Below, one piece after another: positions 1 through 64,000 of a stretch of DNA of 64,000 nt. The notes under the pieces were generated by a model. The model was not told the origin of the DNA and ran no database searches. It worked only from the letters and a program-made list of their open reading frames with translations. How positions within the stretch are numbered: position 1 is the first letter of the stretch; every line of letters starts with the position of its first letter. A program made the position numbers and the translations under genes. This DNA comes from Klebsormidium nitens (Eukaryota > Plantae > Klebsormidiophyceae), in contig DF237344.1 of the NCBI GenBank assembly GCA_000708835.1, forward strand, positions 1-64,000. The letters run 5' to 3'.

Positions 1-2493
1 ACACCACGGCTGAATGCTCAGGTCCTTCTCACATGCTCGGTCGCCATTGTCCTTTACAAGGAAGCTCGTGGAGAACTTGCAACTTGAGAAGCGAGTCACA
101 CTACTCTAGAAGCAAGTAGTTATACTAGCACTACCACTAGGCCGGAGATGGAATTACCCGGTCCCAGATCTACACTCAGCCGGAGGTCCGGCTATCGACC
201 GGGAGTCAACTACTGTCAACCCTAGCATGTGGTCTCTCTCGTGTGACCTAGCCTTGTCACTGGCTATCACTCTACGGTGGGGGATTGCCCTCGTGCGGAC
301 TCGACAGGCCACCGGGGCCTCGGAAACCCCGAAACCTCCGCGTGGATGACACCTGTCAGCCGCCCGCCTTACTCTACCGGACCGCGGCCGCGTGCGCACA
401 ACGTGTTACGGCACCGGCTCCTCACGGCATGGCAACCAGGGAGGTTCTCAAGCTTCTATCTGCTATTTCCTGGTGTTCAAAGCAGACATTCCATTACTAA
501 AAGAAAAGAAAAGCGTTGCCCCTAACGTAAGAACGAGGTTGCGAGCCACAGAAGTAGCCGCCAACAGAGACGGGCCATGTAATGAGTTGGTCAATCAGAT
601 TTCGAAGCCTCAGGGCTGGACAATCAGAAAATCAGCGTTTCAAAGGAGCTGGCATCAATTGTGCACCTCACCAGCCTGAAGTGAGCCAAGTGTATCGTTC
701 CAGCAGCTCTAGGCAAATGTCCTCCATACTCAAAGGCCTTGGGGAAGATGCCTCAGCAGGAGTTGGCGTCCAAAGTGAGCCTGCACAATAGAGCTAGGAA
801 CATCAAACATAGTCAATGTGCCTCGAAAAGTGGAGGGCTGCTATTCTCATAAAGTGGCTCTCATTTGCAAACGTACAGAGTATCAACCAGGAGTCCACAA
901 AACGAAACCACTACGGTGTTGGAGATTCTGGCAGAGGGTCAAGCTTTGTAGAGCGCTTTCAAAAGGATATTTGAATGCCAGAAGCCAATGCTTATTTAAA
1001 AACAAGACAACACAGACAGAGAATCTGTTCAAGCCCTCAGATTTTCTTGCATAGGGCCCCACACGCAGTGAACCAGGGGGCAAACGCAAAGACTACTGAT
1101 CATGATAAGTCCACCCTTTTCATAAACATCAAAATGTTGTCTGCCCTTCTTCTTCTAACATTGGACTCAGGCAGCTCCTTTCGGTGGCACGATAGGATCC
1201 AGTGACCTCCACAGCAACGTTTGTCCCACTTGGAATCTCTTCAGTTGACGAAGCAGCATTGACAATCATATCACTGATGGGGTTTATGGTATCTTGTTTT
1301 GACACCGTCAAAGCTGTAATCCGCATGTCCTCCTGAGCTGCTTGCCCTGCGCAGCTTCACCAACTCATTGAAGTCCCCAGTTTTCACAAGTAGCTGGGAG
1401 CACCTCAAAGACTAAAAACCTTCTTGAAGCAATCTGAGAGCAGAATTTGTGCAATCACCTGATGAAGTGCTGCTCAAGATAAGTGGTAGCCATAGAGCTG
1501 ACTCCTCAACACAGCTTGCAATTCTTCCCCTTTCCCGGCGCTGCACCCGCAGCAGCGCAGGGCGCGAGCCGCCTCAAGTGACATGACACAGATTGTCGCG
1601 AACCTTTTCAACTTCTGCCAATTCCTGTCGTCTTTTTAACGACAAGAAAGGCTTCTGAGAGTCAGACATTGATGTGCGCCTCAGGGGCGCCTCACGAGTC
1701 ATGGTCGCGTTTACTTTAATCGCGACTGTCTGGCCGAGCTGGACCTGGCCCGGGCCGAGCCCTACTAATGACTTGCAAGGCACACGTGGGACCCTCGTGG
1801 TCGACACGTGGCATGATGCCATTTGCTGAAAAGCTTCAAGGTCACGCCTTTATTCAGAAGTCCCATGCCGTCGGGAATTTATTCTCGGCGGACGTTTTAT
1901 TTGGCTGGGGACCGACGGTCGGACGCGCGGCAGGGGGAAAGGATCATTTTTCGCCGGGCAATTTTAGTTTGGGACTTTGCCGTGGACGACTCGGCGGACG
2001 GGGACCTGACCCTAGCTGCTAGCCCGGGCTAGAGTGCGGTCCCATGCCTTTAGGGTTTTGAAGGGCGGATGCTTCCGGGCCTGCCCGGTGATTTGCAATC
2101 TTCGAATGTCGAAAGCAGGACCTAGCAGCCCCAGCATTGTGACCCAAGGAAGGAAACAAGAACCCCCGGTTCTTGCGTGATTGAAACGGGTTGCAGGTAT
2201 CTTGCTGGCAGGTCCAGGCTTCAGCCTCAGGCTGCCACCGTCTTCCAACTTTCAAGAAGACTGACTTCTGCTAGGAAATTGGCGGCAAACAATCAGGTTG
2301 CAAAACATTCAAAGCATTCAGCAAGGAGCATAAGCAAAAGATGGCATTGCTTTCCAAAATCTCTCTACTTGCAGCCCAAGGAAAATAGTCATGGGTTTGC
2401 AGTGAGCATGGAGCATCAGGGCAACACTTAGAAGCTTGTGCTTGGGGGCAGCCTGTGTTCTGCAATTGCTGCGTTTTCAGAGGTCAATTCATC

Positions 2494-5400
2494 ATGCCCA
2501 GGTTCAAGACAGTCCCTGTTCATGTTTCCAGTCCAGTCAGAGTAGCTAGGAAGATGAGCCAAGCTAGTCGGTCCATGCAATCTGCCAGGAAAAGAAAAGG
2601 CTCAGCTTTGGAGGGCAGGGGATCCAAGAGAGCCCGGGCTCTTAGACCTGAGCCTGTTGCAAGTCAGCAGAGGGACACTTTGCAGGAAGAGGTTGTAGAA
2701 GAAGAAGAAGAAGTCACACCCTCTGAGGGCAATTCAGGTTCCAGCTCCAATTCCGAAATGGAGAAGTCTAACTCTGAAGCGGAGAAGACCGAATCTGAGC
2801 AGACCAGCAGTGAGGATAGTGGCGGAGGGGGTCAAAATGGCATTCACCACCAGCAGACAACGGAGTCTTTTGAGCAGGAGGCAGAGTTTGTGCGTGCCGA
2901 TACTTCCGAAGCACACTCTCCTCTTGTCCAAGAGAGTGCTGAAGCGGAAGGACCTCGTAATGCGGCGCCCTCTCCTCGATCGGTGCGGCGCCGACGTGCT
3001 CAGAAGCATGCTCAAGCGGCGGCTGTGAGAAAGGCACCGGCCACAAAGAACAATCAGCGCGGTGCATTGCGAGCATTTCAGGTTTGTATGAAGCTTGAGT
3101 CAGTCCAGTGATTGATGATCTGATGTTGACACAGCCTTGTCATCTGCAGCTTGTTGAGAGCATCAATCTGTTCTGTTGTTTCAGAAGACCAGACTGCCAT
3201 GCCTAAGTCCTGCATCTCAAAGATTGAGTTTCGAGTGCGAAGGTACTAATGCTTGGCAGATGTTTAGAATCTCTCTTCCAATAAAGTTTGACGGATTTAC
3301 AAGGGCAATTGTCAGAGGTTTGTACGTCACAGCCAAAACGTGGGCGCTTCCCTGCACAGTTTGCAACTGATAGGAACAAAGTTGGAAAGATTGGGAAAGA
3401 TTTGAGCTCAGGCAATGTCACTTTTCTTACAGAAGTTCTGGAGAGGTGACCCATATAATCTAGAAGGACAGCAAGAAGTGAATGAGAAGAATGTACGAAC
3501 ATTTTTTGACGAGATCGAAGAAGAGGTGGGTCCCAATTGTCTCAATCAGAATGTAGCTTTGTACAATCTCTGTTGTGGGGGGCACAAGCTCGGACCAATA
3601 TGTGATCCTGTCTTAGAACTTGTTTGTTGTTCCAAGTATCTGCAACCGTTTGCATACTTATGTTTGAGCTGGTAAAGTGATGGTGCTCCAGTGTTGTAGA
3701 ATCCGATCCTGCTCATTCATTCTGACCCTCTATCTCATTCATTTTGACCCTCTTCGCAGCGGAGCCCCACTATCGACAAGTATGTAAAAGGCCTGCAACT
3801 GACCATGCGTCAGATCTGGGCAGCAGCGGGAAAGACAGGCCCTGAGCCCAATATAAGGCGGTACGACGAGGTCAAGCATCGACGGGCTGCGGCAAAAAAG
3901 GCAACCGCTGCACTGAGAAGAAAGTGAGCACAGTCTTTCTGCAAGCAGTTCCGGAAGTCAATCTTTGTTCCTTCAAAGCTTTGCCCATTTGTGTTTATCA
4001 AATTGAGGAGGAACATGCAGGAGGGTTTGTGACATCGTCGTGCTTGCCAGGGGCAACTGATCAGGCTGTCTCATCCTGCGCACCGTGCTTGATAAACAGG
4101 TCTGCTCGATGCTTCTTCCTAAGATCCCCCATGCTTTCAAAGAGGTGTTTTCAAGTATACCGCTAACAACACTGTCCTTTCGCAGGCATGGGTATGACAA
4201 ACAACGTGACAAGCCGGACCGCATCTCGCGTCAAGATATCACCCGCGTCGTCGATCTGATGACAAAGTACCTTTGCCTGACGAAAGAGAAGCTTGCGGAG
4301 CACAAGATGACACGTGGCACGTTGATTAACATGAGGTAGGCTGGCTCCTTCATTTGCATTCTTTACAGGCTAAAAGAGTTATGTTGATTGTCTGCGACCC
4401 GCTCTTGTGTGCTGGTGACGTCATCAAGAACTTCCGGCTTGCGTAACCTGAATTGCTTTCCCGCTTGGAAACACAATTTCTCATCAAGGTTTCAAGCGTC
4501 TTGGATTAAATTGTACAGCTCTGCCCCGTCCAAGCTCACAAAGGTAGTATGGTATCAAATAGTCTGGCAGCATCTTGAAGCTGACGTCAGCAGTCAGCTT
4601 TTGATATCAGCTTGGACTGTTATCTGTAGAGCCACACAACCAGTACTGCTCGCATAGTCACTCAACTGAATTGGCCGCTGTTAAAGATATGATTCGCTGC
4701 GTCGCTGCGTCGGTGGGCATCGGGCCAAGAGCAGATGTCCCCTTCTTCTTTACAGTGCTGTTCTGAATCTTTTGATGTGAAAGGCCTAGAATCGGAAGCA
4801 CAGACCTGCCGAAAAGCTGATAACGTCAGTGCTCAGACACGTCAGCTAGACTTACAGTACCTTCGTGCAGGGCGGACGTGCTTGAGTGGTTCACCACAAT
4901 GACGAGGTTGCAAGACCACCCGTGAGGGCGAGCTTTCTGACCTCAGCATACACCTAGAAGAGGAGATTGGCCCCACCCCCGGGTATACCCTTGACATCAT
5001 CAACGACATCGGGAAGACCAACGAAGTGAGTGGGTTTCGACTCTGCCCGTGGCATAAGCCACAAAGTCATCCAGGCAGCCAGTAAATGCGATTGGAAATT
5101 TCCAGAATAGACAACTCTGCGCGCTCGTGTGTCCCCTTCGTCTCACGTTTCGACTTAGTGATGTAAGTACTGATTATGACTTACCCACCTACAGAACGGC
5201 AATATGGAAGTGACGTCTGTTCTTCAGAACAAGGACGCTGCCATGTGTGCATGGGCTGCCCGCATGCATGCTCTTATCTACAACTGGGCGGTTGCCAAGA
5301 AGAAGAGACCCAAGGCGTGACCCCAAACAGATTGGTGAGATAAGTCCTAAGGTTTTAGGATCTCTTGCCCTTGCCTCGCTCCTGCAGTCCATGTGCCACC

Positions 5401-8400
5401 GTCGACAGGCTCTCATGCTAATTTACTGTGAATGTAGTACTTGCGGTCCTCAGGCTTGGCACCAGATCATTCAGTCTTGCTGTCACGATTCTTCCCACTT
5501 GTAGCTCTAGCTTGGATATGAAAGTCAGTGCTCATGTCATCCTTCTCGGACCCTACATCTCCTGCGTCGTGCGTGCAGGTACACCTGGAAGAAGTCGCCG
5601 GGGCGGAAAGGGGAGGAGGCAGGGTACAGCTACTCGACGCAGCGGAAATACATCCAACACTTCATGAAAGTGCTGGGCATCGAGCATCGACTCGCGGAAA
5701 GCGACGCACGTCGGCCGTCGCCATGGTGCTCGCAAAGCCGCGATCTGGTAAGTTACGACCAGCAACCTCATCAGCTGCGGGACTTCAGTTGTTTCTTAGA
5801 CAGTCTTTGGAAGAGACTGAAAGACTTCAAGCTCACAACACTTGTACTGGTTTCTGCATGTATGAAACGACTTTGTGTCCCCCAATCGACCGTGGCTGGT
5901 TGCGGCCCCGCTTGTCCAAGTTGCTATCGTTTGTGGATTCAAGGCTATGCGCTCGAGCTGGAAACTGTGAAACATGCCTGAAACATGTGGTCAAACATGT
6001 TTGCAGGGCGTCACGCGGCCCGACGTCAAGAAGTACGCTCGATTTACAACAAATCGCAGCGACCACTTTTCGCGGTCGTATGCCCAGGACTCCCCGATGA
6101 CCCTCCAGTTCGGGATGGCCGGGTTTCGTAAAGAGGCGGTTGAGCGCAACTTCACCGATGGGTACCGGCTCGCTAGGTACGCTTGCTGTGCACACAATTC
6201 CGTAGAAGAAAGCAAAGACACTTTTAATGTTGGACGCTGCCCTGGCCGTTTTCGTTCCGTCCGTTTCCTTCCGGTCTCGTTCCGGTTCCGGCCGCGTTCT
6301 CGTTCCGGCTAGTTGTCTCCTGTGCATGGGGTGTGCATGGGGTCCGTTGAGTCAGGCGTATGTGTCTCACCTTTCAAGGTTGACAATCCGCTTCCACGGT
6401 GTGTTCCCTAACGCTCAATTCATTGGTGCAGGCTGATTCCGACAATTCCTCAGGAGCTGTTGAAGAAGTTCTGTCCATGGGTCGAGAAGGAGTATCGAGA
6501 GATCAAGCAGGTGAGCGACCATCCGACGCTTGACAGTTGCCCTCCTTTGATGTATTCGCAGAGAAGGCCGACCGATCTGGTGGCTCTAAATCTTCTCAAC
6601 GTTTTCTCAACTCTTGAAAGGGAGGCCGACCCAACGGCTTGCTCGCCGAAGCGTTTGAGTGTGCTTGCGACGATGCTGAAATCAGGCGAGTACTTCAACG
6701 TTCATCTTTCTGAGTCGTTCTGATTCTGAGCTTCTACCTGCGCCCACTTTCTTTCTCCACATCAACCTGGTGCGTGATACGTCCGTGGTTTATTTGCAGC
6801 GGAATGCAAGTGCGACCCTGGACGGAGATAAACGGGTGACGTCGGAGAACTTCTTCCAGTTCTTGGCGTGCGGAAAAGAAGTCTTCCTCTCAAGTCTTGC
6901 CGCAATGGAGCCGGTGTACCCGAACCTGTGCTTGTTCGAAGACATGAGCTTGTTTGAGAACCGTGCCTGGGTGGAGTACAAGCGAGCGGTCCAAGAAGCT
7001 GATGCGAGTCCTGATCGTTGCCTTCCCCCACGGCAGGATAATCAGGTAGGCAACCGACTTCATTTGCAACTTCAAGGAAAAAGGATTCTGAGAGCCTTCA
7101 CAAAGTCCGAGCTTTTCCAACGTTCTTGTGAGTTCTAAGCAACATTTTTCAGTGCTTTGCGTTTGAGCCTGTCACAACATCTACTCGAAAACCGCCATGC
7201 AGCTTGAATCGCTTCAGAATTCGATGCACTAGACAACGAGACACCCGTTTGGAACGTTTTTCCGGCTGTTTGCAGGGTTGTCAATGGACCATTCATTTTT
7301 CCCTGCCGCTCGTTTTCCATTTTTACATTCTGCTTGAGCGCTGACCACTCGTTCTTAACTTAGTCCTGGCTCCATTCTTGCAGTCTCTGCTTATGACGGA
7401 GCTCCGGAAACACTCCGACCAGCTCGGGGAGCTCTTCCGGGTGTTCCGGGACTTTGCTGCTCGTCGGGAAGGCGCCGGCGTTTCTGACGGCTCGCCCCCT
7501 TCGCCGCACGGACCACCTCCGCCACCGCGGCCAGTCCAAAGGGCGAGAGGCAGCGCGGCAGACGAGCGGCAGCCCGAAACAGGACGTGGGTCCCCGGGCT
7601 GCTTCACATCTCCCCGGGCAGACCCGCCGTGTTCCCCGACAGTCCCGCGTCGCCCCGTCGACAACCGGTGGGCACCCCCGGACTTCAGACCTGAGCTGAG
7701 CGGAGCTCGGTTTGAGCACCGGCGCAACCAGGCGCAGTTTGCGAGCGCGGGTTGGTATCAACCGGGGACAGGTTCGGAGGTTTGACGCGGGTGATGAGCC
7801 GGCCGGGGGACGAGCAACCGGGGGGTTTTCGAGCGGCAGAGAGACCCGGGGAGGGGACGTCAGGGAAGGAACCGGACTTGGGGAGCGGAGAGAAGGGACC
7901 CGGGGGGCGTGGAGAGAACCGGCTAGTCGAGCGCATGGGGACGAAGCACCGGGCGGAGCGGCGGGAATGCGTGCTCATCCGGGGCGGGGTACAGAAACCG
8001 CAAATGGGGCTCAAGGTGCCGAAGAAGTGGGGCTACGTGCTCGGGGAGGAGGCCCAGCCGAAAGCGACGGCGGAAGCGAGGAGGTCTATGAAGAAGGTGA
8101 ACCGGTCCCTGGTCAGCCGTACGTCTATCCGTGGCCGGCATGCAGCACTGTAGTTGATGTGTATCGGGAAATGCACTCCGGTTTTGCCGCGCACATGCCG
8201 GCTCTCGTAGAGTTGGAACGTGCGCATGGCTCTGCGTGGCGACGGGGAAAAGGTCACCGGCAAAGGTTTAACGAGAAGGTACAAATCTGTAAATATGTGG
8301 AGCACATTCAAAGGGAGCACGGTTTTGAGAATGGAGTGACTGCGGTGGACTACCTGTCCGGGAGGTATAAAAGCTTGAAGTCCCTCTTGAAGGATCTGAG

Positions 8401-8449
8401 GGCATTGAAGAAAGCCGGACAAGCAGCGGCTGCTGCACCAGCACCCTAG
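2494..8449 (+). mobile_element. Crypton (CryptonF-like) tyrosine-recombinase transposon gene with C-terminal GCR1_C domain; disabled
   Basis: Exons 2494-3081, 3433-3525, 3760-3923, 4186-4335, 4871-5025, 5195-5334, 5579-5747, 6007-6176, 6432-6510, 6800-7045, 7384-8449, all GT-AG. Motifs appear in Crypton/Ndc10 order: ADVLEWFTTMTR..TREGELSDL, GKTNE|NGNMEVTSVLQNKDAAMC, DW|Y, SYSTQ, KATHVGR (HxxR), SRSYAQDSPM..MAGF (catalytic Y at 6079), PQELLKKFCPW, FFQFL..EVFL..YPNLCLF. These are followed by GCR1_C-like STVVDVYREM..LVELERAHGSAWRRG. Lesions: +1 at about 4917, TGA at 5318, +7/-1 in exon 7, frame change(s) in exon 11. Family assigned from recalled motifs; element ends not found. Confidence 0.85.
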
Positions 8450-9308
8450 TCACGTAGAACATACAGAGTCGTCTCGCCAACAATAAACGTAGTACCATGT
8501 AATGTAGTACCACTTTTGTGCTTCTATCATTGATGCTCAGTGCTTGATCCGCATGCTCGTTTAAAAGTTGCAATCAACCTCTCACAACACGAGGCCGTTT
8601 GACAACCTGTCGCAGTTGCGTTATGATTCAATGCAGATGCCCATGGTCTATGTATGCGGCATACAACCAAATATTGAATTCAGCTTTTAGTGCGGTACAC
8701 AATCAACTCTTAAACTCGCCAGCGATTGAAGCGATAACATAGTCAACCTACCAGGTCATTCTGTGCCAATTCTTCAATTGTGCAACGGTTTGGTACCTTA
8801 AACGGCCGTTTGCAAGTTCGATCGGATTGTTGCTTGCCAGAATTTTGAATGCCAGTATTGCCTCAGCCATGGCAACATGCACACATGATGCATAGTGCAA
8901 CTGCTTGAGAATGAATCATACTCAGTGAGCTATGCCACGTAAATTTCTGCGCCGTGCTTCTAGTACGTCTGTTGGATCCTAGCTGATCGCGTCAGGATGA
9001 ATGTAATTCCAGATTCTCTTTTCTCGGCGATTCCTCGGATCATCCCTCTAGCTTCCTTTGAGCCTGTCTTTGTGTATACTTCTGCTGCTGCCGACGTCAC
9101 CGTGACTGGCACACTGATTCATAAGGCCGCGCCGCGCACAACTGCCGCGACCGCCGCAAGCTTATACGTGCGCGCACAGAGCGCGACTGACAGTACGTAA
9201 AGGTACCGTACCGTACTTAGCTTGGTACCTACCTAGGAATTGAAAAAAGCTAGAGCCTAGCTGTACAAGTACTGGTACCGGTAGGTACCTAGGCAGAGGT
9301 ACCTACTA

Positions 9309-9598
9309 CCGTAGTCCAAGGTAATGATTCCGAATAAATAAATAATTATTTGCATTCGGAAAGTCAGAAATTCAGGTTTCCCGTTCGGAAAGTGGAAATT
9401 AGCAAAGATTAAATAATTCTGAAATAGGCTTCGAAAGGCCAAAAATTGCTCAAATCAGCCCTAAAATGCGTCTTCAAGTGTGAACATAGGGCATTCGGAT
9501 TCTGGTCGGAATCCGCATAAGTAATTCCGCATTCCTGGTCGGATTGTTGGAAAATATTACTTGGAAAATCCGTTCGGAATGATCACGTTGGACTACGG
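9309..9598. mobile_element. 290-bp non-autonomous DNA transposon (MITE), Tc1/mariner-like
   Basis: 26-bp terminal inverted repeats 9309-9334 and 9573-9598 match at 23/26 (CCGTAGTCCAA...TTGGACTACGG). TA on both sides (9307-9308, 9599-9600). AT-rich non-coding interior. Confidence 0.75.
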
Positions 9599-10004
9599 TA
9601 CCTACTTCCTATATCGCTCTCCGCCTCATGAGTTGGCGGTATCCCACGAGTACGTACGGTGTACTCTGTACAAGTACGTACCTAATTCGGTAGGCCAATT
9701 TTGAGTTTCGATTCAGGGGGGTCTGCGCAGTAATTGTTTTTATACTGGGGGTAGTAAGGTCCCCATATAGGATCGACGTTGACCCCGTCCGCCCCCGTCC
9801 GACTCCCCGTCGAGCGGGGAGGTTGGACGTACTACCCCCCGGGCCGGCGAAGTTATGATCCTGCTTCGGTACCTGCATGCACATGAAACTTTCCGAAGGA
9901 CGTCCACATTGAATCTGATCCTGAAATCCAGAAGGTCAGTCCTAAGTGGGCCCGGAGCGCACCACCTACTCGAGACATGTAGCCTCAGCGTTTGTGTGTC
10001 TCTT

Positions 10005-13000
10005 ATGGCGCCCTCCTTTTTCTCCCCTTTCCTCGACCGCCTCTCCCTCCCGCAGCCGGCCCTGCAGCGCGCCGCCGTCCGCAGCATTTTCGCACATTTC
10101 AAAAGAGCGCCCTCCCACGAACAGCCCAGCTCAGCATTGGGTGAGGAGACACTAACCGTCTGCCTAACCCACCGGAGCCCAGCTGTGGTGGACGAGACAG
10201 CCCAGCAGTTAGTGCGCCTGGTTAGCGAGCGCCCGGATCTGGTGGGCAGTGCAAAGGGGGTGGATTTGCTTCTTGCGGGTTTGAGGGAGGTTCCGGCTGG
10301 TGGGGTGGGGCCAATCGTGGGCGCCATTGGGGCAATTCTGCGCCTGTCGTTGGCAGAAAGTTGGGGAAATGCTAGACCCCCGACGTTGGAGGAAACAGCA
10401 GCACAAAACGAGGAAGATCAGCTCAATTTTGCCACTGGCATATCCTTCTTTGACAGACAGCCTAAAAGCTCCGATGGAGTGGTGGTAGCGAGAGCAAATG
10501 CCTCAGAGTCATTTGCAAGCCCAAGCGCGCAAGCCTCCGGGGAACAGCACCCCTTTTACCGGGCGACCCTCCTCAGGGACGAGTGTCAAGAGCCGGTGCT
10601 GCGGCAAGTGGCGATCCTCTTAACACAAGCAGGAACCTCCGGGCACGAGATCGAGGCGCTTCTGCATCTGCGTTCGTTCATCACTTCCGTTCTGCTGCAT
10701 GGGGCTGGGGGGGAGTTCTTCCGTCGGCGCCTCACGAGCGCTTTGGTTGGGATTGCAGCCTCGAGCGGCCCAGGATTGGCGGGGCCGATACTGGAACTGC
10801 TGATATGGCATGCGGGGCTGATGAGAATAGGCACTTATGGGGTGCAAATGGGCTCCGGGGATAACCGAACAGGTCTGCAGGAATCTGTGGCAATCTCAGC
10901 CGCCTTTGCTGAAGATCTGGCTGACCTGATCCAACATCTCAAGGAGAAAGCCGGACAACAAGCTGGAGCGAATCCTTTCTCAAATCAACGATTTCTCCAT
11001 GGCATCAAGGCAAACGCATTCCGCTTGCTTGGGGCGCTTCTCAACGCCGCGTTCGAAGCGCAGGGCGCCGACCTCTCCTCTCTGCCCTTCCTTAACACCA
11101 TCGCTCGCTTAGTGGTTCTCTTGCCCCCAGTGGTGTCAATCCAGCTCCTCCCAGTGTGGGGCTGGCTCCTCTCCAGAGCCCAAATTGAGCAGGAGCAGCT
11201 CTCAATCCTGCGCCTTCTAAGTAGAGCTCTTGAATCAAGTGCCGGTCACAAACCCAGTAGCCCTCCAGATGGAAAAGCCACCGAAACAGAACCGCTTGTA
11301 GCAACTTCAGTTCTGCCCATCCTCCAATTGCTTGCTCTTCCCTCCGGCCTCATCAGAAACCACGCCGTCACAGCCCTGGACAAAGTTGAGGAGATCATGG
11401 CAAGCCCAAAGGCAGAGCGCCAAGTGGCAGCAGGAGGCACCACGGGCGAGAGTCCAGTCAAGGGGGATCCCTTGACAGAACTCTGGTTGATCAGCGGCGA
11501 AGCCAAGCTCGTCTCGTGCCTCAAGACCCTCGTCGCTAGCCTTTGGACCGGAGCCCACGTCCCAGGATTCTCGGGGGAACTTAAAAGCTTCCCATCCTCG
11601 GCAGCCGCCGCCAGTCCAACCCCAGATTCTTTAGACGGCACCGTCTCCTGGCTGGCCGCTCTGGGCGCCCACCTGGAAACCCTCCCGCCGCAAAAGCAGG
11701 GCTCGAAATCGCTGCAGGAAGGCGAGAGGACGCCGTTGGGCGACCTTGTGCGGATAGCGTTTTACGTGGGGGGAGCGCTTATGATGCATCCGGAGGCTTA
11801 TGTGCGGGCGGAAAGTGCAAAGGTGTTGGGGGCCGCTGCCAGGGTGGACCCGGTGCAGGCGGTGCCATTACTGCCAGCTGTCCTGTGGTGGCTGCGTAGA
11901 GAAGAGACCGTGGTAAGAAACCTCAATTTACATCGTCTCTCCTTTGACCTGATTCGGTTTGACAAGTCAGTAAAGACTTGGATCCTGTATATGGAGGGTT
12001 GCCGGAGACACAATGCGCCAAGAGTAGGAGCCCTTGGCACATGACGTCTGCTGTCCTCAGTCGATCGGTTTCTTTCGTGTTTGGTCTTAACATAACTTGT
12101 TTCCAGCTCTTGAGAGGTCCGGCTCTCGAATCTCTCGAGATATGTTTGTGGACGCCTTTCTCTTGATGTCCATGTTGAAAGGACATGTTCGGCCCAAATA
12201 TATTCACGTTCACCAGAGTTTAGGCAAAGTTTAGACTGACAATCGTGGACGGCATGTCGCTCAGACGAACAAAGCTCCTTCTGACGGATAAGCCGCATTG
12301 TGACCAACGGCAATCTTTACTGCTACTCCTGCCGAAATTGGCATAAGATTGCCCTATGAATTGCACAACCCATATCGTCTTCTTCTTTTAGCCTTGTCAT
12401 GCTCCGTTCCAACCATCGCGCAGGAGAATCTCCTTGACCGTCGTCGACTAAACATTAATTTTCTACTCACCTGGCCTTCACTCATGCACTGCCCAATATG
12501 GCAATTGTGAAATCCGGCTGGTTTCTCATACAGGCCCAGCAAGCCGCCTCCCCCGCTGTGCAAGGCAAGCCTAGAGCTTCCCACTCCGTCCAGCTGTCCC
12601 TGCTCTCCATCCTCCCCTCTTTAGGCGCCCACCTGGCCACCGTGGGCCCGGTTCTAAAGTCCCTCCAACCGATGCTCGAGCCCACCGCCGAGCTTCCCCT
12701 GAGAGCCGTCGGATTGCGCCTGCTGAGCCAACTGTGGGCGAATCTGGACCGTTCGTTCCCGCGCCTCCAGGCTGTTCTGATGGCCGGCGTTTCGCTGCCC
12801 AAACCCTCGCAAACCCTCCCCAAACCAGGGTCAGAAAGAGAAGGGATCTACGTGGCGAATCGCCCAAGTGGGCAGTTGAGAAAAGGGAGAGACTCAGCGG
12901 ATTTGGAATGGAACATGGCGCGAGCGGCTTCGATTCGGGGGGTCTGTGGCAAGGATGCGGCGAGGGGGGTGGAACTAGTGCTTGGGATCCAGGCGGCAAT

Positions 13001-16000
13001 CCAGGACCCTAACCCGGTGGTTAGCGCCCTCGGTTTAGAGAGCCTGGAGGTCTTGTGCGAGGATGACGCCATCGGTGAGCCTGCTTGTCATCTTTCATTA
13101 CAATTGAATGAACGATATGACGTAACCTCGGGAGTAAAACTTCCTGCTCTGTTTTGCAAAACGCGAATGACGAGTTCTTGACGTCATAAGCAGGCGCTGC
13201 GCGGTTTTGGGTGATGCTTGAAGCCTGAGAGCGTGGAGTGTTTTATAACGCTCTTGAAGCTCCAATGGGTGGTTTTTGTTCACCTTTTCCGTCTTTCTTT
13301 ACTCTCCCTCGCCGCTCTTGCTCGCCGGTCTGCTACAATTCTTGCGGCGCATGGAAAGAAGACGTCTGGCGACTCCTTCTTGACTCGTCACAGATCTTTG
13401 GTTTGGACTCTTGAGCTTCCATCGAATTAAAGTCTTAACACCTGATCGAGGATAAGCACCACTTCTTGGTTCTCGATCTTACTCGAGATTGATTGGATTC
13501 GCCTCCTTCGCGAGCAAGGAGAAATTCCGTAGGCCCTCTGCTTTCTGGTCCAATCAACGATTGCGACGTGTCGCCCGCAGACTTCTACACGGCCTGGCGC
13601 GTGGTCCGGCGGACGTTCCCAACCCTCCCGGACGACCCCCGCGTGGCCGCCAGATGGGCTTCCCTGCTCGCGCACGGGGCGCTCGACGCGCGCGCGGAAC
13701 CAGACTTGGCGGCGGAGGTGCTGTCGTTGCTCTTGGAAGCTGCGAAGGTGCGTCAGTATCTTCTGTTTCCTTACACGTCTCCTCCTTTCTCTTCCTATTT
13801 CTCTTTCTATCTCCTTTTTCCTGGCTTTCTTTTTGTCTTTTCTTATCTGCTTTGTTCTTGCTTGCACCTGCTCCTTGTTCTCTCTTCATGTCGCGTTCTT
13901 TTTCCTTCTCCTTTACTGTTGCTCGATTTCTTCGACTCTTGTGTAACCCTTCCTTTCAAGCCTGAGCAGTGGTGGGAGCGACATCATTAACGGGCAGAAG
14001 AGGTGCTTAACTTGCTGTCGGAAGCCGCGAAGGCTCGTAAAACTTGGCTGATGTCCCCGCCCCTGACGTGACAAGTCTCTGACGAAAGAGCACGGAGTCT
14101 TGAAAAAGGAAAGTGCTTTGGAGAGGAGCGCGTTTGCCGTCTTCATTATTAACCCAAGATACGATACTTGGCAATTTGGATCTCGAGGGACCTCTATGCT
14201 ACAACCGGTGGACTTAAGATAAGTGTCACTAAGCGGTCAAGGCGGGTGTCTAAGAAAAGAGAGGCTTTCGGTGTGAGAAGGGCAGTTCTCTCTTACCGGA
14301 TCTTGCCGAAAGATTTCTTCTGAGGAGGTTTCGAGTGTTGTGGACCTTCCAAAGCGATAGGGAGTGCAGTGGTTTCTCTTTCCCTTGGGAGTTTGTTGCC
14401 ACGGTCAGGCCCTCATTCTTTTACACCTTCAGCCAAGCACTGCGAAGCGCACAAACTCAAAAGGATAGCGCATGCGCCAACCGAAAAGGCTGGGGAGTCG
14501 GTTACGCCAGCGTGACAGGATTGACCTGAGGTGACAGCAGCGTTGAGGGAATTTCCCAGGATATCAATGAGGTAAAAGCAGTGCGATCAAAGTGGCGCGA
14601 TCAGAGTTCAGGGTGTGACCACTGTTCGGTCCATACGGACCCTTCAGCGGACCGCAAAATCTCGCGATAGCCGGAATCGCAGCGCTACCGTCCAATGTGA
14701 ATAAAGGGACTCCAGTCTGCAAAGGTCAGCCAGTGTCTCGCAAACTTTGACAGGACAGGTTCCGATACCAGGGTTCAGACAAACCGTGTTTAATCAAGCA
14801 CAAACAGAAGATCTGGACCGTTCCATTTTTCGACTTCAAAATCTGGACGGCAGCTCTGCGATTATTGGTCGGCCCCCAGCCATTTCGCACTTCTGCGTTC
14901 CGCCCGCCTCGTGCTTATCGAAGTGCATTTTTCATTGCAGGCGGGAGGACCGTCGGAAAAGGGCGACCGGTGGTGGCGAGTGCGGAGCGCCGCGGTCGCC
15001 TCACTGTCCGCGTACGCCTTCGAAGCCGTCCAAGAAGTAAGCCTCTGTCCGGCGAACTCGATTTACTTACCCGTACTGCGGATTGGCACCCCAAGTCCGC
15101 GACTCTATTTTCAGACTTTTGCATTTTCGCACCAAGAAGAGACATTCTTGTTTTCGTTTTTGCCCAACTTGCCTTGCTAATAGGCTGTATTTTGGTCTGA
15201 AACTTCCTTGATTAGTCATCTCAACTTTTCGCGTCAGGAGCAAATATTTTCCGGAGATGACTAGGGATGAAATCATTATTTCTATGCGGCTCATGGTAAT
15301 ACGGGTATGGTTTTTGCTTCTCTGTTCAGCACTCGCTTTCTTCTTCGCTTCCCGCTCCAATGGTCGGTCTCTTGAGGCCAAGTCGAGGGCGTAGAATACT
15401 TGCTCTGCGCCGGTTGGCGTTTAGAATGTCGCGTTGCTGATTGTCATACTGCAATCGAGTGTCTTTTTTCCCTTTTTAAACCATCAACAGTATCAACTGC
15501 TCCTGTTTCAAAAACCTCGGCGCCTCAGCCATCAATAGTGTGCTGAGTCGTGGGAATGATTCTTCAGACCCATTGTTGATAACTATCTGCTTTCATTGGC
15601 GGATGTTTGGGTGATTGAATCCAGACACGTTTCAAGAACATTGCTGCAGAAAGTCTCTCGCCCGGCGAACGGCCGCAATCCCGAGAGTGCTGGATGGCAA
15701 AATCTTTGTTCTAACTTTCTAGCCGTTCCCGTCAGAGAGCCTTGAAAAAAGCTCAGATGGATGTTCGATCTCCTATTCAAGTCCGGAGATTGCCCCTGCC
15801 GGACACGCCTCTTTTTGTGCTTGCAGGTGTCACCTCGTCCCCTGTCCGACTACGTCAGCCTGCTGCTGACGGAAACGCACAGTGACGTCAGGGCCGCGTG
15901 CGAGGGCCTGGTCGTGAAAGCGTTGCAATTTGAGCACAGGTGCGCCAACCTTTTTTATTGTTTTCCCGGTCATCTGAGCTTCATGCTGCTGTCGTCATTT

Positions 16001-19000
16001 TTAACTATTGACCGGATCGTAGTTCAAGTGCGCTTATGTAGTGTGTTAAGCAAATTGGTTATGCTGCACGTATGCTAATTACTGTCCTGATGGCAGAAAG
16101 AAAAGGGTTCCTACTTTACTTTGCCTGGAAGGAAGAGCTCGTTAGCGCTGTAGAATATGCAAGCCCTAGAAAAAGCCGCACTTCTCAAACACAGGCGTTG
16201 CATCCGTATGGTTCTGTCGGGACATGCTTAGATTGAATCTCAAAGTACGTAAAAAGTTTAGCACTGCTTGAGTGGACTCCCCATGTCTGATCGAACGACT
16301 TTCACGTCTCACATGGAACTGAGCAAGCAATCTCATGAAGACAGATGAAATAATAGTTGGCTGAAAGAATTGCAATGTCCCTTCACCTTCCTCGTCATTA
16401 CCACTGAACGCAGCGGAAAAACGTTCCCCGAGGCAAGGGCCCTCTCCTCGACCGTATCCCCCGCCCTCAAGCTCCTGCAAGTCTAATGTAACTCAACCGG
16501 ACATTGGATGAGAGGGTTGCAATTCATCTTCATGCTAGCTGCACTAGTCACTACATTCCATGTTTCTCGTTGTTACAGCACGCGGCGGCGAAACGTCCCC
16601 GAAGCAAGGGCCCTTCCCCCGACCGCGTCTCCTGCCCTCGAGCTCCTGCAAGCCGTGCCCAATCTAGTTGCATCAGGACCCCGGGAGAGGGTCAAGCGGG
16701 CAGCGGCAGTGGACCTTCCGGCGGCCAGTTCGTTTCCGGGGGCTGTTCTGTACTGCTACCGGCCCCTGCCACCGACCCCCCCGGAAGAGGGGAAAGCCAA
16801 CCGGGTGGCACTGACAGAGTACAAGGAGGTGAGATACTTTGCGGTGTTCATCTGTCCCTTGGACTTTAAACCGTCCAGTGGTCTAAACGGCTTGGAGTGT
16901 TCCGACGGTCATGCACGCCGGTTTTGAGATCCGAGCGGCATTCCTAATGCAGCGAACGTACCGTTCAATTGGCAATTGGGTTCAGCACTTCGTTATGCAA
17001 GTTCTCGGCATTTCATCTTTGAGAATGTTCGTTCGCGATCCGAAAAGAAGGGCACGTCTTCCGCTTTGGAGAATTCTAGACTTCTATCCTCTTGCGTGTG
17101 GGAACTAGAAAAAACTAGGACAACGAAGGAAAAGGCAAGAGCCAACTCATGGTGGATGTTGAAGCTTGGTTGCTTTTGCCGCTTGGCCCGCCGCTATCCT
17201 TTCCTTCTTTTTGAGTGTGGAGGTATTGTCCGGAAAAGGAAACGTTCAGATCACCTGACGCCCCATGGCGATTGCCGGTCCTTATATGTGTCGTCTGCGC
17301 TCTTTTCTCTTATATGCTGCACGGTTTGCTTGTTGTTGTTGTCTCCTATATTTTCCATCACTCTAGACCAGCAAAAGGTGTCCAACGGACAAACACCTCC
17401 AGAATAACGCTTCTTGTGCACAAGGGACTACCTCCATTCACTTCCTGTATTCTGTTGTTCTTCCGAGCAGGCAGTGCGAAACTGGGCGGCCGGTTTCGCC
17501 CAGGTCTTCCAGGAGGCGAGCCAGAGCTTGCCCGGTTCGTCCCCAACCGACCAGACCCAGCTCCTGACCTCACTCAGCACGTGGTCCCGGTTCATACCAA
17601 CCTGGCTCCAAGCCCTTGCGTTGGCACTCTCCGTCGAGAATGACGTCAGCAAAGCCGAGGGCGTCGGGTTAGCTGCGAAGGAAATCTGGTCAACCATTCA
17701 AGCCTTGATAACCGAGGGGATCCCCCGGGCAGCCGAGAACGCGACCCTGGCGGCTGCCGGCTTGTGTAGCGCTCTGCACGGTAACGCTTCAGGGAATCTG
17801 GCCGTGAGCGTTACGTCGTTCCTGGCGAAACGGCTGGGACAGGTGGCTGGCCACGATTGGGCGGAACGGGCGACGGCGGTCGCGCTTGGAGCAGCCACGG
17901 GGAGTCTTCCGATCACCGCAAGAGAGCAGAAGGGCTTAGCGGTGGAGGCTTTGCTGGGGGTTTATTTGAGCGATGACGTCAGCAGCGGCGCCCTGTTTGC
18001 GGCTGGATTAGCCCTCGGGTTAGTCGCACAGAGCCTCTCACACAGGGGCGCGGACGAGCCGACCTTGGCGGCTGACGTCACCTCTCAAACCGGCGGGGAA
18101 TCGGTGCTCGTGAAGCGGATCTTGAGGTCATTTTCAACGGCCCTCTGGAGTGGCGTTGGGAACGAGACGGCGCGGGAGATTGTGCGACGGCTGGCTGCCA
18201 CGTGGCAGGTCGAGGTGGTGCCACGTCAGCAAGTGGACGAGTGGGCTGCGACTGGGGCGATCGCCGGCCTGAGTCAGATGTGCTCCCGGGGTCGGTTGCC
18301 GGGAGTCCTCTCAAACCCGGGTTCAATTTCGGGTTTGCTTAACCTAGTTGACAATCTGACCGGCGCGGATCGGACTCAAAGCGGGGGAAGTGCGGATCCC
18401 GTTCTAATTGCCGCCCTCCTAGCACTCCCCGTGCTGACCCCTCTGGCCCACAGACTGGAACTCGTCTCTTCGTCAAAAGCTGAGCAACGACTGGAACGCT
18501 TATCCGTCATTCTTCAGCAGCCATCGGAATATACCGGAGCGATATTTCCGGCGGCCGCCCTATCAGGGGGGTCGCTCCTCGACTCTCTCCTTTCAGACGG
18601 CTGCCCCCTCTCCACAGCAACGGTTGACAAGATGCTGGATTCTTTAGACCTCTCGTCAGGCGGATCTGGCTCAGGAGGCGCCTATAGAGTCGGCTCGCTG
18701 CTCGGCCTGGCAAACGCGCTCGGAGCAGGGTTCGGAGGTTTAGGGACGCGAACAGCGGCCGCGGGGTCGGGCAGGGTCTTGGACGATGAGAGGAGAGTGG
18801 CGCAGGCGCGAGCGGTGGTTCAGAAAATGATCAAGGCCGTTAAAGAAGATCCGGTAAGGCGTTGCTACGACTGCGGTGTATGGTAAATTCGACCACTCTG
18901 CAAATGACGGTATGCGTGCGTTTGACGTAAGTCTCAAGTCTGTTGTTGAAACGGTTCTCCTCGCAGCCATTCTGCCTCTGTATCATGCTTGTTCGACGTA

Positions 19001-21983
19001 TCTGGTTCTGTTTTTCCCTGTTTCCGTCGTCTGCTGAGCTTACCTCTCTATCATTTTGTCGCTCTGCAATGTGCCTCGCGACTGCAGCTACTTATTTTGT
19101 CGTCGAAGCTTTCATTTGTGATTGGTCCGTTAGGTGCAAAGATGATAATCGCACTAAGTATTTACGCGTCTTCACAGAACCCGTGGAAGGAGAACGGGGA
19201 TTCGAATCGAACTTCCGGACCCCCCTTCAGTCTTGGACCCCCTGCGCGCGCGAAACTTGACGTCATTGAGTCCGGCCGCAGTTCCGTAGCTTCCGCTACA
19301 TGCTAGCGTACCCCGTAGGTTGAAGACCACGATACGACTATTACGAGCCCGGAGTCCGGCCGAATTTCGATCAGCGGAGTCAAAGGCGTTACTACCCGCG
19401 CGCGTAGGGGGTCCTAAATCGAAAGGGGTCCGAGTAGCTCGATTCGAGTCCACGTTCTCCTTCCACGGGTTCTCACAAGATGAAAGCCGGAATCTGAAGG
19501 TTTCTTCGCGGATGCAGGACCCAAAAGTTCAGAGGCAGGCTGCTTGGGCCCTGGCCGCTTTGTACGACTCTCGTTTCGGCGGAGGGGTTTCGAGTCGGGG
19601 GGCTGCTCCTGGAGCGGAAAACGCCCCCCTGCGCCGAGCCTTGCCGGGACTTCCCGAAGAGGGCGCCATGCGGCCGCTGCTGACGTACCTGCTGACGTTT
19701 GCGGAGGGGCCCGGTTCGGACGGCGGCGCAGTGGGGCAGTCGGCGTCCGAACCAACCCAAACGGCGGAGCATAGGATATCGTCCGAAAGGCATAGCTTAT
19801 CGACGGGGTCGGACGGTGTGACGTCAGCTACGGCAGCGGCCGTTTTGCGGTGCTTGGCGAAGGCGCCCCGGCTGCCGGCGCTCAACTGGGGCGTCCTGTT
19901 TAGGCGGCTCTTCCGGGCAGAGCACCAGGGCGGAACGCCTAGAGAATCTCGGGCGGCGGAAAACCCAGACGGAACCACTAGAGGTCTTCGAAGGGCGGAC
20001 AATCAGAGAGAAACGCCTAGAGATTCACAGGCTGCGGCGGTGCGACGAGAGTGCCTCCGGGTGGCAATTGCGCACGGTCGGGAGGTGCCCACGTTGGCCG
20101 TCTTTCTGGACAACACGTGTCAGCTAGCGAGGCTCGTGACGTTGGAGACGGACCTACAGATCCTGATTGCTGAAACTCCCGCGGCGCTTTTGCGAGCCCT
20201 CCCGCGGTCAGCGGGTTTGCGGGTTTTGGGCGACCTGCAAGACTTGGCGCTGGGGTACGGGTTCGCCGAAGAAGGGAGCGGATTGCGGGCTGCGCTCTGG
20301 CGAGGTTTGGGGGAGGCTTTGGAGGGGGATGGCGCTTCGGTGAGCGAAGATGGGGAGGGAAACGAGGTGCGGGCAGCGGTTCTAGAAGCGGTCAGAAGTG
20401 TGTACCGAACGCTTCCGGTGGACGTGGGAAGCTTTAGAGGCGCCCGCACGTTGGAGAAGCCCGGTGGGAACTCTAGAGGAGCCGGCGAGAATCGGAGAGG
20501 AAGCAACCCTTGGGGGGCTGCGATTGAGTCCCTCGCAAAGACTGACAGGGCCTGGCTGCTGGAACTCCTAAAGCTTCCCAGCTCCAGTCAGCAGCAGTAC
20601 ATCTCCGGAGAAGCTTTAGAGGTGCCCGCAGAGGAGTTAGTGTCCCAATTCAGAGCCGTGATCGCCCGGATACTCCTAGCGAACAGTTCGCACCTCCCGC
20701 TGGCAGACCTGAAACCTTGTCGAAAGTGGCTCTTGGAGCAACTAGACTGGGGACAAAAACCGTCGCAACCCTCTCTCTCGGGGAGCCACGCACGCTCTCT
20801 CGCCAGCCAAGAAAACCCCGGGGCTTCAAACAGGGGGGAAACGAGTATACCCGGTTCAGGGGGGTCGTTGAACGCGCTGAGAGAGGGGGGGTACGGAGTA
20901 GCCGATCTAGAGGGGGGGGTGGAAGAGCTGGTTGCTGTAGTGGCGGCAACGGGGGGTGCGCAGAAGTGGGAGTGGTTCACGGAGACGCTGGACTGGACCC
21001 TGCTGACGTGGCGGCCCCTGCAGGTACGCGTCGCGCTGAAAGACTTAGGCTGCTTGTTAGCATGGGCTGAAATTTTGGTTTGCTTACTCGCTTCCGCATC
21101 CTCAGAGGAGGATGACATGCTGGTCAGTCGGACTAAGCCTTGCGATACATCACCCTGCTCTTTCATTGCAAAAAGACTTTTTTCCTTTTGAATTTCTCCG
21201 CTTGCCTCATCTTATCACTTCGCAAAAGGAGGTCGAGGTGCTAATTCTAAGAGACAGCGACGTACTCTTAGATAACAAGAAGTTGCTGAATATACGTCGA
21301 TATAGACCGGTATATAGTTGGCTCTTACGGCAAGGCAACGGTGCCTGACCCGCGTTATCCAATATCGTTAAGCGCACGCCAGGGCAGCTCGGCTGGGTAA
21401 CTTCGAAGAAGAAACGCTGGCTTGTGTTACTGGAGATAACGCATTGAGTTGAGCTCTTGCCTGCGTCTGTTCCTATTGTGAAGAGGCCTCCAGTATCCAA
21501 GAAGGCATGGCACTGGTTTATGAGATTAACAATCTTTCTCAAGATCTTTCCTGAAAAGACTGTTTTGACAAGTGCTATCGCCTTAAGAACGGTATAATCT
21601 CAAAAAGAACTCGAAAAGAGCTTTCTTTTCTTGTAACCATCCTCAACCTACTGACGCAGCTTCGTCCTCTTCTCCAGGGCCTCACTTTCCTGGCACTCCT
21701 CTGCAACGCGTGGCTCCCTTCGACGTCGCCGTTCCTTCCAAGCGCGCCCGTCGAGACGCTGGCAAACCTCCCGTACACTCTACCGGCCGTACTGGCCGAT
21801 CCGGACTTTGAATCAGACCTGCCAGCTGTCATCCAGAGATTGGTCAGCATTCTGACCAAGGGGGATGCGCACGTGCGGCGCATCCTGTTGCCGTGCCTCG
21901 TCGGCTGCCGGGAGAAGCTGTCGATTGACACGTGGCAGTTTGTGGCGGACCTAGCCGTGGCGCAGAGCGTGACGAGGAACTGA
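10005..21983 (+). CDS. RST1: RST1 (RESURRECTION1)/focadhesin family protein, about 2089 aa, 9 exons
   Basis: Exons 10005-11912, 12534-13074, 13581-13747, 14941-15036, 15827-15939, 16579-16828, 17471-18853, 19518-21023, 21678-21983; phases sum to 6270 nt. The N-terminus (FLDRLSLPQPALQRAAVRSIF..CLTHRSPAVVDETAQQLVRLV), DFYTAW and the C-terminal LANLPYTLPAVL resemble plant RST1 as recalled. Confidence 0.9.
19169..19480. repeat. Foldback (84-bp inverted arms) in RST1 intron 7
   Basis: Arms 19169-19252 and 19397-19480 match at 67/84 ungapped by my count, including a 21-bp perfect core AGAACCCGTGGAAGGAGAACG. No clear target-site duplication. Confidence 0.8.
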
Positions 21984-23855
21984 GGGGACTCCTAGACGCT
22001 CAAATTGAACGGAGCCGTTTAACCCATTCATGAACCTTTGAAAACACTTTGTGTGTTCGCACATACTCGATCGTTGATCCATACACCGAGTCTGTACAAT
22101 ATTCTTGCCCATATCTGCGCACTTGAAGGGCACGACTGAGCCGGCTGAATTTACCGTACTCAGGCCGGTTCTGTTCGGTCTGCAAGGTTAGTTGCGTAAG
22201 GGAAGTTCGTCATCATTGTCAGCCGGAGTTTGCACCACGACACAAATTGCGTTTATAATCCTTGCAATTGCACCAAGCAGCAAGCCGTCACATTGCAATG
22301 CTTAATTCGGCGTCTTTGTCACTGACTCGCGCTCATCAAACTCCGATCGCGGAATGGTCACCACAGGCTTGACTATAGAAATTGCATCGTGAGATGGCTG
22401 GGCATCAAGGCATATGCAAGACGTCGACTCGCATGCCCAACGCATATGATATATGCACACATGATTGCATGGATCATGGGCGTCATTCCGATAAGCAAAA
22501 AAATGCACGATATGCGCAGAATATAGCTCCGCAGTTGTTCGGTCATTAGCTGAGTTAAGTTTACCGCTTCGGCATGATCTAATCCAATTGCGTTTGGGCG
22601 TGTATACGCTTAATTCAAGCTAGGTCGAGGGGACCGTAGTGGTCATCGGCAGGGCGCCTCAATTCCTGATTCGAGCGTGCCCACATTTCATCACATGCCG
22701 AGCCCGGGCAACTTAGCAATCCAATCCTTCCGCCCCGGGGCACCGGCTGCAACGTTTTTGTATGGCGCGTGAATACGGGCGGCGATCGGACCGCAAGGTC
22801 TTGAGTAAAGTTGGAGAGATCCCTTGCAAAAGAAAACAATACAGCGACGACGTAGCTCTCGACCTGTCCCTCAACTGAAGATTTGACATTGCAAGAGGAT
22901 TGCAAGCATCAGTACTAGAAGCATGCAATATATAGGCGCTTTATCCTACGTTGAGCTTTTACTGAGCATCTCCTTATGCAAGCTTATCGTCCAGCGAAAA
23001 GAGACGTACAATCTTTACCAGCCAGCCGCATCGCGCTACTAGATATCACTAAGCTGCATGACGGCTTGTCGGCTTCCAGCTTCTTGATCTGCAGCGTAGT
23101 GGTGCGTACGAGCGGCGGGCCGCCTGGCGACCAACTGCGAACCACGCGCGCCATAAGTTAAGGACCGTTTACATCCGTCCGATGGAATTGTCAGACCGTA
23201 CGGTTTATCGTGCGGCCGGGAAATGATAGAATATCAAAATCCATTTTGCCTGTCGTTGACTTTCGTGGCGAATCTACCGTACGGTGTACCTGTCAAGGTA
23301 CCGTACGGTATGCAAATTGCCGGACTCTCTGTGTCGACATATTGCGGAAGGTCATGATTGGAAGCGAAGCTTCGCATATGGGTCGTTCTTTCCTGGAACT
23401 GTTCACTCACGGAAATGTCTTCTCCAATGCTCTCTCCAGCTTCCAACCGTCTAGTACATACTACCTCGAAGTTTCATATTGACGTCGCCCTAAGAGCAGC
23501 ATTCCAAAGGACGATCGAGTGGTTCTCCACCGCACTTATATTCTGAGCTTCGTCGCCTCATCCATCACAAAAACTTGCCCACGATCTACACTTACCTGAA
23601 CTGCCTTCTCCCATTTTTGCGCTAAGATTACTCTTTCGCCTCAACAAGCTTGCGCTCCGCCGAAGCGCGCCATCTGTGTGGCCAGCAATTCACATAGCAC
23701 GTAGTCCCGTTTCACCAGCAAGTTAATCTCCACGCATTGACCGGTAGAAGAGCCCATTAGGAGCTAACAAAGGTTATAGTAGGTGTCGGTGTCATCGCGT
23801 TTCCTGTGTTGGAAAGCAGCGCGAACCTGATTTTATAGCACCTGGGGATGAAGCC

Positions 23856-26800
23856 ATGGGGACGCCTTCTAGTGGTGAGGCCGATGGCCCAATGCATGGG
23901 GCACCCAATTGCAGTGCAGGTAAGCCACTCTACATCAACGTATCGGCTCCAAATGGCCTTGGACGTATTGGCCTTGAATTGGCTTTTTGGACGGGTTAAG
24001 CACGAGCCCTAGCTTCTGGTCTTAGGCTTCACTAGGCATGTTTTCGAATCCCTGCCATGTCAAGAATTGGATTCAGACTCCAAATAATCCATTGCTTTTC
24101 TGTGTTGCAGATTGCAATGGGGCAGTCGAAGGTAAGCTGCTCTTCCTGTCGTTGGTGCGGTCAAGACATGCTTTAAAGGCATGCCAATCGGATTGAGAAT
24201 TGATCTTCAGGGGTTTCAGAGTCAAGAGGCGCAATTGCATGACAACAACTTTCAATGTCAAAGAGTTTGTCCCCGACATGAAGTTGGCAATTGCGCTTAA
24301 TCATGAAGTAATCAGGATGACTCGAACCTCTTGAGGCACAACAGAGTAATCCCTTTGCTTCTAGACCCTATGCATTTGGCATCTGTCTTTCTGTATCACT
24401 TCGTCTATCATACTCAAACAAGATACTTAGATCTTCTGCCGGAACGCGAGGAAACTTACAAGTCACCTAGTCCGGCGTCAGATATTGTCGTCCTTAGGAT
24501 TAACTGAAAGATTCTGCGGCTGTGTTAGCGTTTAAAATTTCTTGACATATCGCAAAATCGCTCTTATCTTGTACATCAATCAGCTGTGTCCTGTTCAGGC
24601 GGCTATACGACGGGGTTGAACATAGTCCCGACCGAAAAGCTAGAAGCTGTCTCAAACACAAAGTATGACTACATCGTAGTCGGAGGAGGTGCGGGGGGCA
24701 TCCCCCTCGCGGCCGCCTTGGCCGAAGACAAGAGCCTTAGAATCTTACTGCTGGAAAGAGGGGCGTCACGGGACGAACATCCGGAAACGCGGGTGAGTAA
24801 CTGTACTTTGAAAACCCATTTCATACTTTTTCAGGTGCGTTGTAGCATGCACACGGCTATCGTCAGCAGGTGCTTTGAATTTCCCAAACGTTTGTAAGGC
24901 TTTGGTCAGCGATCCTGGGCTGTTGAATCAGAAGCAAAGCTTTTACGGATTTAGTATGAGTCTGAGTTCAGGAGCACAACCAAACCCGTTCTAATGTGGT
25001 GATCCTTTTCGTGCAGATGCAAAGCAAATGGGTCGACCTGGCCAAGACCGGCGCTGTCGAGTTGCTGCGCACTGAGAGCGGCGTATGGTCTGCCCGGGGC
25101 AATGTAAGGGTCCTAAGATCCTTAATAACGGTTAACGAGGTTGTTAATTAAACGAGATCAGCTTCACGAAGCTTTCGGAGATGAGCTTCCTCTCGAGCTG
25201 GTTCTCGAACTTCTTCTCCCAAGCTTCTTGAGCCCTTCGGATTCTCTGGATCTCCGAAGCTGGTTTGCCCAGGTGATTGTCAGTAGATCGTTCGTCCCTC
25301 TTATTGTTGTGAACTTCTGGATTTTAGTACTGCTTTTGAAGAGAAACGGTTTCTGTATCCCCAAGTGTAACCATATCAATCTGAGATAGAAGACATTGAA
25401 GTATCGCGAACAGTGTGCCCGGGATGACCGTACGAGAGCCGGGCTCTGCCAAGAAACTCAAGAATCACTTAAAGTGTCCCAGATCAGAAATCGCTTAGAC
25501 TCAATCGTAAAACAGCCCACACCCATTCTCAAGTAGCCCGAACTCTCCTTTAACCAGGTTTTGGGCGGCGGAACCGCGGTCAACATTGGATTTTGGGGCC
25601 ACGCCAGCCCGGACAACATCAAAGCGGAGGGCTGGGACGCTGAGGCTATGCAAAGCGCGTATGCGTATCTGGGCGCCCGGTTGTCTTTCCCGGGCACTGT
25701 GGGACCGGTGCAGGAGCTGATCCAGGAGGCGTGGCAGGAAGTAGGAGTCGGGTCATTCAACGGAGTGACCCCGGAGCATGTCGTGAGTTTCATCCCGTTC
25801 TTTTCTTTCCTTGCTTTCATTGACCGGTCTGAAGTTGTAATCAAATCTACCTCTCTATGTCTGCATTGGCCTTGCAAGTTTACAAGTTACACTAGGGAGC
25901 AGCTATGAAGGCCGTTTTGGCGGCGGAAAGTGATGATTTGTTCGGCCCTCGTCTGCCATTTATAAGGGATTGCGTGAGCAAGACAGGCTCCATTCACACC
26001 GTCGCCGAGAGTACACTCACTTTGCGCAATCGATATCATATGGAGAATCGAGAAGCATTCCAAAAAGAAACGGGATCCACGGTTCGTGCTTGCAGCCCGG
26101 CGTGAAGACGGTCATGCTGACGTTCAATTCGGACGGCGTCCGACACGCTGCGGACGAGCTGCTGGTGGGGGTCAAGAACGTCGACATCGTCACTCGAGCG
26201 CTGGTGTCCGGAGTCTGCTTCTCCGATGACGATGGTAAGCCGTTCACTTAGGCCGCAGACGAAGTGCAGAACCACCGAATGGCATGGGGCCGACTCGCAG
26301 CGTTTTGCCGTTCAGGAAAAACGCTTCAGATGTCTTGTTTGTGATAAGTGTGTTGTGGGCTGCCAAGAACCAGGTATGGGACCCCGTCCTGACAGGATTC
26401 AACTTCCAGGCTGTATCCTTCGATCTGGAGTTCTTTTGTTCAAATGTTACGGTAGCACTGCCATTACGAAGATCTCGACGTTCCGCGATATATGTGCCTT
26501 TGAGCCGTCGCTCAAGCTCCGTCATGAGGATTGACATTGAGCGGAAAGTGTGAGAGCTCACCGGTGGTCCTCTGAACCAATGAGATGGCTTCAGCCGATC
26601 ACGTGGGCTTTAGGATTACGGTTGGATCGATTGCACAGACTTCTCTACTAACCTTTTGCATGCGTTTGCAGTACTGAAAGAGTTCCGACTGCTGTTTTGC
26701 AGGCGACCTGACGGCGATCGGGGTCGAATTCGAGGGCGCGGACGGCGTGCCCCGTCACGCTCACGTCATTCCCGCGGGGGGTGAGGTCATCCTGTGCGCG

Positions 26801-28239
26801 GGCGCGGTGGGTACCCCCCAGCTGCTCGCGCTCAGCGGAATCGGACCGGAACCGGCGCTCCGGGGCCTCGGCATAACCCCCCGGGTCAACCTCCCTGTCG
26901 GGCTTAACCTCGCGGATAACCCGCTTGTCGGGCTGCTAATCCAGTTGGGCGACTTCCCCAGGGAGCGGGGCCTGGCCTCAGTCGCCGGCATAACGGGGCA
27001 GCACATCCACCTGGCGATGGTCGGGGAGAAAGCGGCGACGGGGGGAATAGCCTGGGGGATCGTGCCCGACTTACCGCCCCGGTTGCGAACCCCCGAAACC
27101 CTGGCAGCGATGGCAGCCGCGGTGGAGGCGCTCTCGCCGGATGACCGGGAGCAGCTCACTCGGGCGGTGCTGGTCTTAGTCAAGGTAGGGGGCTTTGGAT
27201 GCAAAGATGATCATTCTGAGAAGCCTTGCGGCCGTAGCTAGTCGTGTAAGCAGCGACTTGGATTGCGTACGCCCAATATTGATTTTGCGAGCGCGGAAAT
27301 GCTGAAGAAGAGGAACCGGTCTGACTTTGACAAAGCGATTCTGCCAGGCGAAGGTGTGTGGCAAGGAACCGGGCGGTAAAGCCGAGGATATCAACTGCGA
27401 AAGACGGAAAGGTTGCTTTTCCGGCATGCCTTAATGGTGACCGGAGTGTTGGAGTTTATACGAGGCAGCGACTACGTCTTTGCGTGTCTGTCACAGACTT
27501 TATGCCTTCTTGTCACCTTTGTGTGCTGCTTTGCTTCTGAACGAGGTTTAAACTTCCTTCGAAAGCGAGGTCATCAAGACCATTGCTTGTCCTCTCGAAA
27601 GCGACAAGGGTCCTTCACTTACAAGATTGCAGTCATGGACGATCGCTAATATGTGCATCCATTTGGACCGCCTTCACCTGAGAGGGGTCTCAAAACTTAC
27701 AGACTGAAAGGCGGAAACTCCTTCGTTCCTTGCAGGCCTACCGGGTTAAGTCCCGGGGCAGCGTAACCCTCCGATCAACCGACCCCCGCGCGCAGCCGGC
27801 GGTCGACCTCGCCCATTTCCAGCACCCTGATGACGTCACCGACGGCATTGCTGCCATCAGCGTTCTGAGATCGATCCTTGGTTCCCAAACCCTGAACCCC
27901 TGGAAGTGCGACACGGTCCCCGACGCGCTCCTGCGGCTCGTCCCCGGCCTGGCCGCCATCCCCCCGGGGCAGTTTCCCGGGGCGCTCCCTTTCCTCCCGG
28001 ACGAAGCAGACGCCGCCACGTGGCTCAAAGACAAGGTGGTCACGTGCTGGCACACGCACGGCACGTGCCGGGTGGGCGAGGTGGTGGACACGTGGCACCG
28101 CGTGAAGGGCGTGAGGGCGCTGCGCGTCATGGATGCGTCGGTCCTGAGGGACTGCCCGGGGACCAGTCCGATGGCGACGATCATGGCGCTGGGCAGGGTT
28201 TTGGGGCTGCGGATGTGCGCGGAGCGGCCGCGCCGCTGA
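23856..28239 (+). CDS. GMC (glucose-methanol-choline) oxidoreductase, HOTHEAD/mandelonitrile-lyase-like, about 571 aa, 8 exons
   Basis: Exons 23856-23919, 24111-24131, 24599-24792, 25017-25103, 25558-25782, 26096-26234, 26703-27184, 27736-28239. FAD-binding YDYIVVGGGAGG..LLLERG, VLGGGTAVN, EVILCAGAVGTPQLL..SGIGP, WHTHGTC, LRVMDAS. The first two small exons are inferred from phase compatibility only. Confidence 0.88.
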
Positions 28240-29927
28240 GCCGAAGAGAGGACAAATCGACGGAACGAATGCTGACCGACTCGTTTGTGGTGTTCAAGAT
28301 GCCGCTGGAAACGGATCTGCTTTAGATAGATGTTGCGTTCGTCAGATAAAAGTTTGTCACTTGTGGGTTTGTTTCTGTAGAATTGCAAGTTGGAGTTGGT
28401 TTGGCTACGGCAGAGTACGATAACAAGCCGCGCGGTGGGTTCTTTCCTATCAGTGCCGCCTTGAGGCTTTTAGGAAGCACCATGCACATGAGGTGATCTT
28501 GAAGGCTTTTGGGGGGGTTGTTTGGCCTTGCAAAGTGTGTGTCCTCCAGAGGACCCCTGGATTTCAAACTTTTGATCGAACAGTGTGAAGGCAAAGTCGT
28601 TTTCTACGGCTCGAGAACATTGATCCCCGCGAGCGATGGGTATGTTTCAGCACACATTGAAACGGGCACTTTGAATGATAACTTAGAGCTTTGATTCAGA
28701 ACTGCCTGGTGGGCATGTAGACCTCGAGATGGATGGAAGTACAATACGGGACGTTGTCAAGCTAGATTGTCGACTTTCATCGGATAGTATATGTGTGACA
28801 TGATGGAGATTGCGGACGGTCCTTGCCATCGGGTTGTCGAGTGCAAGCTAGGCCTTTTCTCAACGGTCGCGTCTGATCCGCATGGCAAAGGGCACCGCGA
28901 AGAAAGGCATGTTGCTGACTCTGCGGCCAGGCGTCTTATAGCCTACATTTATCAGGTGTAAGCGCGGTGGCCAAGCGACATATGCAGTGATAACCTGCAA
29001 CACGAAATGCAGCCGGTGCACTCTACTTGTCGCGAAGCTGTCTCTCAGCACTTGAACTTTGTAATCGCACCATGACTCTTTCGCAATGTTTGAAGAGTGA
29101 GCAGCCTGGCAGCTGTAGATCCTGTGCGGACGATCCAAGCCTGCCGGCTGATCCATGCGCAGATGTCTACTTTTTCAAGCTGCATGGATCGGAATATCGA
29201 AACGCCTCTAATTCCGAGGATCTAGTCTGGCATGTGAAACACAAACGCGTACGGTATAGCCCTGGCCTTTTGCACGTCCATTATAGCGCATGAGGTCCGC
29301 CGACTCGCATGGCAATTAAATATCGCAGTAGCTCGACCCACCAGATTCGAAAACACTTCAAGCTAGCTCGTAGACAATTGGCTCCAGCACGATCCGAAAA
29401 CGGATGACGCCGGATTTAATATGCCACCAGAGGCGCCCGCGGTGGCAAAGTCAGCACTTGCCAGGTTTTTGTTCCATGCATATGCTTGATCGGCAAGTGC
29501 ACGTACTACGAGCTGAGAGGAGTACTACTACGATTCTGAGGATCACATGTGGACATTATGCTCAGCTCAAAGTGGCCAGCGGGCACGTCGTCAAATTCCA
29601 TGCAGGGCATTCAGCTGGAAGCCTTGAAAGCTAAAAGGTTGATTGAGCTGTGCATACATGTAAGCTGCTATCTAATCATTCAGACTTGATGCTCTGCGTC
29701 ATTGCAATCCCATACTGCTCACGAGTCAAGTCAACGACGAACGTCATCAGCTGCACTGATTAATACAAAACTTATCGTTCGATCTCTAGTATTAGATTGC
29801 CTCATCACGTGAAGGCAAGCTCATGAGCGAGTAGACCTCACCTTGCGCTCATTTTCAAATGAAAGCGAAGGTCCTGATCAACCACGGTCCTCGCCCACAC
29901 TCAGAAGCTAACTGCAAATCCCTCCGT

Positions 29928-32900
29928 TCAAATCAAAGAGTCATCTTCGTCTTTGAGATCGTAGTACTTGTTGCTCTTGGGGTCGTAAAAGCATTTGAGG
30001 ATGGGGTCGAAGAGCAGATCCATGTCCTCCGGCCTCATCGTCAAGTTAAGGGCAGCAATCGACGCCGGCCGACTTCGCGGGTTATTCTCCTGGGCTGCCG
30101 GGTTCGTGACGTCAGCAGGAACCGTGTCTGCGCTGGGACTGACGTCAGCGGCTGCCGTCCACTCGGACAGGCTGGTCTCGACCTCGGACGTCCGCCTGCT
30201 GACGTTACCAGTCCTCTTTGCCCTGGACGCTGGATCCAGCCCCGCTGGCTGCCGGGGATCCCTCGAAGATCGCGGGCCACTTCTGTTGCTGACACGTGGC
30301 GCCAGACTCTCTCTCAAGCTGCTTCTGCTGCTGCCACGTGTAAGTGAGCCGCTCACGTCAGCAGCTCTGTCGTTGCCGCCGTGCCCCGATCTGCTGTTAC
30401 TCGTTCTCCTCCGGCCGGAAAGACCTCTAAAGCTTCGCCGCTCGGCACTGAGGCTCGGGCCGCCCTCGGAACCCTCTAAGCTTCCCAGGCTGCTCCGCAC
30501 GTCGTCCTCCGCTTCCCAATCGATGCTCGGCGGCCGTTTCTCTGCCCCCAGAGCTTTTGCCATCCCCGATCCCCTGAAAAGCCTTTCGCTTTCCTCCTGT
30601 TCCTCAGTCACCAAACTTCGACTGCCCCGTAACCCCGCAGATATTCTTTCGCCTTTCCTTTCTTCACTACTTCGTAGATCTCCGGAAACACGCCCCCACC
30701 CCCCGCTTTCCTTACTCAGCGGGCTGTTCCTTTGGCTGCCTGCCCCCTCCCCTTTCTGCGCATTCCAGTCGTCTCTTCGCACCCTTTCCTGTGACGCCCT
30801 TGGAGTGACGTCACTGTCGTCACTCTCCTGGCTGTACCGGCTGTTCGATCGGCGAGAGCGCCACGTGTCCTCCGAAGCGCGCCCGCTGCTGGCTGCCTCG
30901 TGGTGCACCTCAAAGTGCTCAATCACTCCAGTCTCGGAGTGCTTGTTCACACCACCGTCCTCACCGAAGCGCGCGTTCACACCACCCTCCTCTTCGGAGC
31001 GCTCGTTCACAGCAGTGTCTCTTCCCATGTGCTCGTTCACACCGGCCTCTCCACCAAAGCGCTCATTCACACCATCCTCCTCAATGGCGTCAGCTTCCAA
31101 ACCCCCAGATCTCCCCGTCAGATCCCTTCGCCTACTCGCACTTTCCCAGGGCTCATTTACAACATCGTCCTCCAAGCGCCCATTCACACCTTCGTCTCTG
31201 CGCGCCTCATCCCACTCCTCCATCGCCGCCACCGCCAACAGTTTCTCCTCCCGCATCGTTTCGCGCTCGTCCACCCCCCCAAACTCTTCCTGTTCTCTAC
31301 CCACCAGATCGAACGAAGGCTGAACCTCCGCCGTCTTTGCCTCGTCCCCCGACCCCCTCACGGAGCTTCTCCGGGAGAACCCGTCCGTTTTGCTGCGCCA
31401 CAGTTCCGCCCGGGGGGAGTTCCGCGTGCCAGCTGTCAGCCCCGCCAGCTCCTTCTCCAGCTCAGCCAAAACGTCCCGGGCCTCTAAGCCTCGTTCCCGG
31501 GGTGAAGCGTCCCGTGGGGCCCTGTTTTCGGACGGCTCACCAACCTTTGGTTCCGAAAGAGGCGTCTCCACCCGTGACAGGGCCTCCCCTTCCTCGCTAA
31601 ACCGCACGGTGCGCCGGCTGGATCCCCGGCTGCTTCTGCTATCATCAGCCGTCTCTTTTGGAGACTGTTCCAGCGGAAAGGATTTGTCGCGCTGCGCAGA
31701 CATTTGCCCTCGCTCTAGTTTCTTTGCCTGCTTCCAATCCGCACTCATGGAAGCGAGCAGAGTCTCTTCCGGCGTCTCGGTCCCCGCACCGTCTCCCCAC
31801 GCAGTCACCGGACTCTCCGCTCGAACCGGAAGCTTCTTCGCGGCTTCTTTCTTGCTCGGACCCGGCACGTTGCCGGCTTTCCCTGCCTTTCCAGAAGGCG
31901 CAACCGCGTTCGGGGCCCCCGTTTTGCTCATTTCCGCTTTTCCCGGAACTCGCCGTTTTGACGCGGGCGCCTCCGGCTCACTTGAGCGCTCCGTCGGGCT
32001 CCACTCCTCGCCTGCGTCGTCCTCCTCCGCTGATGCCACGTGACCGTTTCTCTTCGGCGCTTTCAGCTCCTGCGCGCTCGCTTTCCGACTCGAAGGCAAC
32101 CGCTCGCTCTTCTCCCCTTTCTTAACGGCGCCCTGCGGGGCTTCAACCCCACCACTTCTGTGCGACAAGTCGACATTGGAAGGGACCACGATCAACGGAG
32201 CCGGGGGAACGGCCGTCCGCGATCCAAAGGCCACGTGGGTGCTCCCTGAGAGCCGTTTTGCGCCCCCCTTCGTCGAGAGGGGGTCCTCCGAGCTCAGCCG
32301 CTTGGCCGACGCCGTCTCTGCGAGCGCCCCCCTGATGCGAGACGCGTTGAGAACTTGGTTCTTGTACTGGACGCCTGTCGGATAGTCCAGGCTGGAGGGG
32401 ACGGGTTCTCCCACAAACGAGGGGTCGGCGGAGTCGATCGGCTGCTGGCGAAGAGTGAAGATCTTGCGCAGCCGGCACACGCTCCCAAGGACCAGAACGT
32501 CTAGCGACCTGTGTGGGATGGGTATGGAGGAGTGAGTCTTTAGCTGACTTAATGTGAACGAGCTCACAATTTGTCGACTTTCGAAGCCTGATCAAGGGTG
32601 TTGTTTGTTGCCTGCGATGGATAGAAAGTGATACACGATGATGCTTGGACTCTATCAAGGTCCGTTGCAAAGGTCGGTCGAAGTGGAGGGCTCGCAAATG
32701 TGCAAGAGTTTTAAGCTTGAGACGTACGCAAAAGTAGACAATTGAGATGTCTCACATGAAGTCCAAGGTATTGAACAGCAGAGGAGACTGGGCGTTTGAC
32801 TAAAGCTGACACCTTAGTTTTGCAGATCATGTTCTTTTCTTTAGTTTACCACTGCAGGAAGCACAGATTTCAAGTCTCAGCGGGCGAACTGCAGTTGGTA

Positions 32901-34119
32901 AAGAACGGTTCCGGCCAAGCGCTTGGTTCAGTGTGACAATCTTCACCACATTCTTTGGGCAACATAATCCCGATCACTGATTCTGATAAGCTTCTGAATG
33001 GTGACAGATCGCCCTTTTTCGCTGCTTCACATGCCTGGATAGAAGCAGTGGTGACCAATCTAAGAATACAACCAAAACCTATTTGACTGACTAAAGATGG
33101 TCCAAAAAACGGCGTGCGTATCTCCACCTCCGCTATCTCTGTTTTCCTGAGTGAATTGGCCGAGCTCGATTTTTACCTCTCGAATTGCTTTCACTTGTGA
33201 TTCGTTTCTCATGTGCATGAGTCATGGAAGTTTGTTACGGAAAGCGGCTCACCTGTAGGTGAGGCCCCGGAAGCAAGCGCCAAAGAGATCGACCAGGTCA
33301 AAGGCGAGGTTCAGCCAGACATCTCTTTCCAGGGCGGTTAGAGGGACTTGGCAGTGCAGCGGCGTCGTCTTGACTTCGTGGAACGCTGTGGAGAAGTAGA
33401 GCTTCCTCTTTGAACCGCTGCTATCAGTAACCTGCAGGGAGCAGGAAATGTTGAGCAATGAGAAAAGAAACGTCGAGATTCACTCTTCTGACGTAAACAT
33501 CGAGATTCATTCTTCTGACGTAACTCAAGTGCGTAGCGAGAGACTGAAGGAGGTCCTGTGCAAGAGAGCAAGTGACTGAAGCAAAGCCGGCACTCGATTC
33601 CCAAAGGTCAAGATGCACGAGAGTACAGCTAGCTCCTGCAGTCAGAACATCGAGTTGGGAACCCGTTTCAAGTACAATTGTGGGCAAGTTTACCACAGAG
33701 CAAATGTGGACTGATACGCTGGTCAATGAACTGCCTGCAGACAGCAGCTCCCCTTCTTGCTTGCGACTGCAAGAACAGCATGCACAGGACCAAGTAGTAT
33801 AACACTTTCGGCTCAAATTCGCATGGTTTCGGAAGCTTACCCCAAGCTCAATGGCGAAATGCTGCCCTGCAGGGGCATAGATTTGCAACACCAGAAACTG
33901 CTGCAGGAAGTGGAGGGGCGACTTCCTCTCGTCTTTCGGTAGCTGGAGCTTGGAAGCTGCTCCAGTGAGGGTGTAGACGTAACCCTTGACTGTCTTCTCG
34001 TACACCTTTTGCACGCCCTTCTCGCCCGACAGTTTGCAGTTGACCAACGGGTTACTCCCGCTGCTCGAGAAGGCCTCCACGAAGGGGCCTCCTTGGTAGG
34101 ACGACGCAGAGGCCACCAT
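29928..34119 (-). CDS. CFAP20DC: CFAP20-domain-containing protein (C3orf67/CFAP20DC-like), about 1012 aa, 3 exons
   Basis: Exons 34119-33841, 33431-33253, 32508-29928 with consistent phases. N-terminal CFA20-type domain (YQGGPFVEAFS..VYEKTVKGYVY..FLVLQI..FAIELG..WLNLAFDL..CRLRKIFTL), a long disordered middle, and C-terminal DLLFDPILKCFYDPKSNKYYDL typical of C3orf67. Confidence 0.85.
30930..31079 (-). repeat. Five degenerate 30-bp coding tandem repeats in CFAP20DC
   Basis: Encode EDGVNERFGG/EAGVNEHMGR/DTAVNERSEE/EGGVNARFGE/DGGVNKHSET; a TTCACA-type core recurs every 30 nt on the + strand. Confidence 0.75.
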
Positions 34120-34555
34120 GGCTCCGAAAGCAAGACGGTCAGGCTCTAATTACGTTTCGAGGTTCGCGTGGGAAGCTGTGAGCGTAACGTGCTGCATCCT
34201 GCTTCTCAGAGCGAGCCCCACAATGTTTTTTAGGGAACCATGTGCATTGAACACGAGCGTTCAAGATGTGGGTGACACTGCAGGGCAAACTCTCTAAGAA
34301 TTCGTGGTTTCTTAAACGCTTGTGCTGCTCGCTCTCGAAGGAAGAGCTTTTTTCTGCACTCGGCATCTGCAATTCAGAAGTTCTTGAGCTGGCCAGAGAA
34401 TCTCGACATAGCTGCAACTAGCTTGGAACCCTAATTCGCCTTCCTTTTCTGCGCGCAGCTCCGCGCGCGCGGCTGATAGATGGTTAAATTGATTTGTTGG
34501 TTACGCTTGAACCCAGTCTTAACAGCTCGAAGAGAAGCCGTTTCCTGCCACGTAA

Positions 34556-34954
34556 GGGTAGAGTCATTTTGAAAGTGGTACCCCCCCATAATTCTATGGG
34601 GGTGGGGGGCCCCAGTGGACCAAGATGCNNNNNNNNNNNNNNNNNNNNNNNNNNNNNNNNNNNNNNNNNNNNNNNNNNNNNNNNNNNNNNNNNNNNNNNN
34701 NNNNNNNNNNNNNNNNNNNNNNNNNNNNNNNNNNNNNNNNNNNNNNNNNNNNNNNNNNNNNNNNNNNNNNNNNNNNNNNNNNNNNNNNNNNNNNNNNNNN
34801 NNNNNNNNNNNNNNNNNNNNNNNNNNNNNNNNNNNNNNNNNNNNNNNNNNNNNNNNNNNNNNNNNNNNNNNNNNNNNGGGCCTTAGGAAAACACCCCCTT
34901 GAAAAATGGTCGATAGAATTATGGGGGGGTACCGGTTACAAGATGACGGTACCC
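34556..34954. mobile_element. TIR DNA transposon, PIF/Harbinger (Tourist)-like, spanning the assembly gap
   Basis: 42-bp inverted repeats 34556-34597 and 34913-34954 match at 36/42 and begin GGGTA/end TACCC. TAA on both sides (34553-34555, 34955-34957). The interior is mostly N. Confidence 0.75.
34629..34877. other. Assembly gap (249 N)
   Basis: Run of n in the sequence; true length unknown. Confidence 1.
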
Positions 34955-35432
34955 TAAGTTCGGCTCGGTTCGATGGTCTCAGAACAGCTTCTCAATATCT
35001 TAACCCGAGACCCACATTACATATGTGCTCGAGACTTGTTGTCGGGAGGCTGAACCGAGGGCCAGTATGACATTGATACATGACTGTTGAAACTTATAAT
35101 CACAGTAGCCGGTAGTGTACCCCGGGCATAAGGGGAACGAAGTAAGTAGTTGGTCAACGCAAAGAGCCATGAAGCCAGATCCGGTTGCAATCTGGAAACC
35201 GCAGCAACTCCTTCCAACCAGCCATCCTTGCAGCTCAGAAGGCGCACTTCTCTGAGTTGCTCGTTGACATAGTCATTGAACGGAGTTTCTCAGCTGAGAG
35301 TCAAAAGCTTTTGCCATTGGAACCACCTTTCAGCCTTTCCTGCACTCCTTCTCGCCACCTCCTTCTCTCCGCTTTCAAACGACCCAACTTGCGGGCTCTT
35401 GCGCATTGCTTGTGCTCAGATCATCTCGCAAG

Positions 35433-36745
35433 ATGACGGTCTCAACAAGGCACACGAAGGTGAAGAGTGATAAGTTCCAGAAGAATATTCTGAAGAGAGG
35501 GGAAGTACCAAAGACTTCGGTAAGCTTCTCCGGCAATCTGTAGCACTGATTGATCTGATCTGGAGATAGAGACGTCGATGAGCCATGGTTCTGCGCCTAC
35601 TTTGTTCGTAGCTCAGGTCTGGCTTGCTTCGATTGTTTTGCATTGTGCTTTTAAAAGAATTTGGAGCTGACAGTGTCGAGCTCTTGTTCAAGATCGGCGT
35701 CTTACTGGTCGGGTTTTACCTCACCGTATTATTCATCTATTGTTGATTGACTTATTTCCGATTCTTTTCTGTTTGCCTGATCGCGTTTGCATCCTTAGGA
35801 TGGATTGAAGTAAGAAGGGCCCTGGGGACACAGCTGTCGTGTTTTGGTGTGAACCTTCATGTATGTACCTACGGAACTCTTGGTGGTGTGATTAGGGTTT
35901 GATTGAAGACTTGCCAGCTTCTTTAGCCAATCGGATGAGCGCAAGGTGCAATCTTCTTGCTGTCTCAAGTGCACGGATCGCTTGCCCGCTGAGCTTTGCT
36001 TGAGCTAGCTCTCTCGTTTGCATCTTTTGAGAATAGGAAGCTACTAGAGAATGAATCAGCTCTGCCGGTTTGCTTCTGACTTGGGCAACTCTGCGGTGTG
36101 ATGAAGCTCTACTTAATTAGACATATTGACCTGTCTCACCTTGTTAGCCTTCTGATCATCCCGGCCGTGCTGAATATTTGGATATTGCAACTCGCACAGT
36201 GGTTGAGGCAGCTTGCACTGAGTCAGGTTTGCTGTCTTTTGTCAAATTTTCTGAGGCACAAGGGCAGATGCTGAGGCAAAGGTCTGGTACAAGAATTGGG
36301 TTGTCTTTTGTTTTGTTTTCCTTCTTTTTCAAATTGCACACTCATTGGACGAGTCACTACTAATCTGTTTTGTTGGGACCCAATAGCCAGCATCTGACGT
36401 CAGAAAGTGGTCTTTGTTGCGCAGAAAAAGGAGGCCAAGTATCCGGTTGGCCCCATTGTCCTGGGCTTCTTCCTTTTCGTAGTGGTGGGCTCAGGCGAGG
36501 GCGTTTAACTTTCCTTTTATCTGTAAACACCTCTGTTTCTCAGCCTCTGATGTCTGCAGGTGTTCGTACTTTCAATGTATGTATCTTCATCTGCTGTCAA
36601 GTGTGTGTCTATGCATGACACAGAAGTGGCGAGGTAATCAGACTCTTTCGTTCTTACTCTCTGGTAAACTCATCTTCGACTTCGTTTCTGTGCAGCAATT
36701 CTGCAAATAATCAGGCAAGCGCAATCGGGTGCGCCTGTTGGTTAA
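35433..36745 (+). CDS. RAMP4: RAMP4/SERP1 stress-associated ER protein, 68 aa, 3 exons (absent from the ORF track)
   Basis: Exons 35433-35519, 36425-36494, 36696-36745 give MTVSTRHTKVKSDKFQKNILKRGEVPKTSKKEAKYPVGPIVLGFFLFVVVGSAILQIIRQAQSGAPVG. Intron 2 needs a GC donor at 36495. Confidence 0.92.
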
Positions 36746-37608
36746 GCAGAGCGGCCTGAAATAAGAGCATGTTGAGGTCGTCTGGTGTGTCCATTTGAGG
36801 AAGCACTACACGGGTCACTTAGAAAAGATGAAAGCGTCCAGACAAAGGTCAAGAGCGCCAAGCGGAAGAGGGAAAGAACTTAGAAGCAATAGTGAGCATA
36901 GAACAAGCGGAAGCGTCGCAAGTTTGTCTATTCCATATCAGTACGAATCACTTCGTTCCGGGATGGCTTGAATGTAAGAGGCGTGTGTATTCTAGCTGTC
37001 GTCCTGCATGCATTGGAAGCTCTAGTTGGCCGCTATATGTATTTCGCGCGTTTCGAGGTTAACACATGGGCCGTTACGCTTCTTGCCGCGGCCACAGTTT
37101 CACCACAAAGTTGTCAAGACATGGATGGGACATGTACACCTAGTCATGCAGTTGTTGCATACAGACTCATCGAGACTGAGTAATGCATATGATATAGGTC
37201 ATGACAACTGCAAACGATCAGCCTGGCCTGAGGTAAATTCAGTGCAATTGGCATACGGTTATCTCCCATCTTTTGCACTGGAGCCTGTCTGTTCCTTGCC
37301 AGTGCCCCGTTTTCAACGATGATACCATGCACCATTAGAATGGGCTTTGTGGCTAAAAAGGCTTTCTACAAGCAATGAACTCCAGGATAATCAATTATTG
37401 CACCCAATGTATTGTCTATATCATCCTTTTCTGGATTCTCTAGGTTGTATGCAGCTGCTAAAATTGACGGTAAATGATATCACTCGGACATTGGACGCTC
37501 TCATTTATCTAGAGCTCGAGTACTATCAGGCGGCTGGAGACCTCCAGATTCAGACACAGTGTTTTATGCGAAGGACTTTTCTATGATCGCGGGAAGCAGC
37601 TCTCGAAA

Positions 37609-40600
37609 TTATTTGACATTCACCAACTCCACATCGAACAGCAGCGTAGCGTTCCCAGGAATGTCGGGAGGGGCACCTCTAGCACCGTACCTGCAGATTA
37701 CAGAGGCGCGGTAAGACTTGAGAATTCAATCAGTCTTGAGTACACAATCAACAACGGGTTCTGCGCACGGCCGGACTGGGATTTGGAAATCCGCAAGGAC
37801 CAAGATAACCTTCAAAGAACTTTCAAAGAACGTCCCCGAACCATATCGACCACAGGGCCTACAAGCGATTCGTGAACAGTACAGGCGTTCTACCCGCACC
37901 GTGAACAAAAAGTTGCAAACCGGGCATCAAAGCATTACACCTAAGCTTCGAAGAAGCAGTTTAGAGCTGTACTTGAAAGAAGACCAAGCATTGGATTCAG
38001 CAGGGCGGAGAGCTTACCCCATGGATGGTGGGATCGTGAGCCTCCTCTTGTCGCCGACTCGCATGCCTGCAAAGGTCGCATGCAAGGTCAACAACTCTGT
38101 TGCAAATCAAACCAGGACTTTGACAGGTGCAAGACTCTGAACTTGCAAACCACCTCGTTTCTCGAGATATCTGAATTGTTGCTCGCTTTACAAGTAGTGA
38201 ACCACCCTTATGGTGAACCACTACTTAACGAACCCACCTCATAAAGGAAAAAGACCTTCCTTCTAAGCCGTCGATCCCGTCGAAGCGCAATCTCTCAAGC
38301 CGCTTGACAAGGCCACACCCAAAGCAATTCTGCAAACCTGAACCGACCGGAACCCAAGCGCTCAACAGGAGAAGAAAGGACGACCTTGAATCGAACATCG
38401 CAAGACGAGCTCTCACCTTCGATGCCCTTATCCCAGCCCGATATCACCTCGCCGATCCCCAACCGGAACGAGAACGGCTTCCCCCTTGACGCGTCAAACA
38501 CCTTGCCGTTCTTCGCCAGCTTGCCCACATACTGCATCGAGATCCGCTTCCCCTTTTCCGCCCGCTTTCCGTCCGGCCTCCCCATCCCTAGTTCCTCAAT
38601 CTTGAGCCCGTTGGGGAACTCCCGCACCGTGCCCTTGCCCCCCTTCCCGGCCTTGGGCGATTTCGCATCCGCGGGGGGCTCCCCGCCCTGCTTCTTCTTC
38701 CCCCCCGCGTCGACGCGCTTCTCCTCCACCGCCGGCGCCTTCTCCTGTGACGTCACTCCCGTCGCCTGTGACGTCACCGCCTTCTTCTCGGCGACCGCCG
38801 CACCGTTGGGCGTCTTCTCGGCCTTAGGCTTCTTTTCCGCGGTAACCTTTTCCGCCCCGTTCGCACCTTTTCCGCCGGGCGTCTTCTCCGCTTTCCGCTT
38901 CTTTTCTGAGACTGCCGGAGTGGCCTCCCCTCCGGTTTTATCTCCCTTCGGCGTCTTTGCCGCTGTTTCTGAACCACTCGCCTTGGTCTTTTCTAGGGCG
39001 GGCGTCTTAGCGGCGGCTTCTGCTTTCTTGTTTGGTTTAGGCGTGCCCTTCAGACCACCGTTGCCGGCCTGCGACGCCTCGTTCTTCGTCTCCCTGGAGA
39101 AGAAGCCCTTCTTGAGAGCCAAAACTTTTCGTCCATATATCCTCTTCTCTCCCTGCTCCATGTGCTGCCTGACGGAGAGTCTCAAAAGAACCTTGAAACT
39201 TAGCGAGAAAGCGTAGATAGACTTGCTGAGATTCGCCAGGTCTAGTATCTGAAGTGGCCCATTACGCTGTTTTGAAAAGATCTAAGTTCTCGAAGACAAG
39301 TGGCGCCCCTGAAACTTTGGAGGGAAGTTTCACAATTGGACCGTGGTACTCTGGATAGATTCCAGTTCCGTGGAAGATTCTGAATGAGAGCCAGTACTGA
39401 AGTGTATTTTTGTGCTTAGGGGATGTCGGCATCTTATTTAGTAGTGATCGTGGGAATGAAGGGTCCCAGGCCACGTCGCAGATTGCCGTGGCTCTGTGCG
39501 TTTATACGGGGGTCTGGTCACAGCGGATGCTCATAGACCCAGATACCAAACGCAGGGCGGGGAGTGATAAACCAATGGAAGCGTCGCGAGAATAAAGTCT
39601 AGGAGCAAGACAAAAGAGTACAGACCCCAAAACGTCCAGAGCAGGTGACAACTGATATTACGAGCAGAAAAGATGCGGGTAGAAGAGGCAAGGGAATAGA
39701 ACTGGGTTTCGCAATGATACGAGGAAGCGAGGACAGACTGACCAGATTCCGTTCCAATTGAAGCGTCCGAAATCGCACCAGCTCCGTGAGTCAGAACGAG
39801 ACTAGCGCGAAAAATAGCATGAGACTTAAGATATTGCAGATTGCAGGAACGAGATCTTTGACGGATGGTTTCAATCTCGTTGTAGCTGACCGACTCAACT
39901 GAAAGTTGTTTCCAACCAGAAAGGCCGTAAAATTTCAGAACCGCTCACCCCTCGACAGCCTGCTTCTTAGCCGCCGGCGCCTCGATCTCGATCTTGTGCG
40001 CTTTCCGCTTGTGGTGCCGCTCGAAGCCGTCCTCGTCTTCTTCGTCCGATTCGGACTCTTCGTACGTTTCGGACACAATTGGGTTCGCGCGTATAATCGG
40101 CAGCGCGCCGACCGCAGCGTCGTCTGTAATCTCCTCGATCCGCACTGCAGAGACCGGAAAACCATTACGCGGTTAGCACCAAACCTTGACAAACTAGGTT
40201 GAGGAGCTTCATTTGCGGCGGACACATTCGGGTTGAAGTAAGATCTACTGATGTCGAGGCACCTGGCAGATCTTGCAGGAGAACCTTTGTCCTACCCCAC
40301 CCAATAAAGCTCCTTTTGTGAGTTACTTTTTGATATTGAATGAAAGAAGAACGATCCAGAACCATCGTTTGCTTGTGCCGTCAACCTTAGCTGCGCCGAA
40401 AGCACCATGCCAATGAAGATGCTTACAAGGCAGGACAAGGGGGACCGTTTCTCGGGGGGACTTTCGCCGTTCTAGCCAAAGACCGCCTCTGCAGCGTCTC
40501 GAGGACCCTGAACATACTCAGCTAAACTCCCTACAAACTGTGGCCAATCGACGTCTCCCTGCATCCCATACGGCATGATATAAACGTCGTCTTACGGCCT

Positions 40601-43600
40601 TGATGGACAGGCAGGTGCGTTTCTACCAAGACCTGCTGACGTCAGCACCTCCGAAGCTGACCTAAGCATATACTTCCAGGTCAAGTTGGGGGGTTTCAGA
40701 CCAAGCATGCCACTCACCGCCCTTGTTCCCGTGCCCGATAACCTCGTCTTCTTCCTCTTCATCCTCGTCGCTTTCTTCTTCATCGTCCTCGTCCTCTTCG
40801 TACTCGTCGTACTCAGAGTCATCGTCTTCGTCGTCGAAGTCCCTGCACATTCCAACATAGTATTTGTGAGTAACTAGCAACCACTCTTATCCTGACAAGG
40901 CGATATGACCTCTCCCAATCCTGAAGGGTAAGCGCCTTGAACATAAAGAGCAAACCTTGACCAAAACCTAAACCCAGTGGAAAAAGCTACGCACCCGAAC
41001 CCACCCTGACCCCCTAGCTGACCCCACCCGTCCCAGGGCCTCGACGTCTTCCTTCACGGAGCTCATGACTTCAAAACCCCCGAATTTTTGCTGTATCGGC
41101 CCTTCAGCTCACAACGCAAAGCTTCATAGCTATGTAGATTTGCTGTATCTTATAAATTGAACAATCCAAGACCACGTACTTCAATTGGACACAAATAGCA
41201 TAAGGACGATTTTCGATTACACTGCTGCGAAAGAAATTCATAGACGTACGCGTCTCTGTCTTTGTCACGCTTGTGGAGGGGCAATATCTAATACAACTGG
41301 AACGCGTCGTCAGGTTGGAACATCTATGATTGGACTACTTGCAATGACTGGCAAGGTTGCACGTTCATAGAAAATCGGTGTGATCGTCGATGGTAGACAA
41401 CGCTGCAAAAACATGGCCAAATTCCCCGACAAAGCTCTCAGAAAGGTATTGTTGCCAGGCCATAAGCGCGAGAGGCCTTCCTACAGCCTTTCGAGATGCT
41501 CGAAGACATGGTTCATAAGCACCAAACAACCAGCATGCGCTAGACCTTGCGGATCAGACTGACGTGCAAATTTGTCGAATCCGCAGCGGCGTGCTTGCGC
41601 ACAGCCCTGGGTAGAAAGCGACGGTTCTCATCACATCCGCAAGACCCTCTAGCATCTTTAAACCAGACCAGTAAAGCAAGCCCAAGCCCCAACGTTGTTG
41701 GGATCGATTCCAAAACCACAAGCTTTCAGAAAGGTGATGTAACAGGAAAACACCTTGTTGTGCTGCGAGACAAGGGATAATGCAAAGAAGCGAAAAACTG
41801 CGAGGCGAATGACTTCAAAACCCTGCACCAGATCTCAAATGGCATACAACGTCGTCCGAACGACAATGTCATGCAAAATTAAGAGCTGTCAGCAAAAACT
41901 TGTTGAATTTGGCCAAAGCCAGCAGAACCGGAGCGAGCCAACGTCGTTCAGAACAGAAGCTCGACATGACTAGCATCCACCAAGTGCAGCTCAAAGCTGC
42001 GGCATCGAAGGTTTGACGACCATAACAAGATGCTGAGCAACACGCTTGGCTATCGCTGCGCAAGCATTACCAAAACTTAACAAGGAAAGGGAGCAAACCA
42101 ACAAATGTGCGGGTGCTTTTAAGGACAAATGAAAATGCGCGATCCAACAGGCCCCGAAACTTACCACCGAGTGTGCATAGGATGCCCGTGGGAATCCTCG
42201 GAGGGATCCACGTACATGTCTTCTCTGCAGAGCAGATAGAACCGAAGCTGCCCCCCCTTTCCATTTATGCCATCTTTGCACTGTTCTCATCAATCAACGG
42301 CCCCCGACTGAGCTATCGAACGCCTCACAGAGTCGATGATACTGAGCCGAAATTGAGAGACTGCGCACTACGGAAATCCTGAATTGCAACAATTACCAGC
42401 TTGAGATAAAAACAGCTGCTGGCATCGTCGTCCCAAAACGGCAAAGCTTATGCTCTACTGAGAATACTTCCAACTTTGCAATCAATGTGAACGTTGGACC
42501 CATACATCAAAGAGTCGAAACAACTTGGGGGCCGAAAAGGAAACAATCTGGGCGACTAAAACGAAGGCTGTACGATAAAACCATGCATCTCACTGCCCGA
42601 CGTTGGCAGGCACACCATAGCAAGGCCTCAAACTTATACGGGACTCAAGATTTCACTGAGCAAAGGCACTAGTTTTTACTTCGACAGATGATAGCCCTCA
42701 ACAAACTCCACACTCTTGAGACATCCTAATCAACCAGCATTATCAGAAGAGCATTGCAGCCAATGATTATCAGATCTTTCTCTGTACTGTCAGACAAAAC
42801 AAAGTCTTCAATTTTCAACAAGGATTCAAAGACCATCATGTGATTACGCGGGCCAAGTCAATGTTCGCTGCAACTTTAGTAAGACAAGACGTTTCAAAAA
42901 TTCAACCCCTCAAGATGCTCAATAAGACTCACTCTTCCCCGTACTCGTCAAACTCATCGTCCGTCTCCTCCTGCGGCTCGATCGGCATGTAATACCCCGT
43001 CAGATGCACGCTCGTGCTCCCCGTGACTGAGAACACGACGTCATCCGCAATGATGATGTCGAGGCTGCATGACTCGGTGGCGCCCCCCGTCAGAGACGCC
43101 AGGAAGATCTCCGGGTTGTCGCCGACCTTGCACTTGACCACCGTGCGCTCGCCCTGTTTGGGGTTCAGCCCCAGAACCGCCTGTAGGGAGGAGGCGTATA
43201 ACGTGGATTCAGGAATAGTATTTAAAGAGATTCGCAGCATTGATGAATGGACGAAACTCCAGTATGGTATGAGGTGCGCTGCGCTGCATGGGAGGAAGAC
43301 CGAGGAAAGCCTGCGATCAAAATCATTATTCACACCTTTTGCAACGAAGTTTGTCATAACCAGGCTTAGAGAAACGGCGCGCTCAACAAGCATGGCCCCT
43401 GCTGGTTAACCAACCCTGAAGGTTGAGAGATCCATATGTTATCCTCGGAAGATCACAGCTTGGGGGCAGCATAGAAAGCTCCGCGTGAAGGAAGAAGCTG
43501 ATGCAAGGAAACATGGTAGCAATAACCCGTGCTTCAGATATCTCCATAAAGAATGCTGTTTTCAATTTCAAAACTTTAAATACAAACAAAGAAACCAAAA

Positions 43601-44596
43601 ATACATTAGAAAGCAGGGATCCTCTACCAAAATAACGTTTTTCCAAGGCCTGGCGACATTTGCACACTGATGTAGCATACGCAGCAACAAATGTTGGTCC
43701 CTCTTGTCTCCAGCTTTGAGAATCAGCCAATGTTGGGACTCCGAAGCACAAGGAAAAGCTTGTTCAAATGAAAAGAGTCTCAAGAACAGATGTAGAGAGC
43801 ACAGGGCGAAGCTCCTCACATTGGACAGGTGCAATTGGCTCCCAGTGCCCTCTGTTGGGATCTGCCGAAATGGCTTCCCAGGCTTCAACTCCACACCTGC
43901 ATAAAAAGCAAACGGTTATTGCCGGTAGTTCCACATCCCAAGGACCTCTACGCTTCCTTCGAAATCTTTGCAATGATGGGCGACACTAAGAAGCAGAAAA
44001 GACACTTTCCTACTCCGATCGAATAAACTTTTGGATCAGTTTTTCGTGGGTAACTACCAGCTGCTTTCGCAGTTTGACAAAATGTGGTGACATTTAGATC
44101 TTCTGAGAAAATGCATGAATGGTGGTGGTCGCAAGAAATAAACTAAAGAGATGTATTGCTGCACCAGAACTGACGATCATACAGACCAATGCTCTAAAGT
44201 GCGCTGTCAATTGAAGATGAAAGAAGATATGAAAGTGAGAGCATTGCGCAGATTGTTGTAGTTTCTTAACTGGTAACGGTATCCAAGTATTTGAGGAACC
44301 CGCTCTCTGAAGCGCATGGGATGGTGGACCTTGTCCGGATTGTAAATCAATACTAGAAGTGCAAGATGAAAAAATACTGCTGATATGCTATACTACCACC
44401 ATACTCGGCTGCACAGAGGAGGAGGTTTTAAAGCAATCAATTTTTCCGAAGGAGGCAGGCAGCAACTTTCCTTTGAAATATCCAGCAAATCAAACTCTTT
44501 GCAGGTGGTGCGGGTGTACTGTGGAAATCACAGTCTGTAAGCACTCGTGCTCAAATAAGACATAAGAGAGCCGGCCTGCTCACCCCAGAATGCCAT
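37609..44596 (-). CDS. FKBP53: Nucleoplasmin-like domain + FKBP peptidyl-prolyl isomerase (FKBP53/Fpr3-4 type histone chaperone), about 488 aa, 8 exons
   Basis: Exons 44596-44584, 43896-43820, 43180-42933, 40842-40718, 40144-39949, 39093-38417, 38066-38018, 37690-37609 (1467 nt). MAFWGVELKPGK N-terminus, acidic tract, Lys-rich linker, then FKBP domain YVGKL..[54 protein letters not shown]. The symbol denotes family, not proven orthology. Confidence 0.92.
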
Positions 44597-45544
44597 GTTG
44601 AAAGCGCCCGCCCTTCCAAAGAGTAGACCAGTCCACAAGGAGGGTTTCCTCAGCGCACAAGCAGGCAGTCGCCTTTCTCCTAAAAATTTACAAGTAAAGA
44701 AAAGTAGCGCCAGATGCCAACGCATGCGCTAGCTGCAACTTCAAGGGCTGATCTGGACCTGAGGAAAGGTTTTGTGTTCACTTTTTCAGATGATCCCCCG
44801 AGGCGTCCAGACTCCAGCGGGGCAATACCATCCCCCGAGGATCCTAATAACCATTACCGTCTTATCGGCGTCGAACCCGTCATCAATTTCAAGCCCAAGA
44901 TTTTGAACCAAGAGGTCGATGACTCCTTTACCACCAGGTCCTCAGAGCAAGCTCCGGCGAGCACAGGTGACGATCCCCATTGCAGTCCAGAGACTTCGCC
45001 TCCTTAAGTCCTTGCACAAACTGCTCTGAGTCTTTAAGTCTAAAGCTGAATTTCAGAAATCAGCCAAAGGTGTCTGCAAACAAGCCGCCAGCATCTTGCC
45101 ATTGTCTGGATCTCAGCTGCTTCATAGCCCTTTTCTGAGTTCGGAACGGGAACACTGTATTTTGTTTTAGGACGTTTTTCTGTTGTCAGTTGTGGGCCAA
45201 GCTTTTGCCCCGCCTGTCATCAGACGTTCAAGTGGCGGCATAGCAAATACTACTACTTGTAGTTAGAAAGCACTATGATGATCTGACCTGCGTCGGAGGC
45301 CTCGTTATGATCAACTCAACCGTAGGTTTTGAGAAAGGTCTTTGGATCACCAACCACTACTCACGAAGGGGAACCAGACATACTGGGGAGTGGGGTTCCT
45401 TCGCAGCTGGTTCATGTTCTGCGGGCCGGCAGAGATTCGCATCCAGGGCTAACTACAGAAGGACAGGCGCTGAGTGGCACGGAGGCCAAAAGTCGGGGGG
45501 GGCTAAGCAGGGGGGACTTAAGATTGGTCATCTGATTAGGGTTC

Positions 45545-47890
45545 ATGGTGAGATTCTTTTCTCGCTTTTGGACCCTGCACTTCTTCTTGGCAAGCTTTTC
45601 TCTGCCCTGCCTTTTCAAGAAGTATTATATTACTGACGCCCTGGTAGTGCTGCATGCATCGCTGACTTTCCGAGTGTGCCTCCTCTTTGCGTTGCCTGGG
45701 CCTCTCCAGTAGTTCCTTCATATGTCTGATCATCACGCTGTAGGAGATCATGTTGTTTCGAAGTTTTCTGGACAGCAGGTTGTAAGGTTGGATTTGACTA
45801 GTTCTGCTGGACTGTTTCACACACGTATGGTTCAATCCACTTACGCAAGAAAGGGTGGGTTTACTTATCAACCTCTTGAGCATACCTGGGGTCCTGATCG
45901 AGGGCGTGTCAGAACGCGACAAAAATTGCTCACCGTACTAGATGCTGTCCGCAATTATACTAGTCTTACCCCCTTTATATGACCTCATAATCAGGTTCAA
46001 ATAGAGATTGCCGCATCTCATGCTGTGCTTGATTCAGAGATTCTGAAATGTGGAAACAATCTGGTGAGTCCTTGGTTTTGGGCTCGTAAGCGCGCATTAC
46101 TTTGCGACGCCCTACTTAAGTTTTAGATGTTCCGGTTGATTGAGTTTTAGTTTCTCAGAGTTGTTGCGGACACTCTGATCAAGACTGTGTTTCAAACGTT
46201 CTACATACGCCAATGAGTATCGTACATAACTGCCCCTTCTGCGGCCGATACCTTTCGCACGCGGCCGGCATGCCCCAAACTTCAGTTGGAAGCGGTTAGC
46301 CGACTGCGTTATCTTTGGTCGATTAAGTCCGGAGCTCATGTCTGCTTGCCGTGCTTTAGATTCATCAGAAACTAAGATTTGGTCAGAAAATCGTACAGAT
46401 CTATCCTGCAACCTGGCTGGTCGGTGAGTAAACAAATCCAAAGTTCAGAGGAGGGCAGACACTGCAACCCAGAAATTTTCAGTGTTGCGGCCCGGAAACC
46501 CCACGATGAAGTAAAGCCATTTGACCTTCCCTTCCTGCAGGCTAGTAAAATTATTGCCAACCTCCTTGTGCTGGGGGGTGGTATCTTAGTACGGGCCGTC
46601 TCGCAAGCATACCGGCAGGCTATCATAAGTGAGTTCCTTCACTTTCTCCCCTTTCTCCACTTTCATCCGCCATCTTCCCCAACACTTTCCTAGACAGTTG
46701 TTCGCAGAATTCGGTTTTATTTCGATGCAGATCTTACATAGGCGTGATGTCAGGGTCAAATTTTTGCACGACTGTATCATTCTCAAAGCAAGCAAGATTG
46801 GGATGTTCAAGACGGTTGTTGTTGCTGTCGCATGTGGCGTTTCTTTTTGGTGACACGGGTCTGTTGTCCTTGAAAGTAAGAGGCGCGACTTTCTTCCACC
46901 GCAACAGCCATAAGATAGACTATGTCAGGGCGCTTTTGCACTCTTCTTGTGGGAATTATGATTGGCCATTTCGGCGGCTCTCCCGATGTTCGTTGAAACC
47001 CTTTATACGTCTGTTTTCTGTTTGCCCCCTGAAAAATGACGGAGGGCGCCGATTTTCGTCATATCTCTGTAATCTGCCTCTTTCAAGGTTTCTGAACGCC
47101 ACAGACTCGAATCTTGCATCCTAGTGCTTTTCGTTCTCAGCCTATTCAAACTTGCTGCTTCGTTGTCTTCCAATTGTCGACGGTATTTTCCTTTGTAGAC
47201 CACATCAGGTGCTTTTTGGTTCTACAAGGATGTCGAGTGTATTCACACTGCCCCGTGTGCTGTGCAGATGGCACCAAGGCGGGCGTCGCAGAGCAGGTTA
47301 AGAACACGGTGGGGCGGGGCAGCAAGACGATGAGCTTGCACGAAGCGCGGCAAGTACTTGGGATCAAAGAAGAAGCGTCTTGGGAGGAGATTGTCAAGGT
47401 AACCGCTCCTTTTACTGATGGATGTTCTGTGCTTTTATTGACACGAGGCGTCTTAATTATGCATGTTGGCCTGTGGAAGCTGAAAGTTGCAACAAAGTGC
47501 TCTTACTCCCAGAAGGCGGACAGCCACAGACTAGAGTCGACGACAAAAATCTTTGCCTTAAGATCTTGATTCAGTTACCGGATTGTGAGGACATGGTTCT
47601 TCCGTTTCCATGGTTCGATCTGCTTTCCGCTCCCCATCGAAGCAACTCTTCCATAACGGCGTAAACTAGTCTCGTCTGTAGCCGTGCTGTTTTTACAAAG
47701 GCCCCGAGTCTCTGTCTTCTGCATGAACCAACGGACTGAACACTTCCTGCAGAGATATGAGCGGCTATATCAGAGAAACGAGGAAGGGGGCTCCTTCTAC
47801 ATTCAAAGTAAGGTTGTTAGAGCGAAGGAGGCGCTGGAAGCTGTCCAACAACAAGCGAAGGACAGTGCTAGTGCTGGAGGAAAGACTTGA
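45545..47890 (+). CDS. PAM16: Mitochondrial import motor subunit PAM16/Tim16, about 119 aa
   Basis: Exons 46541-46628, 47268-47398, 47753-47890 give ASKIIANLLVLGGGILVRAVSQAYRQAII..MSLHEARQVLGI..SWEEIVKRYERLY..GGSFYIQSKVVRAKEALE. The start codon is tentatively the ATG|gtgaga at 45545-45547. Confidence 0.88.
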
Positions 47891-48304
47891 GGTTTTGGCA
47901 ACCATGCATTTTTTACCCTCAATTATAGCAAAAAATAAGTTTACCGGTTCGTTAAGTTCGTCGGGGATACACGCGCTTCAAAGTTTCGCGCGCAGCCTTT
48001 GTCACTTCATATCCTCAGTTCAAAGACGTGCAGGCATGATGTAAAGTTGTGCATACGCACAAGCTGCTTAACGCCCTACACCAAGCTAGAGACTTGAGGC
48101 AACATGTGAATCGATGGTTCTCAATTGAGAATCAATGGGCCTTGTGCAGGCTCATATGATGCATATAACTCGCGAAAGTGTCACGTTCGACTCCCAGAAT
48201 CAAATGATTGAACATACCAGGTAAGCGCACATGGGAATGCAACAACCTATCATTCAGCTGGTGTCGCCACATGTCCGACTCCTCGATCGTAATGCAAGCA
48301 GAAT

Positions 48305-48344
48305 CATGCATCCGATTTTTGAGATCTCAAGAATCGGATGCATG
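48305..48344. repeat. 40-bp near-perfect palindrome
   Basis: CATGCATCCGATTTTTGAGA|TCTCAAGAATCGGATGCATG; one mismatch, which is a G-U pair in a + strand RNA. Confidence 0.85.
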
Positions 48345-48864
48345 CGTGATCGATCACACAGCATTAATATGAGCATGTTCAGTACTAGCACATGATCGGT
48401 ACGTGCATGGAGTCGATCATCCTTATTCGGCGCGTGCGCCATATGACGCTCTTTCACAACAATTCAAGCAAAGAGGCGCAGCTAAAATATGTTATCAACA
48501 TGGGCCAGAATCATGAGAGCTGTTGGTACATGTTCGCACCAGCAGAAGTGCGGTCGGACATGTCCGACAGAAATGACTATAACCATGCAAGCTACGAAAT
48601 TAATTTGGTGATCTGTACGAAGGACATCATAGGTACGTTCACACATGGGTTCGAAGTTTTGAACGTACAAAACCGACCAAATTGTATGAAGTAGGTACTC
48701 CAACTGCCACTGGTCGTAAAAACGAATAGCTGAATACCTATGTCTCCATTGTACACAAAAGTTAGTCCTCCGACACCAAAACATTTTATGCCATCAGTAT
48801 CTTATAAAACTCGACTCTGCTTCAGAACATTTCCATAAAGTGTTCTTACTTTTCGCTACTGTCT

Positions 48865-51800
48865 TCATTTCCTCGCTCTCATGGCTCTCAAAAAAGCGAT
48901 CGCAGCTAGAGGTCCAACGATGCCCAGGGCCGCCAGCGCCACTGCAGAGACCTCTCTCCCCTCCTGCTCAGGGTTGGGCTGCTTATCCAGTTGAAGCGCC
49001 TCCAGCTTCTTCTCGTACTGCGTCGGCACGTGCCCTTCAGGCCCCTGCCTAAGAGCACCGAAAGACGGGATATAAGTCCATTGTGCAAGAAAGATAGTCG
49101 AAGAAGCAGAATAACCTTTGATTTTATCAAACTCCGATGGGCGAGAATGGGCGAGAAAGTCGTCACTCTAAAGCAATCGGATGAACTGACTCTTCAAGAA
49201 GCGGGTTACCTCGACCCAATCGCGTGGGTGATGGTCCCTTATGAGATTTCGCGTTTTAATAGGCTGCTGTCATAATGGATTCTCCCCTCAATCACACACT
49301 TGGGACGGCACCCGATGATCTGCAATCAATACTGATACAGCAACAGTGCTTCTGATATTTCACGAGATTCTTACGGACGTCATGGGTAGACTCTACTGCA
49401 ACGACGTTCCTATAGTAGAGCTCTGAAACACCCACCTTCCTGTCGGATGCCGCCCGCTCGAAATTCCTCTCTGTCTGATCCGCAGCGTCGCCTGCCCTCT
49501 TCACTCCCTTGGCAATCGCCTCCGCGCCCTTGTCGCTTCCACGCTGGATGCCCTCTCCCACCCTGAAGAAAGGTTACCAGCTTTCAAAGATCGAATAGCA
49601 ACGACCGGAGTAGAGCCAAATGCGGACACTTCAGGATAAGTCGAAAATTTTGCAGACGAACGAAATGCAACGACGAACACTTGTAGGACTTAACGGTCTT
49701 TGAAAAGGGAATTGCACAAGTGCCGATGAGTCCGCTTTTTAAGCACCTTAGAACGCAATATGCTTGAAGTATAGCCAAAGACAGAGACAAGAAGGGCGGA
49801 GATTTGGCTCGGGAAAGGCTAGTTGTGCCGGAAGCCTAGGCTAACACGTTTTCTCAGCATGCGAAGTGCTCGTTGTAGCAGAGAAGACGAGCCAACCTCA
49901 AACTCCGTTATATACCTCTACATTAAGATTGAGCGATTATTACAAAACTCAGGGCGACCTTTGGCTCTCAAATCAAAGCAAAGATTGGCTTTGTTAGGGT
50001 AGAATTCCGCGATTTCCTACGTATCGACCACATTGTAACGCCACAATCGAGGAGGGATCATTGACAAAATACTCTGAGACAAACCAGTAACCACCCACCT
50101 CTCTCCGGCGTTCCTGGTGGCCTCCTTTGCCGCCCGCGCATACTCTCCTGCACGCGTAGCCACCGCATCCGCCTCCTCGTTCACTCCACGCTTCAGACGC
50201 TCGTACCCCTCCTTCAAATCCCGATCAGCCGCGTCGAACTTGGCCCTCGACTCGGGGTCCAGTTTCTCTTCCTTCTTATCCCCGCCCAACCAGTTGAACC
50301 ACCCCTTCGCCTCCTCCTTCCCCTGTGCGTACTCCCGCCGGCCCTCGTCTCTCGCCCCGCGCACCGCCCCCCTGGCGCGATCGGCAGTCTCCTCAGCACT
50401 GTCTCCGGCACGTCGCACCGCCCCCCGGGTGCGGTCGGCGGTTTCCTCGGCACGGTCCCCGGCGCCCCGGAACGCCCGCTCCGTCCGCTCTTTGGCCGAC
50501 TCGTACGTCTCCCGCGCGTCCTCCTTGGTCTCGCGCCACCCGCGCTCGACCGAGCGCTTCGCGTCCTCCGCACGTCTGCTGACGTCGTCGATGCCGCGGC
50601 TGACGTCATCCTTGGCCCGGCCGTACTGCTCGCGCGCCTTGTCCTCCCCTTCCTCCACCTTGTTCTTGCCCCACCCCAGCCACGAGTTCGCCGCCTCCTT
50701 CGTCTTGTCGGCCGCCTCCCGGGTCTTCTCTCTCGGCTCCTCAGTGTCTCTCTTAACCGCGTCAACTCGGCCGCTAACCTTGTCCCTCACTTGGTCGTGC
50801 GTCCCCTGCGCATCCTCCTTAATCTCCTCGTAACCCTCCTTGACCCGCTCCTCCCCTTCGCGCACCTTGCCCTTGCCCCACCCCAGCCACGACCCCGCCG
50901 CGTCCGTAGCCTCACGCGCCTTCCCGCTGACGTCATCCCGGCCCCTGTTGATGTCATTGCGGGCCCGATTGACGTCATCCCTGACGTCGTCGGCTTTGTC
51001 CTTGGCGCGGCCGATCACGCGGTCGTAGACGTCCTCGGTTTTGTGAGCCACCTCCCCGATCGCGCTCTTGGTCTTCTCCTTGGCAGTCTCGAGGCCGTGC
51101 TCGATGGAGCGGTCCGCCTCCTCGACCTTCTCCTTCGTCCAGCCCAACCAGCTCTTACCTGGAGAGGGAAAAAAGTAGGGTTTAAAGTCTGAAGTTGGTA
51201 CCATCATTTTCGTAAGCACAGGAGGTGCTTAAAAGTTAGGCTTGAGCTCCGGCGAGTCGAAACTCGCTGCAAGCAAGATATAGGGAAGGATTTCGGGGAA
51301 GGAGGCTTGCAGAAACTTGCAGAACGGGATTACATTAGCGTAACCGGGAAGCACCTTGCAAACACTGATGGAGAAAACTCGTCTACGTTTCCGTTTTCAA
51401 CAAAGAAGGATACAAGACACGGAATTCCAAATGAGCACGAACATACACCTCTAGCTGTCATCTCGTCTCATAAATTTAGGGGCGCTTTTCCCTCCTGACA
51501 TGGTTTCGTCAGGTTTGCTGCAGTGCCTGGACTCCCAACTGACGTTGAAACATCACACAAAGCCAGCACAGATGTTTTCCAATTTTGGAGAGCCGCACTA
51601 GCAACAACAAATGACTCTAAATAATAACTGTGCTGCAAGAAATTGGATGAAGGCTGCCCTGGAGATGCTCTTGGAACGGGAAACAAAAGTGGACTCAAAA
51701 TTAACTTGACATTCACCAAGGAAGGAAGAACAAACAATGGTCAACGCCACACCGAATGTAGTGCCAATCGACCAGACCTACCCTTCGTTGAGAAGCTTTC

Positions 51801-53842
51801 ATTCCTCGAGTGTGTCAACATGTAAACCTATGTCCAACAAAGCAGCAGAAGTTGATCTCACCGCTCTCCTCAGCCCTGCGCGTGGCATCACGTGTGGCCT
51901 CCCTCCCTTCATCCACCTTCCTCTGACCCTCCTGAGCTGTGCGGTCCACATACTCCTGCAGCCTGTCACTGGCAGCCCTGGCACCGGTGGGAATGGGGGG
52001 GCGACCATCGTGTCTGTCCTGGTACCCCTGGAAAAGGTGGAAGAGTTTTGGAAATTAGTTACTTACGTTTTGAGAAATCCTTGATAACAGCACGTTTGGA
52101 CAAGATGCAAAAGCTTGCAGGTTAGTAGCTTGTGTTTTGTGGACGCTCACAAAGAATCCCCTGGGGAGATTATGCACCTGGAATGATCCTTGCTCAGAAG
52201 AAGGGACCAAAGCAACGTTGCTCATGGAGGAGCAGGTCAGATAATGCGGTCTGGCAGCCTTGCACGGAGATAGACATCACATTTCTGACAAACTATAGGA
52301 GGTCATGATAGAGCTACACCTTGGAAGTGGAAAATTGTGTCAAAAGAATGGGTTACGTATGACAAGGGAAGCCACTGGAGCAACTTCTGGCAGACTCAAC
52401 TGCACTCACAGTGTTGATTGTAGGACACAACACAAAATCCTTTCAATCCTAAAGAGTTTATTTAACTTTTTCGAGTGCTTGATTCAAGTCAAAGTTGACC
52501 ATTATGGAGAAGATGATCATCAGCATCAATTGACATCCTGGTTAATTTAGTCAATCAGACGAGAACCAAGCCTGCTTGCTGTCTTACCTGGAGTGCAGGT
52601 GTATCAGATCCAGCTCCATACTTCTGAGCATCAGGGGTGGTCTTTGTCCTCAAGACTCTCTTTGCATCCTCGCCAATTTCCTTGCTCTCTGCTTCCCACT
52701 GACGGCCCGTCTTTACAACAGCGTCACGCGCAGTCTCCTTGAACTCCTCAACCTTCTCCCTGAAGCGCTCTCCCATCTTCTGGGTGGCCTCTTGTTGCCT
52801 GCACGACATTGAGGATTGCATGATTCGAAGCACCATCCTAAGCGTTTAGCTTAAATCTCACCATCATTGACCATCTGTAGCGTTGCTCAAAAATGGACTT
52901 GCTAGTTCCTTTACTGACAATGCATTCGCTTCTTTTCAAAACTCACAACCGCACTCGCATTCTCCATATAAGATAAATGCATGAAGAGACAGCTAAAGTA
53001 GCTGGCTAGATGTGAAAATCACCCTGGTGAGTTGAACAACACGTCATGCTCAACATCCAACTTCCACATTTTTTTTCCCTCGATATGACTTACATGAAAT
53101 GACCAAGTTGGCCAACTTTAGGATGCAATGAATGACATGCTACAGCTACACAGCTTTGTGCCACCATCCTTTTTGAAATATTGCATGCACTGAAGTCTCA
53201 CATCACTGCCTTTCTAAAGCAACCCCCTACTATGGCCTGTGACAAAAATCTGTTCCTGGTGTGATATGGCAGAAAACCTGAAGGTTGTGTGATATTGCAA
53301 CATCACCTCAGGTTTGTAAGAAAGCTTAAACTCACTTAAAGGCAAAAACGCAACCTGAAATGCATGATGTGCATGCGAGCACAACAGGTCGTAAACCATG
53401 GCAGCTTAACTTGCCAAGAGTAGGGGACGTCTGCTAACAGTTCAACCTGTTCCTTCTTTTCAATGAAAATATAAGCTTCATTGAACAATACCAGCAGCAA
53501 TGCTGATAGGTTAACCAACTGCATTTTCCTTTTCAGAACGTTGAGTACTCACTCTCTGGGGATGTCGTCGCTCTGCATGTGAGACGGAAGCCCTGCTCCC
53601 ATCCCAGTCTTCTCCGAACCATACCTTCCGCGGGCCCTCTGAAACTCCTGATACTGTGCTCTGTCCCACTCATTCCTCACACGAGCTCTGTCATCCCGTC
53701 TCGCGTTCCAAGTCCAGAATGGATCGCCAGTGACCTTCCGCACCTTCTCCTCATACATGCGAATCTTCACCTCGTCTGGAGGGTTTCCCTCTTCAAAGGA
53801 CGGTGGACGAGACGCTGACGGCACGGATTGCTGCTGCCCCAT
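48865..53842 (-). CDS. LEA-like hydrophilic repeat protein with predicted C-terminal membrane anchor, about 677 aa, 6 exons
   Basis: Exons 53842-53553, 52798-52588, 52027-51862, 51158-50099, 49562-49436, 49044-48865 with consistent phases. D/E/K/R/A/G-rich helical repeats (AGDRAEETADRTRGAVRR / AGDSAEETADRARGAVRG), repeated SWLGW, and a hydrophobic tail VSAVALAALGIVGPLAAIAFL followed by RAMRARK. Confidence 0.75.
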
Positions 53843-54087
53843 GATGACAGGCGTTGATGCTCGTCTCGAGGAACAATTGAGAGGCGACTAACGATAAGTT
53901 TGTCTCCTGAAAGAGGTCTGCTAACGTTGACTAAGTTACAGCACACCAATTGCTGAACCCTTCGCAGGATTTGCTCTGCAATGTGCTGTAGATCCTTCTC
54001 TCAAATGGAGAAATGCTGCCGAAGTTTTGCGCCATTGCCAGCTCTGCAACTTTCCGCCCTGAGCCAAGCTGCCAGATGGCACGTCCT

Positions 54088-54137
54088 CGTGACACGTGGC
54101 ATTAAGTCGCGCGCTTGCGATCGTTCCACGTGTCACG
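54088..54137. promoter_or_regulatory. Inverted pair of G-box/ABRE elements in the divergent LEA-like/PP2C intergenic region
   Basis: CGTGACACGTGG (54088-54099) and its exact reverse complement CCACGTGTCACG (54126-54137), 26-bp spacer. Function is inferred, and the motif is common elsewhere in the window. Confidence 0.45.
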
Positions 54138-54791
54138 GGGAATCTGCCCGGTGAGAATCAACTTTTTCCGACGATGCAAAGCGGCGAAGTCGACCGGGCG
54201 CTTTCAGAAGCCAGGCGCACGCCCTTCCCGAGGTATCTAAAGCCCGGAGGATAGTCTACCGGGTGAGGGTTCGGGGGACAGATTGATGGGGCACGTCACC
54301 GCGGTTTAGCCAATCAGGGACAGCTGGAATCCCAACAGATCATGCAGTGTGAATACGCGAAGGCTTTTTCAGGGTTCCCCGCACTTTTTGGGTCACGAGG
54401 TACAAACCACACTCCAACCAGGATTTATATCTCGCATCTCTGACACTGCTTGTGCTTGTTTTCCGGCTTCTTTGTTACAAAATTCTAGAAGTGTGTCAAG
54501 GCTCCTCGACGATACGGTTGGGAAACAGTCTGGAAGGTTTCGTTGACAACCTGGCTGGAAGTTGAATGATGAAGCAACTTTGGCGAAGGAAGCGAGAAAG
54601 GGCGCTATCTTTCTAGCTAAGCTAGGGCAAAGCTTGGCGCAAAGCACATGCTGAACAGCATCAAAAACTGGTAAAGCCAAGTGGAAAAGTGTGGCTACCA
54701 AGCAAGAAAAAGGAGGAAAAGTGCAAATTGGATTTATTGTATGACCGACAAAAACCAGGGGCAGCCGCTTTGCTGGAATAGATGGGCAAGC

Positions 54792-57700
54792 ATGGTTCCT
54801 GACACTGACGCCCTGTCAGACCAGCCGTCAGAATTCACTCCAGGGATCGTAACCACAGAGACAAGCCCCTTTGCCGTAATCAAAAGGCAGGTCCGCTCAA
54901 GTCTGCTCTCATCAGGAGCTTTACCAACAGGGGGCATTCACTCAAGCGGGGGCGCACTTTCGGGGCCAACTACAAAGACTTTAGTGAAAGATTTCCAAAT
55001 CGGCATCGTTGCTGAACCCCGGTGGGAGGTGCGTGAGCCGGAGATCATCGTGATTGAGGACTTTGAGGATGGGGCCGCGCCTCCGCTGACATCAAAGATG
55101 ACATCAGCGGGCACGTCGCTGGAGGTTGGGTCTGGTAATGGGACCAGACAACAGTATGGGATGCAGGATGGAGGAAGCAGCGCAGACTTGCGAGCGGGGC
55201 CCTACAGAGCTGGCTGTTTACCAGATGGAACAGCTGCAGAAGTGGAAGACCTTTCACCTCAGCCAATTGCAGGGCCCCAGGACACGGTTGAGAGACTTTT
55301 GGAAGCGGCGCGCGTGCTCGAGCGCGCTTTCTCTGGGATGGGGGACGGCGACGCGCGGTGCATTGATGGGAGAATACAGGGCCCACAGCTGTCTGACCCG
55401 GTCGTCGTTCACAGCTCAGGTGGTTTGGTTAACCCAGAGGGGTTTATAGGGTTTGGGGTTGCTTTGGGCAAGCCGGGAGGTTTGGAGCCTTCGATGACGT
55501 TAAGCCGGGGCGTTCTGGAGCGGTTGCAGCGGGGCGACGATGACATCAGCTCGGGGACGAGCGGCATCGGCACTCCCAGCTCAGGAGAGTCAGAACCAGA
55601 GCTCGAACCACTCTCTGCCGGCCCCGCCCCTTCCTACCAGCTGCCCAGCACGCTAGGCGCGGGCGCCGTAAACCCTAACCGCCCCCCCGCTAAGCTGCGC
55701 CACGCGAGCGCCCCCGCATTCTCGATCGCTTCCAACTTCAGAGCAGGAGCGGTGTTTGCTCAGGCGAGTGTCGGTGAGGGGCCGGAATCGGAGGAGCGTG
55801 TTGCGAGCGGGGCAGCCGCGTCTAGTTCTGTGGAAGCGGGAGGGCATGTTCATGCGCCGTGGCGGCCGCGTCGGCCCCCCCGCCCATCTTCTGCCACAGT
55901 TACCAGGAGTCAGAGCCTGCGAGTGCTCAGTGATACGTCTAGTGATTCGGGCCAAGTGAGTGGGCAGCCAATCCTAGTTGTACCTTTGGGTTGGCCAGCT
56001 TGTGTTGCTGAACGGCCCTCGTAGGTCGGCCGGTTCTGACAAACGCGCTGAGTCAGTTCTTGGCAGAGTTTTCAGAATCTGGTGAAGGTTCTGGTTTGCG
56101 GCGAAGCGTCTCTTTATCATCTGAAAGCTTTTGGTGTGTTATTTTATCTGGAATACAGTTTTAGCTCCAGAGCTTCTGCAGGGTTGCCGCAGGGGTCTCT
56201 GTTGCGGCATGCAAAAGGATTAGCTTGGTCCTTGCAGCTCAATCAAGCGTCTGTAGGGCTTGAGAATTCCAGCAGCCGGCCTCATAGTTCCACAGCTGTG
56301 GTTGAATACTTGGAGCTCTTTCATTTTTGCACGTTTAGAGGGCCTTGTGATCACTTTCGCAAGCAAGGGAAAGAGCTAATCTGGGCTTGTTTGGCACTTG
56401 CATGTGTTGATTTCTTTCAACTCTTTGCTTCTTCTATGTCTTGAAAGTCAAGGACCTACCGAGGGATGCTGGTGCTATGAAAGAGGCCATCAAGCTTCTC
56501 GCTTGGGAGCTGAGTTTCACTGGTTGTGCTGTGAATAGGGGGTGGTGCTTCATTGAGCTCTTTTTTGTGCACTTGGCCTGCTTTAGAAGTCCCCATCGTC
56601 AATGCCCCTAAGATTTGATTGTGGCTGCCTTTGGTAACCTGTTGATTCTGGAAGCTGAGTAAGCCGTGCTAGATTGGAAATGGCCACTTTTTTCGGCAGT
56701 GCTTGCAATTATGTGAGAATTGCTTTTTATGATGTGACTTTTCTTCACATCATAAGTTTAATTCAGTTTACTTCTACTTGTCCTTGAGGGCTTAGAGGGT
56801 TGGTCATGAAGATTACAAACACCGTTCACTTCCTTCTTACGCTTCGGTCTTGTATCAAGTTCCAAGTTGTGGATTGCATTGTCTTGTATCGTGTGGTTTG
56901 CAATTCCCTCTTTACACATGCCTTCAGATTTTTCATGACAGTTTCCAAAACATATGGGGCCCTTCTGTGATTAACTTGGATCTGGCAAAACTTTGATTGA
57001 ACAAGATTCACAGTACTCTGATAGTCACTTCATTTAAGCAACCAGGTATACAAAACTGACCGATCTGCTTCTCCTTTCCTCTCTAGAACTCCCCCAACCC
57101 GGAAACTTTCGGCGGCTTCGACGAGCTCCGTGAGGCGTCCCTCTCCCCGGACATTCCACCCTTGTCTCCAACCCCGCCCTCATACATTCCCTCGGTCCGT
57201 TCTGGCGCCTTCGCCAGCATCGGCTCCCGGCCCCAGATGGAAGACGCGCACCTCACCCTCAATGACATCAGCGAGCTGCTAGGATCGCGCCACCTGGCGC
57301 CCTCAGGGCCAGCCGCATTCTTTGGCGTGTTTGACGGGCATGGCGGCCGGGACGCGGCAGACTATGCCGAGAAGCACTTGCTGGAGAATTTGTTGGGGGA
57401 TGGGGGGTTTCCGGGAGACGTGCACGGGGCGCTTGTGCGGTCGTTTCTGCAGACGGACAAGGGGTTCCACCGCGCGTGTCTGGATGAGAAGGTCGAGCAC
57501 TCGGGGACGACGGCTCTCACAGCGCTCGTTTTTGGGAGGTGAGCAGGATTGCGCCATCAAGGAGTTTGACTATGGCCTCTTCAAGACGGACTTGCGGAGG
57601 GTTCCTGATGTATTGCTTGTTCTTTAGAGAGACAAAAGTCACTGGAAAAGCAGTTCTGCGGACCTGGTTGTTGAGGGTTTCGAAGCGAGGAAGAACCGCT

Positions 57701-58999
57701 CAGTAGGCAGATGCTGAAAAATGGCTGGAGTCTCGATTTCTAAGTCCGGGCTTGTACTTCAACCTTCCGCTGCAGAACGCCTTTGTCAAATGGCAAGCAC
57801 GTGCAGTCTACCCCTTGCAATCGTCACATGCTCACATGCATCAAATGTGTAGACGCAGAGCAGACGTTCCGTCTTTTGAAACTCACAGCAAAATCTGAGG
57901 CCGACCTCCTCTAAAGTCTTTTTCTTGAGAAGCTAGTAGCCTGCTGTCTATCCACGAATTGCAGATAGGAGGTCAACTTCCCCTCCGACGTATATTACCA
58001 GACAGAGATTGACTCTGGTCTTCTCTCATTGGTTGCAGGACGTTGGTGGTTGCAAACGCGGGTGACTGCCGTGCGGTGCTGTGCCAGAAGGGGCGGACGG
58101 TTGAGATGTCGCGGGACCAGAAGCCAGGGTGTGAGGTCGAGAGAAAACGAATCATTGCAAAGGGGGGATACGTGGAGGACGGGTATTTGAACGGGCAACT
58201 AGGCGTGGCTCGCGCGATCGGGAACTGGCACATGGAGGACTTCAAAGTGAAGGGACAGCTGACGGCGGAGCCGGAAGTGAAGGTGAGGTCGGGTTCTGGA
58301 TAGGGTTCGAAATTGAGTTCGGTGGGGTTGAACACATTTTCCTTTTCCATGTTTCGCCATCTTAAGAGACTCTATGAGGATGTCGAAAACCACGTAGTTT
58401 CGGATTGTACTGGATGTAGCATACGAAAAGTGACGGGCTATGGCAAGGAACAGGTCGTTCTTTCTGCACACGCGTTTGCTAATTTGAAATCTTGTTTGTT
58501 CCGCTTGCATCATACAGCAAATGTACAACCCCTGCTTTCAGTTGCGCGAGCCAGATTGAGTCTTGCTTATCTTGTCGTAGCCATCATTGAGCTTAATGAG
58601 CTTGGCCGTGTCTTACTTGGACCCTTACATTCCTCAGCACTGCCAAGCAGGTTCGGATGTTGACGCCCCCCCCTCGTTTGTAACTAGGTGTGGGAGCTGG
58701 GCCACGAGGACGAGTTCCTGATTTTGGGCTGCGACGGACTATGGGACGTCATCAGCAGCCGCATGGCCGTCGATTTGGCGCGGAAACGGTTGCAGCAGCA
58801 CAACGATCCCGTGCGCTGCTCGCAAGAACTGGTGGAAGAGGCGCTCAAGCGGCAGACGAGCGACAACGTCACGGTGGTAACGATCTGTTTCCAGAGGGAT
58901 CCCCCTCCGCGGCTGACCACGGCGGCGCCGGTGGGCGTGCGGCGGAGCATATCGGTCGACAGTCTGCGCGCGCTCCAGGAGAAGCTCGACAGGTGTTGA
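54792..58999 (+). CDS. PP2C/PPM protein phosphatase with a long disordered N-terminal extension, about 723 aa, 4 exons
   Basis: Exons 54792-55955, 57087-57538, 58039-58282, 58688-58999. Motifs IGSRPQMEDAH, FFGVFDGHGG, VANAGDCRAV, LGVARAIGNW, ILGCDGLWDV, TSDNVTVV. Exon 1 and the start are less certain than the catalytic exons. Resembles plant clade G PP2Cs as recalled. Confidence 0.88.
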
Positions 59000-60881
59000 C
59001 GCTGAAGAGGGGGACACGTGGCAGAAGAAATGGTGCACCACATGGCTATTTGGGGGGGAGGGGGTCTTGGGGGGTGGACAAATGGCACTAGGATAGGATA
59101 GAGAGTTCAGAATGGAGCTTGAGGACGGTTTCTAAAGAGAACTTGACGTTTGACACTTCGAAAACAAGCTTACAATCAGTCGAGGACAGGTTTTGATCAA
59201 GGGCAGGTTTTTAAGTCTGGGATGGGGTTCCGATCAAGGTCGATCAGAGGGTGGGGTTTAGGGCAGGTTTGACGAGCAAAGTGAGTGTAAAGTTTGGCGT
59301 CAGGAAGTGACACATCTGTACATGGTAGTGATTGCTGCTACAGGTCTTTTGAGATAGAGTTTCTTGTGAGTTGAATCCTAGTTCAGAAGCAAGTATACAT
59401 CAAGGGAAAGCAGACGCTTGGACCCTCCTTCAATCGAGCCTAGCTAGGCACGTATTGTATTCTGAGACATGAAGGAGACTGTTAATCGGACATCTGTCCA
59501 CAAAGGTCGTTTCATCAAATTTGTATCGAGTTGGAATCATGTAATTTGAATGGACCAGGATTCACATGAGCGTGAATTTGGCATCCCAACAACCACGTTT
59601 TATATGTCTAATTACAGATGATCGATATCATTCGGCATGTGTACGATCACTTACATGATGTATTTATAAAACGATACAACCCATGCAATCGTTTATTTTT
59701 AACGCATTGAATGTGGCTCATGTCATCCGACGGAACTGCTGCTGGGTGCAATTGCCTTGTCACAGTCGATGGCGCATGGGCTTTGGAAGTAGCGCCCTTG
59801 CGATCTCGTGCGTTCTGGCAACATATGAACTGGCACATGTCGATGACGGTGTCGATCGTCACTTAGTAAGCCTTGTATGATCATTGACTGTGACGTAGCT
59901 GGACAATCAAGTGGTCTAGCACGGTCGACGCGCCCTCCATGGGCCAATGCATGACGAATATCTGCAATTTCAGATTGACGGTCCACATGCTGGACGTTGG
60001 ATCATACTTGCTTTTTGTCGGAGAACAAATGATTCACGCAGTTCATCTGATCCTTTCTGGAGCTATCGCGGAATAAACGCGCATTTTTCGGTGGCTGGCC
60101 TGATCAGAAGAAGCTGGCAGCCCCAATGTGACAAACTCGTACATCGAGTTTTGGAGCTATCTCTTGAAAAGTTCAACTGGATTCAGTGTTCTAGCCGCCC
60201 CTTTCTGGGCACCAATTCGCAGGAAAGCCGTCCAGGTACTCACATTTCTTTTCACGGCCTTGCAAGATCGAGGTTCCTGGAGCGATGAATTACGAGCAAG
60301 CCACTTATGTCCGCTCAAACTGGACACGATCCACCAGGATCTCGCCAAAGATTGTGGAAAGCCGCTTATGCGACTCAGCTCTTCAATCTTCATCACGCAG
60401 GGCCTGCAATCCATTGGTTTGAAGGGCAGTAGCAAAAGCCCAACGTTCGACGATGATGCAGCCAGGATCTCCGCAAGTCGCATCCCAGACCCCGGAATGA
60501 AGTTGTTTTAGGCTCAGCAGCCAATATCTACGGTTGCAAACGACTGTTAATGGTAGCAGCAAACTGAACGTCCGGAAAGGAAGTACCTATATGGAAACAT
60601 TCAGGTTTCATTGTTCTGGCAGATGTCACCCTATAGCTGTACAAGCTCGTTCTGAGGTCGTCTCAAGGAGCAAACAGGACCTCGTGAGCCCACACTCCTG
60701 GCGGGCGCTTATGGCTTTTACATACACAAACTGTAATCAAACATAGCAATTTCGTCTTTTCTTGGCTGTTTTGCTGGACGTCAGGAGTTTTGAACGGCAG
60801 GAGTATTGTAGCCCCGTCCCCTGGAAAACGAACAGGTGTAACGAACTGCGCCAGTTAGGGCGTCCTCAAGGCCACGTGTCT

Positions 60882-62446
60882 TCAGTTGAAGGCTTCCTGT
60901 GGCTTGGACCACATGCTCGACACGTGTCCCCCAAGAAGCAGAATGGGCGTCACCCGGCCCCAGATCCGCATGTTCTCGTTGAAGAGGTACTGCACACGAA
61001 GAGCGAAAACTTCATGTTCCAGGGGGTGGTTCCACGAGCCGGTTTTGCAAACCCTCTAGAAGATGACCGGACATCCCGTGAGCTTTGAGCGTGACAAGAA
61101 GGCTTCTGAGAGATAACCGCAGGCCATAATTCCGTTCCACTCGTCAGCTGTCCAATCTGAACCGTTGGTTGCGGGCCAGAACTTCCGTTCCGCTCGCTAG
61201 AATCTGGATCCGCCCGCGGCCCGTAGGAGAGAAAAGCCGGACAAAACGTCGTCATGCTCTCGGAGTCCATGCTAGACAGAACAAACAGAACGATACCTCG
61301 AAGCAGCTTCAATCCGGACCAGTTCCCACGTCGCCTGCGCCACAGAGTCCTTCCCGAGGCCAACCCTTTCAAGCATTCAGCTTGAAGTATTGACGTTCTC
61401 TCAGTTTAGCCAATCGCGAGGCATATCACGTCTTCCTATCTGATGAACCTCGATAAGAATAGGTTCTTACCCTCGCCTGCGCCAAAAACCTCTTCCCTAG
61501 GCCCACCATTGCAATCTTTGCAAGCCCTTGAGATTCAAGCACGTTCGTTCACTCCCCCAAAATCGCGACCCAAGTTGGAGCATTTACCTGATAATCGTCT
61601 GCATGGGTTCTTACCTTTGCCTGCGCCACAAACTGTTTTCCAAGGCCAACTTTTTCGGCCCCTTCCCCAATTGCCGCGACCGCCCTCTTGAGCTGCGTGA
61701 CCGCCACGTGCACCTCCCCCGTGCGCCGCTCACGTCCGTCGATCACTCGGACCTCGGAACGCTCCTCGTCAGCATGACGTAAGCGCCCCGTCGATCGGTC
61801 CCGGAAAGAAGAAGGCCTGCCTCCGTGGAAGCGACCGGGGCGGGTTGCGCGGTCGACCGGGCCCGTGCGGCGGCCGTATTGGTGCCTGGGGGACGCTTCA
61901 ATCCGGTGAGCCTTCAATTCCGATTTCGAGACCGGTCTTCCCAGTCGTGCTGTAAAATCAATGCAGATGCCTCTGCAGAAAAGAATCTAGCGAATGGGTC
62001 CTCGACGTCGCAACTACAGTAACGACTTGAGCTTGACAAGAAGCGGAATGATCATCCCGTCTCTTCCATCAAAAGAGATTGCAAGCTGTTTTGAAGACGT
62101 TGCAGACATGCTTAAAGTCCAGTCTCTTCATACTATACTTCCTAAGAGCTCTATTCCCCAGTGGTCTTGAGGCACTTAACGCCTCCTCTCTCCGCTTTCT
62201 TCCTGCCATCTTCAGCCTTTGGACTGATCAGCCTTTCCGAGGCAGTCTGGATTCAAAAACCCCTCTGTGCTTCTATCAGGTATGACTCACGCCGATTACA
62301 GCAGATAAAAACAAACATTGTCCCATTTTTCTCATTTTCCCCTAGCTTTATCCAAAGAGTTTGCCAGAGGCTAAAGGACTCACCCGACGACCCATTGAGT
62401 GGCGTCCACTTGAGTGTAGACCAGCCTCCTTGGATACATTGTACTC
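60882..62446 (-). CDS. Unidentified spliced protein-coding gene (3' exons only; 5' end unresolved)
   Basis: Exons 61949-61615 and 60989-60882 join in phase 0 (AAG|gtaaga...gtgcag|TAC) to give ..EERSEVRVIDGRERRTGEVHVAVTQLKRAVAAIGEGAEKVGLGKQFVAQAK|YLFNENMRIWGRVTPILLLGGHVSSMWSKPQEAFN*. A phase-compatible upstream exon lies at about 62446-62384. Confidence 0.6.
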
Positions 62447-63559
62447 CTGTATGTGTTTGAAAAGGTGAGTTTTGCTCCTAATGATCTTTCTTGTAAGACG
62501 TTCGGACCAAGATTTGTCTGATTTGATGGGCCTCCGATAAGCAATAAGAGTGGCTGCTTATCAGCGGGTTTGAAGTTGTAGGTAGAGCCTGAAGGCAAAT
62601 CTCTGGAAGAAAGCAAAGCCCACTTGCGTGTAGATCCCAGATTCAAGGACGTCTGTGGTTCAGGAACGTACAGCTCTCACCTGATGAGAAGGGAAGCAAC
62701 GAAGGTTTGAAACTGCGAGGTCCAACCGTTCGAGAACGAGGTTAAGATTGGAGCCCAGTTGGGCTCAAGAGATTGGTAGTCTTCAAGGAAGAATGCGACT
62801 CAGGAGAGAAACCTTGCGGCTCGGGTATTCGTTTCTTTGGGCGCTTCTGTGTTTTCCGCGGCCCCTCCGCAAAAGAAGTGTCCTGGCGAAGCTTCAGGCC
62901 GCCTTCCCTAAGGTTCTCTAAGAGTACGTACGCCTTCAGATTTTCCGTTCTTACAAAGACGAGACTCAAGAGTGGATCTGATCGAGTTGATTCCTTGATC
63001 GGTGTAAACGAGCCCTGTCACATCATGATGTTTGGACTCTTTAACAAATATCTGAAGCGATCGTCTTGGCAACCAGACAGAATCATTTACCTAGACACGG
63101 ACTCGAAGCAAATATGAATCTCGACTCTCGAGGCACCAACGGAAACCCAGTCACATCAAACGTGCTCGAATCAAGCAGGGCTCGTACTTTTCGGATATCG
63201 ATGTCTTCGTGCACCCAATGAAACGCTAGTTTGGGTTATCGCAAGATTTTAAACAGCCAATCACTAAGTGGCCCGAGATTCTACAAGAATCTGCTGCCTC
63301 AAACAAGTGTGACGCCACGCTTGATGGGCATCCCATAGGCTGTTCAAAGCGGCATGAAAGTCAAACCTGACTCTGCGTATTGATTTATAGCAAACACTGT
63401 TTCGGCATGAAAAAGATGCTTCCCCGGCTATTAGTCTCCAAGTCTCAGTGAGGCTTAAGTGGCTGCTGTTTTTGTTGTCGCCACAGAAACTAAAGACGGT
63501 CTAGAGCCCGCCTGCCAAACTCTTCACTGACCCCATCCGTGAAGCTACAAAACGATATC

Positions 63560-64000
63560 ATGGCCCGTGTTCAAGCTCTGGAGGAACAGCCCAAGTTCGA
63601 GGTTGAAGACGCATGGAACCTTCTGAAGGACCTTAAGGGCAGGTTTTCAAACAGCTTAATATCCGTCTGCAACAAAAACGGGTTGAAGTTTGACTCTGCT
63701 CTTCAGGAGCTCTGGGCGGCAAGCATCAAGAGATACACGACATATTCGGAGTGGGAGCAAGCGGAGGGGTCCAAAGCTTTGGGTGGGTATGACTTGGAGG
63801 CCGCTCTTGAGGGGCTCAAGCTCGGCGCAGCAGAAGAAGGCGTCAAAGAGGAGGCAAGCGGCGCAGAGGTCAAGGCGCGCAAAAACACGAAGGAAAAAGG
63901 GGTTCTGTATTTCACAGGGCCGCAGTGCAAACCCGCAGTGCTTTCAAGCATCAAGGAGGCCAGAAAGTCGATCCATGTCATCATGTACCTTTTCAATGAC
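63560..64000 (+). CDS. PLD-superfamily protein, PLD6/Nuc-like (partial; runs off the window)
   Basis: Open from ATG 63560 (upstream in-frame TAA at 63491) to the window end. Ends ..GVLYFTGPQCKPAVLSSIKEARKSIHVIMYLFND, resembling the start of PLDc Nuc-like domains (YF..I..A..SI.V.MY.F). The HKD motif is not in the window. Confidence 0.6.
   Translation, partial: MARVQALEEQPKFEVEDAWNLLKDLKGRFSNSLISVCNKNGLKFDSALQELWAASIKRYTTYSEWEQAEGSKALGGYDLEAALEGLKLGAAEEGVKEEASGAEVKARKNTKEKGVLYFTGPQCKPAVLSSIKEARKSIHVIMYLFND

Follow-up and report, generated by a model that had tools for sequence, protein, structure and literature searches.

A probable CryptonF-like DNA transposon, decayed though still transcribed, in the streptophyte alga Klebsormidium nitens

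Introduction

Cryptons are rare and poorly understood elements, and the source of Ndc10, Gcr1 and the animal DUF3504 genes. The CryptonF elements of fungi and oomycetes include Crypton-Cn1 (Goodwin, 2003). CryptonF is defined by a tyrosine recombinase (YR) joined to a GCR1_C domain (Kojima and Jurka, 2011, PMC3212892). One element of this architecture, CryptonF-1_cRei of Chlamydomonas reinhardtii, was found to surpass all other transposons of one strain in activity (Lopez-Cortegano et al., 2023, PMC9977147).

A locus near the start of contig DF237344.1 of Klebsormidium nitens raises the question of what a gene of this kind may be in a streptophyte alga: a transposon, living or dead, a host gene derived from one, or a recent arrival from a fungus or oomycete. 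Here we analyse the stretch of 64,000 nucleotides that contains it (positions 1 to 64,000, hereafter the window), in which the gene had been predicted from the letters alone. The window probably contains one decayed copy of an intron-rich CryptonF-like DNA transposon of the Crypton class. The copy is a relic, non-functional though transcribed, and neither an active element nor a domesticated gene.

Results and discussion

A transcribed gene of eleven exons

The original prediction had assembled eleven spliced exons, and RNA-like contigs from four runs in four studies bear this out. They hold one spliced transcript of ~3.37 kb with exactly eleven exons, running from an ATG at 2494 to a stop at 8449 and without any difference from the genome (Table 1). 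The ten introns, all GT..AG, are removed correctly, and the splice sites, earlier judged intact, are all in use. A candidate for an extra exon at ~3186–3246 was rejected, as the RNA does not use that stretch. Sixteen RNA-like runs from six studies hold 43–56% of the words of 2494–8449, in keeping with an exonic share of ~51%. The promoter of this copy is still working.

Table 1. Features of the element and its gene, in window coordinates; L006, L001 and L002 are related copies.
Feature	Position	Strand	Basis
Proposed whole element, ~8.0 kb: left block, gene, ~1.3 kb spacer, right block	1874..9861	+	Similarity edges vs L006, L001, L002
Left conserved non-coding block (segB), upstream of transcript start	1874..2114	+	78% identical to L006 4349–4580
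9-mer CCCCGTCCG in left block, inverted	1995..2003	-	One of only three exact copies in 64 kb
Transcript, ~3.37 kb spliced	2254..8561	+	Ends projected from RNA contig records
Exon 1: conserved start codon, acidic/Ser-rich N-terminus, basic patch	2494..3081	+	RNA; L006 5025–5558, 45% aa identity
Exon 2	3433..3525	+	RNA; 77% aa identity to L006
Exon 3	3760..3923	+	RNA; 83% aa identity to L006
Exon 4	4186..4335	+	RNA; 71% aa identity to L006
Exon 5: box I Arg (AGG) 4905–4907, Lys of GKTN 5014–5016; +1 base	4871..5025	+	RNA; nucleotide alignment with L006
Exon 6: TGA in frame at 5318–5320	5195..5334	+	RNA; L006/L001 comparison
Exon 7: H-V-G-R 5707–5718, out of frame	5579..5747	+	RNA; L006/L001 comparison
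Exon 8: Phe 6043–6045, catalytic Tyr 6079–6081	6007..6176	+	RNA; L006 comparison
Exon 9	6432..6510	+	RNA; relatives
Exon 10: C-terminal end of NDC10_II-like region	6800..7045	+	RNA; PF16787 match of L006 counterpart
Exon 11: coiled N-part, low-complexity linker, GCR1_C (~8138–8329)	7384..8449	+	RNA; Pfam
Small MITE-like insertion in 3' spacer	9307..9600	.	28-nt inverted arms, 89% complementary
Right conserved non-coding block (segA), ~1.1 kb past transcript end	9712..9861	+	83% identical to L001, L002, L006
Two tandem copies of CCCCGTCCG	9783..9801	+	Exact 9-mer search
Imperfect palindrome, candidate recombination site: 13-nt arm, TCGAG spacer, 14-nt arm	9797..9828	.	DNA fold z = -2.3

A recombinase of the CryptonF kind

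Of the catalytic set R, K, HxxR and Y, all the predicted codons lie where they had been placed, though not in one open frame of the mRNA. A Phe stands at the position usually held by Trp or His before the Tyr, again as predicted, and does so likewise in L006 and L001, hence in three copies. Since the motifs are kept in both of these relatives, their presence in the window is not due to chance. In L006 the same eleven exons form an uninterrupted coding sequence of 2913 nt (~970 aa) with R, K, HxxR and Y in order and GCR1_C in frame with the recombinase. The GCR1_C domain itself, expected downstream of the recombinase, was recovered from the last exon of the window copy (PF12550, E 8.9e-9, 36 bits vs a cutoff of 23) and from L006 (E 1.8e-9). 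A YR with a C-terminal GCR1_C fits the definition of CryptonF (PMC3212892), in agreement with the original assignment.

The recombinase domain was assessed exon by exon, and on this basis appears homologous to CryptonF/NDC10_II. Our reference was P0021 with its upstream ORF, a CryptonF-type metagenome protein with NDC10_II (E 2e-38) and GCR1_C. Among 1629 ORFs, a profile of exon 7 places the upstream ORF of P0021 at the top (E 5.7e-5), and Smith-Waterman scores against shuffled sequences gave z values of 9.1 for exon 7, 3.7 for exon 5 (R..GKTN) and 2.6 for exon 6, the matches following the order of the reference; the spacing from the Tyr to an AGF motif is also the same in window exon 8 and P0021. 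Exons 7 and 10 of L006 match Pfam NDC10_II (PF16787) in order and where expected along the profile (E 0.13 and 0.014), and the NDC10_II exon scores sum to ~26.7 bits vs a cutoff of 26.3, with no single exon above the cutoff. The profile search proposed as a check upheld GCR1_C above its cutoff, while NDC10_II fell below its own on exons taken singly. The L006 counterpart of exon 10 matches positions 279–316 of the 317 in PF16787, the region that is also matched by the N-termini of the CryptonF fragments P0014 and P0011.

Apart from exon 7, the recombinase exons are only weakly similar to known CryptonF. Profiles of the other exons found nothing significant among CryptonF-type ORFs, BLASTP did not match exon 10 to P0011, and a look-alike search of the ESM Atlas with exon 10 was uninformative. 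When the window exons were scanned one at a time against Pfam, with E values up to 10 allowed, GCR1_C alone was returned. No Pfam domain besides GCR1_C was found in the pieces scanned, and neither reverse transcriptase nor LTR-like repeats are present, as distinct from DIRS, Ngaro and VIPER elements.

Five lesions in the window copy

Comparison of exon lengths and nucleotides with the intact relative L006 mapped five frame or stop lesions, two in exons 5–6 and three in exons 7, 8 and 11. One extra base near 4906–4909 lengthens exon 5 to 155 nt vs 154 nt in L006, and the frame from ATG 2494 ends in this exon at TGA 4923–4925. The TGA of exon 6 sits in a patch that is 3 nt longer, where L006 and L001 have Leu-Glu. 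A net gain of 7 nt at ~5672–5685 (169 nt vs 162 nt in L006 and L001) places the H-V-G-R of exon 7 out of frame; L006 and L001 read this exon in a single frame. Two additional nucleotides within the first 18 nt of exon 8 (170 nt vs 168 nt in L006) then restore the frame. The last lesion is a frameshift at ~7775–7815 in exon 11, such that frame 1 ends at TGA 7783–7785 and GCR1_C lies in frame 2; the whole exon is in one frame in L006, L001 and L002. With the ATG frame stopped in exon 5, a TGA in exon 6, HxxR out of frame and GCR1_C uncoupled, the locus is a transcribed relic, and its mRNA cannot make the recombinase.

Might the gene still function by frameshifting, read-through or separate products, namely an N-terminal ~350 aa, a middle 359 aa and the GCR1_C ORFs? 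The +7 and +2 shifts do cancel, leaving a 359-codon frame open from exon 6 to 7782, and the mRNA is present in many libraries. However, a continuous product would call for two frameshifts with a read-through between them, the HxxR box would still be replaced by unrelated residues, and the relatives read all the broken exons in single frames. We give this idea almost no credence, the least of any that we weighed.

A mobile unit or a host gene

The four diverged copies (the window copy, L006, L001 and L002, the relatives coming from other assemblies) lie in unrelated flanks. Similarity among them begins sharply at GGAAT (1874) and stops at GATCC (9861), possibly at 9869, and the termini are fixed only to within ~10 nt. 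Beyond these edges the flanks have nothing in common, at the protein level included (tblastx, all flanks), and synteny between copies was rejected on the same comparison. About 6.3 kb of the ~8 kb unit is a single recombinase gene. Cryptons are expected to end in direct repeats of 4–6 bp that correspond to the target site; the only direct repeat at the ends of the window unit is a 4-nt TCGG match (1871–1874 / 9866–9869), such as chance could give, and long direct repeats are absent from the 64-kb window. The 3' spacer spans 1.3 kb in the window copy vs ~0.9 kb in L006.

The unrelated flanks, together with shared end blocks that carry an inverted 9-mer (see below), point to a mobile unit of ~8 kb (1874–9861) rather than a host gene, so far as sequence comparison can tell. 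The alternative is a Crypton-derived host gene, a domesticated recombinase or DNA-binding protein that recently became a pseudogene in this strain, with segB and segA as regulatory sequence. Its transcript occurs in the 16 RNA-like runs of six studies, its intron positions are conserved under strong, long-term purifying selection, and no assembly seems to have more than a single copy at 90% identity or above. Near-identical copies were likewise absent from the sequences searched, P0017 occurring on one contig and P0001 on two. Against domestication, the intact relative keeps all catalytic residues, whereas known domesticated derivatives have lost theirs (PMC3212892), and no two copies have flanking genes in common. 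Three of the four copies are broken, L006 being the intact one; their lesion sites differ from copy to copy, indicating that they died independently, and the window ORF alone is broken five times. A conserved block 1.1 kb past the poly(A) end that has an inverted 9-mer in common with the upstream block, and a stray reversed fragment of segB in L002 (truncated, 77% identical to the window block), also argue against a host gene, which we consider unlikely.

The same contrast holds for the yeast proteins derived from CryptonF, Ndc10/Cbf2, Gcr1, Msn1 and Hot1. They resemble the window family in having NDC10_II-like and GCR1_C domains, but they are intact and conserved in position and have lost the catalytic site, whereas the window family keeps the catalytic residues and is non-syntenic, and the copy here is broken.

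Conserved end blocks as candidate cis sites

The end blocks are 78–94% identical among copies despite saturated synonymous sites. segA, 94% identical between L001 and L002, is conserved beyond the level of the exons. Exact CCCCGTCCG is restricted to the end blocks, inverted between them, in the window and all relatives, and occupies the same place in segB of L006. The palindrome of segA is nested in an outer inverted repeat (9747–9756 / 9830–9839), a stem in which both sides have changed in L001 and L002 while the pairing has been kept. Neither block gave a match in Rfam and tRNA scans, so that neither is a known RNA gene. segB and reverse segA do not align significantly (z 1.4), and a long terminal inverted repeat was rejected on this ground.

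We infer that the end blocks are likely cis sites. In the intact relatives, a single 11-exon gene encodes a protein of ~970 aa with a low-complexity N-terminus, a tyrosine recombinase of the NDC10_II/Crypton kind (R...K...HxxR...F...Y) and a C-terminal DNA-binding GCR1_C. If the published Crypton model applies by analogy, this recombinase would excise the element as a circle that then integrates site-specifically, with segB and segA and their inverted CCCCGTCCG as putative recombination sites. segA recalls the FRT site of the FLP system, by analogy only, in that direct motif copies and an inverted copy across a 5-nt spacer resemble the three FRT symmetry elements. It differs in its imperfect arms, and the two protein families are distant.

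An inverted end motif is atypical for Cryptons, which have been described as lacking inverted terminal repeats (PMC13465315). We tentatively suggest, as a possibility well short of even, a CryptonF-like lineage of streptophyte algae distinguished by long, highly conserved end blocks (inverted CCCCGTCCG and an FRT-like palindrome as recombination sites) and by Phe in place of Trp/His near the catalytic Tyr, with one member, of the L006 type, intact and possibly active.

Age, origin and known relatives

Synonymous sites are saturated between the copies. As dN/dS is at most 0.13 and replacements are not in excess along the branch to the window copy, inactivation is recent relative to the divergence of the family, which supports the earlier suggestion of fairly recent inactivation.

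Searched exhaustively against proteins, the GCR1_C part had only 11 matches, no full-length relative among them, and a word search with the last-exon ORF gave three; scans of metagenome contigs by protein alignment and by the segA pattern were both blank. The closest GCR1_C relatives are algal-type contigs at 50–78% identity, while fungal matches reach 27–37%. This bears on a second suggestion of the original prediction, recent horizontal acquisition from a fungus or oomycete, the classical hosts of CryptonF, in which the group was first described and between which transfer has been proposed (PMC3212892). Ten spliceosomal introns, at positions common to diverged algal copies with saturated synonymous sites, speak against such a transfer, as do the algal-type relatives, a base composition that matches the surroundings and the fact that CryptonF is already known in a chlorophyte (PMC9977147). 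We regard this origin as very improbable.

The CryptonF-like element of the window shares with fungal and oomycete CryptonF the order of YR and GCR1_C, an alignable order of R, K, HxxR and Y (compared with the CryptonF-type metagenome protein of P0021 and L007) and the lack of a reverse transcriptase. Unlike these elements, the window gene has ten introns, its family carries Phe for Trp/His before the catalytic Tyr, the ends are blocks of 150–240 bp with an inverted 9-mer rather than terminal direct repeats of 4–6 bp, and sequence identity outside box II is low.

CryptonF-1_cRei is likewise a green-algal DNA transposon with an intron-containing YR + GCR1_C gene. It inserts preferentially in gene-proximal and 5' regions (PMC9977147), and the window element adjoins an RST1/focadhesin-like host gene, lying directly upstream of it. 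Its host, however, belongs to another algal lineage, and the window copy is dead. Compared by description, CryptonF-1_cRei has CACCG at its end and CAYCG as its target, neither of which was identified in the window.

Implications

The idea of an outlier for the green lineage finds no support, CryptonF having already been published as active in Chlamydomonas (PMC9977147). With an active representative of the type in another green alga, the present element is a modest addition and no surprise. Our literature search turned up no publication that deals with Cryptons of streptophyte algae, and this may be the first curated description of a Crypton for them. The family consists of four members, one intact and the rest dead, with an 11-exon gene model verified by RNA and a set of candidate cis sites. 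A curated family from streptophyte algae would show that CryptonF with introns has long been resident in the green lineage, beyond fungi and oomycetes. The end blocks are concrete sequence on which recombination and the binding of GCR1_C could be assayed, and if the lineage suggested above is real, the cis sites of a Crypton and the DNA target of GCR1_C would become directly testable.

Transcript structure and family assignment

The stretch between 2494 and 8449 has a eukaryotic split-gene pattern, and the eleven exons of the original prediction are borne out by RNA-like Logan contigs from 4 runs of 4 studies, which, aligned to 2470-8469, give a single spliced transcript of ~3.37 kb. Genome and spliced contigs show zero differences, and all ten joints are GT..AG, so that the splice sites, read as intact, are indeed those used in RNA. 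In 16 RNA-like runs from 6 studies, 43-56% of the words of the gene stretch were present, in agreement with its exonic share of ~51%.

Exons of the window copy and conserved non-coding blocks accompanying it
Feature	Position	Location	Evidence
Exon 1	2494-3081		spliced RNA-like contigs
Exon 2	3433-3525		spliced RNA-like contigs
Exon 3	3760-3923		spliced RNA-like contigs
Exon 4	4186-4335		spliced RNA-like contigs
Exon 5	4871-5025		spliced RNA-like contigs
Exon 6	5195-5334		spliced RNA-like contigs
Exon 7	5579-5747		spliced RNA-like contigs
Exon 8	6007-6176		spliced RNA-like contigs
Exon 9	6432-6510		spliced RNA-like contigs
Exon 10	6800-7045		spliced RNA-like contigs
Exon 11	7384-8449		spliced RNA-like contigs
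segB	1874-2114	non-coding, upstream of transcript start	similarity to other copies
segA	about 9712-9861	non-coding, 1.1 kb past transcript end	similarity to other copies

CryptonF elements are defined by a tyrosine recombinase (YR) plus a GCR1_C domain (PMC3212892). The window gene has the latter, in its last exon (Pfam, E 8.9e-9, 36 bits, cutoff 23). The codons of the proposed catalytic set are likewise at their positions (R 4905, K of GKTN 5014, HVGR 5707-5718, F 6043, Y 6079), the HVGR box of exon 7 lying, however, off the frame that joins exons 6 and 8. The Phe at the W/H position, noted earlier as replacing the usual Trp before the Tyr, is common to the window and two related loci, L006 and L001.

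Recombinase similarity was assessed one exon at a time in all searches. In the profile search proposed with the original prediction, GCR1_C exceeded its cutoff. On L006, Pfam NDC10_II matched with profile positions 141-181 in exon 7 (E 0.13) and 279-316 in exon 10 (E 0.014); the two matches are in correct order and sum to ~26.7 bits (cutoff 26.3). As a CryptonF-type reference from metagenomes we took P0021 (NDC10_II E 2e-38, plus GCR1_C) with its upstream ORF L007:996-1517, which spans NDC10_II positions 2-94. The exon 7 profile ranks this ORF first of 1629 (E 5.7e-5). In local alignments with the reference, judged against shuffles, z was 9.1 for exon 7 (HxxR), 3.7 for exon 5 (from the Arg of box I to GKTN) and 2.6 for exon 6, the matches following the order of the reference; exons 2-4, 8 and 9 yielded no significant match. 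The spacing from the catalytic Tyr to AGF appears equal in the window-family protein and P0021.

Homologous loci and lesions of the window copy

With the GCR1_C part as query, an exhaustive search of proteins returned 11 only, and a word search one further protein; the contigs of these proteins led to three homologous loci. All eleven exons are present in L006 (Logan, SRR23617307), with intron positions as in the window, GT-AG introns throughout and an uninterrupted CDS of 2913 nt (970 aa). L001 covers exons 6-11 and is interrupted by stops in the linker and exon 8; L002 covers exons 10-11, with two stops within GCR1_C. Together with the lesions of the window copy, this leaves one intact copy and three broken at differing places. 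Two stretches are 100% identical in the otherwise diverged metagenome contigs (L001:1-123 and L002:1-123; L001:4634-4689 and L002:4853-4908), probably through misassembly or a repeat common to both.

The window copy is broken. Reading frames were followed separately in each exon, and lesions were placed by comparison with the relatives. The frame from the ATG at 2494 ends at TGA 4923 in exon 5, which has 155 nt rather than 154, with one base added near 4906-4909. A patch of exon 6 that exceeds its counterpart in the relatives by 3 nt brings in an in-frame TGA (5318) where they have Leu-Glu. Exon 7 (169 nt vs 162; net +7 near 5672-5685) and exon 8 (170 nt vs 168; +2 within the first 18 nt) carry shifts that cancel, yet the HxxR box becomes unrelated residues. 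In exon 11 the frame ends at 7783 and GCR1_C lies in the next frame, with an additional shift at ~7775-7815 in the low-complexity linker.

Candidate ends and genomic setting

Two non-coding blocks, segB on the left and segA on the right, accompany the gene across copies, with 78-94% identity between copies whose introns are unalignable and whose synonymous sites are saturated. Similarity is lost sharply at 1874 and 9861, and no flanks are shared between any two copies, protein level included. Across the 64 kb there are just three exact copies of the 9-mer CCCCGTCCG, one on the minus strand in segB and a plus-strand tandem pair in segA, and in the ten loci retrieved for comparison it is confined to homologous places. 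segA also contains an imperfect palindrome with a 5-nt spacer, inside an outer inverted repeat in which two-sided changes in L001 and L002 preserve the pairing. We suggest that segB and segA are the ends of the element and likely recombinase sites. Long TIRs were not supported. Published Cryptons are described as having 4-6-bp direct repeats only (PMC13465315); the sole candidate here is a 4-nt TCGG match, which is no proof.

A stray segB piece, reversed and truncated, lies 0.9 kb past segA of the L002 copy (L002:4716-4833), and is either a solo end or what is left of another element. A shorter form of the motif, [GT]CGGACG, clusters on both strands at 19716-19815 and 26129-26156; over the whole window it is about twice as frequent as expected (29 found, 14.8 expected). 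The 3' spacer contains a MITE-like insert of 294 bp (9307-9600), later than the element insertion; its inverted arms of 28 nt are 89% complementary and separated by 238 nt.

The neighbouring gene downstream is RST1/focadhesin-like (DUF3730, E 1e-26) and is not found in the 8.6 kb downstream of L001. This large host gene occupies 9855-13181 and beyond; since its first long ORF begins at 9855, in the last bases of the right block, the element lies in the gene's 5' region. CryptonF-1_cRei (YR plus GCR1_C), the most active transposon in one Chlamydomonas strain, has insertions enriched near genes and in 5' UTRs (PMC9977147). Elsewhere in the window, minus-strand exon-bearing ORFs at 33427-34119 and 38298-39185 code for a CFA20 domain that is divergent (its best matches in databases reach only ~50% identity) and for an FKBP_C domain, and there is a minus-strand match to the plant C/D-box snoRNA snoZ122 (Rfam; 41547-41642, 40.4 bits, gathering score 38). 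Both this plant-type snoRNA and the RST1-like neighbour are consistent with a green-lineage genome.

A different gene, with the GCR1_C domain only, is present at L003:10001-10917, L004:10001-10917 and L005:10001-10489. Its domain, split over two exons, is ~50% identical to that of the window, and in these three contigs from different samples it adjoins an opposite-strand gene for a gamma-tubulin complex protein. A search within 10 kb of it gave no recombinase exon, and it may have arisen as a host gene from a Crypton.

Origin, selection and inactivation

An unreported streptophyte lineage or a horizontal acquisition had been envisaged. Our literature search found no paper tying Cryptons to Klebsormidium or other streptophyte algae. 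Horizontal transfer is unsupported: the ten introns are shared, composition matches the host and the nearest GCR1_C relatives are on algal-type contigs. An alignment of 423 codons from the window copy, L006 and L001 gave pS of 0.69-0.80 and dN of 0.22-0.25, hence dN/dS is at most about 0.13. Lineage-specific replacements numbered 38, 41 and 32, and the window branch thus has no excess, which agrees with the fairly recent inactivation proposed. These estimates indicate that purifying selection acted on the family and that the window copy died late, on its own branch.
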